NCBI GenBank assembly: GCA_039621445.1 | Contig: CP154954.1 | Span: 19,392,642 to 19,456,641, forward strand | Reading direction: 5' to 3' | Source: Euglena gracilis | Taxonomy: Eukaryota | Length of the DNA: 64,000 nucleotides | Shown: in pieces, positions 1-64,000 of the stretch | Layout: every line of letters begins with the position of its first letter | How positions within the stretch are numbered: position 1 is the first letter of the stretch | The notes under the pieces: model-generated | Seen by the model: only the letters and a program-made list of their open reading frames with translations | Database searches by the model: none | Told to the model about the DNA's origin: nothing | Position numbers and translations under genes: made by a program

Positions 1-890
1 TCAATGGGGCGGCGGCCCAAAACGGGGCGCTGGCGGGTCGAAAAACGCTCGTTTTCGGCTCAAAAACAGTTTTTCTGGGTCCGGGAGGCCCAAAAACATC
101 GTTTCGGGCAAAAAAAAAAATTTCGATTTTTTCCGACTTTTTTGGCCGAAAACGGCCAAGTCGAACAGAGGGAAAAGTGTACAAAATGGCCTGAAATGGC
201 CAAATTGGCCAAAAAAACGCCCGTATCTCGGGCTGGGCGGGGAGTTGCGGGGAAACCAAAATCCCAGGAGATATAGAGCGTTCCAAGGGCTTCAATTTAG
301 GTCTCCGGACATTTCCTTTGATTTTGCATCATTTTCGAGAAATTTTGAAAGCATCGATTTTTTGACCCCCCACCCCCCGAAAACGGCTAAGTCGAACAGA
401 GGGAAAAGTGTACAAAACGGCCAGCTGCGCCGAAAACGGCCGTATCTCGGGCTAGGCGAGGAGTTGCGGGGAAATCAAAATACCGGTGGATGGGGCGTTC
501 CAAGGGCTTCAAATTAGGTCTCCGGACATTTCCTTTGATTTGGCTTCATTTTGGAGATATTTTGAAAATTGACATTTTTTTGGCAGTCCAAGGGGGGGGG
601 CTCATCCAGGGGGGCGGGTAAATCCTACCGAGTTTGGACCCCTTCGCGCGTGAATAACTCGGGCCTGGCGGGGAGTTGGGGGTCAAACCCAGGTGATTCG
701 GAAACTAGGAATCCAGTCGCTCGCGACAGAAGAAAAAAAATTCCGGGAACGGGGCCGGGATCATGGTGATAATACGTCGGTTCCCGAGGTGGCCCCGACC
801 CGGGGGGGGGGGGGCGGGGGGGGGGGGGGGGCGAGGGGGGGGTTTCGCCGGTGGTAAGCTTCGCTCTTACCCATAAAGGAATAAGAGCTC
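1..890. repeat. Dispersed repeat family, probably non-autonomous transposon sequence
   Basis: Blocks such as ggcgctggcgggtcgaaaaacgctc, aatt(t)aggtctccggacatttcctttgatt and tttggaccccttcgcgc..gaataactcgggcctggcggggagtt recur at about 57640-59065; the ggacatttcctttgatt block also recurs at 61260-61460. No credible ORF. Confidence 0.7.
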
Positions 891-1177
891 AGCGACCCCC
901 CCCCCCTAACCCCCCCCCCTACCCCGTACCCCCTAACCCCCCCCCCCTAACCCCCCCCTAACCCCCTAACCCCCCCTACCTGCCAACCCCACCAGAAGCA
1001 GAAAAAGACCAAATTTTTTGATGAAAGAGCGGGTCGTATGCAACTGTCCGGCACGGCCGGTGAACTTCACCGCCGAAAGTACCCCCCCCCTCCACCCCGG
1101 TGAATGTTCACCAGTGAACTTCACCGGGGGGGTCCACAGCCCCCCCCCACCCCTGCCTAACCTCCGTTCTGTGTACA

Positions 1178-1621
1178 CAGGGCTGCATAGAGGTAGAGGT
1201 AGAGGTCAAAGGCCTCTACCTCTATGTCAACCACCTCTTCCTCTACCTCTACCTCTATGTCACCTCTATGTCTGTAAAATGTACCAAAATGGCCTCAAAA
1301 AGGGTCATAAAACACTCCATCTGCTCGGAAAATGGCAATTTTGCATGAAAACACATGCAAAAAGGCGAGGGGATGAGAAACAATATGTGGGTTGGTGATT
1401 TTGAAAGTTGTTGGCGCAGTTATGTGACCACATTGAGCAATTCTGAAAACCTTTCATGTATTTCTCCTTTGCTGGCAAAAAAATTCCTTTATTGAGTCAT
1501 TTTCCTTTGGTTTTTGACATAGAGGTGACATAGAGGGATAGAGGAGGTTGGAAAACCTCTACCTCTACCTCTACCTCTACCTCTACCTCTACCTCTATCC
1601 GTCTACCTCTATGCAGCCTTG
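1178..1621. mobile_element. hAT-like MITE with (gaggta)n subterminal repeats
   Basis: TIRs cagggctgcatagagg / cctctatgcagccttg. Flanking direct repeat gtgtaca at 1171-1177 and 1622-1628. Confidence 0.7.
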
Positions 1622-1936
1622 GTGTACAACATGTACTCGGTATGTGCTGAGTCAGGGCTGGATAGAGGTAGAGGTAGAGGTCAAAGTCCTCTACCTCTAT
1701 CTGACCCACGTCTACCTCTACCTCTGGGGGGTCGGCACGCCGTGGCGAGGTATCCGGCTGGGGGGGGGGGGGGTTGGCGGGGCGAGGGTGTCCCGGATGG
1801 GGGGGGAGGGGGGCGCGGGGGTTTGCCAAGAAAATTTTCTTTGCGGGCCTGACATGGCGTGGCGAGGGGGTCTAAAAGGGGGGGGGGGTAAAATGGCGTG
1901 GCGAGGGGGTTGGTGAGGGGGGGGGAGGGGTGTGAG

Positions 1937-2249
1937 TGTACGTCTGATTCCCAATTCTCCTTTCCCAATTCCCAAAAGCCTTCGCTTTCGCCTTGGCGCA
2001 CCTACTTGGGAACTGAAAATCAGAGTAACAGAAAACCCTTTTCCCACTTCCCAAGAAGCAAAGCACGGAGCAATGCAGGGAGGACGGACTGGATAACCAA
2101 GTCCCGGTCCGATGGAAAGGAAGGAAAAGGTATAAAGAAGAATACCACCTGTGGAGAGAGAAGGGGCACCCATTAGGAGATCCTAATAGGATCTGCTTCC
2201 ATCCTAACTTCCTCAACGGAAGGGGACAGAAGCATACGCCTGGTACACA
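1937..2249 (-). repeat. 3' LTR (313 bp)
   Basis: Matches 18158-18469 apart from 2 substitutions and one 1-bp indel seen by eye. On the minus strand it begins TGTGTACC and ends CGTACA. Confidence 0.95.
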
Positions 2250-2260
2250 TCCCCGTCCCA
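2250..2260 (-). promoter_or_regulatory. Polypurine tract (PPT)
   Basis: Minus-strand tgggacgggga directly precedes the 3' LTR. Confidence 0.75.
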
Positions 2261-3076
2261 GGGCTATGCCCGATTTCCCCTTTGGACCAGGCATTCTGGC
2301 CACAGGGATTTCGGACACAGACCTGGTCTGTGGGAGGTGCACCCTGGCGCATCCACAGGGGCCCTTTCCGTCGCACAGGGGTCCACTCAAAGGGGGGGGG
2401 GGGGCGAAAAGGAGGGGACCCAAAAGCCCAAAACGCGCAAAATGGTTTCACCTATTTTGCGGTGGCTTATGGGGTATAGTATATTATAGCCCGCTGGGGA
2501 AAATGGGGCTGGCAGGTTTCCTTGCCAAGCAAACCCATCCACCCAGTTTGGGTGTGCCAAAGGCACTTGGGGTTGGTCCATGGGCATTCCAGGAAAACCC
2601 ATGGGGAGGGTGTGGAAGGAGGGGGGGCACCTGACCAGTCAAACCTGGGCAGGGCGCATGGCCAGTCAAACCTGACCACGCAGAAGGAAAGTCCTACTCT
2701 ACAAAACCAACTGCCGGCGACAGCATTTGCCCCGGGGGGAAAGTAGAGAGGAGTGGGGGGTTGGCTTAGGCCAGAAAAGTTGTGCTGTCTGGCAGCCTTA
2801 AGGCCTCAAACGGCCGAAAAGAAAAGAAAGGGAAAGGAAAAGAGGCCGTCGGCCCTGTGCGCTGCGTGTCGCACGCCCGCGAGAGGGGAGAGGGGAGAGG
2901 GGTGTGCATGCATGCGCACGGAATCCTGCACATGGCAGCATCCCGGTGGGAACTTACTAGCGGCGAATACCGCAAAGGGTCTTCGAAGGGGCTGTTCGGG
3001 CGAATACACAAACAGGGTGTCAGGTGAATACCTGACGAGGGTGCTGAAAGACGCCGCATTGGCGCTGACAGACACC

Positions 3077-6000
3077 TCACCTGCCTTTATTGGCTGGACG
3101 TTCGCGGACCTCACGCCAGTAGTCGTGTTGGGGGTCCCCTAATGGGTCCTCAACCAACTCCAGTTGGCGTGGAGAACGCGGTGGAGCCGATTCACTCCGA
3201 ATGGTGTTGAGCTCCGGATCGTTGACATCAAAGGAAGGGGTCTCCCAGTCCTTGATCCAATTATCCGGCAGCTTCTCCCTGGTACGCTCAGCATGATGCT
3301 GAAGATACCGTTGGAGCTGCTCCCAGAAAATTCTGGGCAGCATCACCGGCCAGATGATGTAATTCATCCGGGGGTGATTTGCAGGCACCTGCGGGGGCAT
3401 CCCCGGGGTCTGCTTGAAGTTGATGTCATACATCCACCTCGCTGTCCGAGCTCTTGCGGTATGGGGCCGTAATACAGCCGCCAACCAACCTCTGAAGTCC
3501 ACCAAATCGTGTTCTTCAGGAGGCCACAGTGGCAAGGCGTATCCGCCATGCTGACGCTTGGAGAACAGGGGGTAAACCTGTGTCTCCCAGTCGCCATCAG
3601 TCCAGAGGTAAGGCATTCTTACCTTGGCGTGTTCCTCGACGGCGAGGCGCATTGCCCCAGCGTCGATCTGGCGGTAGCTTTCTACCTTTCGGAAGTCGGA
3701 GTGCTTCAGGAGGCCTTCCACCTGCTTGTACTCCTTCTTCCACTTCTCCAGTGTCTCCCAGTGCTGGGGGACAATGGTGGTGACTGCTCCATCAGCAGTC
3801 TGCACGAACTTGCCTCCTATACAGTTGATGCACAAGGCAGGGATATCCCTGTCGTGAGCATTCTCACTGTAGGAGTAGTTCAAGCTGTGCTTCCAGGCAT
3901 TCAGGCACTCGCCGCATACGAGCGCCACACAGTTCGGCACATATGCCCTGTGATGGAACCAGGAGGATTGCACCTGCCGCTTGCACACATGCACAAGCGG
4001 TTGGTTATGCCGCACATGGTGGCATACGGTGCACGTCCAGGCAAAGGACGTGCCGTGCTGGAAATCCAACACGCAGTCCTCGCCAAAGTACTGTGCCAGT
4101 ACTCTGGGGGAGCGCCTGTTCCAGAATGTCCAGGTATGTTCCGGGACATAGTGGAAAGGTTCTCCGCGGACGAAGAGGGGCTGAATCCATCGATTCAGTG
4201 ACCCTGTCTGGTGCCTAATAGCAGCCAGTTTCTTCGTCCTCTCTTCCACGGTGCCTAGTCTGGTCAGGATATCCTGGGTCCAGAGCTGGGCATCCGCAGA
4301 CACAGGAGGTGAAGCAGGTTCATCCTGCTCCTCATCCGTCGATCCGGCGGAAGACTGGGCCTGTCGACCACGAGTCTTACCTTTCGGTTTGCTCTGGCCG
4401 TACCCGGACGATGCAACGGCCGAATAGTCGTGCATTGTCGTAGGGCCTTTCGCCTGTCCGCCAGTCTGACCTCCAGCGCCACCTTTCGGTGGTGGTTTCC
4501 CATCACCGCCTTTAGAAGGGGGCTTACAGGGTGCAGCACCCGGTTTGCCTCCTTTCGGCTTCGCACTCCCGGAATCAGGAGGTCACGCCTGCGGCTTACT
4601 CCTGGTATCAGGAGCCGATGGTGCCGGAGTAGACGTTTGCCGTCTGGGCGAAGCGGGCATACTGACCGCTGGGTCGCGCATGACGCTCCGAGGGGTCGGC
4701 AAACGTTCCTGGGGTTGTTCAGCCGGCCGTCGCCGAGCAGGTTCATCCTGTCCGACGAGGCGTGGCACTGTGGTCGTCACCGGAATCGGTGCTTCCACAG
4801 GCGCTGGCACTCCCAGAAACTCTGCCATTGTCCTCGGGACGGCAGGGACCCTGCGCGGTGTCGGTGGTCGTGGGGGTATCTCCTCCACTTCCATTTCGAC
4901 ATCCGGTCTAGGAGGTTGATCCTCCACAACCGCTGGCGCAGGTGCTACAGGAGGTTGATCCTCCGCTGTAGCCGGTGCGACAGATAGCTCTGTCGGCTGG
5001 GGTTCATCCCCTGATGGTGGTTGCACTGCTGCCGGAGATGGGGGTGTGGGGGCACCGACATCTGGTGTCTCCACGACCTCGGCGGCGGAGCTTGATGCTA
5101 CGCCTCCACCTCGTGGCGTGAGTGCAGCAGCCACGGCAGTAATGCCAGTGACCACGGCGCCGAGCACACGGCCTCCTAACGAGGTGCGTGCTGTGGGACT
5201 GGCAGGTTCTTCGAGGATATCCTCGACGACCATACCAGTCACCTCGGCTGGAGGCTCAGCCGTCGGGACAGGCGTTGCAGCCACAGGTATATCCCCTGCA
5301 GGTGCTTCGTCTGGCCGAGGCTGTGCCGGAGCATGCAGAGCAGCGTAGAGGATATCCTCCACGTTCTCACCTTCCTCCTCAGGAAGTTCCTGGTCTCCAC
5401 CTACCGGTGGACAGACGGGAGCCGTCGCGGGGGCCGGGGAAACCGATCGTTCCCCTGCCGCTCGCGGGGCTGAGACGAAGGATACAGCCGTTCCTGTCGG
5501 AGACTGCGGCGCTGCCTCCAGTATGGTGACGGAGGGGCTGCGGTCGCGTTCCTCCCGCCGCGGAATCGCAGTGGTGGAAGCGACTGACGCCTCACGTCTC
5601 CTTCGCGCCAGAGGTTCATCCTCTGGGGCGATGAAGGCGCGCAGATCCTCGGGCGAACGAGGATCGTCGGGGTGCCATCGGCATCCCTGGGCATCCGCCA
5701 GCCTTTAAAAGGCCAGCGTACTGCTACTGGCGCTGTTGGGCCAGGGTGGCGGCCATGATGGCTGCACCCAGGCGTTGGCAGGCCTGTTTGGGCCCAGGAA
5801 GCCGCGGTAACGCATGTCTTCCCAGACCTCGAAAAAGCCCTCCTCGAACTCCTGCACGCATGCCAGAATCGGCATACCCAGGTCGAGGATGGCCTTCGGG
5901 TAAGTCATCAGCTGGAGGAATACCTCCCTGTCGAGGGTACCGCCAAACTGTCGCCTCAAATCTTCCTCCAGGTCTATCCCGGCCAGGTGCCAGTTGGGGC

Positions 6001-8572
6001 GCAGGTCGGCGATAACCCGACGACGACGAGGTCCCTCAACGGGGTCGCCGTAGTCTGGTGGCAAGCTTTCCATACCAGGCCTATCGTCCTGGGGGTCACG
6101 GAGATGTATATACACCTCCATGACGTAGGTGGTCCAGGCACGCCACCAGAACTGTTGCAGCATAAAAATACGCTGCTTATGGACGCGGCGACTTTTGCCC
6201 TGGACATCCGGGGCGTCGCGGCACACATGCATAAGCATGCGGCGTCCCATCTCCAGGCCCGGGTTATCCCGAGGCGGTGGAGGACTTCCGCGCACGCCGA
6301 ATCCCCAGAAGTCGACAGGAAATTCCTGCCGGCAATACTTACAACAGAGGTCATACCTCTGTGGGTAGGCCAGGGAAACGCGCTTAACGCGGAAGGTGGA
6401 GCCGTAATGGCTCACCAGCCACACCTGGAGGTTGTTGCACCACAACACCTCGATCAGGCGTTCGATGTCGGGGTTCAGTGGGTAGTATTTCCACTGCACA
6501 CCGAGGGGCCCGACTGTGTGGATACAGTCGAAGATTGCCTTCAGCCTTCGGGCCAACACATGCTGGTCCCGAAATCCTAACTGGTGCAGGTAACTGCGGC
6601 CAGTGGAGTCGCTGAAGAGACCCCAGTTCTGGAAGGGGTATCCCAGCCAAAACCAGAGTTCCCAGAAACCCGGCTGGGTATCCAGCAAGGGTCTGCCACC
6701 TTCACCTTCGAAGGCGTACAGGTCAATTCCGTAATGGAATTGTCTGACTCTGTTCTCGGTGTGGTGTAATACCACCTCGATGACTGCTTCCGGAGGGGTG
6801 ACGGGGCGGTTTCCTGCAACATGGTAATCATGCTGCATTCGCCAGCCTTCGTCCTCCAGCTCCTCCTTGAACCTGAGCATTTGCTCAAAGTCCGAGAGGA
6901 CTTCTGCTGGTTCTTCCTCCTCCTCACGGGCTGTACCCTTACCCTTGCCCTCACCCTTACCTTTGCCGGCCACGCCTTTGCCTTCTCCCTTGCCTTTGCC
7001 CTCAGCCTTACCTTTGTCCTTCCCTGTCTGGCGAATACCAGAGGGTCGGGCGCTCGGTGCGGCAGGAGTCGGTTCGGTACCTTCCCATTCCATCTCTGGG
7101 GAGGGACCTTGCCGTTCCTCTGCACGTCGCGGTGACGGCGTGGCTGGGCGCTGGCTAGGAGCCTGGCGTGGGCTTGGTTTCGGCGTAGGGGGTCGCGACT
7201 CCTTCCATACCGGAGGGATCGGCGGTGGCATTGCGGCAACACGACGGCTCATCGCTGCCTGTGCCACTGCCGGTGGTTGCCCAGCCGGGGTATCCTGGCT
7301 GGCTTCCACCTGCATTGCCGCACCGCCTTCCGCGTCCCGTGGGCTGGGTCGCCTGGGCTGTGGGGTAAGGTTCTCCGTAACCCTATCGCGCTTCAGGGTG
7401 GCAGGTAATCCTGCCGCTCCCGCCGGGGGCTCACCGGGTAATACCGGGGTCGCCACCCGCAGCTGCGGTTGGTACGGATGGTACGGAGTGTATCCACGGC
7501 CCTGAAGGGCGGCCAGCGAGGAGTAATACCTCGCCCGGTGCTCTTCAGACGTGAATACTGGCTCCTGCAGGAAATGCCGAGCAAGCTCATCCTGCTCGGT
7601 TCCCGGAGGTGCCATGTGGTAGTAAGGAACCTCCTGCCGACGCGGGACATCCCCGGGTTGGACAGGAGGTGCACTGGGTGGTCGGGCTGCCGCATGGTGG
7701 GGAGGTTCATCCTCCACCACTATGGGCTCCACCTGCCGCCGTGGCTCAACGCCCGGGACAGGGGCGACCGGTGATGCCTGTGGCATCCAGTGCGTGAACA
7801 TGTGTTGGACGTATGCCTCAGGGGGCACGTCCGACTGTCCGGCTGGGAGTACGCGTGCGCCGCGCGGGTAATCCGCGTGCGTCGCGTACTGCGAGACGAA
7901 TTGCTCTGCTGGCGGCTCGCGCGGCGGCATTCGCTGCGGCGAGGGCGGGCGAGCAAAAATTCTCGTCATCCCAGGTGGGACATGCACAGCCTCACCTACC
8001 GGTGGGGGCGTGTGCTCACGCATATGCACGGTGTGGGATGCCACCGGCGTCTGCGTCTGCAGCATGGGCGGCACATACACGCCCAGGTCCATCATGGTCT
8101 CGCCGGGTTCGAATCCGGAATCGGCTGCGGACGAGAAGTACCGTCTCCCCGTCATCAGGGCTTGACCGCAGGGACACCACTGAGCCACAGGGGTGTTGGC
8201 TACCACCAACAACTGAGCACAGTATGCATCCCAAAGGGCTTGCATAAAGGGCTCCGTTGGGGGGTGTGCGCACATACGCATCGCCCGCTCCAACGTCTCC
8301 GTAGTGCGGAAGATCATCTCTCCCGCATACGGGGGCAGGCGCGATCTGCGCTGCGCTGGTGGCTGAGGTGCCGGCTGCTGGACGGCAGATGGATCTGGTA
8401 CCGCATATGCGGACCGGCTGCTGGTAGCCGCGGCGAATACCGGGGCTGAAACCCTCTCAGCATGTGGGGCACCCGGAATCGGGGCCTCAGCATACTGAGG
8501 GTACTGGGGGTATGGCGCGCCAGAAGGCTGCGGCCATGGTGGACCTGGTCCAGGTCCGCGCCCAGGCAGCAT
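3077..8572 (-). pseudogene. Accessory ORF of the chromovirus (~1830 codons, two in-frame stops); Pro-rich low complexity with Cys/His clusters; function unknown
   Basis: Track ORFs 5705-8746, 4583-5362 and 3077-4435 share one frame. I translated the gaps: they are open apart from TAA at 5705-5707 and TGA at 4583-4585. The likely start is the ATG at 8572 (MLPGRGPG). Confidence 0.75.
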
Positions 8573-8765
8573 GATGCTACCCGAACGACGACAACAACTA
8601 AGGGTAACCTTGTTGTTAGTCGCTTTGAGTGCTGTGGCACTGAAAAAGGAAACTTCTATCTTAATCAAAACTCTGCGAGAAAGATAGAGAAATAATGAAG
8701 TGCAGGGGGGGTATAAACGCGAAACATTCACATAAAACACACACATTCTCCAAAACGAAATCGTT

Positions 8766-10470
8766 TCAGAAAGTGTTTATGTTTATGTCTATGTTATTGC
8801 GCTTGTTCCACAGCTTCCAATCCTGTTGGACATATCCAACAAAACTGGATGCTGGCTCCCAAGTGTCCTCCTCTGGCCCATACCCTTTCCAGCGAACTTT
8901 CCAGTAGTGCACACCCCTGTCGACCTTGTGGTCTATTATCTTATCGACCACAAAGTCGTCCGTTTCAGGTAATCTGGAACGGGGCTTGAAATATAGGCAG
9001 GGGATAGCTTTTCCGTCTGGGGGGCTTAGGTACGGTTTGAAGTCGTCCATATGGACGTCCTCAATCCCGTTGGGCAAGGCAACTTTATATCGCCCGCTAC
9101 TACCTAACCTCTCCAAAATTTCGCATGGGCCGAGCCAAAGAGGATCTAGCTTGGAAGATTGCATGCGGGTGCGGTTATTCCGTACCCACACGCGGTCACC
9201 TGGACTATACACAGGTGTGTTGAAGTTCTGCAAAAACGATTTCCGTTTGTTGGAATGAATTTCTGTGATACGTGATTGGACTGCAGAGCGGAGTGATTCC
9301 ACTTCTGCAAACCACGTTTCACAGCTGACGCTACTTCGGGCGGGTCTCTCCGAGGGGATATCCCCTATGGCCGGAGGGTCTCGTCCGAAAACAATTTTGT
9401 ACGGTGAGTGTGGTAATACCAACCCTGGCAAGGTATTGATGTAAAATAAACACCAATGAAGAACGGATAACCAATTCTTACCCGAGTCAGCCAGTGAAAG
9501 GCGAAGCATATTGACAACGGATTTCACGGCTGCCTCGGCTCTACCATTGCCTTTCGGGCGGTATATAATGGAAAAATGCTGCTCAATGCCGAGTAAACCG
9601 CACAAAGTTGTGAAAAACCGCGAAGAGATCAAGTGATCTTGATCACTCACGATTTCGTTCGGTAAACCCATTAAGCAGATGCATTTCTCCAGGAATATGG
9701 ATGCCAAAATTTGGGCTGTCAACCCTGCTTTCCGGCATGGAATGGCTACTATGTACCCACTCAGCCGACAGACGACAACAAAAACGTAATCGTAAATTTT
9801 GTCATCTGATCCTTTGCAAGGTTCAAGTTCGAGAAAATCCATGCAGAGGGATGTAAAAATGTCAGGTGGTACGGGGAAAAAGTCCATCGTACCAGGGGGG
9901 GTACCTCTGCGCGGTTTCACAGCCTGACAAATTTGGCACCGTTGCGAAATTCGCAAACAGCGCGAATATAAATCTTTTTCACTCAGGGTTGTGCAATATC
10001 TGCGACCCACAAGTGAAAGAAGTTTGGGGGCCCCAGGGTGACCATGGCTGTGATAGCTCAAAATCACATCATCAACCAGGTCTTGGGGTATACAATATTT
10101 ATAACCAGAATCATTCCGGAAAATAAGCCGCAATGGTGATAGAGAGTAATTCTCTATGGATTCACCATTACGAAGTCTATTCACAATGGTACTATATATA
10201 GGGTCACGCGAATAATCCCATTCGCGGAAAAATAGGGGGGTAGGAGTTTCCGTACGCGTAATGCGACGGGGTCCGGCAGTGCGTCCACGCCGGCGCCTTC
10301 CACGCAATGGTGAAATGGCGATGCTGCGATACACCCGGGAAACCGGTAGTGAATCGAGCATGTTGTCCGCAGCGTCGGATCGACGTGCGAACTGGTCAGC
10401 CTCATGGCTGCCATGAAAAGTCGCATCACCCTCATCCGGGTTCCCAGGATAATACCAGGGGGCTCGGCTG
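8766..10470 (-). CDS. pol: Integrase with C-terminal chromodomain (pol, frameshifted from RNase H)
   Basis: HHCC (HSHGHPG...CQICQ), DDE core (CMDFL, IVSDQD, NGRAE), GPY/F-like WLGPCEI, and chromodomain [10 protein letters not shown]...[17 protein letters not shown]. Removing 2 bp in the ctctctc tract near 10470 gives ADPLSR and joins it to RNase H. Confidence 0.93.
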
Positions 10471-11700
10471 AGAGAGGATCCGCAACTTTTTGCGTATGAC
10501 CTGGGGTATAAACTACCACCAGGTTAAACTGGCTCAAGAACTCATGCCATCGGCATCTTCTGCCAACTGATGACATGGCCTTGTTCAGGTCCTCGGTATA
10601 CCAGTGTTGAAGGCTCTCATGATCCGTCAACACTAGTATCTGGACCAAGCTGCTGGCTATCCAGCTGCGGAACTTCTGGAGAATTAGCACAATGGCATAT
10701 GTCTCCTTTTCGCGAATGCTCCATTTAACCTGTCCTTTCCCGTTGTCGCCCTGTAGCTTCCTGCTAAAGAAAGCCACAGGTCGGAGTTCATTCGCCGCAT
10801 TATGCTGGCTAAGAACCCCGCCAACAGCGTAATCGCTGCTGTCGACCTCCAGGACATACGGTTTGTATGGATCCGCGATATCGAGAACCACGTTCTCGAG
10901 GAGCAAGTCCTTGATTTTATTCAAGGCCTCGCGCATTTGGTCATCCCAAATGACTTTTGCGTTATCGGGTGTCCGATTTTTGAGTTGTCGGGTTAGGGGT
11001 ACCGCGATTTTCGCGAAATCTTTCATGTAAATCGCGTAGTATTGGGCTAATCCCAAAAATCCCTTTAAATGCGTTAAGGTCTTAATGACCTCAGGAGTCC
11101 ATTTCTTAATGGCCTCCATCTTACTGGGTGCGGCTTTACGCTGCCCGTTGCTCAGGATGTGTCCGCAAAACTTAATAATTTTGCGAAACAGGTGCATTTT
11201 GGAACCCTTCACAAAAAGCACATGCTTTTGGAACGCGGATAATACCGCGCGCACATCGCGATAATGCGGGTCGAGGATATCCTCGCCCGATTTCGCGGAT
11301 GGCGGTTGGGGTCCCACCAGTACATCATCGATGTACACCAGAGCAAACGGTAAATCGCGCAAAACCCACTGGATCATGCGTTGAAACATGGCTGGGCCAT
11401 TCTTAACACCCATGGGGAGTACCGTCCATTGGTACACACCCTTGGATGTCACGAATGCCGTGTACGGTTGCGAATCAGGATGCAAATGCATCTGATGGAA
11501 ACCGTCTTCCAGATCAAAGATTGACCACAACCGGTTATCCGATTGTTTGGTGATCAAATCCTCGATCAGCGGTAACGGGAAGGGGTCATCCTTCGTTTGG
11601 GAGTTCAGGTACCGGTAATCCAGCACCAGTCTCCACTTCTTCTGACCAGACTGGTCAGCGGGTTTGGGCACCACTCGCTCTTGATGTCCACTCGCTCTTG
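10470..11700 (-). CDS. pol: Reverse transcriptase + RNase H (pol)
   Basis: [32 protein letters not shown]; RNase [27 protein letters not shown]. Confidence 0.95.
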
Positions 11701-13892
11701 GAGGGGATAATCCACTTCCGCTGGATGAGCTTCTCAATCATCTCGTTGAGAGCCTGTTCGCGTTCACCCGAGCAACGGAAGAATTTCCGGTGCATAGGTT
11801 TAGCGCCATCCTTGAGCTCGATTTTGCAAACACCGAACGGACCGCGAATCGCGGGGTCGATGTCGCAGGCGTAAACTGGATTATCCAGTACACCATGAAA
11901 TTCGCGAGTAATTCGCGAACAATAGTCAGCGGACTTGGGGTGTTGGTCCGCACTCTCAATGACCGCAGAAATCTGCGTTGAGGGTGTGGCATCCCCATTG
12001 GTACCAAGGTATCTTGGCACACGCAAATCGGATATTCCGAATGCGTCAAAGAAACAAACGCGAAAAATGATTTCTTTAACAGGTGGTAATAATATACCAC
12101 AAAAATCCTCAAATAGTGGTACATCAGCGGGTAAATCCCACCAATGAAAACACACATGGGAAAGTTCGTGAAACCAATCCGCATTCGGATTGACGTGTAT
12201 GAGGAGAGCTCCTCGCGCTTCATCGCGGAGGATTTTCTCCACCACATCCGGGATAAGTTTTGGGGGAGGGTGCATCCATAGCACCGTATCACCCCAGAAT
12301 TTAAGAAATGCGTTGGTATGTCGCGACCAATATCGCGACAAGCGCGCATGCGCTTTTGATGAAAACGCATCAATTTCCAACGGCAAATCGAAGGAATCAG
12401 CCAAAACCGCGATTTTGGAGAACCATTCCTCCAAAATACGGTATTGACCAAAGTTAAATGCATTCCAGACACGCATCGCGTATGTGTCGACCTGATTCGC
12501 GGGTTGAAGAGCGGTAACGCAATTCAAGGATCCGCAAACATAGGTCAAGGGTGTGTCATCCACACTCCCAAGGGGCATTCCCAAGGGTTGATGGGTTGGA
12601 TGGGTACATACCCATTCCATATCATGCCAGATGGAGGTGGGGGAGGTGTGTGACACGGATTTCGCGGTCCCAAACAACAAGGCAATACCTCGTTGTTGGA
12701 GCACTTGATGTACGGTCGCGCATTGCGATCCGCAACCAAGTGTATGGTTACGCGAAATCGGGATTAGTGTTGGTGTTTGGACTAGACATCCACAATCGAA
12801 ATCTGGCTGGGCGGAAATTCTCCTACAGTGCACACATTGGAAGGAAGTGTCGGAGTAGTGGTCCTGGTCGCGCATGTTGTTCTGGTGGGGGTGTGTGTAA
12901 AAGTTGGGATGCGCTTTTGAAGCTGCTGGGGGGTGTACAGATGTATCTGAAAGCGATACATCTGGTGGAAAACGGGGTATTGGTTCAGCTGGGCGACTAC
13001 TCGACACCGTGATCACTTCAGGCCTTTGGGCTTTCGTCTTGTAACCCAGTGGAACGAGGGGGGTACCGCTACTCGCTTGCCCTGCCTCATGGGGAACGGA
13101 AGTTGGTGTGTCAATGGGCAGGGGGTGAACTTTCTCGGTACACCCGGTGTGGAAAACGTTGGTTGGTGTGGTTGGTAACGGGGTAAAAGTTTTCGAAAAC
13201 GGTGTGGAAAAATTGGTGGCTATCGCGGTTGACGCCACAGGTGATGAAGGTTTGGGGGGCAATGAGGAGAGCGGTGATGTGCGCAAACCGTGGGAGTGGC
13301 AATCCACTACCCGCCGGTGCTGACGTAAAAAGGGGTATCCCAGCTTTACGTCAGAACCATGGATTCCGGATTCATATCCCCAGGTATCCGGAAAATTTTG
13401 CGGTTGGGGGGGGTGTGAGTGGTGCTTGGGGATGAGGGGTAGGCCTATGTCCAAAAAGCATCCCAAGTCACCACCGCACATGGGGGTGTTGTCAGCCGTC
13501 GTAATTTTGATCGGCTTCTTGGCTTTCACCAAGAGGGGGGTTGGTATCAACCCGAACCGAAAAAGTAGTGCAATGCGACAACCAGTGTCAATGAGAATTT
13601 TGACTTTTGTACAAAAATTTTGGATTTTGATTTCCGCTTGGACCAAAAGTTCCATGGGGGGTAAGCAAAGTGAAGGGTCTGGCGAAAATACGTTTTCTTG
13701 CCAGCTTTCCCATGAACCCTTTCCTACTTTGCACAACATTCCGAGCGGAAAGTTGGAGTGGGGGGTGGGGGACCCGAAAATTTTCCGGGTACCGACCAGG
13801 AAGGCAGATGGGCAGGGGGGGCAGGGTTGATCAGGTCCTACCTCCATCTGTTCATCAGCCCAGAGGTCCGTGCCCTCGGACCTCGGGCTCCC
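11655..13892 (-). CDS. pol: Aspartic protease - spacer - N6-adenine MTase-like domain - RT N-terminus (pol)
   Basis: ILIDTGC protease motif with LGYPFL; IDAFSS...FWGDTVLWMHPPP MTase-like block; KIELKDGAKP...[10 protein letters not shown] start. The frameshift coincides with a 13-bp direct repeat at 11671-11683 / 11688-11700. Confidence 0.85.
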   Translation of the reverse strand, partial: GSPRSEGTDLWADEQMEVGPDQPCPPCPSAFLVGTRKIFGSPTPHSNFPLGMLCKVGKGSWESWQENVFSPDPSLCLPPMELLVQAEIKIQNFCTKVKILIDTGCRIALLFRFGLIPTPLLVKAKKPIKITTADNTPMCGGDLGCFLDIGLPLIPKHHSHPPQPQNFPDTWGYESGIHGSDVKLGYPFLRQHRRVVDCHSHGLRTSPLSSLPPKPSSPVASTAIATNFSTPFSKTFTPLPTTPTNVFHTGCTEKVHPLPIDTPTSVPHEAGQASSGTPLVPLGYKTKAQRPEVITVSSSRPAEPIPRFPPDVSLSDTSVHPPAASKAHPNFYTHPHQNNMRDQDHYSDTSFQCVHCRRISAQPDFDCGCLVQTPTLIPISRNHTLGCGSQCATVHQVLQQRGIALLFGTAKSVSHTSPTSIWHDMEWVCTHPTHQPLGMPLGSVDDTPLTYVCGSLNCVTALQPANQVDTYAMRVWNAFNFGQYRILEEWFSKIAVLADSFDLPLEIDAFSSKAHARLSRYWSRHTNAFLKFWGDTVLWMHPPPKLIPDVVEKILRDEARGALLIHVNPNADWFHELSHVCFHWWDLPADVPLFEDFCGILLPPVKEIIFRVCFFDAFGISDLRVPRYLGTNGDATPSTQISAVIESADQHPKSADYCSRITREFHGVLDNPVYACDIDPAIRGPFGVCKIELKDGAKPMHRKFFRCSGEREQALNEMIEKLIQRKWIIPSKSEWTSRASGAQTR

Positions 13893-16800
13893 CTACTCCA
13901 GGTCCGAACCGGCCGAATAGCCGGCTATGGGCCTTTTAGAGGTATAAACGGATTTCAACGTGCGCACCGCCATGCGGGCCTCGTCGAAATCGGTATCCGT
14001 GGTCTCATCCCCCTCCCTGCCCGAAGCCGGGGTGTCATCCTCCAAACAAGATATCTTGAAACCGACTTTATGGCGGTTGGAGGAGTGACCCTTGTCACCG
14101 CGATTCATACCGCGATGACGTTGGCCAGGGCGGGGAGAACGAGAACGCGGACATTTGGATGAGTGGTGATCACTCGATCCACAAAGCGAACACCGAGATT
14201 TGTGTCGCGATTCTTGGTAACGGGGGGATCGGTTTCCCGATTTCCCGTCAAACCGTCGTGGTGACCGGATATCCCGTCGACCATGACCGGTGTATCGGGG
14301 TTTTCCCGATGACGATCGCGAAGAAGATGATCCGCTTCGCGAACGCGATCGCGATGTCTCGCGATGAGAATCTCGCTTCTTGGCCGGGGCACCGGGTGAC
14401 CTACCCCGAGGGGTACCGTGTTTCCGCTCATCGCGGAACGGGATCCGGGGGCTAATACCACCGGAACGGGGACCCGATGACCGTGAATTGCCCGATTGGC
14501 GTGAAAACGCGGAGGAACCCGAACCTCGTGATGAGGTCGAGCCTCGCGGACTCTGAATACGCTTTCGCGCTTCAGGATTAGGACATTCCCGAGACATATG
14601 TCCCGATTTGTTGCACAAAAAGCACACTTTATCTGTGGCTTGGTCCGAAGAACGCGGGTATCGCGTTTTCGATCCCGTGGTGGGTGAAGTAGGTGAAACC
14701 GGTTATTTTTGCAATGTGTTTACCGAACCAGCCGGTAATCCAGCGGTTGGGTGTGCGGTATACGCGGATTGAATCTGACCAAGAAGCTGTGATAGCTTCA
14801 ATTGCTTGGAAACGTAGTTCCAGCGTTGGTCAAGAGTCATTGCATTACCCGCCAACTCCTCACGATGGATATCCTTGATGAGGCTAGGCGTGAAATGCAT
14901 GAGAACAGCGTCAAACTGTTCGCGCATTTGCTTTTCACTGAGTTCATCCACTTCAGCGGCAAGTCCTAACCATTTGGCATACCAAAGGTCAATGGACTTC
15001 CATTTGCGATCGGGTGGGGCGCATTGCCGCCACTTGGTCTCCAGGGTAATCCTAGCGACCAAACTTGAACTGGTGGAAGCGTATTGCTCCACCAGGTCAT
15101 CAAAGGAAACGCGGTAGCGAATGACGAGTTGTCGCGCGCGCTCCTTCTCATCCCTAGGGAGGCAATCGATGAATTCCATCTTGATCACCTCCGGGTTTGT
15201 GTCCTGGGTTGGCCCTTTCAATGCCCAGTAATACTCCCAGTCCCGGAAAAACTGTCTCCATGTGGTTGGATCACCGTTCCATTGGGGTTTCACCTTATTC
15301 GCGATTGCGATGGTGCCCTTGAAGTCTTTCTGAAAAACCCGTTGGCCCTCGGTGGTATTCCGTGGATTCGGGCCCGGGTACGCTCGAGCACCAAGCGTAT
15401 CCTTTCCGGATTCTTGTCGGAATCGCGAAATTTCTGGTGAAGGTGAATCCTGGTACCGGAAATCCGGTCGCAAACCCTGTTGGTCACCCGTAATAGGGGG
15501 ACACTCCGGTGTGGGGGTATGTCGCGCATGCAACATGTGACCCACTCCCGGTGTACGGGTTTGGCTCATTCCACGCACAAGCATGGAATGATGGATTTCT
15601 TGGTGGAGACTTGGCGGAATCGCCGTGTTTTCCGCGAATTCGGTTCCCGTAATGGGAAATTCATCCGAAAACTGGTTTTGAGTTGTAGGCAAGGCCAATG
15701 GTGGCACAATTCGCGGAATCGCGGATTGTGACACTCGGGACACGGGTGGTGGTGGTGCATGTGCACCCAGATTCGGGTTGTGGAAACGCGAATCTGGAGC
15801 ATCTGGCGCATCTTCGGCAATGCATACTGCCGAATTGCGGTGTGAAACCCGCTGTTGGTTGGACACATTATCCAAACCCACAGACAAGTCATGCACACTT
15901 TGCTCCAAATGCTCAACGAGTTGGAGTTGGCCGCAAATACGGTCAACTTCATCCTCCAAAGCGCGAATACGCTTGCGGTAACGGGAAAAGTCATCCAAGT
16001 GCGGAATCCTTTCGGAAATTCCGGTAACATCTTGGACAAGTTTCCCGTGAGACTTATCCAATAATTGGAGTTGTCCCATTAATGCTTTTACAGCATTTGA
16101 GAGAATCTGCAAAGGTGATGTCACCTTGGTTGGTGTGGTGGTGGGTGCAACCGGTGCAGGGTTATCCGACAACACGGTTGTGGTACCCATGGGCAAATTT
16201 CCAGGTTGTGGGTTATCCAACAACGCGGAAATTCGCTCATCCAACCTGGTAATCTCACTTTGCGTGGATCGGGCATTCCGATTCACCGATTCCTCAAGCC
16301 GTAATAGGCTGTTGCAGAAATCTTGCAAGGTTTCCTGATTGTTAGTGAGCATTTTGTCATAAAATGCCTTGAAATCAGGGTTCTCGGTAATCCGAGAACT
16401 GGAACCTGCAGGTAGAGACTGCATTTCCGTTACTTTGGTAGACACCGATGCATACCGGGTCTGGAGTTCCCCAATAGCAGTCTGAATACCGCTAATGTCC
16501 GGAACTCGGTGGGAAAGTGCGGAATAGCTTTGTTGCAAACCCGCAATGGCCGAGTTAATCCCGCCAATGTCGGATTGCAACTGCAACTGCAGGGAATCCT
16601 GCCGTTGTGCCATTTCCGCGACTTTCGCGCTCAGATTGGATAATCCAACCCGATTCGCGTCACAATAGCAGGTTTTCTGCTCCAAACGGGAAAGTCGCTC
16701 CTCCAACTGCCGCACATACGTGTGGGGAGCAAAATTCTCGTTGGCTTGTGACTGGAATTGCCGAAACTTTTCCGTTTCATCGCACAACTGCATAATGCGG

Positions 16801-17871
16801 TGTTGCGATTCATGGAAAGTTGCGGACAATGTGGTGAAAATGGTCCATAGACACAAATCCACCACTGCTGGATGTTGCAGACGAGGAATCTCGTGCATGC
16901 AACTGTTGTTGCAAATGCAACAACGCGGATGAACAGGACTCCATTTGTCCCGATAACTGTTGTAGTGAGCCATGCAAGTGCAGAAACTTGGAGTCATTCC
17001 GCGTTTCCGCTTCATGCATGCATTCACTAATTTGCCGGAAGTTTTGCGGGAGCTGTTGGCATATTCTGTCAAAGGTTTCCCGAAAGTTTGCAAGGTCAAT
17101 ACCCGCACTTTCGAAATTCCTCTGGCAATATCTGCCAACTTCCTGCAAGTAATTCCAGCAGTGTTCCAGCTTGGTGAAGACATGTTTCTGGTTGTCCTCA
17201 TCAAACTGAAGCACTTTGTTCAATGCGGTTGCACACTCTGCAACGCATTGTTGCACATGGTTGAACTGCCTCACAAGGGGGTGATCCCCTGGAAGCCGAG
17301 CAACAATATCCTGCACATCCTCAGCAGTGAGGAGCTCACCAGTGCCCTTCCCATAGTCATCCATGGGTTGGGATGTACCGGAGAATTCCGGCACCACGAG
17401 GCGAGTCTCCGGTTGCCAAGGTAGTGCGGGATAGCACCCGATATCGGGGGGTGGTGGCAAAGCTCTGTAAGGGCTTGCCGGTGGAAGAACGGGTGGTGGT
17501 TGAAAGAAACACGGGGTTTCTAGCCCACCATCACCAGAGAAGCCCGGTGGCGGAATCACCACGGGTCTCTCCGGTGTGTGCAGCTGCACCATTGCCGCAG
17601 ACAGAGGCGAATACCCCCGTTGTGGCAAGGTGAGTGCGGAAGAGGCCGCATTAGCCTCTGAAGCCAATGATGTGGAGGGCTCATCGCCGACCACTGTCAA
17701 TGATGACAAGTGTTGCAATCTTGACAATTGAGCCAATTGTGCCTCATCGGCGTGGGAACTGGAAGCACTTTCACATAAAAGCTTCCAATCCCCAGTTTCT
17801 TTGTCAATGTCTTGCAATGATGCCTGTAATAAGGCATAGTTGAATTGATGGTTGGGGCCTGTGCTTTGCAT
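13893..17871 (-). pseudogene. gag: Long gag: coiled-coil N-terminus, capsid-like region, two CCHC zinc knuckles
   Basis: ATG at 17871; 1-bp frameshift in a T4 run near 16840; capsid-like WNGDPTTWRQFFRDWE; in-frame TAA at 14703; knuckles CFLCNKSGHMSREC and CSLCGSSDHHSSKC. The TAG at 13893 is in frame with pol. Confidence 0.85.
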
Positions 17872-18128
17872 CTTTCTGGTGACAAAAACAGCAAAAACCC
17901 ACAAAACTAAGCAGTTGTGCTGGCACCAGAGGGGCTGTAACGGGTAATACCGTACAGAGCCTTCCGGAGCCTGCTCGTCTGCTTAGACGTTGACTAGAAG
18001 CCGGGAGCTGACGCTGCGACCGTGTAATAACGGTGCAGGGGCTCTCCGCTGCCAGTCAGCGTAGGATCGAACCAATCTGCTACCAAGTGTAATACTTGAT
18101 AGCGTTTCTCTCTGTATGGGCTGTATGT

Positions 18129-18155
18129 GTAGGATCGTGACCTAATCTGCTACCA
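18129..18155 (-). promoter_or_regulatory. Primer-binding site complementary to the initiator tRNA-Met 3' end
   Basis: Minus-strand tggtagcaga starts 2 nt after the 5' LTR. The plus strand reads gtaggATCGtgacctaatctgctaCCA, like the T-arm and acceptor end of eukaryotic tRNAi-Met. Confidence 0.75.
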
Positions 18156-18157
18156 AG

Positions 18158-18469
18158 TGTACGTCTGATTCCCAACTCTCCTTTCCCAATTCCCAAAAGC
18201 CTTTGCTTTCGCCTTGGCGCACCTACTTGGGAACTGAAAATCAGAGTAACAGAAAACCCTTTTCCCACTTCCCAAGAAGCAAAGCACGGAGCAATGCAGG
18301 GAGGACGGACTGGATAACCAAGTCCGGTCCGATGGAAAGGAAGGAAAAGGTATAAAGAAGAATACCACCTGTGGAGAGAGAAGGGGCACCCATTAGGAGA
18401 TCCTAATAGGATCTGCTTCCATCCTAACTTCCTCAACGGAAGGGGACAGAAGCATACGCCTGGTACACA
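18158..18469 (-). repeat. 5' LTR (312 bp)
   Basis: Direct repeat of 1937-2249, followed by the PBS on the minus strand. Confidence 0.95.
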
Positions 18470-18484
18470 GTGTGCCGACCCCCC

Positions 18485-19029
18485 TCTACCTCTATGTCAC
18501 CTCTATGTCCATAAAATGTTATAAACTGGCACAAATGAGGGCACAAAAGGCTCCACATGCCTCAAATTTGGCAAATTAGCATCTCAACGCTTCTTATTTA
18601 GGTTACGAATGAGAAAAACTATCCGGATGGGTGGTTTCAAAAAACTGCCATTCCTAAGAGATTCGTGACAAGAATGGCCAATTTCTGATTTTTTTGCATA
18701 AAATTGCCTTCGCTCGGCAGAAATTTTCTTTATAAGCCACTTTCCTTGCAGTTTTGGCATTGAGGTGAGTCAAGTTTGGCAGCTACTACGACCAAATCAC
18801 GCCACATGGTAAAAGCAAAAGGCCAGAAGAAAGAAGATAAGCCAACCAGAACGCCAGGCGAGCAAACAAGTCGATGACATCAGCACCAGCCGCGGGGAGC
18901 AGCGCGCAGCAAAACGAGAAGCAACAACGGAGGGATGGAGACACTTACCGCGGCAAGAACCACCGTTGCGGGGTTTTGCCCTCACTCCTTCCCTGCCGCA
19001 TCTTACCTCACGGATGTTTTACTTTGTAC

Positions 19030-19030
<1 letters not shown>
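18485..19030. repeat. Right part of a dispersed repeat whose left part is at about 1164-1725
   Basis: Highly similar to 47820-48362, where the family is uninterrupted from about 47704. Confidence 0.8.
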
Positions 19031-19066
<36 letters not shown>

Positions 19067-21109
19067 CGGCACAAAGCAAAAACACAAGCACTCAGCCAGG
19101 GCTGGGTGGAGGTAGAGGGATAGAGGTAGAGGTAGAGGTAGAGGTAGAAGTAGAGGGAGAGGTAGAGGTAGAGGTAGAGGTAGAGGTCACCTATACCTCG
19201 GGCGAGGGCTAGGGATACCCGTTGACTGGGGGCTCCCCATATCACATTAAAAACTGTCATTTCCCACGTTTGGATATTTCTGACGCTCCGGTGTTATATG
19301 GTGTGGTAGAGTTTGGCGTGACGCGTCGTTCGCTGTTCACCGTCATGCCATGCAGCTGCTCGTTTGATGATCCTACCGAGCAGTTTGCACGTCTCCGGAC
19401 CCAGGAGCTGGGGTATCTGGCTAGCCGTGGCTGGCTGGCTGGCAAAAAAAAGGAGGAGGTCTGGCCAGCCATGGCCAGCGATGGCTGGCTGGGGGGATTT
19501 AGAGGAGGAGGAGGTCTGGCTGGATTCAGTGTTGAGGATCTGAAAGAGGAGGAGGAGGTCTGGCTGGCCGCGATCTCCCTAACCTATAACCGGAGCGATG
19601 TCCCGCCTACGCTCCGCGAATGCCGCCAATGCCCCCGCGAATGCCACGCGTAGGGGTAGAAAAGCGCCCCATCCGCGCACGCCGGACGAAGCGAATGGCA
19701 CCGTTGGATCCGGGCTGAAATGCTGTACGTGCCTGGGTAGGGGCGAAATGGCTCCCGTCGCTCGGTGCCCGAGATAGGGTGTTCGGTCTCGCCCGCGTCT
19801 GCACCACATTCGCGAAGGCCCGTGCGTGAGCACGGGCTTTACGTGCTTGTCTATCTTATAAACGCCGGATAAACAGCCCCGTTGCGCGATTTGGAACCGT
19901 AGGCCACCAAAAGCGCCCAAACCCTCGGTGCCGGGTCCCGTGGAATGGTGCACTGGGTCCGCCGTGTGAACGGGTACCCCCCTGGTGTCGGCGAAATCGC
20001 ACCTCGCCGGGTATCCAGAGATCTCGGGTCCCCAACGGATGGCGAGATTCCTTATTTCGCAGTAAGCAGTCAGAACCAGCCCAAGCAACAGACCATGGGA
20101 ACAGGCGGGGTTGGTGCCCCCGAATGCCTGGCGTCGATGCGCATCAGGTGTGCTGTACCCAATTGTTCGATGCTGCTGAATGCGTGGGTGGTTGCTGTGT
20201 GCCCAAACGTTGCAGTTGAGTTTGGATAGCCAAAAGGTGCCCGGGAGGGACGGGTATGCATTCCGGTTGGTTTGGCCTGCCGGGAGTGCGTGGAGCAAAA
20301 GTTAGCATTTTCGTCCATGTGTGCGCACTGCCTGTGAATTCGCCTTTTGGAGATCACGTTTTTGGCTTTTTGCAGGCCCGTTCACCCAGTTAAACCACCC
20401 CTGTTTGGTCTTCCAGTTTCAACGGGTGAAAGAGATTGAGAGATTTCTTGCACAGTCAGGTTCCAGATTTTGGGCCCATTTGGTCATCCATGCTGGTGGT
20501 GAATGGTGAGGTAGAGTGACCTGTAGGGGTGAAGATGCCCAGTTTGTGAAAAGAATTAGAAGCAAGTGCAAGTGTGTTTAGAATCTGCAGAGAACAAGGA
20601 TTGCATTTGCACCTTTGGGTTGCATTTGTGCTGCATTTGTGCATTTGCGTGAATCCCACCTGCATTTTTTTTTCCAGGCTGTGCTGATCTTTCAAAGAAG
20701 CGAAGAAGCCATTGAATTCAGGTTTGCTTTCAGGTTGCAATTCAGGTTGCAATTATGTTCTGCAGGGTACCTGTGGTGATCATTCAAAGAAGCAAAGAAG
20801 CCATTGAACCCAGGTTTGTTTGTTTTTTTTATTTCAGGTTTGCAACCTTTTGACCATCTTGAGATGTATCGTGAGCTTCAGCCCAGGACATGTTTGGGGG
20901 AAAGCCTCCAGGAAACCCCTGGGGGCTCCCACTTGGGGGGAGGGGTTCAGGGAACCGGGTTTGGCACTCCAGAACGTCGACATCAAGGAGCCCAGAGAGG
21001 AGAGCGCGCGCACGCCCCCGAATATGTTTTCTTTTTCCTTAATCACCTAGGGGAATTAGGGGTTATAAAACTTTTTTTTCTGTGCTTTTTTGGAAAAAAA
21101 AAGAATGAA

Positions 21110-24100
21110 GAAAGGATCATGGTTCAAGATTTCATGGGTGGGCTGCCCGAAAAAAAAATTGGTGGTAAATTTTGGCTTGACCCCCCCAGTTTTTTTTTTC
21201 AGAATTATGGTTGTAAGTTTTTGCTGCCCCCCCCCCCCGGGTTTTTTTTAGAATTATGGTTGGAAAATTTGGCCCCCCCCCTGGTTTTTTTTAGAATTTA
21301 TTTTAGAATTACGGTTAGAAATTTTTGGCAACCCCCCCAACCAACCCGGGTTTTTTTTACCCACTCTGGTTTTTTTTTGTTTAGAATTATGGTTGGAAAT
21401 TTTGGCTGCCCCCTGGGGTTTTTTTTTCCAGAATTTCGGTTGGAAATTTTGGCTGCCACCCCCCCTTTTTTTTACCCACCCTGGGTTTTTTTCAGAATCA
21501 CGGTTGTAAGTTTTGGCTGCCACCCCCCCCCATTTTTTTGGAATTTGGGTTAGAAATTTTGGCTGCCCCCCCCCCCCCGGGTTTTTTTTTACAGTTGGAA
21601 ATTTTGGCTGGAAATTTTGGCTGCCCCCCGGGTTTTTTTTTTACGGTTGGAAATTTTGGCTGCAATTTTTGCCTGGGACGTCGGTTCAGGCGGTTTTTTT
21701 CCCCTTAATTACGGCTGGGAATTTGGCTGCCAGCCCCCCCCCCGCGTTTTTTTCCAGAATCACGGTTGGAAATTTTGGCTGCCCCCCCCCCCCCCCCGGT
21801 TTTTTTACCCACCCTGGGTTTTTTTTAGAATTATGGTTGGAATTTTTGGCAGCCCCCCCCGGGTTTTTTTTCAGAATTACGGTTCGAAATTTTTGGCTAA
21901 CCCCCCCCCGGTTTTTTTCACCCACCCTGGGTTTTTTTTTAGAATAATGGTTGGAAATATTGGCTGCCCCCCCCCTGGGTTTTTTCAGAATCACGGTTGT
22001 AGGTTGAATTAAATCACGGTTGGAAGTTTTGGCTGCCCCCCCTGCTTTTTTTAGAATTACGGTTGGAAATTTTGGCTGCCCCCCCCCCCGGTTTTGTTTT
22101 AGAATTACGGTTGGAAATCCCCCCCTGCTGTTTTTAGAATTACGGTTGGAAATTTTGGTTGCCCCCACCCCGGTTTTTTTACGCACCCTGGGTTTTTTTC
22201 CCCCGGAATTACGGTAGGAAATTTTGGCTGCCCCCCCCCTTTTTTTAACCCACCCTGGGTTTGTTTCAGAATTACGTTTGGAAATTTTGGCTCCCACCCC
22301 CCCCCCCCGATTTTCTTTCAGCCACCCTGGGTTTTTTTAAGAATTATGGTTGGAAATTTTGGCTGCCCCCGTATTTTTTGCCCCTGGGTTTTTTTTAGAA
22401 TTACGGTCAAAAACTTTGGCTGCCCCACCCACGGGTTTTTTTTAGAATTATGGTTGGAAATTTTGGCTGCCCCCCCCCCCGTTTTTTGTGTCAAGAACTG
22501 TGTTTGGGCCAAGAGTTAGGGGGAGCCCAGGGGCGGGGACCGCGGCGCCGAAGGCGCCGTGGTCGCCCCTGGGCCCCCCTAAAACCTTGGCCCAAAACAC
22601 TGTTCTTGTTTGAAACCGTGTTTTGGGCAAAGATATAAGACTTTTAAAGTCTCGAAATCGGCCCAAACACGGTTTCTAGGAATTTTTTGCTGCCCCCCCC
22701 CCCGTTTTGTTTAACCCACCCTGGGTTTTTTTAGAATTATGGTTGGAAATTTTGGCTGCCCCCCGGGTTTTTTTTTTACGGTTGGAAATTTTGGCTGCAA
22801 TTTTTGCCTGGGACGTCGGTTCGGGCGGTTTTTTCCCCCTTAATTACGGCTGGGAATTTTGGCTGCCAGCCCCCCCCCCGCGTTTTTTTCCAGAATCACG
22901 GTTTTATATTTTGGCTGCCACCCCCCCCCCCCGGTTTTTTTACCCACCCTGGTTTTTTTTTTTAGAATTACGGTTGGAATTTTTGGCTCCCCCCCCCCCC
23001 CCGGGTTTTTTTTTTCAGAATTACGGTTTGAAATTTTTGGCTGACCCCCCCCCCGGTTTTTTGACCCACCCTGGGTTTTTTTTTAGAATAATGGTTGGAA
23101 ATATTGGCTGCCCCCCCCCGGGTTTTTTTTACACCCTGGATTTTTTTAAGAATTATGGCTGGAAATTTTGGCTGCCCCCGGATTTTTTGCCCCCTGGGTT
23201 TTTTTTAGAATTACGGTCAAAAACTTTGGCTGCCCCACCCACGGGTTTTTTTTAGAATTATGGTTGGAAATTTTGGCTGCCCCCCCTTTTTTTAGGAATT
23301 TTTTGCTGCCCCCCCCCCGTTTTGTTTAACCCACCCTGGGTTTTTTTAGAATTATGGTTGGAATTTTTGGCTGCCCCCCCTTGTTTTTTTTTTCAGTTTT
23401 AAAGTTGCAAATTTTGGCTACCCCACCCCCGGTTTTTTTACGCACCCTGGGTTTTTTTTCGGAATTACGGTTGGAAATTTTGGCTGCCACACCCCCTGGG
23501 TTTTTTAAAATTTATATCGAGAACTGTGTCCCAGACACCGGTTCGGGCGTGAAACCTGTGCCTGGGACGTCGGTTCGGGCGGTTTTTTTTCCCTTTATCT
23601 GCCACCCCCCCCCCGTTTTTTTCCAGAATCACGGTTGGAAATTTTGGCTGCCACCCCCCCGGTTTTTTTTTTAGAAGTGCGGTTGGAAATTTTGGCTGCC
23701 CCCCCCCGGTTTTTTTTACCCACCCTGGGTTTTTTTCTAGAATTATGGTTGGAAATTTTTGGCTGCCCCCCCCCGGTTTTGTTTTAGAATTACGGTTGGA
23801 ATTTTTGGCTGCCCCCCCCCTGGGTTTTTTTTTGAGTTACTGTTGGAAATTTTGGCTGCCATGCCCCCCCCCCGGTTTTTTTCTCCCCCCCTGGGTTTTT
23901 TTTAGAATGATGGTTGGAAATTTTGGTTTTTTCCGGAATTACGGTCGGAAATTTTGGCTGCCACCCCCCCCCCCTTTTTTAACCCTCCCTGGGTTTCTTT
24001 CAGAATTACGTTTGGAAATTTTGGCTGCCTCCCCCCCCCCCCGGGTTTTTTTGGCCACCCTGGGTTTTTTCAGAATTACGGTTGGAAATTTTGGCTGCCT

Positions 24101-24375
24101 CCCGTTTTTTTTTCCTTCGAGTTATGGTTGGAAATCTCAGCTGCCCCCCCCCCCCCCCTGGGTTTTTTTTCCCAACCCTGGGTTTTTTTTTTCGGAATTG
24201 CGGTTGGACATTTTTGCTGCCCCCCCCCCGTTTTTTTCCAGAATCACGGTTGGAAATTTTGGCTGCCCCCCCCGTTTTTTTCCAGAATCACGGTTGGAAA
24301 TTTTGGCTGCCACCCCCTCCCCGGTTTTTTTTAGGATTACGGTTGGAAATTTGGGCTGCCCCCCCCCGGTTTTTT
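21110..24375. repeat. Degenerate minisatellite, core ttagaattacggttggaaattttggctg(c)n(t)n
   Basis: Dozens of tandem copies with variable C and T homopolymers. Interrupted by a small palindromic insert at about 22490-22680. Confidence 0.9.
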
Positions 24376-27300
24376 TATACAAAAATCGACCGACACTAAC
24401 AGATTCAGCAGGGGCGCCGGGCGCGAGCGAGCGAAGCGAGCCGCCCGGCGCCCCTGCTGAATCTGTTAGTGTCGGTCGATTTTTCTAAAACCTATTTTGT
24501 CTGGGCCCGACGCCTGTCTTGATATTCATTCGACCGAACCGCCTGGACGGAAATATGGTCAAAAAAGGGGTTTTTAGCCCATTAACGGGCGCCTGAATGG
24601 AAATCGACTGACATAAACGGCGCCTGAATGGAAATCGACTTACATAAACGGGCGCCTGAATGGAAATCGACTGACATAAACGGGCGCCTGAATGGAAATC
24701 GACTGACATAAACAGGCGCCTGAATGGAAATCGACTGACATAAACGGATTCCGATGTCTTGGAAATCGACCGACCTTTTGTTTCCTTTTTTGAATGCCTT
24801 TTTGTTCCGTTTTTGGACATTGTAAGTTTCAGCCTGAAATACGTTAATGTCCACCAACCTTTTGTCTCTCTTTTTTCGGAATGCTTTTTCTTCCATTTTG
24901 AAAGAAACAATCTCTATATCAAGAACTGTGTCTCAAACGCAGACTCTGACCTGAGTCTGCGTTTCGAAACACAGAAACAGATTCAGCTCAGCGTTTCGGA
25001 ACACAGACTCAGGTCAGAGTCTGCGTTTTTTTAGAAACAGAGATTTCGACCAAAGCCATGTTGCTGGGAACACAGCCTTGCAATAGAATAGAATTGCAAT
25101 ACAGAGCCCAGAAAATAGGTTTAACATTGCCAAATCACTCCTCACCCGAAAGCTTTTCTTTCAGATGACCAGTGATGACAACTGGTTCAGGGCAAATTTA
25201 CCGAATGCTTTTTCTGAAGTTCCAGAAAATGATAATCTTCAGTTCCGGCCTTCCATCTGTTCCATCCAAAGTTCAGCCAGCTGTGATCACCTGACCACAA
25301 AATTTGGTTTTTGTCTGGTCCACAACGCCTCCACAACCCCATAGGACCAAAAATGTCGAAAAAAACGTAAATCCAAAATTTCCAAAACGTCACCAAAAAT
25401 TCCCAATCTGACCAGCAACAGATTTCAATGGAATGGAAGTCGACCGACATAAACGGGCGCCTGAATGGAAATCGACCGACATAAACGGGCGCCTGAATGG
25501 AAATCGACCGACATAAACAGGCGCCTGAATGGAAATCGACTGACATAAACGGGCGCCTGAATGGAAATCGACTGACATAAACAATTTCAGCCTGAAATCC
25601 GTTAATGTCAGTAGAATTTCAAGACAGGCGTCGGGCCCAGAAAATAGGTTTTTATACAAAAATCGACCGACACTAACAGATTCAGTAGGGGCGCCGGGCG
25701 CGAGCGAGCGAAGCGAGCTGCCCGGCGCCCGTGCTGAATCTGTTAGTGTCGGTCGATTTTTCTAAAACCTATTTTGTCTGGGCCCGACGCCTGTCTTGAT
25801 ATTCATTCGACCGAACCGCCTGGACGGAAATATGGTCAAAAAAGGGGTTTTTAGCCCATTAACGGGCGCCTGAATGGAAATCGACTGACATAAACGGCGC
25901 CTGAATGGAAATCGACTTACATAAACGGGCGCCTGAATGGAAATCGACTGACATAAACGGGCGCCTGAATGGAAATCGACTGACATAAACAGGCGCCTGA
26001 ATGGAAATCGACTGACATAAACGGATTCCGATGTCTTGGAAATCGACCGACCTTTTGTTTCCTTTTTTGAATGCCTTTTTGTTCCGTTTTTGGACATTGT
26101 AAGTTTCAGCCTGAAATACGTTAATGTCCACCAACTTTTTGTCTCTCTTTTTTCGGAATGCTTTTTCTTCCATTTTGAAAGAAACAATCTCTATATCAAG
26201 AACCGTGTCTCAAACGCAGACTCTGACCTGAGTCTGCGTTTCGAAACACAGAAACAGATTCAGCTCAGCGTTTCGGAACACAGACTCAGGTCAGAGTCTG
26301 CGTTTTTTTAGAAACACAGATTTCGACCAAAGCCATGTTGCTGGGAACACAGCCTTGCAATAGAATAGAATTGCAATACAGAGCCCAGAAAATAGGTTTA
26401 ACATTGCCAAATCACTCCTCACCCGAAAGCTTTTCTTTCAGATGCCAGTGATGACAACTGGTTCAGGGCAAATTTGCCGAATGCTTTTTCTGAAGTTCCA
26501 GAAAATGATAATCTTCAGTTCCGGCCTTCCGTCTGTTCCATCCAAAGTTCAGCCAGCTGTGATCACCTGACCACAAAATTTGGTTTTTGTCTGGTCCACA
26601 ACGCCTCCACAACCCCATAGGACCAAAAATGTCGAAAAAAACGTAAATCCAAAATTTCCAAAACGTCACCCAAAATTCCCAATCTGACCAGCAACAGATT
26701 TCAATGGAATGGAAATCGACCGACATAAACGGGCGCCTGAATGGAAATCGACCGACATAAACGGGCGCCTGAATGGAAATCGACCGACATAAACAGGCGC
26801 CTGAATGGAAATCGACTGACATAAACGGGCGCCTGAATGGAAATCGACTGACATAAACAATTTCAGCCTGAAATCCGTTAATGTCAGTAGAATTTCAAGA
26901 CAGGCGTCGGGCCCAGAAAATAGGTTTTTATACAAAAATCGACCGACACTAACAGATTCAGCAGGGGCGCTGGGCGCGAGCGAGCGAAGCGAGCCGCCCG
27001 GCGCCCCTGCTGAATCTGTTAGTGTCGGTCGATTTTTCTAAAACCTATTTTGTCTGGGCCCGACGCCTGTCTTGATATTCATTCGACCGAACCGCCTGGA
27101 CGGAAATATGGTCAAAAAAGGGGTTTTTAGCCCATTAACGGGCGCCTGAATGGAAATCGACTGACATAAACGGCGCCTGAATGGAAATTGACTTACATAA
27201 ACGGGCGCCTGAATGGAAATCGACTGACATAAACGGGCGCCTGAATGGAAATCGACTGACATAAACTGGCGCCTGAATGGAAATCGACTGACATAAACGG

Positions 27301-27617
27301 ATTCCGATGTCTTGGAAATCGACCGACCTTTTGTTTCCTTTTTTGAATGCCTTTTTGTTCCGTTTTTGGACATTGTAAGTTTCAGCCTGAAATACGTTAA
27401 TGTCCACCAACCTTTTGTCTCTCTTTTTTCGGAATGCTTTTTCTTCCATTTTGAAAGAAACAATCTCTATATCAAGAACTGTGTCTCAAACGCAGACTCT
27501 GACCTCAGTCTGCGTTTCGAAACACAGAAACAGATTCAGCTCAGCGTTTCGGAACACAGACTCAGGTCAGAGTCTGCGTTTTTTTAGAAACACAGATTTC
27601 GACCAAAGCCATGTTGC
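24372..27617. repeat. Tandem array, ~2.5 copies of a 1277/1276-bp unit with hairpins and 32-bp internal repeats
   Basis: tatacaaaaatcgaccgacac begins at 24376, 25653 and 26929. Units are nearly identical; the third is truncated after gaccaaagccatgttgc. Confidence 0.95.
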
Positions 27618-27869
27618 AGGAGCAAACGTTTTCACTCGGTTTGGTGGTCATGAACATTTTTATTTTTGCATGCAAAAAATCAGACAAATTTTTTTGCCGA
27701 ATACGTCACGTTGCACTCTTGGTGCTTTACTGAAAGGCGTCAGGCACACCAACGGCCCACGACGGGAAGCACAAAAACCTTTTTTCGCCGGCGAGCAATG
27801 CATGGCCTCAAATGGGCAAAGTGTGGAGCCCAAGGTGACAAGTACGGGGAAGTGATTTTGTAAGGACTT

Positions 27870-30050
27870 CAAACGGGTTAGGTAAGCACCTTGCGCGGGT
27901 TGGGTGAAGACATTTTCTGTGCTAGGCGACTATGCTGCACGAGCTACGTGAGCAGGTTTTAGTGGTTAGGTAAGTCTGGGTGTCGAAAGCACGTCGGGTT
28001 GTGCTTCGCCCTCGGCGTCCCTTCCCCCCCGGTTTGCTTACCTCGAGGGAGTGCGAGTGTTGGGTGACGTGTTACGTGAGCATGTTGGGGCTACGGAAGC
28101 ACGCTTCAAGGTTTTCGTAAGCACGTGGCATGGCTTTGGTAAGTACGTTTCACGGGTAGACAAGCGCGTTGCGTGGGAAGTGAAAGCACGTTTCGTGGGG
28201 TAGGTATGCACGTTTCACGGGCTAGGTATGCAAGTTGCGCGTGTTAGGTGAGCACACTTTGCGGGTTAAGGTACGCACGTTCCACGGGCTAGGTATACTT
28301 GCTTTGCATGCTTCAAGACGTCATCTGGCGAGACCCAAAAGCACAAAAAGGATGTATGCACGTGAAGGCGCCTCTTTGGACTTGGGCGTGGGCACTTCAT
28401 GGACGTTAAGCATGTGACGATGTTTGGAAGGCTACTCGTACTCCCTCGAGTGAAAACGACAAGGGAGGAAGGGACACCGAGGGCGAAGCACAAAGACCTT
28501 GTGAGGCCATGCCTTGCTCGCCGGCGGTGTTGTGCGGTTATTGCGCATTGGGTTAGGACTGACCATTCGGGCTCCGCACTGCGAGATGGGACCATGAGCA
28601 CGTGGTAGGTTTGCACTATGGATGGGTTATGCAAGCACGTAGGCAAGCACGTGTTAGTTTTGCACGTTGAAGTGTTTTTGCAAGCACGTGACCCGGGTTT
28701 GGTGAGCACGTTGCACGGGTTAGGTAAGCACGTTGCATGGGTTAGGTAAGCATGTTACACGGGTTTGGTAAGCACGTTGCACGGGTTAGGTAAGTATGTT
28801 GCATGGGTCAGGTAAGCACGCGTCACAGGGGTGAGGTAAGTACGTGACACGGGTTAGGTAAGCACGTGGCACGGGTTTGGTGAGCACGTTGCACGGATTA
28901 AGATATTCACATTGTACGGGTTTGATAAACACGTTGCACGAGTTGGGTGAGAGCGTTGTAAGGTAAGGTAAGGTAAGGTAAGGTAAGGTAAGGTTGTTAG
29001 GTAAGCACTTTTCACGGATTAAGATATGCACATTGTACGGGTTAGGGGGTTAGGTAAGCACGTTGTACGGGTTCGGTAAGCACATTGCACAGCTTATATA
29101 AGGTTTGTAAGCACATTGCAAAGGTTAGGTAAGCACATTGCTCGGGTCAGGTATGCACATTGCACGGGTTTGATAGATTGCACGTTGCACGGGTACGCAA
29201 GCACGTTGCACAAGTTATGTGAGCACGTTGTTTGGGTAACATCAGCAGGGGTCAGGTGAACACATTGGACATTGCACGGGTTACGTAAACACGTTGCGTA
29301 CGTTGCGTATGTAAAGACGTACGGGATCGGTAAGCATTTTGGAGCGGTCAGATGAACACGTTGCATGGGTTAAGATAGTGAGCACGGGTCATGTGAGCAC
29401 ATTGCACGGGTTGGTAAGCACGTTGCACGGGTTAGTGGGCACGTTGCATGGGTTAGTAAAGCACGTTGCGCGGGTTTGGAAGGGGTTTGATAAGCACGTT
29501 GCACAGGCCAGGTAAAGACGTTTTTGTGGGTTAGAGAACATCGGGTCAGGTGAGCACGTTGCACAGGTTAGAGACGTTTTTTAAGTTAGGTGAATTCGTG
29601 GCACGGGTTGCGTCAGCAAATTTCCGGGGTTAGGTAAGAACTTTGAATGGGTTAGGTAAGCAGGTTGTACGTGATAGGTAAAGGACATTGCACGGGTTAG
29701 GTTAGGACGTTGCACGAGTTAGGTAAGGACGTTGCACGGGTTGGGTATGCACGTCGTACAGGATCGGTAAGCATGTTGTAACGGTTAGCTGAGCACGTTG
29801 CACGTGTTAAGTTAGCGAGTTGCACGGGTTATGTGACGACGTTGCGCAGGTTAGGTAAGCACGTTGCACGGGTCAGGTGGGCACGTTGTATGCGTTGGGT
29901 AAGCACGTTGCATGGTTTCGGTAAGCACGTCGCACGGGTTTGGAAGCACGTTGCACAAGTTTGGTAAGCACGTTGCATGGGTTAGGTAAAGAAGTTGCAC
30001 GGGTTTGGTAAACATGGGTTAGGTGAGTGCTTTACACGGGTTAGGTGAGC
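27870..30050. repeat. Degenerate ~22-bp minisatellite (gcacgggttaggtaagcacgtt)
   Basis: Clear tandem copies at 28680-30050 and more decayed copies upstream; includes (aggta)n at about 28960-28992. Confidence 0.85.
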
Positions 30051-30509
30051 ACTTTTTGCTTTTCTTTTTGGTGAGCACATTTTGGGCACCGCTGCCCGTG
30101 CGTCAGCACGGGCCGGGCACCGCTTGTGGGAACTAGCTGAAAAAAAGCCCCGCGATCCGGGCAAGTCCTGATTCAGGGTGTTTTCTGCACAACTTCACAT
30201 TTTCATTGCAGGCCAAAAAATGTCAGACCTTCAGTACAAAGTCATTTGACCTGGGCAAAGGCGTTGTTGGAGATGATGATATGGTGCTGAGTACACTTGT
30301 GCTGTGCACAGGTGGCTTGAGGTGCAATGAACTTGGAAAATTGGAAGGAGTTTACTGGAGACTAATCTGGACAAAGTGCTACATTATGTTGGGAATGATT
30401 CCTGTTGCTGTGCCTAAAAAGTCGAAGGTTTTTGCCTTTCCATTTTTTTTGTAATGTCATTGTATTCTGGTTTACTTTTCAATGGTTCGATTCACTTCTT
30501 GTGGACATT

Positions 30510-30795
30510 TTTGGGCCAGATGTGCTGGCCAGTTTTGTGCCAAATGTGTTCGTCAGTTTTGGGCCACAGGTCATGGCCAGTTTTGGGCCAGGTGTGCTGG
30601 CCAGTTTTGGGCCAGATTTGATGCCCAGTTTTGGGCCAGATGTGGTGGCCAGTTTTGGGCCAAAGGTCGTGGCCAGTTTTGGGCCACAGGCTGTGGCCAG
30701 TTTTGGGCGACAGGTCATGGCCAGATTTTGGTGGCCAGTTTTGGGCCAGATGTGGTGGCCAGTTTTTGGCCAAAGGTCGTGGGCAATTTTGGGCC
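30510..30795. repeat. 24-bp minisatellite (ttttgggccagatgtggtggccag)
   Basis: About 11 tandem copies; related units at 50450-50510 and 50850-50935. Confidence 0.85.
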
Positions 30796-31052
30796 ACTTC
30801 TCTCAGGAAGGAGTTGTTTGGGTGCGGTTCATTGGAAAGGGGGGGCACAAAAGCGTTTTGTTTGCGTTTTTTTTTGGCAAATTATTTGTGTTGTTTGGGG
30901 GGCTTTTCTGTGCTACTTGGTTGTTTTTTTCTCTGCCCCCCCTCCGTCTTCCGGCGGAGTCATTTAGTACGGCCGTAAAACTCGGGGCTCAAATTTGTCT
31001 CCACCCAGAAAATGGTGAAAATCCTGTGGTGGGTGGGTGGGTGGGCCTGGGC

Positions 31053-31553
31053 CAGGGAATTTCTTAAGGACCCCCGGGGGGGGGGGTCCAGCCTCCGGCT
31101 GGCAAAAAGGCTGCTGGCTGGATTTGAGCTGCTGGCTGGACCCCCCCCTCCGGGGGGGTGGGGGTGGGGTCCGGGGCTGGAGCGGGCTGGGCTGGGCTGG
31201 GTTGAGGAAAAACAAAAATTTCCAACACATTTTGGCCATTTTCGACATTTTGATGGGTGGAGCTAGATCAAGGTTGGGGGGCTGTGATGGAGGGGCTGTG
31301 ATGAGGGGGGAAAATGCAGGGATAAGTGAGCTGGACAGCCCAGTTGGCTGGCCGGCCTGTGGCCGGCTGGGCCGGCCTTCGGCCGGCTGGCCCGGCCTCC
31401 GGCCGGGCTGGACCGACTTTATTTCACTCGACCCCGGGGGGGGGGGGGGCTCCCAGCCCTAATTTGGGCTGCTGGCTGGATTTGAGCTGCTGGCTGGCTG
31501 GACCCCCCCCCCCCCCCGGGGGTAGGGTACCCTCCGGCTTAAGAAATTCCCTG
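31053..31553. mobile_element. hAT-like MITE
   Basis: 16-bp TIRs cagggaatttcttaag / cttaagaaattccctg. 8-bp TSD gcctgggc / gcccgggc (7 of 8 match). Confidence 0.8.
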
Positions 31554-32421
31554 GCCCGGGCCGACCAACCCCCCACCTCCTGGTTCCTTCCCGTGCAATC
31601 AAATGGGGCTGCCGTGAAATACTGTTAAAAAAAATGTTTTTTCCCTGAATTTTTTTTCTTGCGCAGCAATTCTGTTCCTCAGTTCCTACCGTTGACTCGT
31701 CAGCGTAGGTGTTGTGATTCAACTTGGCGAACTCAGCCGTCGAGCGTACTTTAAAAAACGACTAGGTTGCGCCGCGGGGACTTTGCCATACTGAAATTTT
31801 GGCGCTCTACGAGAGGCACTTAAAAAGGAGGGGGCGCCCCAGCCGCGGCCAGCCACAGCTAGCCGTGGCTGGTGGCTGGGAGAAAAGAGGAGGAGGAGGT
31901 CTGGCTGGTGGCTGGTGAAAAAAAGAGCAGGAGGAGGTCTGGCTGGTCTCTGGCTGGCCGTGGGGACCCCAGCTCCCCAGGCCGCCTTCCCAGGTTCCGA
32001 ATGCCAACATGGTGAAAGTCCACCCTCCTGCTTTGCACGGGCCGTTACTTGGGAGATCAGGCAGTGGACTTTGGTCGTTTTGACCCCCTCCCCCCCTATG
32101 GTTAGGTTCACCGTTTGAAAGTTCACCGTGGGGTCCCGGACCCCCTGCCCCCCCCCCTCTGCCTAACCCATCGGTGAACTTCACCGGTGAAGTTCACCAA
32201 GAGAGCACTTTTTTTTGGCCAAAAATGGCCAAAAAATGGCATTTCAGGCAAGTTTTCGGAAATTTCGATAAAATTCCATGAAGCATCAACCTCAAAATGA
32301 CCATTTTGAGAGGAAAGGAGCAAAATTTTACCCGTGAAATTTTCACCCCCAACCATCAAAACGGTGAAGTTCACCGGTGAACTTCACCGGTGAACTTCAC
32401 CGCCGAAAGTACCCCCCTGGG

Positions 32422-32810
32422 CCCGAAATGGTGGCTGGGCTTGCAAATATCCCCGACTTCACCTGATGCACTTTGTGAAGGCTGTCAAAGTGCGGTGGAT
32501 CCGTTCGGGGATCACTGGATGTGCTGCATCCGGAACAACTGCTCTCTGCGCCACAACGCCGCACAGGACGCTCTTTTCACACTTTTGTCCAACACCGGCC
32601 AAGGGGTACAGAGGGAGGTCCCAGTTCCAAATCAACCCGATGGCAGCCTACGCCCTCCTGACCTGTTGTTGGCCAGTTGGCAAGATGGTCAACCAACAGC
32701 AGTCGACATTACAATTTGCCATTGCTGGCAAGCTTCAGAAAGAAAAGCATCGAGAGAGCTTTGGCGCATATTCCTGAAGAGAAAAGAGACCAGCAAGCGC
32801 CTCAAGGAGG
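32422..32810 (+). pseudogene. Fragment of CRE-like non-LTR element (CCHC + RLE endonuclease)
   Basis: KWWLGL...CEGC...GDHWMCC...RHNAAQD...RPPDLLL...AVDITICH is colinear with the C-terminus of the element at 35182-36249. Confidence 0.85.
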
Positions 32811-33104
32811 TTAGGCAGGGGTGGGGGGCAGTAGTCAACTGGTTTGATTATGCAGTGGTTCGCGAAGTTGGGAGGGGATGCCATCCAACCGTGACCGAAA
32901 CCACTGCGCGGGGGGGGGGACGCGGGGGGGGGGGGGGGGGGGGGGCGGGGGAATTGCCCAACTGGCCCCACTCGTTTTCTTTGGCGTCAACAAAATTTGT
33001 GTGTACTTTTCCTTTAGTCGACCAAAAAAATGTACCCGGCCAAAATCCGGGACGCAGGGGGGACGCGGGGGGGGGGGGGCAGGGGGATGCGGGGGGAACA
33101 CCCC

Positions 33105-33450
33105 CAACAAACGGGCTTGATCCCTGGGGGGCAGTTTGGCGAGCAAATTGTCAATTGAAGATTTGGTGAGTTCCTGTTGCCACCAGTGTTGTGAGCATTC
33201 ATCTGGAGTCACTACAGAGAATTGTAGCGGGTTGGTATGGAAGCAGTGTACCTCCCCCCCAGTTTCGGCCTCCCGGGGGGGAGGTGCATAATGGGGGGGG
33301 TAACCTCTCACCAAGTCACCGAAGATCTCTTTGTACAGCAACCTCAGTATAGCAACCACTGCCCTGTGTGCGCACAGGGAGTCATGAGCAGGTTCTCCTT
33401 GTGGCGAGGGCCAAAAGAGACGTATGGGTGAAGCTGTGCTACCCACCGTG
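33105..33450 (-). pseudogene. Decayed CRE-like fragment (post-RT linker)
   Basis: SQHWWQQELTKSSIDNLLAKLPPRDQARLL matches KQKWWNHELGKKTMDDLVDQARPRDQNRLL. Confidence 0.75.
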
Positions 33451-34244
33451 TATTACTGCGGAAAACCGCTTGAAAATTTCAAGACCCCATTGAGCCCTGA
33501 GGTGAATGCAAAACACAAAAAATTTCGGTGAATGAGGTGAATGCAAAACACAAAACTCAAACCGGTGGCTCCTGGTCCAAGCCCATGGATTCAGGCGACG
33601 CATCTCCTTCCTTCCGCACCTGGGACCTCTCAGATGCCACAGTATTGTCAGCCCGCCAACCTCTCCGTGCCAGCCCACAAGTGCACTGTACCAGTTTGTG
33701 CTGTAACTTGAATTTTTATTCATTGGCCCGTGGCCTGTCCCTGCGGTCCACATCGGTCCCCACTGGTGGCCACCGGCAGCTGTGGTCCCCTCCCAGCTTT
33801 TGGGCCATTGGCCTCTCTATCGACATTCATTGGGGGTGCTACCCCCGTGACCCCCCCCGTGACCCCCCCCGTGACCCGCCCGTGACCCGAGAATCGAGCC
33901 TTCAATTTTCATACAATGCATCAACCTTCATCATTTCAGCCTTTCTTTTCATTCATCATTTCAACCTGCTTTTTGATGTAGGTGGCAATTTTGGTCGCTT
34001 TTCATCAATTTTCTGGTTGAAAGCATTGAAAATTTGCCTTGGCATGGTCCATAAAAAAAGCAGCGTGAATTTGACCCATGGGGGTGTTGGGGACGCGGGG
34101 GGACGCGGGGGGACGCGGGGGGGGGGGGGGCGCGGGAGGCACCACCATTCTAGGGACCATGATCGAAGCTGACGGTTTTCTGTTCTTTTCACCGATTTCA
34201 GGATGCGTTCTGCCCTTCTCGTGATGTGATGCAACATCATTGTT

Positions 34245-34641
34245 TGTTTAAAACGAAGTCAAAAAAAACACGTTTTTTTTTAAAAAAAACATGTTTTTTT
34301 TTAAACAAAAACAAAAAAAACGCCATTGAGGGTCCAGGGCGAAAATTTTTTTTGCCTTTAACTTTAGCTTTTTTTTGCCCATCCTCAGGCAGAGAAAGAC
34401 ACCAAATTTGGGATGTTTCAAGTTGAAACATCCCAAAATGGCAGAAAAATGCCCTATTTTAACCATTCTTGTTGAAGACCTCCAAAAGTATTGGTTTTCA
34501 AGTCATTTGAGCTAAGATTGGTTCACCCTTGCGATCAAAGGCAAAATTTGGACCATCATTTTCCCCTTTGTTTTTTTTCCGTTTTTTTGCCTGCTTTTTT
34601 TAATAAAAAAAAAACGTTTTTTTAAAAAAAAGCCAGCTATG
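34245..34641. mobile_element. Left-truncated copy of the catagctggc hAT-like MITE
   Basis: Near-identical to 36425-36735; right TIR gccagctatg at 34632-34641. Confidence 0.75.
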
Positions 34642-35136
34642 TCAAAGTGGCATACTTCCCCCGTGACCCCCCCCGTGACCCCCCCCGTGACCCCCCCGTG
34701 ACCCGCACCACCCCCATTTGGCTCTGGACTGGTGCCCCCCCCCATGGCCCATGTGCAGATTTAATTGTCACTGCATGTTGTTTTCTTCCCTGGTTCTGTG
34801 CTTTGCCCTTTTATGTGAGAAGGAAGGCGCGGTGGTGGGGCGAACCGAATCCACCGACCAGTGGCACAGCCTACTGGATTTGAAGGTCCGCAGGCGGTTA
34901 TGATAATTTACAGCAGGGGTATAGGATGGCGGGTGGAAAATGGGCTAGGCCCACCTTCAAATAAGTAACGCGTGGGTGGAGAGGCGAGGGGGAGCGGGGA
35001 GCTGAGGGGAACGGCAGTGCTGGAATGTAGAGGGGTCGGGGGCAGGGCAGCGGTACGTGGCTTGACGGGGAGAGTGGCGGTGGGTCGTGGATGTGTGTGT
35101 GTGTGTGTGTGTGCTTGTTGTGGGTTTTTTTTTCCC

Positions 35137-36409
35137 TTACCGGAGAATGTGCTTGGGTTGCAGGAGATGGAAGACTTCGCGTTATAGGGCGATTGCGACG
35201 TTCTGGTAGATCTCCGCCTCCTTTAATTCTCGTTCCGCCCCCTGTTGCCAGGACGAGGCGCGTTTCGCCACCCGGCTCAGGGTTTTGGCTGTCTCGGGCC
35301 CCATGCCCCCCCAGGTTCCCAGGGCAAAGGGCGTGAAGCCCCAGCCTGCCTGCTGGCATGGGATATTGTACTTCTGCTTTTTAGCCTCCTCCCTTCTCTT
35401 CAGGAAGGATCTCCACCGTTCGCGGGTGGCAGTGTGTTCACTCGCTTGCCATCTGTGGCACACGGTGACATCCAGCGCTGTCGGCTTCCCGTCAGACCAG
35501 CAATCTAGGAGGAGGTCGGCCGGGCGGAGGTGGCTATCTCGGGCCGTTGGCAGGGAAACCTCCTTCTGTACCCGCTGTCCGCTGTTGGACAAGGTTTGGA
35601 ATAGTGCGTCCTGAACAGCGTTGTGGCGGGTGGCGAAGTTATTCCGCCGACAGCAAAGGAGGTGGTCACCCTCCTTGTCCAGGGGATGGTTGCATCCCGT
35701 GCATGGTTGACTGACGTCGTTCAGCACCGGGAGACCCAGCCACCACTTCAACCCCAAGGTGTACTCCTCACTGGAGAAAGTGGTGTGGGAGTTGTTGGAC
35801 GGGGTTGCTGCCATCCAGCCATGCCCGAAACCTGTGGCCTGTTCGAGGAGGCGGTTCTGGTCCCGGGGCCGAGCCTGGTCCACCAGGTCATCCATCGTCT
35901 TCTTGCCCAGCTCATGATTCCACCATTTCTGTTTCTGGGCTTCCGGGTCCGCAGACGCGATACGTTGAGGGTTGATGAGGAAGGTGGTGACCGTGGCGTG
36001 GTTTGCCCCTAGCCTGCCCCTGAGGTCGTCCAGGACAGGCGTAACGAGGGAGGGCTGTGGGGAGGTTGCGTAGCCGGGAACACCAACCCGTCGTGCCCCA
36101 TCAGAGTAGAAGTCTGCAAGGCAGGAAATCCTGGCCGCAGGCTGTGTAAAGGTTGGGATGCGGAGGCCGCAGCCGCCACTTGACAGGGGCAGGGAAGCCT
36201 GGGCCCGCTGTTGTGTGTTCAGTGCCGTGCCCAGGATGATCCTCAGCACAGCTTCTCACCTGGTCCTGGCTGCCATATGAGTGGGATGCCCGAAGCAGGT
36301 GGTTAACCTTGCAGCCATCCAGACAGCTCCGAAGCAAATGGTGCGCTACCTGAGCGTCGGTGACGGACGTGATGGTGGATGCGGCCTTCTCGATTTTGGC
36401 GGCGGCAGC
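35137..36409 (-). pseudogene. CRE-like ORF C-terminus: thumb/linker, CCHC, restriction-like endonuclease
   Basis: QASLPLSSGGCGL, CTGCNHPLDKEGDHLLCC, RHNAV, RPADL, ALDVTV, KKQKY, PFALGTWG. Frameshift near 36245. The TAA at 35182 is probably premature, with the next stop at 35137. Confidence 0.9.
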
Positions 36410-36839
36410 CATAGCTGGCACTTCGTTTAAAACGAAGTCAAAAAAACACGTTTTTTTAAAAAAAAACATGTTTTTTTTTAAAAAAAAACAAAAAAAACGC
36501 CATTGAGGGTCCAGGGCAAAATTTTTTTTTGCCTTTAATTTTAGCTTTTTTGCCCATCCTCGGTCAGAGAAAGACACCAAATTTGGGATGTTTCAAGTTG
36601 AAACATCCCAAAATGGCAGAAAAATGCCCTATTTTGACCATTCTTGTTGAAGACAACCAAAAGTATTGGTTTTCAAGTCATTTGAGCTAAGATTGGTTCA
36701 CCCTTGCGATCAAAGGCAAAATTTGGACCATCACAAACACACCCCTTTTTTTCTCTTTTGTGTCTTTTTTTTTTCTTTTTTTTTATACCTCTTCTTTTTT
36801 TTTCTTTTAACCACCCCCCCCCACCTCCCCCCCCCCGGG

Positions 36840-36881
<42 letters not shown>

Positions 36882-36975
36882 CTTTTTGGGTTGTTTTTTT
36901 TGCCCGTTTTTTTTTAAAAAAAAACAAAAAAAAAACGTTTTTTTTTAAAAAAAACAAAAAAAAACGCCAGCTATG
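36410..36975. mobile_element. hAT-like MITE (566 bp) inserted in the CRE ORF
   Basis: TIRs catagctggc / gccagctatg; perfect 8-bp TSD gcggcagc (36402-36409, 36976-36983). Removing it restores AWEAAAAKIEK in frame. Confidence 0.92.
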
Positions 36976-38180
36976 GCGGCAGCCTCCCACGCCGTCTGCG
37001 TGGTGTCCGTAGACGCTGGGTGGTCAACTGGGATGCCCAGGACGGTGATGCCTTCCCCTGGGGTCCAAGGGACCACTTGCATCCTTTCAGAACTCGGCGT
37101 ACTCCTGGCTCCCGGGCCCCACATGACGCACTTCTGCAGGTTGAGGCCGAGCCCTATTCGATGGGACTCTTGCATCAAGAAACGAATGCAGTGCTCAATC
37201 CGGTCTGGAGTCCCGACCAGCAGGCCGTCGTCCAAGTACCAGCTGTTCCACAGCAACTGACCATCGTTGGTGATCTGTTCCAGTAGAGGCTGTAGCGCGA
37301 GCGCGAACCCTATGGGGCCCAATGGGCAGCCCTGGTGGGTGCCTCTCTGTGACAGGATGGAGCGACCGCCGCAGAACAAGGGAACATGCCCACTGTACGC
37401 GAATCTCAGAAAGTTGAACAGGCTGGGGGTGCGTGTTTCCGCCTCCGTCAGAATTGCTCCTCGGTCCACCGTGTTGAACGCATTGGAGTAGTCCACCTGG
37501 AGAGAAACCCAGGGCGACGTGTCCCCCAGCTGAATGACCAGGTGTTGCATACCCAAAGCGACGGCCTCAACCGCGTTTCGTACCCCAACCCCAACTTGGG
37601 TAGGGGCGAGGGTTGCGACCTCGGATCTGGCGTTTGGTGTTTGGAGCAGGGCTTTCCCCACCAAGCGACGTATAGTTTCCCCAACCGCCACCGGGCGTAT
37701 CCCGTTATCCTTTTTGCGGAGCGGCGTTAGGTTCGCACAGCACCAGGCCGCGGCGTGGTGGGGCGGCAGCTGGCCGTCCACCCAGACTTGGGTCAGGAGT
37801 GCGAGGGCAGTGATCAGCCTTGCTCCTCGACCTGATCTCCGCAGGCAGTCTTGGAGGTGGCTTGGTCGCAACCCAGATGGCCCCGGCGCCGATCCCCGTG
37901 GGAAGCGACGGATGGCATCCTTCAGTCGGTCCTCCCACTCAGGGGTGTGGTTCTCGGGGAAAGGGCGGACGTGACGCGGCAGGCGGTTGGTTTCAACATT
38001 CCTGCCGGCGGGGTGTAGCTTTTCCAGGGCGCCCCAGACCTCTGGGTCGTCCGGTTGGTGCGCACCCTCGGACAGCAGAATCTGAACAGCCTTTGCAGAA
38101 GCCCCCTCTGCGGTGAGGGTGCGTACGCGTCTCGTCATTGCTTCACTGAGGGCGGTGGGCTGAGTCCTGGAACGTTTTTC
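36976..38180 (-). CDS. Non-LTR reverse transcriptase (CRE-like)
   Basis: SAPGPSGLR, IRPVAVGETIRRL, QVGVG, VDYSNAFN, GTHQGCPLGP, WYLDDG, GLGLNLQKC. One extra A in the A5 run at 38175-38179 would join it to the upstream ORF. Confidence 0.93.
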
Positions 38181-40669
38181 TGCCTGGTCTCCACAATGGA
38201 GTGTCGTGACTGGGTGTCCTTTTGGGCTTCTGTCAGCAGGGTAGCGTAATCCCCTTCGCGGAATAGTCTGGCGCGTCGCAGTAGGATGGACTCCAGTTCT
38301 GCTGGTGGCGGTGGTTTGGTTGTTGATGCCGGGCGGAGGACCAGCTTGGGGAAGGAGAGCACGGCGAACAATGCCGCGTCCGTGGGTGCTCGTACGTATG
38401 CCGTGATGGCGTCTGCCATGGTGTCAAAGACAGGTTGTTGGCAGGCCGAGGGCAGGTGGAGGAGGCTCGGAAGTCTCTGTTGGAGAAGATGGGTTATGTC
38501 GCAGGGGGGAGCGCCAACCACCAGACTGTGCGCAGGCTGTCCTCGGAGATTGGACTCCTGGCCGGCACTGTCGATGACCATCGCCGCGTCACGTTCCGGG
38601 TGAGCGAGGTCCAGGAAAAGGTTGTCATGTTCCCTGGCCTCAGTTGCGGTTGGCGCGCCGCGGGGGGATGGCGGTGCTGGGCGCTTGGCCGGCCCAGGGT
38701 TCTCCTCCACCTCCCCACAGGTGAGGAGGCTACCCCGTCCACGGTTGGTCCCCAAGGTGGAGGGACCGCCCAGTGACGGACTACGCCGGTCGTTTTTTGG
38801 TGCCGGGTGGACCGGCGCTGTCTCAGCCGGTGGTGCTTGTACAGTGCCAAGGAGGGAGCGTGGGGTGGGGTTCAGCCGGAAGGCCGGCCGAAGAAGTGGT
38901 GTTTTGGGTGCGCCGAAGTGTTGCGGAAGTAGCGAGGGACAGTCCCATGGCCATTGCCACAGTCCACAGCGTTGGCACCAGTGGGGTGACGTGCCCCGGA
39001 TGTCCCAGAGGGCGTCGTGGTGGATGAGGAAAGTCCGGCCCGCGTAGTCCCCCAGGTGGAATGTTTCCCCGCCGTGACAGGCGGTTGGATACGGTGTGTG
39101 CGAGGCACGAGGCGGACGTTCCGAGTAGCTTGCGCGGGAGACGGGCCTCACTGGCCCCGGGGCACTGCTCAGTGGAGGGTGGCCTGGGTGGTGTATCCGC
39201 AGGGCCACAGTTGCCCAGCCTGGGGTCGGGAGCAGTGCCGTCCCCCTGGCCCGATAGATAGGGCACCGTGGCAGGGTCAAGCTGCCCGAGGAGATGCTCC
39301 GAAGGCCAGCCAGCACATTGGACCAGTCTGGTGCGAGAAGGATGATGTTGCTGCTATGGCGGAGGACGTGCTCAAGAACAAGAGGGAGCAAGGAAAAAGG
39401 CGGGTTGCACCATATTGGATTCGGCAGGAACCAGTTCTGGAGGAAGGCGTCTTCCCTTTGTGACCAGAAGTGGGCTAGTTGTGTGTTGTTCTGGTCGGCG
39501 AAGGCGTCGATGGTGGGCGGGTTGTCCGGCGAAAGGGCCTGGACTACGACCTGGAACCACGGGGGGTCCAGCATAAAATCCTCGCGTGGTACTCGGCGTG
39601 GGAGGTCCTCAGGGGGTCGTGTGGCACTACTGGGGCCCGGAGTGCATTCGACGTCTCCCAGGCGGTTGAGGATGTCCTCGCCCCTGCCGGTGGATGAGTG
39701 AGGCGAGCCAGGTACCGGGCTGTTGGATCCAGCGGCGGTGACCTCCCTGTGGCCGTGTGAGTAGACCGCATGCTTGTTATCATCTTCGTCGTGTTCATCG
39801 TCGCCTTCCAAGTCGCTTTCCAAATCGGAGAGAGACGGTGGTGTACAAAGTTGCATGTGGCTCAGTAGGGGTGCCGGGTAAGGGGTTTCTGTCGACCATC
39901 CACAGACCTTGCAGCGGACCAGCCACCACTCTCCATTTGGTAGGGATTCCAGGTGGTGTAGGTCCCAGCGCCAATTGTCTTCCCGGACTGTGGTGAGCGA
40001 AAAGATGTTGCCGAACGGTCTACCTGCCTGGCAGTGATGAGACTGCATGTCCCAGAGAGACGACAGGTTGATGTGCTGAAAGCACAGGCGGCATTTTGCA
40101 AATTCGGTCCCTGGGCCGACCTGGGCCGGGGCCCCAGAGGATGGGCCCGCTGTGGCCGGGGTGCGCAGACGTTGCCACCTCCAGCGCTGGCCATTCCAGT
40201 ATAGTTCGTCCCATATCTCGTCCGGTGTCAGACGGGCTGTTTGGCCGGCTGACCCCCGGAAGAACGGCCCGGGTTTTCTTCGATATCCCCACAGCAGAGA
40301 ATGTCCCTGTGGCTTTTGTTCGTGTGGTGATAGAGCCACAGGTCTGCCGGCCATAGGGGGGGCCGGTCCTGTGGGTGCCCAGGGTGTGTCCTGCCCCCCA
40401 TGTTTTGGCGAGGAACTGCCACCGGACTTCCCCCCCGCCCTGGAGCGGAGCACAAGGTGCATACAGGAGGAGCTGGCCCCCGTCGTCCGCCAGGTCAGAC
40501 CAGGTGCGTCCGGGGGGGGGTGAGGGGGAAGGGGGGCCACAGTGATATGGATGTTTTCCAACCACTGGTCCACGAGGGCTTTTTTGTTTTTTTTTCTTTG
40601 GCCAGTCCACTCCCCCCAGATGGAGGCATCCGTCGAGGACAGCACAGACCAGTCGTCTGCGGCTGTCAC
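38135..40669 (-). CDS. N-terminal part of the CRE-like polyprotein: zinc fingers, N6-adenine DNA MTase, 2A-like motifs
   Basis: CRLC..HHC and CKVC..HMQLC; IDAFAD...DAFLQNW...WCNPPFSLL...ILLAPDW; GRGSLLTCGEVEENPGP. No in-frame ATG at the 5' end. Confidence 0.85.
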   Translation of the reverse strand: MTAADDWSVLSSTDASIWGEWTGQRKKNKKALVDQWLENIHITVAPLPPHPPPDAPGLTWRTTGASSSCMHLVLRSRAGGKSGGSSSPKHGGQDTPWAPTGPAPPMAGRPVALSPHEQKPQGHSLLWGYRRKPGPFFRGSAGQTARLTPDEIWDELYWNGQRWRWQRLRTPATAGPSSGAPAQVGPGTEFAKCRLCFQHINLSSLWDMQSHHCQAGRPFGNIFSLTTVREDNWRWDLHHLESLPNGEWWLVRCKVCGWSTETPYPAPLLSHMQLCTPPSLSDLESDLEGDDEHDEDDNKHAVYSHGHREVTAAGSNSPVPGSPHSSTGRGEDILNRLGDVECTPGPSSATRPPEDLPRRVPREDFMLDPPWFQVVVQALSPDNPPTIDAFADQNNTQLAHFWSQREDAFLQNWFLPNPIWCNPPFSLLPLVLEHVLRHSSNIILLAPDWSNVLAGLRSISSGSLTLPRCPIYRARGTALLPTPGWATVALRIHHPGHPPLSSAPGPVRPVSRASYSERPPRASHTPYPTACHGGETFHLGDYAGRTFLIHHDALWDIRGTSPHWCQRCGLWQWPWDCPSLLPQHFGAPKTPLLRPAFRLNPTPRSLLGTVQAPPAETAPVHPAPKNDRRSPSLGGPSTLGTNRGRGSLLTCGEVEENPGPAKRPAPPSPRGAPTATEAREHDNLFLDLAHPERDAAMVIDSAGQESNLRGQPAHSLVVGAPPCDITHLLQQRLPSLLHLPSACQQPVFDTMADAITAYVRAPTDAALFAVLSFPKLVLRPASTTKPPPPAELESILLRRARLFREGDYATLLTEAQKDTQSRHSIVETRQKNVPGLSPPPSVKQ
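38690..38740 (-). other. 2A-like ribosomal skipping motif GRGSLLTCGEVEENPG|P
   Basis: In frame; differs from the T2A core GRGSLLTCGDVEENPGP only by D>E. Confidence 0.85.
40265..40312 (-). other. Second 2A-like motif HRDILCCGDIEENPG(P), frameshifted
   Basis: Read in track ORF 40228-40455. One extra C in gaagaaaacccgggccg gives DIEENPGP and enters the frame of the 844-aa ORF (PGPFFRG). Confidence 0.75.
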
Positions 40670-41290
40670 CGAGTTTGTGGGCAGCTTTGCTGGGGTTTGG
40701 GTTTAGGGTTATGTGAGAAGGGGGGCCAAGCAATTTTCCCTCAAAAAAATCGCGAAAATCCCCGGTGGCGAGGGGGTCCGGCTACGTGGCGAGGCACTCG
40801 GAGAGGGGGGGGGGAGGGGTGTACCAACCTGCCGTTGGGGTTTTGCATTGTAAGTGCGATCTGCTGGTCTGCACGCCACCCCCTGTATTATTATTTGTAT
40901 TTTTTTGGGTTATGCCCCCTTGAAACAAATCCTTTTGCTTTTCAGGCTGGATTTATTTAGGTTTTTTGTGCGAGGCCTTGGGCGCACCTTGGGTAAATGA
41001 TCAAATCAGGCTTCTGCAGAAAATGTAACACACCTGCGAGTTAATGTTCTGCACCTTTTTTCCCGGGGGAACCCTGCGTGACTGGGGGGACGGTCAGGAC
41101 ACATCACCGAATGCTCGAGCCGGTCGTGGTCCGCTTCTCCACTACGGGGGGGGTGGTGCCTCCGGCAGGCGTCTTTTTGTCCGGAGCTCCTAAGGTCCGA
41201 ACATTCACCCGGGCGAAGTTTGGCCCCGACGAACTTAGTCCCCCTAGCACAATACGTACACAGCGCGCGTACGTATTGTTTGGTCTGGAT

Positions 41291-42056
41291 CAGGGATGGC
41301 GGGGGGATTAAAATCCCCCCGATTTAAATCGCCTAGAAACTAGGGGATTTTAATCAGGGGGGATTTAAATCGTTTTTTAGACGAAAGCGGGGGTCTGACA
41401 CGGCCGCGCAAGTCTTTTATTGTCAAAAACACTTCGCCCAATGTGGAAACTTTCGAGCCGACCTAAATGTCGCCGCGAAAGGCAACTCCGCTCGCCGGCA
41501 GTACCTTTTTGGTCTTACCCTGGCCCAAACACCACCGGATGGGGGAACGTGTTTCCTTTTTTGAAAAATCCAACGGCGAACCCAAAAAAAAGTTGAACAA
41601 CAGGGGGGGGCTTTTTTTTGGAACATGGAACACCGAAGCAAAAATTGATACACTGCTTTTTTTTATACTTGAAAGACCTCTTTTGGTGCGGAGGCAAAAA
41701 ACAGAAGAGGGGCGTATCAGTTGAATGTCTTTTTGCGAAGAGCAGTGTTGACAAACGGTGGCAGCTCGTGACTTTGAAGCGCAAACCGTCAACCATCCAA
41801 GCGTAAACCCAACCATATTTGACTTTCAAAATGTGAGCGGTGTACGACACCTGACATTTAAAAAACCTACCACAAAAAATGGTCCAGTCACAAACTGGGT
41901 GCTGCTAGGGGGGTGTGGGGGACAGGGTTAAACAACCGACTCCGTGTCGGAGTCGTCGTCGTCCACAGAAGACGCCCTTAGGGAGCGGAATAGAAACGCC
42001 AGCTGCCCCAGCTTTGCCACAGACAGCCTTTGACGATATGCACCAGCGGCAGCCCG
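41291..42056 (-). mobile_element. Probable 3' end of a hAT DNA transposon (transposase C-terminal remnant + terminus)
   Basis: cagggatggc terminus with gatttaaatc subterminal repeats. AAAGAYRQRLSVAKLGQLAFLFRSL..DDDDSD* resembles the end of the hAT dimerisation domain. No partner TIR found. Confidence 0.45.
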
Positions 42057-42059
42057 TCG

Positions 42060-42745
42060 CCCCACAGATTTTGCCCAACCCGTAAATGCCCCCCCCCCAA
42101 AACAGATTTTTGCCCAACCCGTAACCCCCCCCCCCCCACAGATTTTTGACCAACCCATAAATGCCCCCCCCCCCACAGATTTTTGCCCAACCCGTAAAGC
42201 CCCCCCCCCCCCAACAGATTTTTGACCAACCCGTAAATGGCCCCCCCCACAGTTTTTTGCCCAACCCGTAAAGCCCCCCCCCCCAACAGATTTTTGACCA
42301 ACCCGTAAATGCCCCCCCCACAGATTTTTGACCAACCCGTAAATGCCCCCCCCACAGATTTTTGCCCAACCCGTAAAGCCCCCCCCCCCCCAACAGATTT
42401 TTGACCAACCGTAAATGCCCCCCCCCCCCACAGATTTTTGCCCAACCCGTAAACCCCCCCCAACAGATTTTTGCCCATCCCTTCATTGCCCCCCCCCCCA
42501 CAGATTTTTGACCAACCCGTAAATGCCCCCCCCACAGATTTTTGCCCAACCCGTAAATGCCCCCCCCACAGATTTTTGCCCAACCCGTAAACCCCCCCCC
42601 GACAGATTTTTGACCAACCCGTAAATGCCCCCCCCACCACAGATTTTTGCCCAACCCGTAAAGCCCCCCCCCCCAACAGATTTTTGACCAACCCGTAAAT
42701 GGCCCCCCCCACAGATTTTGACCAACCCGTAAATCACCCCCCACA
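42060..42745. repeat. ~40-bp minisatellite cagatttttg(a/c)ccaacccgtaaa(t)g(c)n
   Basis: About 17 tandem copies. Confidence 0.9.
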
Positions 42746-43113
42746 GACTATGACGATGGTCTGGCTCCGAATACATGCACACGTACTGAATAATCTCTCA
42801 ATATCACAACTGGTAGCGGCACTCATCGCCAGGCGGCAACCCAGTTCTGCCAGCGTTGGCGAAGAGCCCAATGCCAGTGGCAGTGATTCGGACTCTGGAT
42901 AGCCGGGCGGCTAGCGATAGTGGCTTTCGGACAGACATCTGGACAGACATGTTGGCTGGCTAGGTTGGTCTGCCAGCCGGCTAGGTTGGTCTGCCAGCCG
43001 GCTAGGTTGGTCGGGCCAAATGCGCCCCATGGGCTTCCGAGACCTTTTGTCGTGTCGAGCGGAGGTATCGCCTAGGCCTTGTAGCGTCTTCCTTTTCGGC
43101 GTGACCCTGCTGT

Positions 43114-43798
43114 CCTCCGTGCCTTGTCTTTGAAAAGGGGCAGGGGCTGCGGTGCCTTGGGCGTTTTCCGAAGAGTTCTTCTGGGTGGAACGACAGAGCG
43201 TTTGTTTGGCGCAGTGTTGTGGTGAAGCCGTACGAAGGCTGTGGCAAACGTTGGTGTGCTTACCCCACAGGGGGAGGTGGTTGTTTGATGAAACCTGCCC
43301 CACAGGTTTGCCTCCTGGACGAGCAGCAATACGAGGGTACAGGACTGACAAGGGGTCTGTCCACTTACTCCTCAGGGGATCAGGCAGTAGACTTTGGTCA
43401 TTTTGACCCCCCTCCCCCCCCTATGGTGAAGTTCACCGTTTGAAAGTTCACCGGGGGGTCCCGGGCTCCCACCTCTGCCTAACCCATCGGTGAACTTCAC
43501 CGGTGAAGTTCACCAAGAACTTGATAGTTCTTGAACTTCAGTTATTGCTTGAACTTCTTCGGCTTCACCCAAACTTGAATGCTTCACCAAACAACTTGAA
43601 TAGGGGGCCTTTGCGCCCAGAAAACAGAAGGAAGGCCTTTTCAGGCGCAAAGCAATACCAGCACCGGCCACAGTACCTGCGGCCAGTGGCAACAGCATTT
43701 CCAGCTTCTCCATGAACCCCTCCAGGGGCTTTCAAAACATGGTGAATGCGACCAAAAAAAATAGACACCCAGAAGAGGAAAAGTCACATGAATTAGGA
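43114..43798. repeat. ~690-bp direct duplication, copy 1 (copy 2 at 45862-46563)
   Basis: Colinear from cctccgtgccttgtc to acatgaattagga with a few indels. Confidence 0.9.
43752..43774 (-). other. Euglenid spliced-leader relic, copy 1
   Basis: TTCTGgGTGTCTATTTTTTTTgG compared with the euglenid SL 3' part TTCTGAGTGTCTATTTTTTTTCG (SL recalled from memory). Confidence 0.65.
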
Positions 43799-44067
43799 GC
43801 CCCCCCTGCGTCCCCCCCCGCGTCCCCACCAAGTGGCTTGGTGTCCTTTTTTTGAAGAGGCTTTTCTGCAATGCTTGATGCGATGAAACGAAGAAGAGGG
43901 GAGAAGGAAAAAGAACGTTGCAAAAACAAGTGATAAGTCAAAACTTTTATTTTTTTTTGTTTTTTCTGTGCTTGTTTGTTTTTTTTTGACTTTGTGTTAT
44001 TTTTTTGCCTTTATTTTCTGTTATTGTGTTTTTTTTGTTTTTTTTTTTTTTCTTTTTTTTTTTTTTT

Positions 44068-44130
<63 letters not shown>

Positions 44131-44255
44131 AACTTTTATCTTTGCCCCTCAAAAAATGTGAGTTGTTCGCTGGAGCCCAGGCATGGGTGGAGGGGTCCCG
44201 TGGGACCCCCCTACCGCTTGTGATGGGTCAAGGTCGTGACCTAACGAGTCTCTAA

Positions 44256-44681
44256 GGAGGCTAGGCACAGCGGGGGGGGGGTGAGGGGGGCGAGCGGCCG
44301 CGCGGGCGGCCGCGCGGGGGGGAGGGGGGGGGAGGGGGGTCCGAGGGCGGCCGCGCGGGCGGAACGCATCCTAAAATCGGTGATTTTCGGGTCCAAAAAG
44401 TGGTCATTTTTTGCCATTTTTGGGCCATTTTTGACCAAAAAAGTGCTTTTTTGGCCGCGCGCAAAGCGCGCGGCCCCCAAATTTGCCATTTTGTGTCTGA
44501 AAATGGTCATTTTTGGTCATTTTTGGGCCTCAAAAATCGCGATTTTTCACCAAAATTTTTTTTCTTGGCTAGTGGGGGGAGGGGGGGGTCCAGGGGGGGG
44601 GCGAGCGGCCGCGCAGGGGCCGCGCGGGTGGCGGGAGGGGGGGGGGGTCCCGGACCCCCCCGAGCGGCGCGCCTAGCCTCC
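44256..44681. mobile_element. PIF/Harbinger-like MITE
   Basis: TIRs ggaggctaggc / gcctagcctcc with TAA duplication (44253-44255, 44682-44684). Confidence 0.8.
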
Positions 44682-45012
44682 TAAGGGAATGCTTCCCATT
44701 TCTTTACACTGTAGTTGATGGGATTCGGGAAGACAATTGGTGTTGGCCATGCAAAGGGTGTCCATTTGTTATTTCCTATTTGTTCAGCATGATCAATGCT
44801 AATCCTAGAATGTCCCCCTGCAACCACTGCACACATTTCCCATTTTGTGTCCTTTTTGTTGACACCGTTCCCATCTCCTGTTGTCTTTTCCATTTTGTCG
44901 ATTTTTTACAGCCCATGGCGTTCAGCCCATCCTCTCACCTGGAAATTCTGATCATGGTGTATACCAAAGAGCCATCTTCCCATTTTGAGTTTGCCAGAGA
45001 CTGCCTTTCAAA

Positions 45013-45559
45013 GGAGACTAGGCACGGTGGGGGGGGGGGCTGAGGGGGCTTCTTCACCCCCCCAGGTTGCGAAGTCGACAGTTGGGTTGAGTTGGGAGGT
45101 TTCCAAAGGGGTTCTACCCATGATTTCGCTTTCTAGCTCAAGTTTTTGGAGCATTGGATTTCAAAAAAGGCGTTAGCGTCTCGGCCCCTTCGGGGCCAGG
45201 AATCAGAAAAAAGTACATTTTGGTTGTGCCATGAAAAAAATTTTCCTCGGCGCTTCCTTCGCGCCGGGGAAAAAAGGATGTGCTCCAAATTTTGTCGGTT
45301 CCTCGCCCCCCCCCCCCCCCGGGAAAAAATTGTTCCGCCACCGCTGAGGTGGGGGGGAGGGCCGCCGGGCGGTGCGCGGCCCATTTTCGGGTCCAAAAAA
45401 TGGTCATTTTTGGCCATTTTTGGGCCATTTTTGCTACAAAAAATGCCTTTTTCTTGGCTATGCTAGGCACAGTGGGGGGGGGTCCGAGGGGCCGCGGGGG
45501 GGGGGGAGGGGGGCCCCCCGGTACCGGGACCCCCCCCCCCAGTGGCGCGCCTAGCCTCC
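45013..45559. mobile_element. Related PIF/Harbinger-like MITE
   Basis: TIRs ggagactaggc / gcctagcctcc with aaa on both flanks. Confidence 0.65.
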
Positions 45560-46516
45560 AAAGAATTTTTTTGAAAGGGAATTTTGCAGGATATTCTCAT
45601 CGACCATCACATTTTTTGGGATGAATGTCGGGCCATTTTTGACAAAACTCCATTTTGGGTGTGGAAACGCACCGGTTTTTGGAGCCTTTTTTTTTAAGAG
45701 GACAAGACTTTTGCGTTGTAAACTTTTTTAAAAAAACACACTTTCCATTTTTTTTAAAAAAAACACTTTTTTGTTGGTTTTTTTAAACAAAGTAATTTTT
45801 TAAAAAAAACGTCAGCTTTGATCATGGTCCCTAGAATGGTGGTGCCCCCGCGTCCCCAACACCTCCGTGCCTTGTCTTTGAAAAGGGGCAGGGGCTGCGG
45901 TGCCTCGGGCGTTTTCCGAAGAGTTCTTCTGGGTGGAACGACAGAGCTTTTGTTTTTCCACCGACCGTGCGCAGTGTTGTGGTGAAGCCGTACGAAGGCT
46001 GTGGCAAACGTTGGTGTGCTTACCCCACAGGGGGAGGTGGTTGTTTGATGAAACCTGCCCCACAGGTTTGCCTCCTGGACGAGCAGCAATACGAGGGTAC
46101 AGGACTGACAAGGGGTCTGTCCACTTACTCCTCAGGGGATCAGGCAGTAGACTTTGGTCATTTTGACCCCCCTCCCCCCCCCTATGGTGAAGTTCACCGT
46201 TTGAAAGTTCACCGGGGGGTCCCGGGCCCCCACCTCTGCCTAACCCATCGGTGAACTTCACCGGTGAAGTTCACCAAGAACTTGATAGTTCTTGAACTTC
46301 AGTTATTGCTTGAACTTCTTCGGCTTCACCCAAACTTGAATGCTTCACCAAACAACTTGAATAGGGGGCCTTTGCGCCCAGAAAACAGAAGCAAGGCCTT
46401 TTCAGGCGCAAAGCAATACCAGCACCGGCCACAGTACCTGCGGCCAGTGGCAACAGCATTTCCAGCTTCTCCACACTTGAACCCCTCCAGGGGCTTTCAA
46501 AACATGGTGAATGCGA

Positions 46517-46539
46517 CCAAAAAAAATAGACACTCAGAA
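46517..46539 (-). other. Euglenid spliced-leader relic, copy 2
   Basis: TTCTGAGTGTCTATTTTTTTT (21 contiguous matches), then GG, then tcgcattcaccATG. Confidence 0.75.
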
Positions 46540-46564
46540 GAAGAAAAGTCACATGAATTAGGAC

Positions 46565-47121
46565 TAAATACCTTTTCGCGCTCTGAATGGTTCGAAACAC
46601 GCGACACGCAGCGGTCCAAGACTTCCTCACCTCCTTGGCTCAACGCGCCAGATTCCAAGCCAAAAAAAAGAACAACGGGCTGATGACAATTCTCAGCCTG
46701 GCGATATCTTCATTCCTCGCCTTGACAGTGAAGGCCCGGTCGCCATCGACGTCCCCATCCGTCACACACAGACGCCAAGCAATCCTCTGAGCCGTGCCGC
46801 ACAACTTCCCATTTGGCAAGAAAAACAAGAAGAGACAAACACCGCAAATATGATGCAACATGTTCGAGACGAGGCTGGCGCCTCACCCCGTTTGTGTTTG
46901 GCGGCATGGGGCAGCAAGGCCATTCTCTGATGTCCACTCTCCTTAAAGCCTTGTTAGGGCAAAGGGAGAGTTGGCTTCAGCGCCAAACCCAAGCAGAAGT
47001 GTGGCAAGGACTCTCACTCCTGGCCAAAGAAATCTCTAAACAACTGGTTTGGAGCTTCTACACCAACCTGTCAAATGACACTGACCTATCTGCCGGTTGC
47101 CACCTCCCCTATTCCCAATAA
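46565..47121 (+). pseudogene. 3' fragment of CRE-like element (RLE domain)
   Basis: TRHAAVQDFL, PGDI, AIDV, KHRKYDATC...LTPFVFGGMG across frames. Confidence 0.75.
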
Positions 47122-47213
47122 ACACCTGTCGACCTTGGTTAACCCACCCCCTCCACATGAACCATACCCGCTTCACACTCCTGTCTCCCATGTCCTCTCC
47201 TTGATATGCCACC

Positions 47214-47388
47214 CAAGGTTCCCGGGCTGTTTTTATACAAGTTGTTTAAAACTGGTTTTTTTCCTATTTGTTGTGTTTTATTTTAAAAAAACACCCTTTT
47301 TAAAAATAAAAAAACCGTTTTTAAACCATTTTTTACTCATGAAAGTTTTTTTTGCTTTGTTGTAAAACAAAAAAAAACGGGAACCTTG
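47214..47388. mobile_element. Short MITE (caaggttcccg family)
   Basis: TIRs caaggttcccg / cgggaaccttg; inverted homologue of 49256-49438. TSD unclear. Confidence 0.7.
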
Positions 47389-48379
47389 CCACCAACGTCA
47401 GTGTAGCCATCTGTTCGCGACCAAAGATAAAAATTAACCCTAACCCATGAATCCATGGAGCAAAACAGCCCTTGGGTCCCGACACACGCACGCCATCCAA
47501 CGGCAAGAAAGCACAACACATGTGCCCCCCCCCCTCCCTGGCACTTTACCCTCACCCCCCCCCCCCCATATTTGGCTAATGGGCTCCTTCAGACCCCCAA
47601 TCAGCCAATTCAATTAGGGGGGGGGGGGGCTCAAGGACCCCTACCCCCAATTTTTTCCCCTGTGCAAAATTTGTCGATTGTTGTCCTTGAGGGACTCCGT
47701 GGGGCGTTCTATGTACAACATGTACAGCGGTGCGTGCTGTGTGTGCTCGGTGCGTGCTGAGTCAGGTAGAGGTAGAGGTCAAAGTCCTCTACCTCTATCT
47801 GACCCACCTCCACCTCCACCTCTACCTCTATGTCACCTCTATGTCCATAAAATGTCATAAACTGGCACCAATGAGGGACACAAAAGGCTCCAAATGCCTC
47901 AAATTTGGCAAATTAGCATCTCAACGCCTCTTGTTTAGGTTACGAATGAGAAAAACTATCCGGATGGGTGGTTTCAAAAACTGCCAAAAGAGATTCGTGA
48001 CAAGAATGGCCAATTTCTGATTTTTTGCATAAAATTGCCTTCACTCGGCAGAAATTTTCTTTATAAGCCACTTTCCTTAAAAGTTTGGCATTGAGGTGAG
48101 TCAAGTTTGGCAGCTGCTACGACCAAAGCACGCCACACGGTAAAAGCAAAAGGCCAGAAGAAAGAAGATAAGCGAACCAGAACGCCAGGCGAGCAAACAA
48201 GTCGATGACATCAGCACCAGCCGCGGGGAGCAGCACGCGGCAAAACGAGAAGCGACAACAGAGAGATGGAGACACTTACCGCGGCAAGAACCACCGTTGC
48301 GGGGTTTTGCCCTCACTCCTTCCCTGCCGCATCTTACCTCACGGACGTTTTACTTTGTACAGTACACACATACAGTCAG

Positions 48380-50180
48380 TCACCTAAACACAGGGAGGTC
48401 GCTGTGGAGGCACCTGCGCATGGTGGCTCAATGTACAGTCACGCCCCCGTAAGCCCCCGTGGAAGCAGACAAAGCTCCTTGGGGTGAGCATGGCCTCGGG
48501 AAAAAGGCGATCCATGAAAAGTGGTGAGCCCCAAATCCTGAGGGTGACACGGCATGAGGAGGATGGGTGCCAGCTCCGCACGGGTGTAATCCTCGGCCTT
48601 GACGAGCCCATCTCCCCCCAGCCACGGTGAGGGGTCGGAAGGAGCAACGGTCAGGAGGGAGGTTCGGCAGCCACCCCCCCCCCTTGTGGTCGGACCCCCT
48701 CGGCACGGCAAAATGGGGACCCCCCCCTGGTCAGCCGACCTCCTCGGCACGGCATGCTGAACCATACCAATGAATATTCCTTTGGGAAATTCGGGCTGTC
48801 CGCCACGGTGGACCCCGCCTGGGGGACTAACCCCCTCGCCACAGCAAAATGGGGACCCCCCCCCCTGGTGGCCGAGGGTCCTCGTCAGACGTGCCAAACC
48901 TCCGAGCGCCGTGTGGTGTGGGGCGCCCTTGGGGCCGAGCCGTGGTGACGGGGAGTGTAGTTTCTCTGTCAGGTGTTGTCGCATACGCCGGGGCAACCAA
49001 CCTGTGGCCGTTTGTGAAGAAGGAGCATAGGGCAGCCATGCATGCTGCGATTTGCGTCAAAGCAGGAATCTGCAGACCGCAGCCCCTTTTTGATAGTGGC
49101 AGTGAAGCTTGCATCCTTTGTTCTGCAGACAGGCTGTTACCAACAACGTCTTGAAACGCCTGCAGTATGACCTCAGAGCACGCAGCAATGCTGTCTTGAC
49201 AGCCGTACAAATCCGAATTCCTCAGCAGGTGGTTTACGCGGCAGCCGTCTAGGCACAAGGTTCCCGTTTTTTTTTTGCTTTAAAACAAAGCAAAAAAATT
49301 TATTGTTTTTTCATGAATAAAAAAACGGTTTAAAAACGGTTTTTGTTTTAAAAAAGGGTGTTTTTTAAAAATAAAACACTACAAACAGGAAAAAAATCTG
49401 TTTTAAACAACTTGTTTAAAAACAGCCCGGGAACCTTGTCTAGTCAAAAATGTATTAAGTGGTGCGCCAGTTGTGGGTCAGCCAACTGTGTGACTGTTTC
49501 GGCCATCTGTTCAATTTTGTTGGTTGCCTCTGACCAGGAGTCTGCATTGTGTGCTTGTGTTGTTGGGAAGTCAATTGGGGCCCCCAAGACTGTTATTCTG
49601 AAATTTGGTTCTCAGGGAATGACCTTTAGGTCCCCGTGGCAGCCCGCCTGGGTGGCAGCTGGTCTCCTCCCAAATTGAGCTGAATGCCAACACGCTCGGA
49701 TTCGCCTTTGATGAATTGTAGGCACCGCTGAATTCTTTCCGGGTCTCCCACCAGAAGGCCATCGTCAAGGTACCAAACAGACCATAAAAGCTCCGCAGAG
49801 CGGTGTATGGTTTCCACAATTGGCTCCAGACCCATCGCAAAGCTCACCGGTCCCAGTGGGCAACCTTGTTGTGTTTGGCCGTCACAGAATAATGGGCTCG
49901 GAGAGCTGTACGCGAAATGCAAATAATTGTATAATGACGGGACTGCTCTGTGCAGTTAATAGCAGCGTTTGGTCGATGCAATTAAACGCGTTCCGGAAAT
50001 CCAGTTGTAGAATTGCCAAGTTTGTGGGTCCAGTTTCCGAATGAGTTGTTGCAAGCCTATTCCAACCGTTTCGGCTGCTCTGGAAACACCCACGCCCACC
50101 TGGGCGGGAGAGAATTGGGCCAACCCCAGTTGCTAAAACGGCTTTGCCCACAAGGCGGCGGAGAGTGTCACCCACCGCAG
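48380..50180 (-). pseudogene. Decayed CRE-like RT/RLE copy
   Basis: GDTLRRLVGK, LDFRNAFN, QQGCPLGP, WYLDDG, CLDGCRVNHLLR, QASLPLSKRGCGL in shifted frames. Confidence 0.85.
49256..49438. mobile_element. hAT-like MITE inserted in the decayed CRE copy
   Basis: TIRs caaggttcccg / cgggaaccttg; TSD tctaggca / tctagtca (7 of 8 match). Confidence 0.8.
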
Positions 50181-51944
50181 AGGTTAGTTAAGAAGCTCCA
50201 AACTAATTGCTTTGAGATTTCCTTTTCCCATATGAGGTATGAGCCTGGCCAATGGTGACGAGGGTGGCCAAGTTCCAAACCTTTGGAACCTTGGCTGACA
50301 ATTTTTTTTTTGTCAGGGAATGCTTGAAAGAGAAAGCAAAACACATATGGAACATGAAGCGAAGAAAGGTTGCAATAACAGCCTGCATATGCAATCCACT
50401 GGTGGTCGCAATGGCCAAAACCTTTCGGAATTCTGCCAAACCACTGAGCCAGTCTTGGGGCCAGTTTGGTGCCACATCTTGGGGCCATTTTGGTACCACA
50501 TCTTGGGGCCCTGGCGTGGAAACGGGGGGCACCGAAGTTGCCCCCCGCTTCCACGCCGGGAATCGTGACTGACCCCCGATTCTGGGTTAAAACCGTTACC
50601 CAAATTCACGGGCTTCCCCACAATCCCCGGAACCCTCCTCCCCCCCCCTCTTGTTCAGTTCACTTCGGAAGTGAACAGTGGGGTCCCGAGATCCCCATCG
50701 GGAAAAAAACGAAAAACGGAACGACGGGCGCACACTGATCAAGGCATTTTTTTTCAGCAAATTTTTGGCGCCTTGGGTGCCGGACCCCCCCTTCCCCCCC
50801 ACTCTGGGAAGTCAACATTTCCAGTTCAGTTCGGAATCGGTGTCATGTCTTGGGCCAGTTTGGTGCCGCATTTTGGGGCCAGTTTGTGTCATAGTATTAA
50901 GGGCATTTATGGCAAAAGATTTTGGGGCCAGTTTGTTGGCACAGGTGGGGGCACTCTTTCTTTGTTTGTAGTTTTGTTCACAAAAGATTCACTGAGGTCA
51001 CAAAGGTGTATTCCCGCCTGGGAGGTGGTAGGGTGTCCACCACGACGCCCTTGTGCAGTTGTTGGCTTTTTGACCATGCTGACAACGGATTTGTGATCAT
51101 ATGTTTTTGCGCTGAAACTTGCTCGCTACGTGTCAGTTCAGTGTGCCACCACTTGCATTGCCTCCTGTAATTCTGGTCTACTTTTTAACCGGTCCAGGTT
51201 CACCACCATCCGGGATTGCCGTCTGCCCCTCCGGTGTCCCCCTCTGCCTAACCAACAGTGAATTTCACCGGTGAAGGTCACCACAAGGGCACTTTTTTTT
51301 GGCCAAAAATGGCCAAAAATGACATTTTTTCGGAAATTTTGATAAAATTCCACGAACCATTCAACCTCAAAATGACCATTTTGAGAGGAAAAGGAGCAAC
51401 CCCCCCCCCCCGTACTGCTTAACCTCCACTTGGGGGGGGGGCGCGGGGCCCCGTGAATACCAATCCCCCCCCTCCCCCTCCCGAGCTATTCCCGTCCCCG
51501 GGACCCTTTACGGCCGAATGGGAACGGTATGGGGGGGGAGGGAACAACAACTCGGGGGGGGGGGACCTAGGTCCCCCCCCCCCCGAGCTATTCCCATACC
51601 CGACCCTCGGGCAACCCAAAAGGGGTCATTTTTGGCAACTTTTTTGGATGTTCGCAAAAAATGGTCAATTTTAATCACATTTGCCAAAAAGTGATTTTTG
51701 AAAACGTCCCAAAAACGTCAATTTTTGAGCACTTTTTTTTTGGAAGTTCTTTATAAAAAGTGCTACCCCCCCCCTAATTGAACCCTCCCCCCCCTATTTG
51801 ACCAAACACCCCGGGGAAACCCCCCCCCCTAATTGACTGCCCGGGGGCATCCAACCTGCATGCTTCACAGCCATGGCACCAAAGATGAAGCAAATGGCTC
51901 TATCTTTTATTCCTCGCGCAAGGCTGCCGGGCTTGCAGAATGCC

Positions 51945-52005
51945 GGTTAGGGTTAGGGTTAGGGTTAGGGCTTGGGTTAGGGTTAGGGTTAGGGTTAAGG
52001 TTAGG
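51945..52005 (+). repeat. Interstitial telomeric repeat (TTAGGG) x ~10
   Basis: Direct reading, with two variant units. Confidence 0.9.
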
Positions 52006-53407
52006 ACATTGCTTCCCCCAATTGAAGGTACCCCCCTAATTGACGGTACCCCCCCCCCCCCTAATCGACGGCACCTCCCCCTAATTGACGGCACCCCCCA
52101 GGGATCCTCACACGTCCTGAAAAGGAAATTCACGGAAATTCACGGAGGATCACGGAAATGGGCAGAAGGCCATTTTCACGGAAATCACGCAAAATCACGG
52201 AAATTCACGGATGCGGCGGAGGGTTCGGAAAAAATTTTTGGGTCTTTTTTGAATGTGCTTTGTTTGTGCAGATGCATTTTGATGGGATGTTTTGCACATT
52301 CTCTGCCTTTCCAAACAGATCTAGCAAAACCTCATTCAGACAATCACACGCTTTCCTCCATTCTGGTCTCCCGGTCACAAAATTGGACCACAAAAGCAAC
52401 AGAGGTGTTCTCCAAAAATACACACAAATTGAGGACGGGTGGGTTTTTGCTTATTCAGAAAATGATTTTCCACCTTTCTGCCCAGGCTGCATCCAGAAGG
52501 GTCAATCGCTATATTGGTCCGCTGACAGGGTTTTGGCAACCCATTTAGGGGCAATCAATAAAAAAAATTCAAGGACAAAAGGTTGTTTTTTCCCTCCTGT
52601 ACCCTTTTCATTTTCACTTTTAGGAATTGATGGATGGACTCACAGTTCTGGGCATGCGACCATAAACATTTTGTTGGGTATGCAAGGGAAGATGTACGTT
52701 GTAGCATGCGTTCAGTTGGATTGCAAAAGGCCTAACTTGGGGGTTGAGCACTTGGAATTGGCTTCAGCTGTTGTCGAGGCCCTGGAGGATCTCCAGGACT
52801 ATAATATGGAGAAACAATCTGCTGCCACAACTGCCCAAATATGGCTCCGGTGCAGAATGGAATGTGACTTTTGACCTTTTCCGGAAACAGGAAATTCATG
52901 GAAAATCACAGAAAATCACGGAAAATCACGGAAAATCACGGATACATTTTGGCCTCGGCCAGCACGGACGTGTGAGGATCCCTGCACCCCCCCTAATTGA
53001 ACCCCCCCCCCAAATTGACCAAAAGGAGGGTCCCGTGGAGAGGTCCCATAGTCAATTGGGGGGGGGGAGGTGGCCTGACAGTGAGCTATTCCCGTCCCCC
53101 CAATGGGGGTGTTCCCCCCATGACCCGTGACCCCTCCCCGTGACCCCCCGTTGACCCGAACAAGGATCTTTTTTGGCGAAATTTTGTAGGGAAATTTTTT
53201 TGGCCGGTGATGCCTAATTCAAGAAAATTCTCAGGCAGATTCCTAATTTTAAGGCGTAAATTTTTCGAATTTGGGCTTGGTAATTCCTAATTTGGTGTCA
53301 AAATCCTAATTTCAGGTGTGGGGATTCCTAATTTGTGGAATTTTCCCCAAAAATTCCGGCTCGGTGATTCCTAATTTTGCCACTAAAAATGTGGTGTTCC
53401 CCCCGTG

Positions 53408-53443
<36 letters not shown>

Positions 53444-56400
53444 TGACCCCCCCCGTTTTTTTTTTGACCGACCCCCCCTCCCGTGACCTGCACCAATCAG
53501 TTGCGAGTTTGGTGCCACATCTTGGTGCCACATCTCCAGCATATGACCAGCGAGAGCACCGGGCCGTTTTTCTCCCCATTGAACCTGACAAGAAGAACTG
53601 CAACAAAAGGAAGGACAAATATTTTGTCCTGCTCTCTCCTGGGTGGTTCCAAATTGCCTTGTTGTAAGTTTGGTGAAAAAAAGCTGCCTAAATCCTTTTT
53701 TAAAAAAATACGCGAATTGAAAACATTGGAAATGCACCTTTCCTTTTCTCAAACCTCTGACCTCAAATGCTTTCCGAAAAACGGAGATTGCGATTATGTT
53801 GAAATTATTTTGTTTCTCAAAAAAAAATTTCTTTCGAAGCCATACCAAATGGTGAAGAATGGTTTTGCCCATTCTTCTATCCAACCAAATACCTCCCAAA
53901 AAGCTCTGTGCACACCCCTAGCACATCCGTATACACATTCCAAGGCCCCGGATTTTAGTTCAGAGTGATCCTCCTGCACCGCTCCGAACCATGTTTTGCT
54001 TTACAAAATTTGCCACACCTCACTAAATGTCCAAAAAGACAAGAAATCTGACAAATTGTGTCGGGACAAATTAGAATACCTGGGAGTATCGGACCGCAGC
54101 CCATGCAAGAGGGAGCCAGGTACACAGGGGGTGGGGCTGGGACCCCCCGATCTGAATTGGACATGTTGACTTTTCAGCGGACACCCGAGTAGGGAATTTC
54201 GGACAAAATGAAGATCCCTTCTGGACAAATTTTGTTGTCCCTCGTTCCCAAGAACCCCCCTCCCCCGGACACAATTATTGGTCACCAATGGACGAAAAAT
54301 TTAGAACCCCATAGACATTTTCGTTGGGCCCCGGTGGACACTTCTGCGTGAGACTGGTGACCTTTTTCTGGGTGGATGGAAAAGACTTCAAGGAGCAGAC
54401 CAGACGTCTACGAACTCTTTATTTGCTGTTGGGTTGTGAGGTGCAGATGCATAAATATTTTAAAGGTAAATTGGTTGTATTAACACCGCCTCTTGGCGGG
54501 CTGAACCCCACCCGGACCACATCTTTTAGAATAAGAAACCCTAGAAAACAGAAATTTTCTTTTGTTGGATTTTACAAAACAGAAAGGTCTGAAACAGGCC
54601 TTTTGGGTGAACAATATTGCACGTTCATCAACCAGAACGATCTCTGAATCGTCAAAACCAGATAACATTATCCATTTGTGTCCCAGATAACGTGGTGAAG
54701 GGGGGGAGCTGGGACCCCCCCCCCCCCCGTTCACTTCCGAACTGAACTGGAAATGGAGGGGAGGGGGGGGGGTCCGGCGCCGAAGGCGCCAATTTTTTTT
54801 TAAAAAGTACCTTGATCGGTGTGCGGCTGTCGTTCCGGTTTTCAGTTTTTTTTTCCCTCCAGAAATGAGGTAGTCTCGGGACCCCCCCCCCCTGTTCATT
54901 TCCGAAGTGAACTGAACAAGGGGGAGGGGGGAGGGGGTCCAGAGTCCCGAAATGGACTACCTAGCCTCCATGAAGTTCATATACATCGTTGGTGGTGTCC
55001 ATATGTTTGGCCTTTTTCGGCCATTCTTGGGTATTTCCAAGCCATTTTTTGTCCATGTTGCCAACTTTGGATTTTTTTTGGCCAATTTTTGGTCATTTAA
55101 TGGTAATGTTGAGCGATTTTCCACCCCAAAAAGTGCAGTTGTCAGAGAAGGCACACAATGTACAACTGCTGTCCCGCCATGAACGGGTAAAATGGCCTCA
55201 AAACGGACCATAATGGTTGAAGATGGCTCAATTTTGACGTCAAAAGCATAAAATGACCAAAATTGCCCAAAGTGGTCCTCCAGTATAAAATTTGAAAGCA
55301 AAATAAGAAAATGGAGGGTTTTGTACAGTTGGGTACCAACATTGGAGTTAGGACACCAAAATAGTTGCACTTGAAATTAGCAGTTTGCACATTTGCACTT
55401 CCCACTCAGAATTAGGAACAAAATTGGGCATTAACCAATCAAAATATTAGGTGTCTGCAACGAACTCGCGCATGGAATTGCACCAAACTGGGCATTTGCC
55501 ACTCAAAAACGAACTCGCGCATGGAATTGCACCAAACTGGGCATTTGCCACTCAAAAATAGGAATTTGTACATGAAATTAGGCATTTGCCACCCAATTTA
55601 TACTAAATTAGGAATTTACCACTCAAAATTTGGAACTCGAACGCCAAATTAGGCATTAGCTAATCAACATCAGCTCATCAACCTCACCTAGCTTCCGTCT
55701 GTTGGCCATCGGCCAGCCGTGTGCTCCCCCATGATGAATGGTCCATTAAATAAACATAAAAAATAATATAATTAACATTGTTTGTTTGGATGCTTGTTTT
55801 TTTCCCTTCAATTTTGCACAAATTTTGAATGCACATTTCAATCATCTTTGGCATCTTCTGGGTCATTTCTGCCAAAAACTTCCTTCCACAAAAAAAAATG
55901 ATGGATGTGGCAGTTTTGAAGTCAGTTGGATTCGAAGTTTGATTTCGGTGTTTTGTAGCGAGTTTTTCAATGAAACTTCCATTTTTTTTTATTATTTTTT
56001 TGTATTTTTTTTCAAATAATTTTTTGAAAAAAACCACCAAGTTTGTCTTTTGTTGTCACCCCCAACACCAAAAGCATTTTTTTTCTTTCAAAACATGGGC
56101 AATGCACATGGGATATTTTTTTGCCCCCTCACAGATTTCTATTTTGCAATATGTCCTCAGCTGGTCAACCACCTGCGGGTCCATTGCCCTTCGGTGCAAT
56201 AGTATGCTCATTTGTTGCATATTTTTTGTGGAAGTTTGGGGAACCTTGCTGCACATCACCATACGTTTTCCCTGGTCGAATATCCCCCCATTTTTGGCCC
56301 AGAATTGGAAAGATTGGTTGATTATTCTTCCCCCTAAATTTTGGGGAGAGAAGATGTGATGTGATTCTTGGCTCTTGGCGCCATATGGTGGAAGTCGCCC

Positions 56401-57132
56401 CCCTTCCTCAGCTGGAACAGCTTGGTGGCGGACCTGATTATCCCCCCCCCCCCAGGGTTTGCATCTATTATCCCTCTGCCTCTATCCAACCCTGACAAAA
56501 ATACGGGAAAGGGATGAAAATTATATCAAAAAAAGGCAAAATATTTTTGAGATGTTCATTTCGCCAAGTGGGGGGTGGCAAATGGGGAGGGTCAACGCGG
56601 CTGATGAGAACTTTCCAGGAGGGCGGTCGTGCCGTAGGGGGGTCTTGCCAACCCATAACGACAGAAAATAAAATCCCGAAAAGGCTAAAAATCTCCCCAG
56701 CACTTCATGCGGATACGACCCCCTCCCGGATCAGAAAATTTTTCAGCCACCCGTGGGCGGTCCAATGCATTTCCTTTAAAACTTGGACCCCACATGAATG
56801 ACATTCTCCCCCTGGGAGGGGGACGCACGGAAAAACCCCCACAAACAAGCTCCCCCGAGACACATCAGAAAGCAGTTTTTTGGGAGGCATCATACATACA
56901 TTTCTGTAGATCCCCCCATGCAGCTGCAATGAGGTAGAGGTAGATGTCACCTCTACCTCTACTATCCCTCTATGTTTATTAAAATTCTCATGGGCCAAAA
57001 AAACCCTCCAGGGTCCTAGCCAGGACAAGAGGGGGGTCATTCAGGGGGGGTATGTGCTTAAATGGGGGTGTCGTCCCCATGACCCCCCCGTGACGCTGTT
57101 GGCTTCCTTGTCCACATGGATGGAACAAAAAA

Positions 57133-57160
57133 ATACCGAAAAAATAGACTCAGAAAGTGT
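57133..57160 (-). pseudogene. SL RNA gene 5' relic (SL exon + GT donor)
   Basis: ACACTTTCTGAG--TCTATTTTTT--CG|GTAT compared with the 28-nt euglenid SL ACACTTTCTGAGTGTCTATTTTTTTTCG. Confidence 0.6.
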
Positions 57161-57599
57161 TCGCAATGGGTGACCCCCCATGACCCCCCCCGTGACCCCC
57201 CGTGACCACCCCGTGACCCGGATTTGAAACCCCCCAAAATCCAAAGGAAAAGGAAACCCAAAGTCAAAAGGAAAGCTTTGGCAATTTGGCCCTGTATGGC
57301 TGTCTGGCAAGTTTGTACTGACCCCCATATCCCCCGTCCTAAAGGTGGTTCGATGTGTTTGAGGTGCCCTGGGGCACAAATGGCTCACTCTCCAATGGGG
57401 GTGGGGGGACCCCCTTCCGAAACTAGGGGGTGGGGGTGGGGGACCAGGTTTTGAACAGTGCTGAGCTCTTAATAGGAGCTGCGCAATAATGGACGTTAGA
57501 AAAGACTAGGACTGCAAATTTCGCAGATTTACATTTATTTTTTCCTTCAATTTTTCGAAGAAAAAAATAATAAATAAGAAATGAATAATAAATAATAAA

Positions 57600-59065
57600 T
57601 AAAACCAGTTTTTGACCCAAACACCATTGGTTTAGGGCCAAAAACAGGGCGCTGGCGGGTCGAAAAACGCTCATTTTCGGCTCAAAAACAGTTTTTCTGG
57701 GTCCGGGAGGCCAAAAAACATAGTTTTGGGCCAATTTTTTTGATTTTTTTTTTCGATTTTTTCGACCTGTTTTTGACCCGAAATCCATTGGTTTCGGGCC
57801 CAAAACGGGGCGCTGGCGGGTCAAAAAAACGCTCATTTTCGGCTCAAGAACAGTTTTTCTGGGTCCGGGAGGCCCGAAAACATTGGTTTTGGGTAATTTT
57901 TTTCGATTTTTTTTTCGACTTTTTGACCCAAAAATGCCCGAAAACGGCAAAGTCAAAGCAAGCCAAAAACTGTACAAAATGGCCAAAATTGGCCGTAAGA
58001 TGACCGTAACTCGGGCAAGACTGGGAATTGCGGGGAAATCAGGGTACTGTTGGGTGGGGCGTTCCAAGGGCTTAAATTTAGGTCTCCAGACATTTCCTTT
58101 GATTCCCCACCATTTTTGAGAAATTTCAGAAAAATTAATTATTTTTTTTTGACCCAAAACAGGGCCGAAAATGGCTAAGGCGCAAACCTGTCGCACTGTT
58201 TTGGGCCGTAAATCGGCCATATTTCGGGCTAGGCGGGGAGTTGCGGGGAAATCAAAATACCGTTAGCCAGGGCGTTTCAAGGGCTTGAGTATTCGCTTAG
58301 TTTGGGCATTTCCTTTGATTTTGCTTCATTTCCGAGATATTTTGGAAACATCGAATTGTTGACCCCGAAAACGGCCCAAGATGGCCCCAGAAATTGGCCG
58401 AAAAATGGTCGTAACTCGGGCTACACGCAGAGTTGGGGGGAAAGTAAACCATGGTTGGATAGGGCATTCCAAGGGCTTCGTTTTAGCTCTCCGGACATTT
58501 TCTTTGATTTTGCTTCATTGTCGAGATATTTTGGGAAAATCGTTGTTTTTTTTGGCCCAAAAACGGCCCCAAAAATGGCCGTTTTGGGCCGCAAAAGTGC
58601 ACCGGAACACGGGCCAGGTGTGTCGGCGGCCAAAACGGTGAATGGGGGGGTTGGGCCTCCAGGGGTACATTTTGTCAGTGGGACACTTCCGAAATAATGT
58701 ACGTTTTCTCGAGGTATTTTCGAAAAATTGATTTTTTGACCGTTTTTTGGACTCCGGCAAAATGGCAGAGTCCGGCAAAATGGCAGAGTCGGAAGAGGGG
58801 GCGGGCGGGCCAATCCTACCCAGTTTGGACCCCTTCGCGCTTGAATAACTCGGGCCTGGCGGGGAGTTTGGGGTCAAACGGAGGTGATTCGGAAACTTGA
58901 AATCCAGTCGCTCGCGACTGAAAAAAAAATCCGCCAACGGAGCCGGGAACATGGTGATAATCCGCCGGTTCCCGAGGGGGGCGGGGGGAGGGGGGGTTGG
59001 ACCCCCCTTTTCCCCAGGGGTGAGCTTCGCTCTTACTTTGAAGAGATAAGAGCTCAGCGACCCCC
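57600..59065. repeat. Dispersed repeat family homologous to 1-890
   Basis: Same subrepeats as 1-890; 58815-59065 is colinear with 620-890. Confidence 0.75.
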
Positions 59066-62000
59066 TACCACCTCCCCCCCTAGGAGGGGGGGGGTGGTGG
59101 GGACCCCCTACCACCTCCCTCATGTCTGCGGAGCTTCCCATCCAACCCTGTCCCCCCCCTGTGGAGTTCACTTCCCCCAGTGAGCAGGGGGCAGGGTTTG
59201 ATATAAGGAGGGCGTACATGGTTTAGGTGGGGGGGTGTCCCCCCCACCCCCCCCCCCCCCTCCTGGCCCGCAGGGGGGGTCCGGACCACCCCCCCCCCAC
59301 CTGTCCTTATATCGAACCCTGCCAGGGGGGCTGAGCTCCCCCCCGTGTCCAATCCACCCCAATTGCCAAAGGAAAATTGGCCAAAATGGTGGTTGACATC
59401 CCCATATTGGCACAATAGATCGGGGGTGGGCCAGGTCACGGGGGGGGGGGGTCACAGGGGGGGGATCAAAATTTTGCCTTCAGCGCCAAAGGCGCTTATT
59501 AAAAAATGGCCGCTTTGAGGGGAGCAAACCAGGCCTTGCCAAAAAATTTTGCCACTTTGGGGTGGGTGACACTTTGAGAGGGCGGGTTTCTCATTTTTTT
59601 GTTAAATTTCGTGCAATGGGAACCTTTCTTGCGATGACAGGTGTGCACCCCCGTGACCCCCCCCCCACGCCCCCTCGTAAGCTTCCCCCCCCCCCTGTGA
59701 CCAACACATGAAGCGTGACCACACATGAGCGATCTCAATTTTTGTCTTTCGCATGTGTCGTCCTACGAAAAGTTTTTTTTGGTCTTGCCTCTCCCCTGAG
59801 AAAAAATTCTTTTAAACCAATGCAGTGGCCCGGCTCGGACCGGTGGCCTGGCCCGACGGTGGGGTTATCTCCTCGTGCCCCCCCCCCCCCCCCCGTGTCC
59901 CCCCACGTCCCAGTTTACGACCGGTTTTCTATGTCAAGGTATGTGTTTGGGCCAAGAGTTAGGAGGAGGTTAAGGCGCCGCGGTCGCCCCCAGGCACACC
60001 CCGGGCCTTTGTGAACCACGCTAAATGAATGTCTGTGGCTGACCCGGATTTCAGCCTGAAATCGGGGGGCCCCCTTCGCTCAGCCACGATGGGAGGGGGG
60101 ACGCGGGGAGCATGGGCAGCCCGAACCCAGGCACCGGTCACAGGTGCCAGCTTCACACCCGAACCGGTGTGTCGGACATAGTTCTCGCAAAAGGTGAATC
60201 ATCTTGCAAAAGTGGCAGGCTGGAAAAAAGGGTTGCTCAGAATACCTGCCTTGGAGATATTTCGTTCGATGGGTGAAAAAACCATCCCAAATGAAGGTTC
60301 TTTACAACATTTCAGGCCTGGCGGGCTTTCTCCAGAAAAATTAAATTGGTGGATTAGAGGATAATATCCTCCGTTTTGGGAGGAGTGCAAAAATGCTCTT
60401 TTGTGTGGTCTGCCATCTCATTTTTGTGTTTTTGGTGCTTTTTCTGACTATTGAGACGCAGAACAAATCACAATCTGGGGATATTTGGCAATTTTTGAGA
60501 TTATTTGTGCAAAAAAAAACTGGTAAGTATCCCTCATATACCCTATTTGACCCCCCCCCCGATTGTCCCCTCCTCCAATTGGCGAATTGGGGTTTGAAGG
60601 AGCCGGTGTTAGCCAAATGGATGTCATGACTTTTGTTTCAGGATGAAGAGAAATCATTGGGGACCTAAAATAATGCCTCGAAGACGCTTTATCACCCGCC
60701 ATAGACTTGCAGGGCCATCTGCGCACCCGTGCCAGGCCGCCGGCCTGCTTGGGCTGGGTCAGGCCCGGGGGGTTTTGCGACGCGGGGGGGGGGGATGCGG
60801 GGGGTTCCTTTGCTTTCCCAATTTTTGTCTCGTCAACCTAAATTATTAAGCCTGTCAAGATGTCACAGTCCAATTACGGTGGTCGACACAAAAATATTTG
60901 ATTTTACACCTGTTTGGATGTGACTGGGGGTGTGATTGGGTGATTGTGATTGTGATTGTGTGGGGGTGCTTTTAGCTCCCCAGTTATTTCCTTTGATTGG
61001 CCACCATTTGGAGATGTTTTAAGTTTTTTTTGGGGTGGGCCGGGTTGCAGGGGGGGGGGGGTCAGGGTTGTATGGGAAGTTCCGCAGACATGAGGTGGGT
61101 AGGGGGGGTCACCCCCCATCCCTAGGGGGGTAAGGTGGTGCGCCCCCAGTTTCAGAAGGGGGTCCCCCCACCCCTCTTCCTCCTCTGCGGGGGGGGGGAT
61201 TTTTTTTTGCTGTGCTTCGTGCCGGGTGTGTATTTCAGGATCCCCTTGAGGCTCAATATGAAATTTTGGCAAAATGGCCAAAATGGGCCAAAAATGGCTG
61301 TAACTCGGGCTGGGCAGGAGTTGCAGGGAAATCAAAATACTGTTAGATGGGGCATTTAGTGGGCTTCAATTTAGGGATCCGGACATTTCCTTTGATTCCC
61401 CACCATTTTTGATAAATTTCGGGAAAACCGATTCTTTTGACCCAAAAAAATGGCCGAAATTTTGCACTCAATGGCGAGAAGTTCGTCGACCGAAAACTGG
61501 AGGTCGGAGGGCGGTCCCCCCCCCCCCCCCCCTTTTTGAAAGGGTCCCCCCCCCTCCAGGATTCCCATACAAGTTTGGGGGGGTCACGGGGGGTGACGGG
61601 GGATTTGGGGTCGGCACGAGCCTTGCAAAACCGCGAAAAAGGGCCAAATTGCTTGGGGTTTCCGTCAAAATTTTTGAGGTCTCAAATCTGGGTCGGGGGG
61701 TCTTGGGGGGTGGTCAGGGGGGGGGGGGGCACGGGGACAACGCCCCTTTGATTTTTGACCCAAAATGGCGAAAAAAAGGTCAAATCGATAGTTGGGAATT
61801 TTTTTAGCGTGGTTGCATCCCATTTCATTTTTGGACTCCGGACATTTCCTTTCATTTTGCTTCATTGTTGAGATTTCTTTATCAAAAAAACCGATTTTTT
61901 TGACCAACCCCCCCCCCCCCCAAACACCCCAAATGGCCGGTTTGGGCCACGAAAACAAGCCGAAAGCCAGGCATGTCGGCGGCCAAAACGGCAAATGCGG

Positions 62001-63312
62001 AGCGATAGAGGGTCAATAGGGGCATATATTGTGTGACAGACCCTTTCAGAAATAATGAAAATTTTCTCGGCAGTCCACCCACACCCTACAAACATTGTGC
62101 CAAGCATTGTGGGGGCTTTTGGGGGAAAACCCCACAATGGGCTCTTTGGGGGGTCCCCCCAAAGTGCCCCCCCCCCCCCCACTCACTTCGCCTTGAGCCC
62201 ATATCTCGTTTTCCAGGACCAGCGGGTTACCCAGACACAATCCCAGACAATACAATGCTGTTTTCACAGGAACCGTTTTTGTTCGCGATTATCAGGGCAT
62301 TGAATCATGAACAGCACCTTTTGGAGTGCCTGCGTGAAGCATGTCAACAAAATGGAGGGCAGGTGCCGGTTTTTTCTGTTCACGGCTACAGAAAAGTCGT
62401 GGGTTGTCACCCGCATACAGGCCGTATTCGGGTGATACCTACAATTTTTATATAACCCCCCGGGGTCAGTGCTATGGGCAGGCAGGGGGTAGGGCACAGC
62501 CCCCCCGGGGGGGCTGGACTGCAGCTAGTCCAAATTTGGCTAGTGGGATTTCTAGCAGACCCCCGGGGGGGGGGGGTCTGCTAGCAGGGCTAGCTAGTGG
62601 AATTTTTTTTCCAGTGACCGGCGCGAAGCGCCGGAGTTTTTTTGGGGGACCCCCAAAAATGGCCAAAAATGCCCGTTTTTGGCCATTTTTGGGAAAAGGC
62701 AAAACCTCTTAAAAACCTCATTTCCACCTCGGGGCGCAGCGCCGGAGGGAAAATTTTTTTTCAGTGGGGGGGGATCCCCGGCCCCCCCCCCCCGGGGGAG
62801 CTAGTCCATTTTTTCCAGTGTCTGGCGCAATTTTTGGCGGTCACTTATCGACCAATTGTTTGCTACCATGGTGGCTAGCGACTACCATCCCCCCCCCCTG
62901 AACGACACCCCTCAACCAAGGCAAAATATCCCGCGGGGTGTGCCCTGGGGGTGTGCCGTAGCACCACCCACCCCAAAACCCGACTCCCCCCCCCCCACGG
63001 GGTCGAAGGTGCCCTACCAGGCTTTTGCTTAAGGACCCCCGGGGGGGGTGGCTAGCCAATCGGCAAACTGCCAATCTGTTGTCTTTTCTGGCTCCACAAC
63101 CAAATCCGAGTTCAACGACCATTTTGGACGATTTTTGGGCAGTTTTTATCGTGGACCTTTTAGATTTCCGCCCAAAGTTGCAGGTTTCCGACCGTATATT
63201 CGAAACAGCCATTTTGTTTGTTTTCACTCTGCATTTTTTTTTAGGCATAATGCTGCATGAAAACAGCATTATCCTGATTTTTTTTTTTGCAATCCTTCCC
63301 CCCTGTTTGTAG

Positions 63313-63411
63313 CGGACAGAGGATGGTCTGATTGTTGTGAGCTCTCAAAAGGAGGCGTATGACCTGGATGCTGCTGATGGAGTTCTTGACGGAAAGTATT
63401 TTGGGGCCGAG
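63313..63411 (+). CDS. Candidate isolated host exon (33 aa, RTEDGLIVVSSQKEAYDLDAADGVLDGKYFGAE)
   Basis: Pyrimidine tract plus tag acceptor, 99-nt open phase-0 exon, gag|gtac donor, and non-repetitive protein-like sequence. Confidence 0.5.
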
Positions 63412-63489
63412 GTACGTTGCGCTGCTCTGAGTGAGCTTTCTGCATTTTATGCAAAATTCTTTATCCATTCATATTTTGTGGAAAGAAAT

Positions 63490-63739
63490 CATAGCTGGCA
63501 GCTCGTTCAAAATGAAGCCAAAAAACGTTGTTCTTGTTTTAAAAAAATGCTTTTTATTAAACAAAAAAAACAAAAGAGGGACATTTTTTTACTGTATGAA
63601 TTTGACCAAAAATTATGTGTTTTTGAAGCATTTTGACCCATTTCAACCTTGCAACCAAGGCAAATGTGGTCTGATTGTTTTTTTTGCTACCTTTTTTTAT
63701 TTTTAAAAAACAGTTTTTTTTAAAAAAATGCCAGCTATG
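63490..63739. mobile_element. Short diverged member of the catagctggc MITE family
   Basis: TIRs catagctggca / tgccagctatg; flanks aaagaaat / aaagaagg. Confidence 0.75.
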
Positions 63740-64000
63740 AAAGAAGGTAAGTCAAGGAGCATCATGGCAGGACGGGTGCAGGCTTCTTTTTCATGAAATT
63801 CGCACCTCTGGGGGGTGCTATGGGCAGAGGGGGGGGGCATTTTTGACCCCCTGGGGGTTGGGGTTAGGGGTGGCACCCCCCTTCATTGTTGCAGTACAAC
63901 CCCCCCCCCCTGACGCCGAAGGTGCTGGCCTAAAAATGACCTTTTTCACGCGAAAATTGGCTTGGTCGGCGACTGACCTCCGGGGTGGGGGGGGATGCCT

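Follow-up and report, generated by a model that had tools for sequence, protein, structure and literature searches.

A Dam-type methyltransferase-fold domain with an altered catalytic motif in the Pol polyprotein of a Euglena gracilis chromovirus

Retrotransposons with their own chromatin tools show mobile DNA adapting to host epigenomes. The locus described here lies in a 64,000-nucleotide stretch of Euglena gracilis DNA, which we call the window, and it raises the question of what an adenine-methyltransferase-like domain may do in the pol of a chromovirus when its catalytic tetrad reads HPPP. The original prediction placed such a domain between protease and reverse transcriptase (RT), allowed that this copy or family might be inactive or only bind DNA, and proposed that a chromodomain reader and a DNA-mark writer in one polyprotein could couple integration targeting with epigenetic marking. 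Our best explanation, to which as a whole we give a probability of roughly 0.6, is that the window holds a chromovirus whose Pol contains a Dam-type domain that may have a non-canonical role.

A complete chromovirus with two frame breaks

We found a complete LTR retrotransposon of 16.5 kb at 1935-18469 of the window, of the Ty3/gypsy chromovirus type and on the minus strand, as are all the features given below. It encodes, one after another, gag/CCHC, protease, Cys motif, Dam-like domain, RT, RNase H, integrase and chromodomain. A direct repeat forms the LTR pair, with a 5' LTR of 314 nt (18156..18469) and a 3' LTR of 315 nt (1935..2249) that are 2 substitutions and one 1-nt indel apart (~99% identical). 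The same five letters lie beyond both LTRs, at 18470..18474 on the 5' side of the element and at 1930..1934 on its 3' side, giving a 5-bp target-site duplication. A primer-binding-site-like string that starts with TGG adjoins the 5' LTR from 18155 downward, and a polypurine-tract-like string (2251..2260) stands immediately upstream of the 3' LTR, both being read from the sequence. The Pfam matches follow the order RVT_1, RT_RNaseH, Integrase_H2C2, rve, SH3_Tf2-1 and Chromo, which is the RT - RNase H - integrase - C-terminal chromodomain arrangement of a chromovirus. The element is a complete, recent Ty3/gypsy chromovirus insertion, and its family is very highly repeated, with 49,774 contig pieces from a single run aligning to it.

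The 5' part begins with an open frame of 390 codons (16810..17982) for which the profile scan gave no family match, followed by a gag-like frame of 838 codons (14703..17219) with Pfam matches of coiled-coil type and an in-frame TAA at its end. Next comes a nucleocapsid-like frame (13893..14702) with an in-frame TAG at the gag/pol boundary, in which Pfam zf-CCHC (E 1.1e-6) detects two CCHC zinc knuckles, at about 14577-14627 and 14148-14198. A putative aspartic protease follows at 13293..13640. We call it from its position, from the D-T-G at 13581-13589 (residues D102-T103-G104), which is invariant in all 10 aligned relatives, and from a non-significant Peptidase_A3 match (E 0.059), the only Pfam match in this stretch; an AF2 model of the protease built on a 10-sequence alignment was unusable (pLDDT 35). 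Between the protease and the Dam-like domain lies a Cys motif, CxxC...DCGC (12786..12836), that matches no Pfam family. Across the alignment of relatives its D366 never varies and C353, C356 and C367 hardly do, and the motif is 81% identical to the relative P0152, compared with 27-49% for the neighbouring spacers.

Downstream of the Dam-like domain, RT (about 11153-11668, RVT_1 E 1.4e-26) and RNase H (about 10526-10948, RT_RNaseH_2 E 2.9e-25) share a frame of their own at 10526..11668. The integrase and C-terminal chromodomain occupy the frame at 8766..10523, with the H2C2 part at about 9909-10091 (Integrase_H2C2 E 4.6e-7), the integrase core at about 9555-9848 (rve E 5.2e-8), the integrase SH3 part at about 9045-9200 (SH3_Tf2-1 E 6.9e-7) and the chromodomain at about 8844-8954 (Chromo E 4.3e-10). 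The predicted placement of the methyltransferase-like domain was thus borne out, RT, RNase H, integrase and chromodomain being identified downstream by Pfam and the protease upstream by its D-T-G. A Pro-rich 3' accessory chain of 1023, 373 and 501 codons in one frame, with TAA and TGA between them, extends over 3077..8776; a Pfam scan placed this chain in no known family, and an ESM Atlas search with its part at 5708-7000 gave no usable match. An Rfam scan of the whole 64-kb window was likewise without a match.

Two frame breaks, one on each side of RT-RNase H, make the window copy defective; this region is 87% identical to P0152 by tblastn. Frame switches in the tblastn of the uninterrupted P0152 locate the first break, from the Dam/pre-RT frame into the RT frame, at 11670..11700, where a 12-nt string is present twice, 5 nt apart; contigs from other runs are 2 letters longer at this site or read differently. 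The same comparison, together with the sequence, locates the second break, where reading returns from the RNase H frame to that of the integrase, within a CT run at 10460..10511; contigs without the 2 letters at 10470 were found in all four runs compared. As assembled, the window copy cannot make an intact Pol. Long frames that run on past in-frame stops could also point to an alternative genetic code, and we rejected this reading because a reassigned codon would turn up far more often than these four stops (TAA, TAG, TAA and TGA) do. A rough estimate finds so few nonsense changes compatible with the LTR divergence, and the TAG stands at the usual gag/pol boundary.

Identity, fold and conservation of the Dam-like domain

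The peptide on which the original prediction was based is an exact in-frame reading of the minus strand, within a stop-to-stop frame of 745 codons at 11655-13892 (P0001). The string LEIDAFSS...WMHPPPKLIPDVVEKILRDEARGALLIHVNPNADWFHEL spans about 12160-12378, with motif I (EIDAFSS) at about 12355-12378, the motif IV position (LWMHPPP) at 12261-12281 and the CAC codon of His541 at 12270-12272. Judging from the spans of the matches, the conserved domain covers about 12027-12488 (P0001 residues 469-622, about 155 residues); the predicted interval of 12050..12450 was rightly placed, although the domain is somewhat larger.

A phmmer search against 1.84 billion representatives returned 321 proteins at E<=1e-3, 80 of them at <=1e-10 and 10 at <=1e-30. 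In one-protein searches Pfam Dam (PF05869) matched the whole ORF with E 2.5e-4 (21.2 bits) and the domain alone with E 2.1e-5 (24.7 bits). Both scores fall short of the PF05869 gathering score of 28.1 bits, which is exceeded by relatives including P0017 (37.9) and P0026 (39.7). Pfam Dam also recognizes 36 of the 42 aligned relatives (E<=0.01). NCBIfam phage_N6A_met matched the domain with E 0.05. Sequence comparison thus puts the similarity of the domain far beyond chance, on the 321 phmmer matches and the Pfam Dam matches together. Solved structures searched by sequence yielded no credible match (chance level only, E>1, with the single sequence, and none with the profile). In the ESM Atlas the nearest clusters are unnamed eukaryotic proteins, and 7 of the 30 matches to the domain belong to clusters in which part of the members have Pfam Dam (11% in the cluster displayed).

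An AF2 model of the domain was of high confidence (pLDDT 92.4, pTM 0.85) and has a class I (Rossmann-like) methyltransferase fold, its top structural matches all being SAM-dependent methyltransferases. In the model the His follows the strand at 74-77 and motif I follows the strand at 44-46; in class I methyltransferases motifs IV and I sit at these strand positions. Motif I has the acidic and small residues expected after strand 1 (D-A-F-S-S), with D508, F510 and S512 invariant in 10 of 10 relatives, and is a putative SAM-binding-type motif in the predicted fold. With the weak Pfam Dam match and this fold, both a profile and a structural resemblance to methyltransferases are in hand. We consider it close to certain that the domain is homologous to DIRS/phage Dam (PF05869-type) N6-adenine methyltransferases, as had been predicted, and that the element is of the DAM-LTR kind discussed below.

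Compared with phage Dam proteins (PF05869 / TIGR01712), the window's domain aligns with profile positions 21-105 of 169, shares the class I fold and agrees with them in where motifs I and IV lie. It differs in scoring under the curated cut-offs (24.7 vs 28.1 bits and 13.1 vs 97 bits), in having His for the catalytic Asn and no aromatic residue after Pro-Pro, and in its setting inside a retroelement polyprotein. DIRS1-type elements have the same domain family and the D-x-F-A/S-S ... W ... NPP motifs in common with it, and a protein of RT-RNase H-Dam order (P0131) is among the matches. In those elements, however, Dam comes after RNase H, whereas here it lies upstream of RT, and the window element has a DDE integrase, chromodomain, LTRs and target duplication in place of a tyrosine recombinase. 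The rve match, and no recombinase match in any scanned frame, place it outside the DIRS1-like elements.

The structural comparison also brings up a different substrate. The best Foldseek match of the model is PCIF1 (6irw_B, E 3.2e-3, TMq 0.57), and PCIF1 likewise leads in VIA-align (Z 10.8, rmsd 2.6, 127 aligned residues), followed by PH1948 (10.1), METTL5 (8.8), KsgA (8.7), T4 Dam (8.2), M.TaqI (8.1) and EcoDam (7.8). The domain could accordingly be an RNA adenosine methyltransferase, either like PCIF1/CAPAM, which makes cap-adjacent m6Am, or like METTL5/KsgA, with RNA of the element, and not DNA, as its substrate. The RNA N6-adenosine enzymes do stand above the DNA enzymes in this ranking, Pfam PCIF1_WW matches the DIRS-order P0131 (E 2.3e-5) and one of the 42 aligned relatives (E 7.2e-3), and an RNA substrate would account for the negative DNA assay of Dam proteins described below. 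Against this, the differences in Z are within the range of a tie, and many class I methyltransferases tie at Z 8-11, so the fold alone leaves the substrate unfixed; among the 42 relatives, sequence profiles favour phage Dam in 36 and PCIF1_WW in one, and the eroded tetrad speaks against any adenine-N6 chemistry. The likeness to PCIF1/CAPAM (6irw, 6irx; a cap-specific adenosine-N6 methyltransferase) is one of predicted fold, at 10-13% sequence identity; the window's domain has no PCIF1_WW match, lacks the helical and WW parts of PCIF1 and reads HPPP where PCIF1 has its NPPF tetrad. We regard the RNA methyltransferase reading as improbable.

Returning to the Dam-type identity, we gauged constraint on the domain by protein identity per segment and by the differences listed among contigs. 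The domain is 72% identical to P0152 with 0 gaps, compared with 49%, 27% (47 gap columns) and 45% for the spacers, and 10 relatives of 24-42% overall identity all have the same residue at about 20 positions of the domain part. Among copies, the best-supported 15 of the differences listed inside the domain comprise 9 synonymous and 6 nonsynonymous changes, a count that mixes selection in active lineages with neutral decay. By these sequence comparisons the domain is under stronger conservation than its flanking spacers. It also recurs in the same context: P0152 has Dam-RT-RH-IN in a single ORF, P0154 (1677 aa) has Dam-RT-RH-IN-Chromo in a single ORF, Pfam Dam lies upstream of RVT_1 in six more matches, and the protease, Cys motif, Dam and pre-RT parts are common to all 10 aligned relatives. 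No relative turned up in metagenome contigs, which were scanned once by protein and once by alignment with P0152.

These observations bear on whether the domain is a decaying, functionless remnant, a mere spacer between protease and RT, or an artefact produced by nesting of a DIRS fragment inside a gypsy element. Decay would fit the eroded catalytic motif, the frame breaks and a change private to the window copy at a nearly invariant Pro. A spacer would not be expected to keep 72% identity without gaps across diverged elements when the adjoining true spacers fall to 27-49% with many gaps, nor to hold about 20 invariant positions and give a confident AF2 model. Nesting is ruled out because independent, uninterrupted single ORFs of up to 1677 residues have the same order. 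The remnant reading is disfavoured, and we give it only a very small chance.

Relation to published DAM-LTR elements

The kind of element is already known. A class of LTR elements with Dam domains, DAM-LTR, chromodomain elements included, was first described in a May 2026 preprint (Fernandez-Moreno et al., bioRxiv 10.64898/2026.05.21.726589), which names five lineages: Chlorophyta chromovirus-like, Chloro-Ochrophyta, Ichthyosporea, Pyropia and Euglena. The present family is a further member. The premise that Ty3/gypsy pol normally has no such domain holds in general, but Ty3/gypsy elements bearing both Dam and chromodomains had thus been published. The window element and the chromodomain-bearing DAM-LTR elements alike are strongly amplified LTR elements of the Ty3/gypsy type in which Pol includes a DIRS-type Dam domain and the integrase bears a chromodomain, and the idea of a chromatin reader joined to an adenine-methylation module applies to both. 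They differ at the tetrad: the preprint gives Asn-Pro-Pro as conserved in 'almost all' of the DAMs that it sampled, whereas in this lineage there is His, or the aromatic residue or second Pro is lost. No DNMT (cytosine methyltransferase) match was found in any scanned frame of the element, which is therefore not an 'EpiLTR'.

The DAM screen of the preprint used hmmsearch at E<=1e-5. Pfam Dam E-values are 2e-5 to 2.5e-4 for the window and from 1.8e-5 to no match for its closest relatives, values that vary with database size and with a profile that may differ from that of the survey. Since they lie at or beyond the threshold that the preprint gives, this lineage may have been under-sampled there.

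The altered catalytic motif and possible roles of the domain

The motif IV tetrad of amino-methyltransferases, [D/N/S]-P-P-[Y/F/W], is replaced by HPPP in the window, as the original prediction had read it, and both key positions are altered, with neither Asn, Asp or Ser nor an aromatic residue. The nearest relatives read HPPL, HPMF, NPHY or NPP[I/L/V/H]. At the Asn column, 139 related segments have N in 94, H in 26, C in 13, F in 3 and Y, A and L in one each, and the canonical tetrad [N/D]PP[F/Y/W] is kept in 58 of the 139 and in 4 of the 20 closest, in a sample that is biased to relatives of a His-bearing query and may contain decayed copies. In a tree of 95 segments Asn is ancestral and the column has changed about 10 times; one clade there (support 0.925) consists of 10 His-bearing representatives that are <50% identical. 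Of the two options first offered, a peculiarity of this copy or of its family, the former falls away: P0152, P0007 and P0036 have His too, making it a sub-lineage trait. The D-A-F-S/A-S motif I and structural Trp, Lys and Gly positions are invariant despite the eroded tetrad. A limited literature search found nothing on point about His at motif IV, and His at the catalytic Asn position may still support catalysis.

If it does, the domain would still be active as an adenine-N6 methyltransferase, with DNA or an RNA:DNA hybrid as substrate, and His would take over from Asn the hydrogen bond to the target amino group; 6mA would be put on new cDNA before integration, so that host AMT1 could maintain a permissive state. 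The 2026 preprint proposes this model and also advances the 'reader plus writer' idea; in essence the model is the writer of the original prediction. The conserved fold and motif I agree with it, as does constraint that persists after the change from Asn to His: the window and P0152, 72% identical and gapless, both have His, and the lineages of the His clade have persisted and diversified. In three species, two ichthyosporeans and Euglena gracilis, DAM-LTR copies carry more 6mA according to the preprint, a result in favour of a genuine tie to adenine methylation; raised DAM-LTR expression is reported for the two ichthyosporeans only (bioRxiv 10.64898/2026.05.21.726589). The same preprint, however, found that DIRS, DAM-LTR and adintovirus Dam proteins gave no rise in 6mA in dam-deficient E. 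coli, and no member is known to be active; the change of both key tetrad positions, at which the nearest relatives vary freely, also counts against an active enzyme. The eroded motif and the negative E. coli methylation assay leave the reader-plus-writer idea weakened, and we judge an active writer unlikely, though well above the RNA reading in our estimation.

We put a non-canonical or non-catalytic role of the domain at slightly short of an even chance. In such a course the domain would be synthesized within Gag-Pol, the protease would release or expose it, and it would be carried in the particle next to the nucleic acid under reverse transcription. Canonical DNA adenine-N6 methyltransferase action would most likely have been lost in the His-bearing lineage, and the domain would more probably be kept as a module that binds SAM and/or nucleic acid, or as an enzyme of altered chemistry or substrate. 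It could then influence how new copies meet the adenine-methylation chromatin of the host.

A more specific version is tentative, and we rate its chances as low as those of an active writer. Here a captured Dam-type methyltransferase, with His for the catalytic Asn and its aromatic lid gone but motif I and the fold retained, would now be a constrained non-canonical module that binds or reads adenine or 6mA, senses SAM, or recruits host AMT1 instead of writing, in a lineage diverged far enough to lie under the detection threshold of the only published survey, and the two retroelement classes of the window would be 'writer' and 'ex-writer' versions. If true, one genome would hold both versions of Dam in different retroelement classes. 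The window offers a complete Dam-carrying chromovirus with its full anatomy, dated by its LTRs. That the tetrad is often lost while the domain stays constrained is not stressed in the published description, and an eroded but constrained domain bears on the question left by the negative assay there, namely methylation or binding.

One metatranscriptome run contains 42% of the sampled words, and a contig of 981 nt from it spans the domain with 37 differences; because an RNA library may contain DNA, we draw no conclusion on expression from such contigs. A second, LINE-like element in the window has a Dam domain with a canonical NPPF tetrad between 2A-like peptides, an arrangement suggesting that the domain is intended to work as a separate, free protein.

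A retained methyltransferase-fold module in chromovirus Pol

Pol of the Euglena chromovirus encodes a retained, conserved methyltransferase-fold module between protease and reverse transcriptase (RT). The original prediction had read an adenine-methyltransferase-like domain at 12050-12450; the peptide it quoted is present in frame on the minus strand, inside a 745-codon stop-to-stop frame (P0001, 11655-13892), and the proposed interval falls inside a conserved domain, but the domain is larger, about 12027-12488 judging by the spans of database matches. Its Dam-like character is supported by a Pfam match, by relatives and by an AlphaFold2 fold. Pfam Dam (PF05869) matches the whole ORF at E 2.5e-4 and the domain alone at 2.1e-5 (21.2 and 24.7 bits, both below the gathering score of 28.1), and NCBIfam phage_N6A_met gives E 0.05. 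Across 1.84 billion representatives, a complete HMMER search found 321 relatives of the domain with E<=1e-3, of which 80 reach <=1e-10 and 10 reach <=1e-30. When the domain was aligned with 41 hand-chosen shorter matches, 36 of the 42 members had a Pfam Dam match with E<=0.01 (lowest E 2.6e-12).

The AlphaFold2 model built from this 42-member alignment is confident (pLDDT 92.4, pTM 0.85). Foldseek against the PDB placed the cap-specific adenosine methyltransferase PCIF1 first (E 3.2e-3, TMq 0.57) and KsgA/DIMT1 next, and in an independent structure search over 48,161 chains the matches included PCIF1 (Z 10.8), PH1948 (10.1), METTL5 (8.8), KsgA (8.7), T4 Dam (8.2), M.BseCI and M.TaqI (8.1) and EcoDam (7.8). 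All of these are class I SAM-dependent methyltransferases, most of which target an exocyclic amino group of adenine. By sequence, a single-sequence search of solved structures yielded chance-level rows only and a profile search none. In the model, D-A-F-S-S follows strand 44-46 and H-P-P-P follows strand 74-77, which are the motif I and motif IV positions of class I methyltransferases. Judged from the model, the methyltransferase fold is established; the predicted fold does not fix the substrate, because many methyltransferases score equally at such Z values, and an RNA-directed enzyme is an improbable reading of the domain.

The element is a large chromovirus of 16,535 bp on the minus strand (1935-18469). 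Its LTRs, at 18156-18469 and 1935-2249, form a 314/315-nt direct repeat whose two copies are two substitutions and one 1-nt indel apart; an identical five-letter target-site duplication lies on either side, a TGG-initiated string directly follows the 5' LTR and a purine run directly precedes the 3' LTR. From the 5' end, open reading frames and profile scans give an unassigned frame of 390 codons, a gag-like coiled-coil frame, two CCHC knuckles (Pfam zf-CCHC E 1.1e-6), an in-frame TAG at the gag/pol boundary, the P0001 frame with D-T-G, Cys motif and Dam-like domain, RT and RNase H (RVT_1 E 1.4e-26, RT_RNaseH_2 E 2.9e-25), an integrase with chromodomain (Chromo E 4.3e-10) and a further open frame that matches no family. 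Profile searches of the scanned frames of the element detected no cytosine methyltransferase.

The last frame (3077-8776, minus strand, about 5.7 kb) is an accessory gene that makes up much of the element's unusual size. It comprises about 1,900 codons in one frame, split by an in-frame TAA and TGA into 1023, 373 and 501, and its product has a Pro-rich N-terminal and a Trp/Cys-rich C-terminal part; Pfam gave no match to it, and an Atlas search of the part 5708-7000 gave no usable match. The gag region (14703-17982, minus strand) is also unusually long, the 390-codon frame overlapping an 838-codon coiled-coil frame in another frame. The sole Pfam match above threshold for the latter, NPV_P10 (E 1.9e-7; 31.9 versus 29.8 bits), is probably a coiled-coil resemblance.

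The window copy is young but not intact. Compared with P0152, an uninterrupted database protein, its frame shifts at about 11680 and returns at about 10490, which leaves RT-RNase H in a separate frame. A 12-nt string that occurs twice 5 nt apart marks the first break, and a CT run the second. In all four public sequencing runs there are contigs two letters shorter at the second break, 16 of them in X1 (about 30% of depth), while in X15, X16 and X17 the shorter form is the only contig across the site. At the first break, X15 and X16 have contigs two letters longer, and in X1 14 contigs stop fitting and continue with other letters. The window copy also has private changes: His566, at a nearly invariant Pro, and Glu576, a position that nearly every other contig reads differently. 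Otherwise continuous frames are cut by four in-frame stops (TAA, TAG, TAA, TGA). The TAG is at the usual gag/pol boundary, and by a rough estimate the others are what neutral decay would leave, given the LTR divergence. Other copies of the family appear to be in frame.

Conservation and relatives of the domain

Related elements retain the domain. P0152 (1208 aa), the closest database protein, reads on without a break from spacer to integrase, with Dam, RT and RNase H in between, and in P0154 (1677 aa) a single ORF spans Dam, RT, RNase H, integrase and chromodomain, with a C-terminus that visibly resembles the window's. In an alignment of the P0001 frame with nine relatives of similar layout, all ten share an invariant D-T-G, CxxC...DCGC, a variable spacer, the Dam-like domain and a conserved entry into RT. 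Among 25 longer matches scanned, Pfam Dam lies upstream of RVT_1 in six, and in a seventh (P0020) a phmmer match lies upstream of RT-RH-IN. Other arrangements also occur: in three scanned matches with copia order (the polyproteins P0123, P0129 and P0149) the domain lies between integrase and RVT_2 or directly before RVT_2, and P0131 has the DIRS order RT-RNase H-domain.

Against P0152, segment comparison gave identities of 49% for the first spacer, 81% for the Cys motif, 27% with 47 gap columns for the second spacer, 72% with no gaps for the Dam-like domain, 45% for the linker and 91% for the pre-RT segment, and tblastn gave 87% for RT-RNase H and 77% for integrase. By these identities the domain is much better kept than the neighbouring spacers. 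The family is very large: when the four runs were aligned to 9600-14000, one alone gave 49,774 contig pieces. Of the 40 best-supported single-letter differences (239 more exist), 23 lie in the P0001 frame, 15 synonymous and 8 non-synonymous, with 9 and 6 inside the domain; this synonymous excess, from a small, truncated sample that mixes selection and decay, agrees with purifying selection without proving it. That the domain has no function at all is very improbable.

The Cys motif CxxC...DCGC (12786-12836, minus strand), between protease and Dam-like domain, is nearly invariant in the ten aligned relatives, and the spacer around it is free to vary. No Pfam family matches the motif, which may be a zinc-binding element accompanying the Dam-like domain. 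In four of the nine relatives (P0003, P0004, P0005 and P0153) the predicted protein starts at a Met right before a conserved G-x-D-x-W-A string; at that position (13860-13895, minus strand) the window has Glu, five codons past the TAG that ends the CCHC frame. Pol may be expressed from its own start, by readthrough or otherwise.

The altered catalytic motif and proposed function

The HPPP that the original prediction reported in place of NPPF is real (His codon CAC, 12270-12272), and its His is common to the nearest relatives P0152 (HPPL), P0007 (HPPP) and P0036 (HPPP). We put 152 matched segments of the 150 best matches in register, a sample centred on a His-bearing query in which some matches may be decayed copies, and could read the catalytic Asn column in 139: N 94, H 26, C 13, F 3, and Y, A and L one each. 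Of the 139, 58 preserve the complete tetrad [N/D/S]PP[F/Y/W], 20 have NPP followed by a non-aromatic residue, and 45 lack N/D/S. The complete tetrad occurs in 4 of the 20 closest matches, 14 of the next 39 and 40 of the remaining 80. The ten-protein alignment has HPPP, NPPI, NPHY, NPPL, NPPV (twice), HPMF (twice), NPPH and NPPF. From the query and the 152 segments, those with fewer than 90 aligned residues or gapped at the column were dropped, leaving 95 for a FastTree tree. It places Asn at the root with about ten changes of state. His forms one clade of 10 representatives (support 0.925) and also appears at several single tips, and nine Cys-bearing tips cluster, their largest pure clade having 4 (support 0.971). 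This spread of His and the repeated changes show that the pocket has been remodelled repeatedly while fold and motif I persist, and that His is neither a private lesion of the window copy nor unique to its family.

In characterised enzymes, both altered residues contact the target adenine. By what retroelement biology suggests, the domain would be translated within Gag-Pol and packaged, and the protease would free or expose it beside the template and new cDNA. We favour, at a probability of roughly 0.45, the reading that binding of SAM and/or nucleic acid, or an altered chemistry, is what keeps the domain in place. Somewhat doubtful is a still active adenine-N6 enzyme that marks reverse-transcription intermediates. 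It is the model of a preprint (bioRxiv 10.64898/2026.05.21.726589), which proposes that 6mA is put on these intermediates and kept by host AMT1, leading to permissive chromatin, and that the chromodomain steers integration; this is the same idea as the reader-plus-writer function of the original prediction, a proposal already in print. However, both target-adenine-contact residues are altered in the present lineage, and an assay in dam-deficient E. coli, reported in the same preprint, was negative for all DIRS, DAM-LTR and adintovirus proteins tried. The authors also state that nearly all DAMs in their sample conserve Asn-Pro-Pro, and the words "histidine" and "inactive" are absent from the preprint's main text.

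Within the literature searched, Dam domains in non-DIRS LTR elements are described only in this preprint (bioRxiv 10.64898/2026.05.21.726589), which counts 30.9% of its Dam-carrying elements as chromodomain LTR elements and names five lineages; the kind of element is therefore already known and the family here is a further member. The Chlamydomonas v6 and Ectocarpus transposable-element papers, in the parts available, mention nothing beyond the DIRS domain or, in DNA transposons, other methyltransferases. The screening threshold of the preprint was E<=1e-5; in single-protein scans the window copy and its closest relatives range from 1.8e-5 to no match against Pfam Dam, and because these scores sit at or beyond 1e-5 divergent members may be under-counted, E-values not being comparable across database sizes. 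Our additions are the full anatomy of one dated copy, evidence that changes of the tetrad extend across the lineage and recur in a domain that remains constrained, and, elsewhere in the window, a second, apparently LINE-like element that combines a Dam domain with 2A-like peptides.

The second Dam-carrying element and other repeats

This second, different retroelement occupies 36842-40702 (minus strand). In its frame 38135-40702 (P0155), Pfam Dam scores 31.3 bits (E 2e-7), which exceeds the gathering threshold; the tetrad is the canonical NPPF, and identity to the chromovirus domain is 38% over 76 residues. CxxC...HxxxC strings lie upstream of the Dam domain here too. A 2A-type motif stands on each side of the domain (...DVECTPGP at 39632-39655 and ...EVEENPGP at 38690-38713), and the six frames of the window contain no others; such motifs act by ribosome skipping, which gives co-translational release. 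An RT frame lies downstream (36945-38423, RVT_1 E 6.4e-13); among solved structures R2 non-LTR elements are nearest to it (E 3e-3). Next on the minus strand comes an A-rich stretch ending with a run of about 40 A at 36842-36880. From its sequence the element looks LINE-like and would free its Dam domain co-translationally.

Satellite-like arrays lie at 21183-24400 and 24555-27575. In one, a unit of about 47-70 nt, with C/G/T homopolymer runs around a ...AGAATTACGGTTGGAAATTTTGGCTGCC... core, recurs about 43 or more times; the other consists of 32-nt tandem arrays inside a repeat of about 1.28 kb, with 300-nt blocks 99% identical at 24372/25649 and 26000/27276. Two further direct repeat pairs, one at 43114-43798 and 45862-46563 (about 690 nt, 98-100% identity, 2.76 kb apart) and one at 34263-34558 and 36440-36733 (about 300 nt, 91-97% identity, 2.18 kb apart), the latter just beyond the LINE-like A-rich tail, may be LTRs of small or non-autonomous elements, or segmental duplications.

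Follow-up and report, generated by a model that had tools for sequence, protein, structure and literature searches.

The 64-kb window analysed here (64,000 nucleotides of Euglena gracilis DNA) carries on its minus strand a decayed non-LTR retrotransposon of 5885 bp, the parts of which are collected in Table 1. The borders of the element are exact, as the preliminary description had proposed: a perfect 13-bp TSD, CCTTCTCACATAA, stands on both sides (40721-40709 and 34823-34811), with no third occurrence in the 64 kb. In a tblastn comparison, the element was collinear with a 1294-aa relative, P0005, across P0005 residues 1-1293. No long direct repeats were found inside the element by self-comparison of the window, and neither Rfam nor a tRNA scan, both run over all 64 kb, revealed an RNA gene.

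Table 1. Features of the element and its immediate borders, listed in the element's own direction; positions are those of the window.
Feature	Positions	Strand	Basis
TSD, 5' copy (CCTTCTCACATAA)	40709..40721	-	sequence reading
Whole non-LTR retrotransposon copy	34824..40708	-	TSD borders; collinearity with P0005
5' UTR, starting with telomere-like CCCTAAACCCAAACCCC	40402..40708	-	first ATG of the 2A frame = 40401-40399
Leader, ~44 codons from ATG, ending CCGDIEENPG(P) = first 2A	40265..40401	-	translation
Finger module, two C2HC motifs (40093-40031, 39913-39845)	39659..40264	-	translation
Degenerate second 2A, GDVECTPGP	39632..39658	-	translation; between fingers and methyltransferase
Predicted Dam-like N6-adenine methyltransferase core (DAF from 39511, NPPF from 39406)	39179..39589	-	Pfam, AF2 model
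Cys-rich C-terminal domain, LWD..C-x2-C..WPWDC..SLLP	38924..39058	-	conservation in relatives
Third 2A, GEVEENPGP, in frame, preceded by GRGSLLTC	38690..38716	-	translation
N-terminal region and RT of the RT-RLE protein (RVT_1 about 37116-37718)	36985..38689	-	Pfam; frame break near 38182
Nested insertion, unrelated repeat, 581 bp	36404..36984	.	contigs of runs X1, X4 and X9 join 36403 to 36985
R2-like C-terminal region: helical linker, CCHC knuckle (35703-35650), restriction-like endonuclease	35182..36403	-	D 35517, K 35382; frame break near 36250
3' UTR, no poly(A) tail	34824..35181	-	sequence reading
TSD, 3' copy	34811..34823	-	sequence reading

This copy of the element is dead. Its ORF is broken near 38182 and 36250, besides a one-base deficit at the first 2A, and it is further interrupted by the nested repeat, of which another 95% copy (316 bp) lies at 34243-34558. 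In sequencing-run contigs, some other copies carry one extra base at 38182, and loose ends of copies were seen at 34830 and 34883. The last ~55 bp of the 3' UTR are common to many more records, and the depth was much higher in bin 34824-35020. The flanks past the 3' end differ among copies (agreement 0.35-0.43 at 34830), which speaks against one fixed target site of the element. In run X18, guessed to be RNA, 65 pieces matched the element; they were not taken as expression.

The 3' half of the coding region was read in the preliminary description as an RT followed by an RLE, and both were recovered. Pfam RVT_1 matched with an E-value of 6.4e-13 within 36945-38423, and the 357-aa C-terminal frame (35182-36255), modelled by AF2 at pLDDT 86, is predicted to fold like R2: all seven Foldseek matches at E<=0.001 were R2 proteins, with TM(query) values of 0.42-0.57. 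Ten residues of this frame (C185, C188, H198, C202, H211, E232, D247, D262, E289, and K292) are invariant in 14 sequences. A search of the ESM Atlas with the RT-RLE part returned only unnamed RVT_1 clusters of mixed taxa. The element resembles the R2 protein (PDB 9dou, 9nl3, 8gh6, and 8iby) in having a C-terminal linker, a CCHC knuckle and a restriction-like endonuclease downstream of the RT, but differs from it in that nothing points to a single target site, the fingers form a separate 2A-bounded module, and a methyltransferase is added. The Exo_endo_phos (APE) domain had no match in the four scanned frames of the element, and tyrosine recombinase, integrase, RNase H and terminal repeats, by which DIRS and DAM-LTR elements are recognized, are absent from its frames. 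Because the RT, the CCHC knuckle and a PD-(D/E)xK endonuclease occur in this order together with a TSD and without LTRs or APE, the element is assigned to the RLE-type, R2-like non-LTR retrotransposons, a class given by architecture and predicted fold. The CRE-like label of the preliminary description is putative, the architecture shown being that of an R2-like RLE element; the CRE clade is marked by insertion into spliced-leader genes, and here the flanks of copies differ and Rfam gave no RNA gene in the window.

Upstream of the RT, a frame of 855 codons (38135-40702) holds the fingers, the methyltransferase motifs, the CQRC cluster and GEVEENPGP. The preliminary description had seen two 2A motifs in one ORF, flanking a cargo enzyme, and had missed an additional site, GDVECTPGP (39658-39632), between them. 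All three sites of the copy deviate from the full D(V/I)ExNPGP consensus, which is present at matching places in relatives. At the first site, DIEENPG (40287-40267) is out of frame with the downstream ORF; the G codon and the following P codon share base 40267, so the copy lacks one base at the G|P skipping junction. Among the variants listed for other copies, there is no inserted base at 40265-40270 and there is an extra base behind 40355, which would bring the ATG into frame with the main ORF and thereby bypass the first 2A. In P0158, a relative with a 16-aa leader ending LLCCGDVEANPGP, this site is in frame. The upstream motif proposed earlier is in frame in P0156 and P0158 and out of frame in the copy analysed. 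At the second site, T replaces the N of NPGP, where P0002 and P0156 read GDVEQNPGP; the class A 2A models in the accessible part of PMC12338488 have only N at that position. The third site keeps the NPGP in frame that had been described for it and begins with E in place of the consensus D (EVEENPGP); relatives read GRG..LL.CGD(V/I)E.NPGP there. Sites 2 and 3 of the copy are in frame and have coding sequence before and after them, which is also true of all three sites of P0156 but not of site 1 of the copy. Because its middle 2A is degenerate and its ORF is broken, this copy releases no products.

The two Cys/His fingers reported between the first and second sites were found as C-x2-C...H...C motifs. 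The finger module has a homologue in the N-terminal half of P0002, to which tblastn aligned it at 36.6% across 339 columns. No Pfam family matched it, and a word-based search gave no relatives among proteins of near or shorter length. The finger protein may be an ORF1-like nucleic-acid binder.

The motifs IDAFAD and NPPF, from which a methyltransferase had been proposed, are present, as is the CQRC cluster at 38977. The module matched the Pfam Dam family PF05869 (cutoff 28.1 bits) with a score of 31.3 bits and an E-value of 2e-7, covering only profile positions 30-72 of 169; the relatives P0005 and P0014 scored 28.3 and 31.5. A PDB sequence search gave a best E-value of 0.58 for the methyltransferase stretch and 0 matches for P0005. 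In the AF2 model, the core reached pLDDT 94-98 across module residues 21-150, and the Cys-rich domain, which is conserved in P0001, P0003, P0004, P0005, P0008, P0034, and P0156, was modelled as short strands at about 70. The best structure matches by VIA-align were PCIF1 (Z 10.1, 126 aligned residues), Mcbe1 (8.7) and T4 Dam (8.6), followed by Erm/KsgA (about 8.5), EcoDam (8.2) and DpnM (7.0); since top matches often reach a Z of 7-8, only PCIF1 stands clear. A Rossmann methyltransferase fold is therefore predicted, as anticipated in the preliminary description, with N6-adenine methyltransferases as its best matches.

Whether such a domain would methylate at all was considered against the possibility that it is a non-catalytic module for nucleic-acid binding or scaffolding. 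At about 135 residues, the domain is a truncated form of Dam. According to the main text of a preprint (10.64898/2026.05.21.726589), eukaryotic Dams lack CD-1 and TR-1, and DIRS/LTR Dams expressed in dam-deficient E. coli gave no increase in 6mA. A Gypsy-type Dam elsewhere in the window reads MHPPP where NPPF is expected. Nevertheless, D43, F45, N77, P78, and P79, the residues of DAF and NPP, show 90% conservation or more among 70 diverged sequences, both motifs are intact even in this decayed copy, and the predicted fold matches active N6-adenine methyltransferases, so that we consider loss of catalysis an unlikely reading. Methylation of RNA rather than DNA, as m6A or m6Am on the element's transcript, seems slightly less probable again. 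The top match is a cap-specific RNA adenosine methyltransferase, PCIF1, placed above T4 Dam and accompanied by many rRNA adenine methyltransferases, and the negative E. coli result of the same preprint concerned dsDNA; on the other hand, the sequence falls in a DNA Dam family, T4 Dam follows PCIF1 closely in Z, and these enzymes all have a common fold, which does not tell the substrate.

Relatives were collected by searching 1.84 billion protein representatives with the 525-aa cassette; they derive from metagenome assemblies. At E<=0.001 the search yielded 432 proteins, of which 67 reached E<=1e-10 and 6 reached E<=1e-30, and NPGP occurs in 54 of the 153 stored proteins. In P0156, a single frame of 2111 aa runs through 2A, fingers, 2A, Dam and Cys domain, 2A, RT and RLE. 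P0005, P0014, P0019 and P0162 likewise hold Dam, one or more 2As, RT and RLE in one frame. Up to five 2As were counted per protein (P0035), and Dam stands before the finger module in some relatives and after it in others. The cassette is thus no private nested insertion, in agreement with the preliminary description, since it shares one open frame with the RT in all five of these proteins. The architecture, as read from these sequences, is real and widespread, and the comparison supports a LINE polyprotein in which the methyltransferase is a built-in module bounded by 2A sites.

The size of that module had been put at ~525 aa, as a free zinc-finger methyltransferase. A 2A-like site lies between fingers and methyltransferase, so the module is ~314 aa. 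Release of a free enzyme accordingly holds as a proposal for the relatives, where the module is 2A-bounded and the fingers are separate from it, and not for this copy.

The cassette can also be missing. Among 11 proteins found by the endonuclease region, a precomputed Dam domain was present in 3 and absent in 8. Two of these 8, P0158 and P0163, read leader, 2A, fingers, 2A, RT and RLE, with the invariant endonuclease residues kept and no Dam, and in runs X4 and X9 contigs of a Dam-less variant, at >=85% likeness, replace 38845-39774 with 162 letters. By these comparisons the Dam cassette is an optional 2A-bounded module. They also bear on the suggestion, made in the preliminary description, that the methyltransferase shields DNA from the element's own endonuclease in the manner of restriction-modification. 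The presence of a methyltransferase and a PD-(D/E)xK-type endonuclease in one element had invited this analogy. Because 8 of the 11 relatives, P0158 and P0163 among them, lack Dam, the endonuclease appears to work in methyltransferase-free elements, and with the Dam-less variant at hand in the sequencing runs the analogy has become very improbable.

A tree of 95 Dam rows divided into two sides (SH-aLRT 89, below the 95 mark). Side A, with 61 rows, contained all 43 2A-bearing proteins, and its 18 rows without 2A include many short fragments; side B, with 34 rows, contained none. In the 30 aa that precede the domain, a 2A was found in 21 of 34 side-A rows with enough upstream sequence and in 0 of 26 on side B, and in the 210 aa that follow it, in 30 of 40 side-A rows with enough downstream sequence and in 0 of 12 on side B. 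The sampled proteins of the no-2A side were of the types RT-RNaseH-Dam, protease-Dam-RT or Dam-integrase. The element's Dam fell on the 2A side, and the Gypsy-type Dam of the same window (DAM-LTR, 11655-13892), in which MHPPP replaces NPPF, on the no-2A side. The methyltransferase is a member of the Dam lineage carried by eukaryotic retrotransposons, whose other known hosts are DIRS and LTR elements.

Nested repeats abound in the window, the Gypsy-type Dam is 22 kb from the element, and the preprint considers nested insertion in the case of one species with mixed elements (10.64898/2026.05.21.726589, main text), so a chance chimera, with a DIRS/LTR fragment nested in a single LINE copy, or an assembly artefact was also considered. 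This reading is contradicted already and hardly credible: the same order recurs in unbroken ORFs of other origin, the tree places the Dam of the LINE and that of the Gypsy element on opposite sides, and the element was covered in 30 of 30 depth bins in each of the runs X1, X4 and X9.

In its main text, the same preprint (10.64898/2026.05.21.726589) assigns Dam to DIRS and LTR elements and not to LINEs, refers to LINE/L1-like RTs a single time, for one species and as a potential artefact, and leaves roughly 46% of eukaryotic Dam sequences tied to no transposon; that main text does not contain the terms NPGP, 2A-like or skipping, and its supplements may list a LINE-type Dam. The element shares with the DIRS and DAM-LTR elements described there the Pfam Dam family, the truncated domain, the Asn-Pro-Pro pocket and carriage by a retrotransposon; it differs from them in lacking LTRs, RNase H, integrase and tyrosine recombinase and in having a TSD and a 2A-bounded Dam. 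SymbioLINE-Dnmt, as presented in the accessible part of PMC5890265, also has a TSD, no poly(A) and a DNA methyltransferase upstream of the RT, but it is APE-type and carries a C5-cytosine DNMT of an unrelated fold family and a separate ORF1, with no 2A mentioned there. Class-A GD(V/I)ExNPGP motifs inside LINE ORFs and cargo domains upstream of ORF2p, namely deubiquitinases and PPR, have been described (Odon et al. 2013, PMC3708506; PMC13405545). In the portions of these sources available to us, the 2A LINEs are APE-type or Dualen with mostly one N-terminal 2A, unlike the R2-like element with Dam cargo here, and the term methyltransferase is absent from the 2A surveys checked. A LINE with both Dam and 2A, and specifically a Dam in a 2A-parted R2-like LINE, was not found in the papers searched, the supplements of which may hold some; the literature searches for this combination yielded a general review on recoding and one unrelated paper.

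We interpret the locus, with a probability of roughly 75%, as a dead TSD-flanked R2-like LINE whose ORF is divided by class-A 2A sites and which carries an optional 2A-bounded Dam cassette, where the sites would skip and the enzyme would be active on the element's own nucleic acid. In the family, class-A StopGo/2A sites would split a single long ORF so that its products are set free individually; as ordered in this copy, they are a short leader, a protein with C2HC fingers, a Dam-like methyltransferase with a Cys-rich tail, and an RT-endonuclease. Because relatives have a further 2A between them, the finger protein and the ~310-aa methyltransferase would be freed separately. The sites presumably skip and the enzyme is presumably active; it may benefit the element by methylating adenines of the element's own RNA, RNA:DNA hybrid or cDNA, or of the newly inserted copy.

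A more far-reaching version is doubtful in our judgement: a large, hitherto undescribed clade of R2-like LINEs would express exchangeable cargo modules from one ORF by means of serial StopGo sites, a Dam freed by two working sites would mark RNA:DNA or cDNA during target-primed reverse transcription, new copies would carry the 6mA of permissive chromatin, and the clade would account for part of the ~46% unassigned Dams. On the preferred interpretation of a 2A-divided LINE with an optional Dam cassette, non-LTR elements would join DIRS and LTR elements as retrotransposon classes with Dam-like methyltransferases, and 2A signals could act as module borders between which cargo enzymes are gained, lost and reordered. 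Elements with and without Dam that share a genome form natural pairs, which would offer a direct test of the role of a transposon-borne adenine methyltransferase, and the relatives provide dozens of natural class-A 2A variants in their native polycistronic context.

The 13-mer CCTTCTCACATAA was present at 40721-40709 and at 34823-34811, with no third occurrence in the 64-kb window. Because it stands at both edges of the element only, the limits tabulated below are exact, and the extent and target-site duplication (TSD) in the preliminary description held to the base. Sequence reading and self-comparison found neither a poly(A) tail nor terminal repeats in the element. An open frame of 855 codons (38135-40702) carries the fingers through to the start of the reverse transcriptase (RT) protein, and the previously claimed fingers, methyltransferase, CQRC cluster and downstream 2A (ribosome-skipping) motif all lie in it. 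In a Pfam scan of the element's frames, the adenine methyltransferase domain (Dam, PF05869) scored 31.3 bits against a cutoff of 28.1, and RVT_1 was found in the next frame (36945-38423, E 6.4e-13).

Features of the LINE and of the Gypsy-type element in window coordinates
Feature	Position	Strand	Remarks
LINE element	34824-40708	minus	flanking 13-mer duplicate
Two C-x2-C...H...C fingers	40093-40031 and 39913-39845	minus	855-codon frame
GDVECTPGP	39658-39632	minus	855-codon frame, after fingers
Dam-like domain with IDAFAD and NPPF		minus	855-codon frame, after GDVECTPGP
Cys-rich stretch around CQRC	39058-38924	minus	855-codon frame
GRGSLLTCGEVEENPGP	ends at 38690	minus	855-codon frame, before RT protein start
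Gypsy-type LTR retrotransposon	8766-17219; Dam-like part 11655-13892	minus	gag with CCHC knuckles, RT, integrase

The whole element was collinear with the 1294-aa metagenomic relative P0005; in this comparison its frame broke near 38182 and again near 36250, and 36380-36975 stood out as a gap. When contigs of four sequencing runs were aligned to the element, some other copies had one extra base at 38182. The upstream motif described earlier as DIEENPG|P does exist, as CCGDIEENPG behind the ATG at 40401, but in a frame other than that of the 855-codon ORF. Because base 40267 is common to its G codon and the next P codon, one base is missing from this copy at the first skipping site. Judged from its sequence, the window copy is dead. 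A leader C-run (40355-40362) has 7 residues here, whereas some of the other copies have 8 (three contigs of run X1, three of X4 and one of X9); a run of 8 would carry the ATG frame into the main ORF, bypassing the first 2A.

A search of the 525-aa cassette against 1.84 billion representative proteins returned 432 proteins at E<=0.001, 67 at E<=1e-10 and 6 at E<=1e-30, almost all matches falling on the methyltransferase part of the query. NPGP was present in 54 of 153 retrieved proteins, mostly as GD(V/I)ExNPGP. P0005 reads Dam, Cys domain, 2A, RT, restriction-like endonuclease (RLE), and in P0019, P0014 and P0162 Dam and a finger module are surrounded by two or three 2As. The 2111-aa P0156 (2A-fingers-2A-Dam+Cys domain-2A-RT-RLE) shows the module order of the window element in a single unbroken frame with all three 2As. 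We take the architecture to be a real, abundant family. The preliminary description had two 2As flanking the methyltransferase; both motifs exist, but a further site, GDVECTPGP, lies between the fingers and the methyltransferase. Since P0002 and P0156 have GDVEQNPGP there, it represents a third 2A site, overlooked earlier and degenerate here. A private nested insertion of the cassette was ruled out by relatives with the same module in an unbroken ORF (P0156). A second 2A subtype, DGDVE(S/A/Q)NPGP with W about 12 residues upstream, was seen in P0033, P0048, P0069, P0070, P0088, P0098, P0142 and P0163; it recalls the invariant tryptophan of class B peptides, yet retains the class A core.

The Dam module precedes the finger module, in reversed order, in P0013, P0027 and P0162, and P0158 and P0163 read leader-2A-fingers-2A-RT-RLE without Dam. 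One contig each in X4 and X9 joined 38844 to 39775, with the Dam module (38845-39774) replaced by 162 other letters; these contigs are a close variant of the element without the methyltransferase module. The cassette is optional and modular. A precomputed Dam domain was present in 3 of the 11 proteins matched by the P0005 endonuclease region. Because Dam is missing from most endonuclease relatives, the restriction-modification analogy, in which the methyltransferase and the endonuclease would act as a pair, seems unlikely. Apart from this analogy, the out-of-frame first 2A and the overlooked third site, the preliminary description was largely right.

Excision of Dam domains from the retrieved proteins with phmmer yielded 157 matches, spread over 154 of 165 sequences. 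Under a permissive 2A pattern, in which HPGP was accepted too, and with many proteins being fragments, a 2A was found on both sides of 15 matches, upstream only of 16, downstream only of 23 and on neither side of 103. Removal of matches with <100 query positions left 94 rows, and the window's Gypsy-type domain was added by hand to give 95. The midpoint split separated 34 rows without a 2A-bearing protein from 61 rows holding all 43 (SH-aLRT 89), and 16 changes sufficed to place the 2A label on the tree, compared with a mean of 31.4 after shuffling (0/500 shuffles as low). On the 2A side, a 2A lay <=30 aa before Dam in 21 of 34 rows having >=30 upstream residues and <=210 aa after Dam in 30 of 40 rows having >=60 downstream residues; on the other side, the counts before and after the domain were 0/26 and 0/12. 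Sampled proteins of the no-2A side were of DIRS-like and LTR type, with the layouts RT-RNaseH-Dam, protease-Dam-RT or Dam-integrase. One RT-RNaseH-Dam protein, P0081, fell at the base of the 2A side without clear resolution. The window's Gypsy-type Dam grouped with LTR-type Dams, not with the LINE Dam. This domain precedes the RT, has MHPPP replacing NPPF and scored 21.2 bits with Pfam Dam, below the cutoff; the integrase has an apparent C-terminal chromodomain, judged by eye.

For the 314-aa module bounded by the second and third 2As, a model from a 70-sequence alignment (mean pLDDT 71.8; 94-98 across residues 21-150) predicted a Rossmann methyltransferase fold; the absence of such a fold, named in the preliminary description as a refutation, was therefore not borne out. 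The best Foldseek matches were PCIF1 (cap-specific adenosine methyltransferase, E 1.3e-4) and KsgA/Erm enzymes. A Foldseek-independent structure search returned PCIF1 (Z 10.1, 126 residues, rmsd 3.1), Mcbe1 (8.7), T4 Dam (8.6), ErmE (8.6), EcoDam (8.2) and DpnM (7.0). Because Z values of 7-8 are common in such a search, the model supports the fold class of the methyltransferase but not its substrate. For the 357-aa C-terminal frame (14 sequences, pLDDT 86), all seven Foldseek matches at E<=0.001 were R2 retrotransposon proteins, and a CCHC knuckle and H211, E232, D247, D262, E289 and K292 were invariant in 14/14 sequences.

At class-A 2A peptides the ribosome skips the Gly-Pro bond, and in the class-A model the N preceding PGP is invariant (PMC12338488). 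In intact members, one mRNA would yield four products, namely leader peptide, finger protein, free methyltransferase and RT-endonuclease, whose function we infer. The methyltransferase may act on the element's own nucleic acid, which agrees with the idea in a 2026 preprint (10.64898/2026.05.21.726589) that Dams borne by transposons take advantage of permissive chromatin marked with 6mA, or require an RNA:DNA substrate; its E. coli assays of Dams were negative. In the parts available, that preprint reports Dam in DIRS and, newly, LTR elements, names LINE/L1-like RTs solely for one species, where they may be an artefact, leaves 46.1% of its Dam sequences with no transposon features and, supplements aside, does not mention 2A, NPGP or skipping. 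SymbioLINE-Dnmt belongs to the APE-type LINEs and encodes a cytosine DNMT in its ORF1 (PMC5890265), whereas the window element carries a Dam-like enzyme. APE-type LINEs are already known to carry 2A sites (PMC3708506), and 2A sites are known ahead of cargo domains such as deubiquitinases (PMC13405545). The word 'methyltransferase' had 0 occurrences in the available text of the published 2A surveys searched for it, and a full-text literature search, with supplements (possibly holding LINE-type entries) outside its scope, did not find LINE, Dam and 2A together.

Contigs from X1, X4 and X9 joined 36403 to 36985, which identifies 36404-36984 as a nested insertion that only some copies have. This repeat of ~581 bp is flanked by a GCTGCCGCC-like duplication, its run depth is far higher than that of the LINE body, and a second copy lies just beyond the LINE 3' end (34243-34558, 95% identical over 316 bp). 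Related RT/RLE fragments occur at 49402-50178 (-), 48947-49255 (-), 32384-32845 (+), 33105-33251 (-) and 46819-47067 (+), with 28-53% identity to the element's proteins and the methyltransferase absent nearby. The window reads as a graveyard of the element's LINE group. The element's final ~55 bp (34830-34883) had a summed depth 10- to 25-fold above the body, with loose ends at either side in all four runs, which suggests a 3' tail common to many truncated copies or non-autonomous elements. The LINE start (40692-40708) reads CCCTAAACCCAAACCCC, which is telomere-like, and separate interstitial TTAGGG arrays start at 51947 (4 units) and 51977 (3 units), within 51947-51994. Adjoining the element, 41905-42747 (-) is occupied by a tandem repeat that is rich in Gly, with GGHLRVGQKSVGG-like units, and all three frames are open across it.
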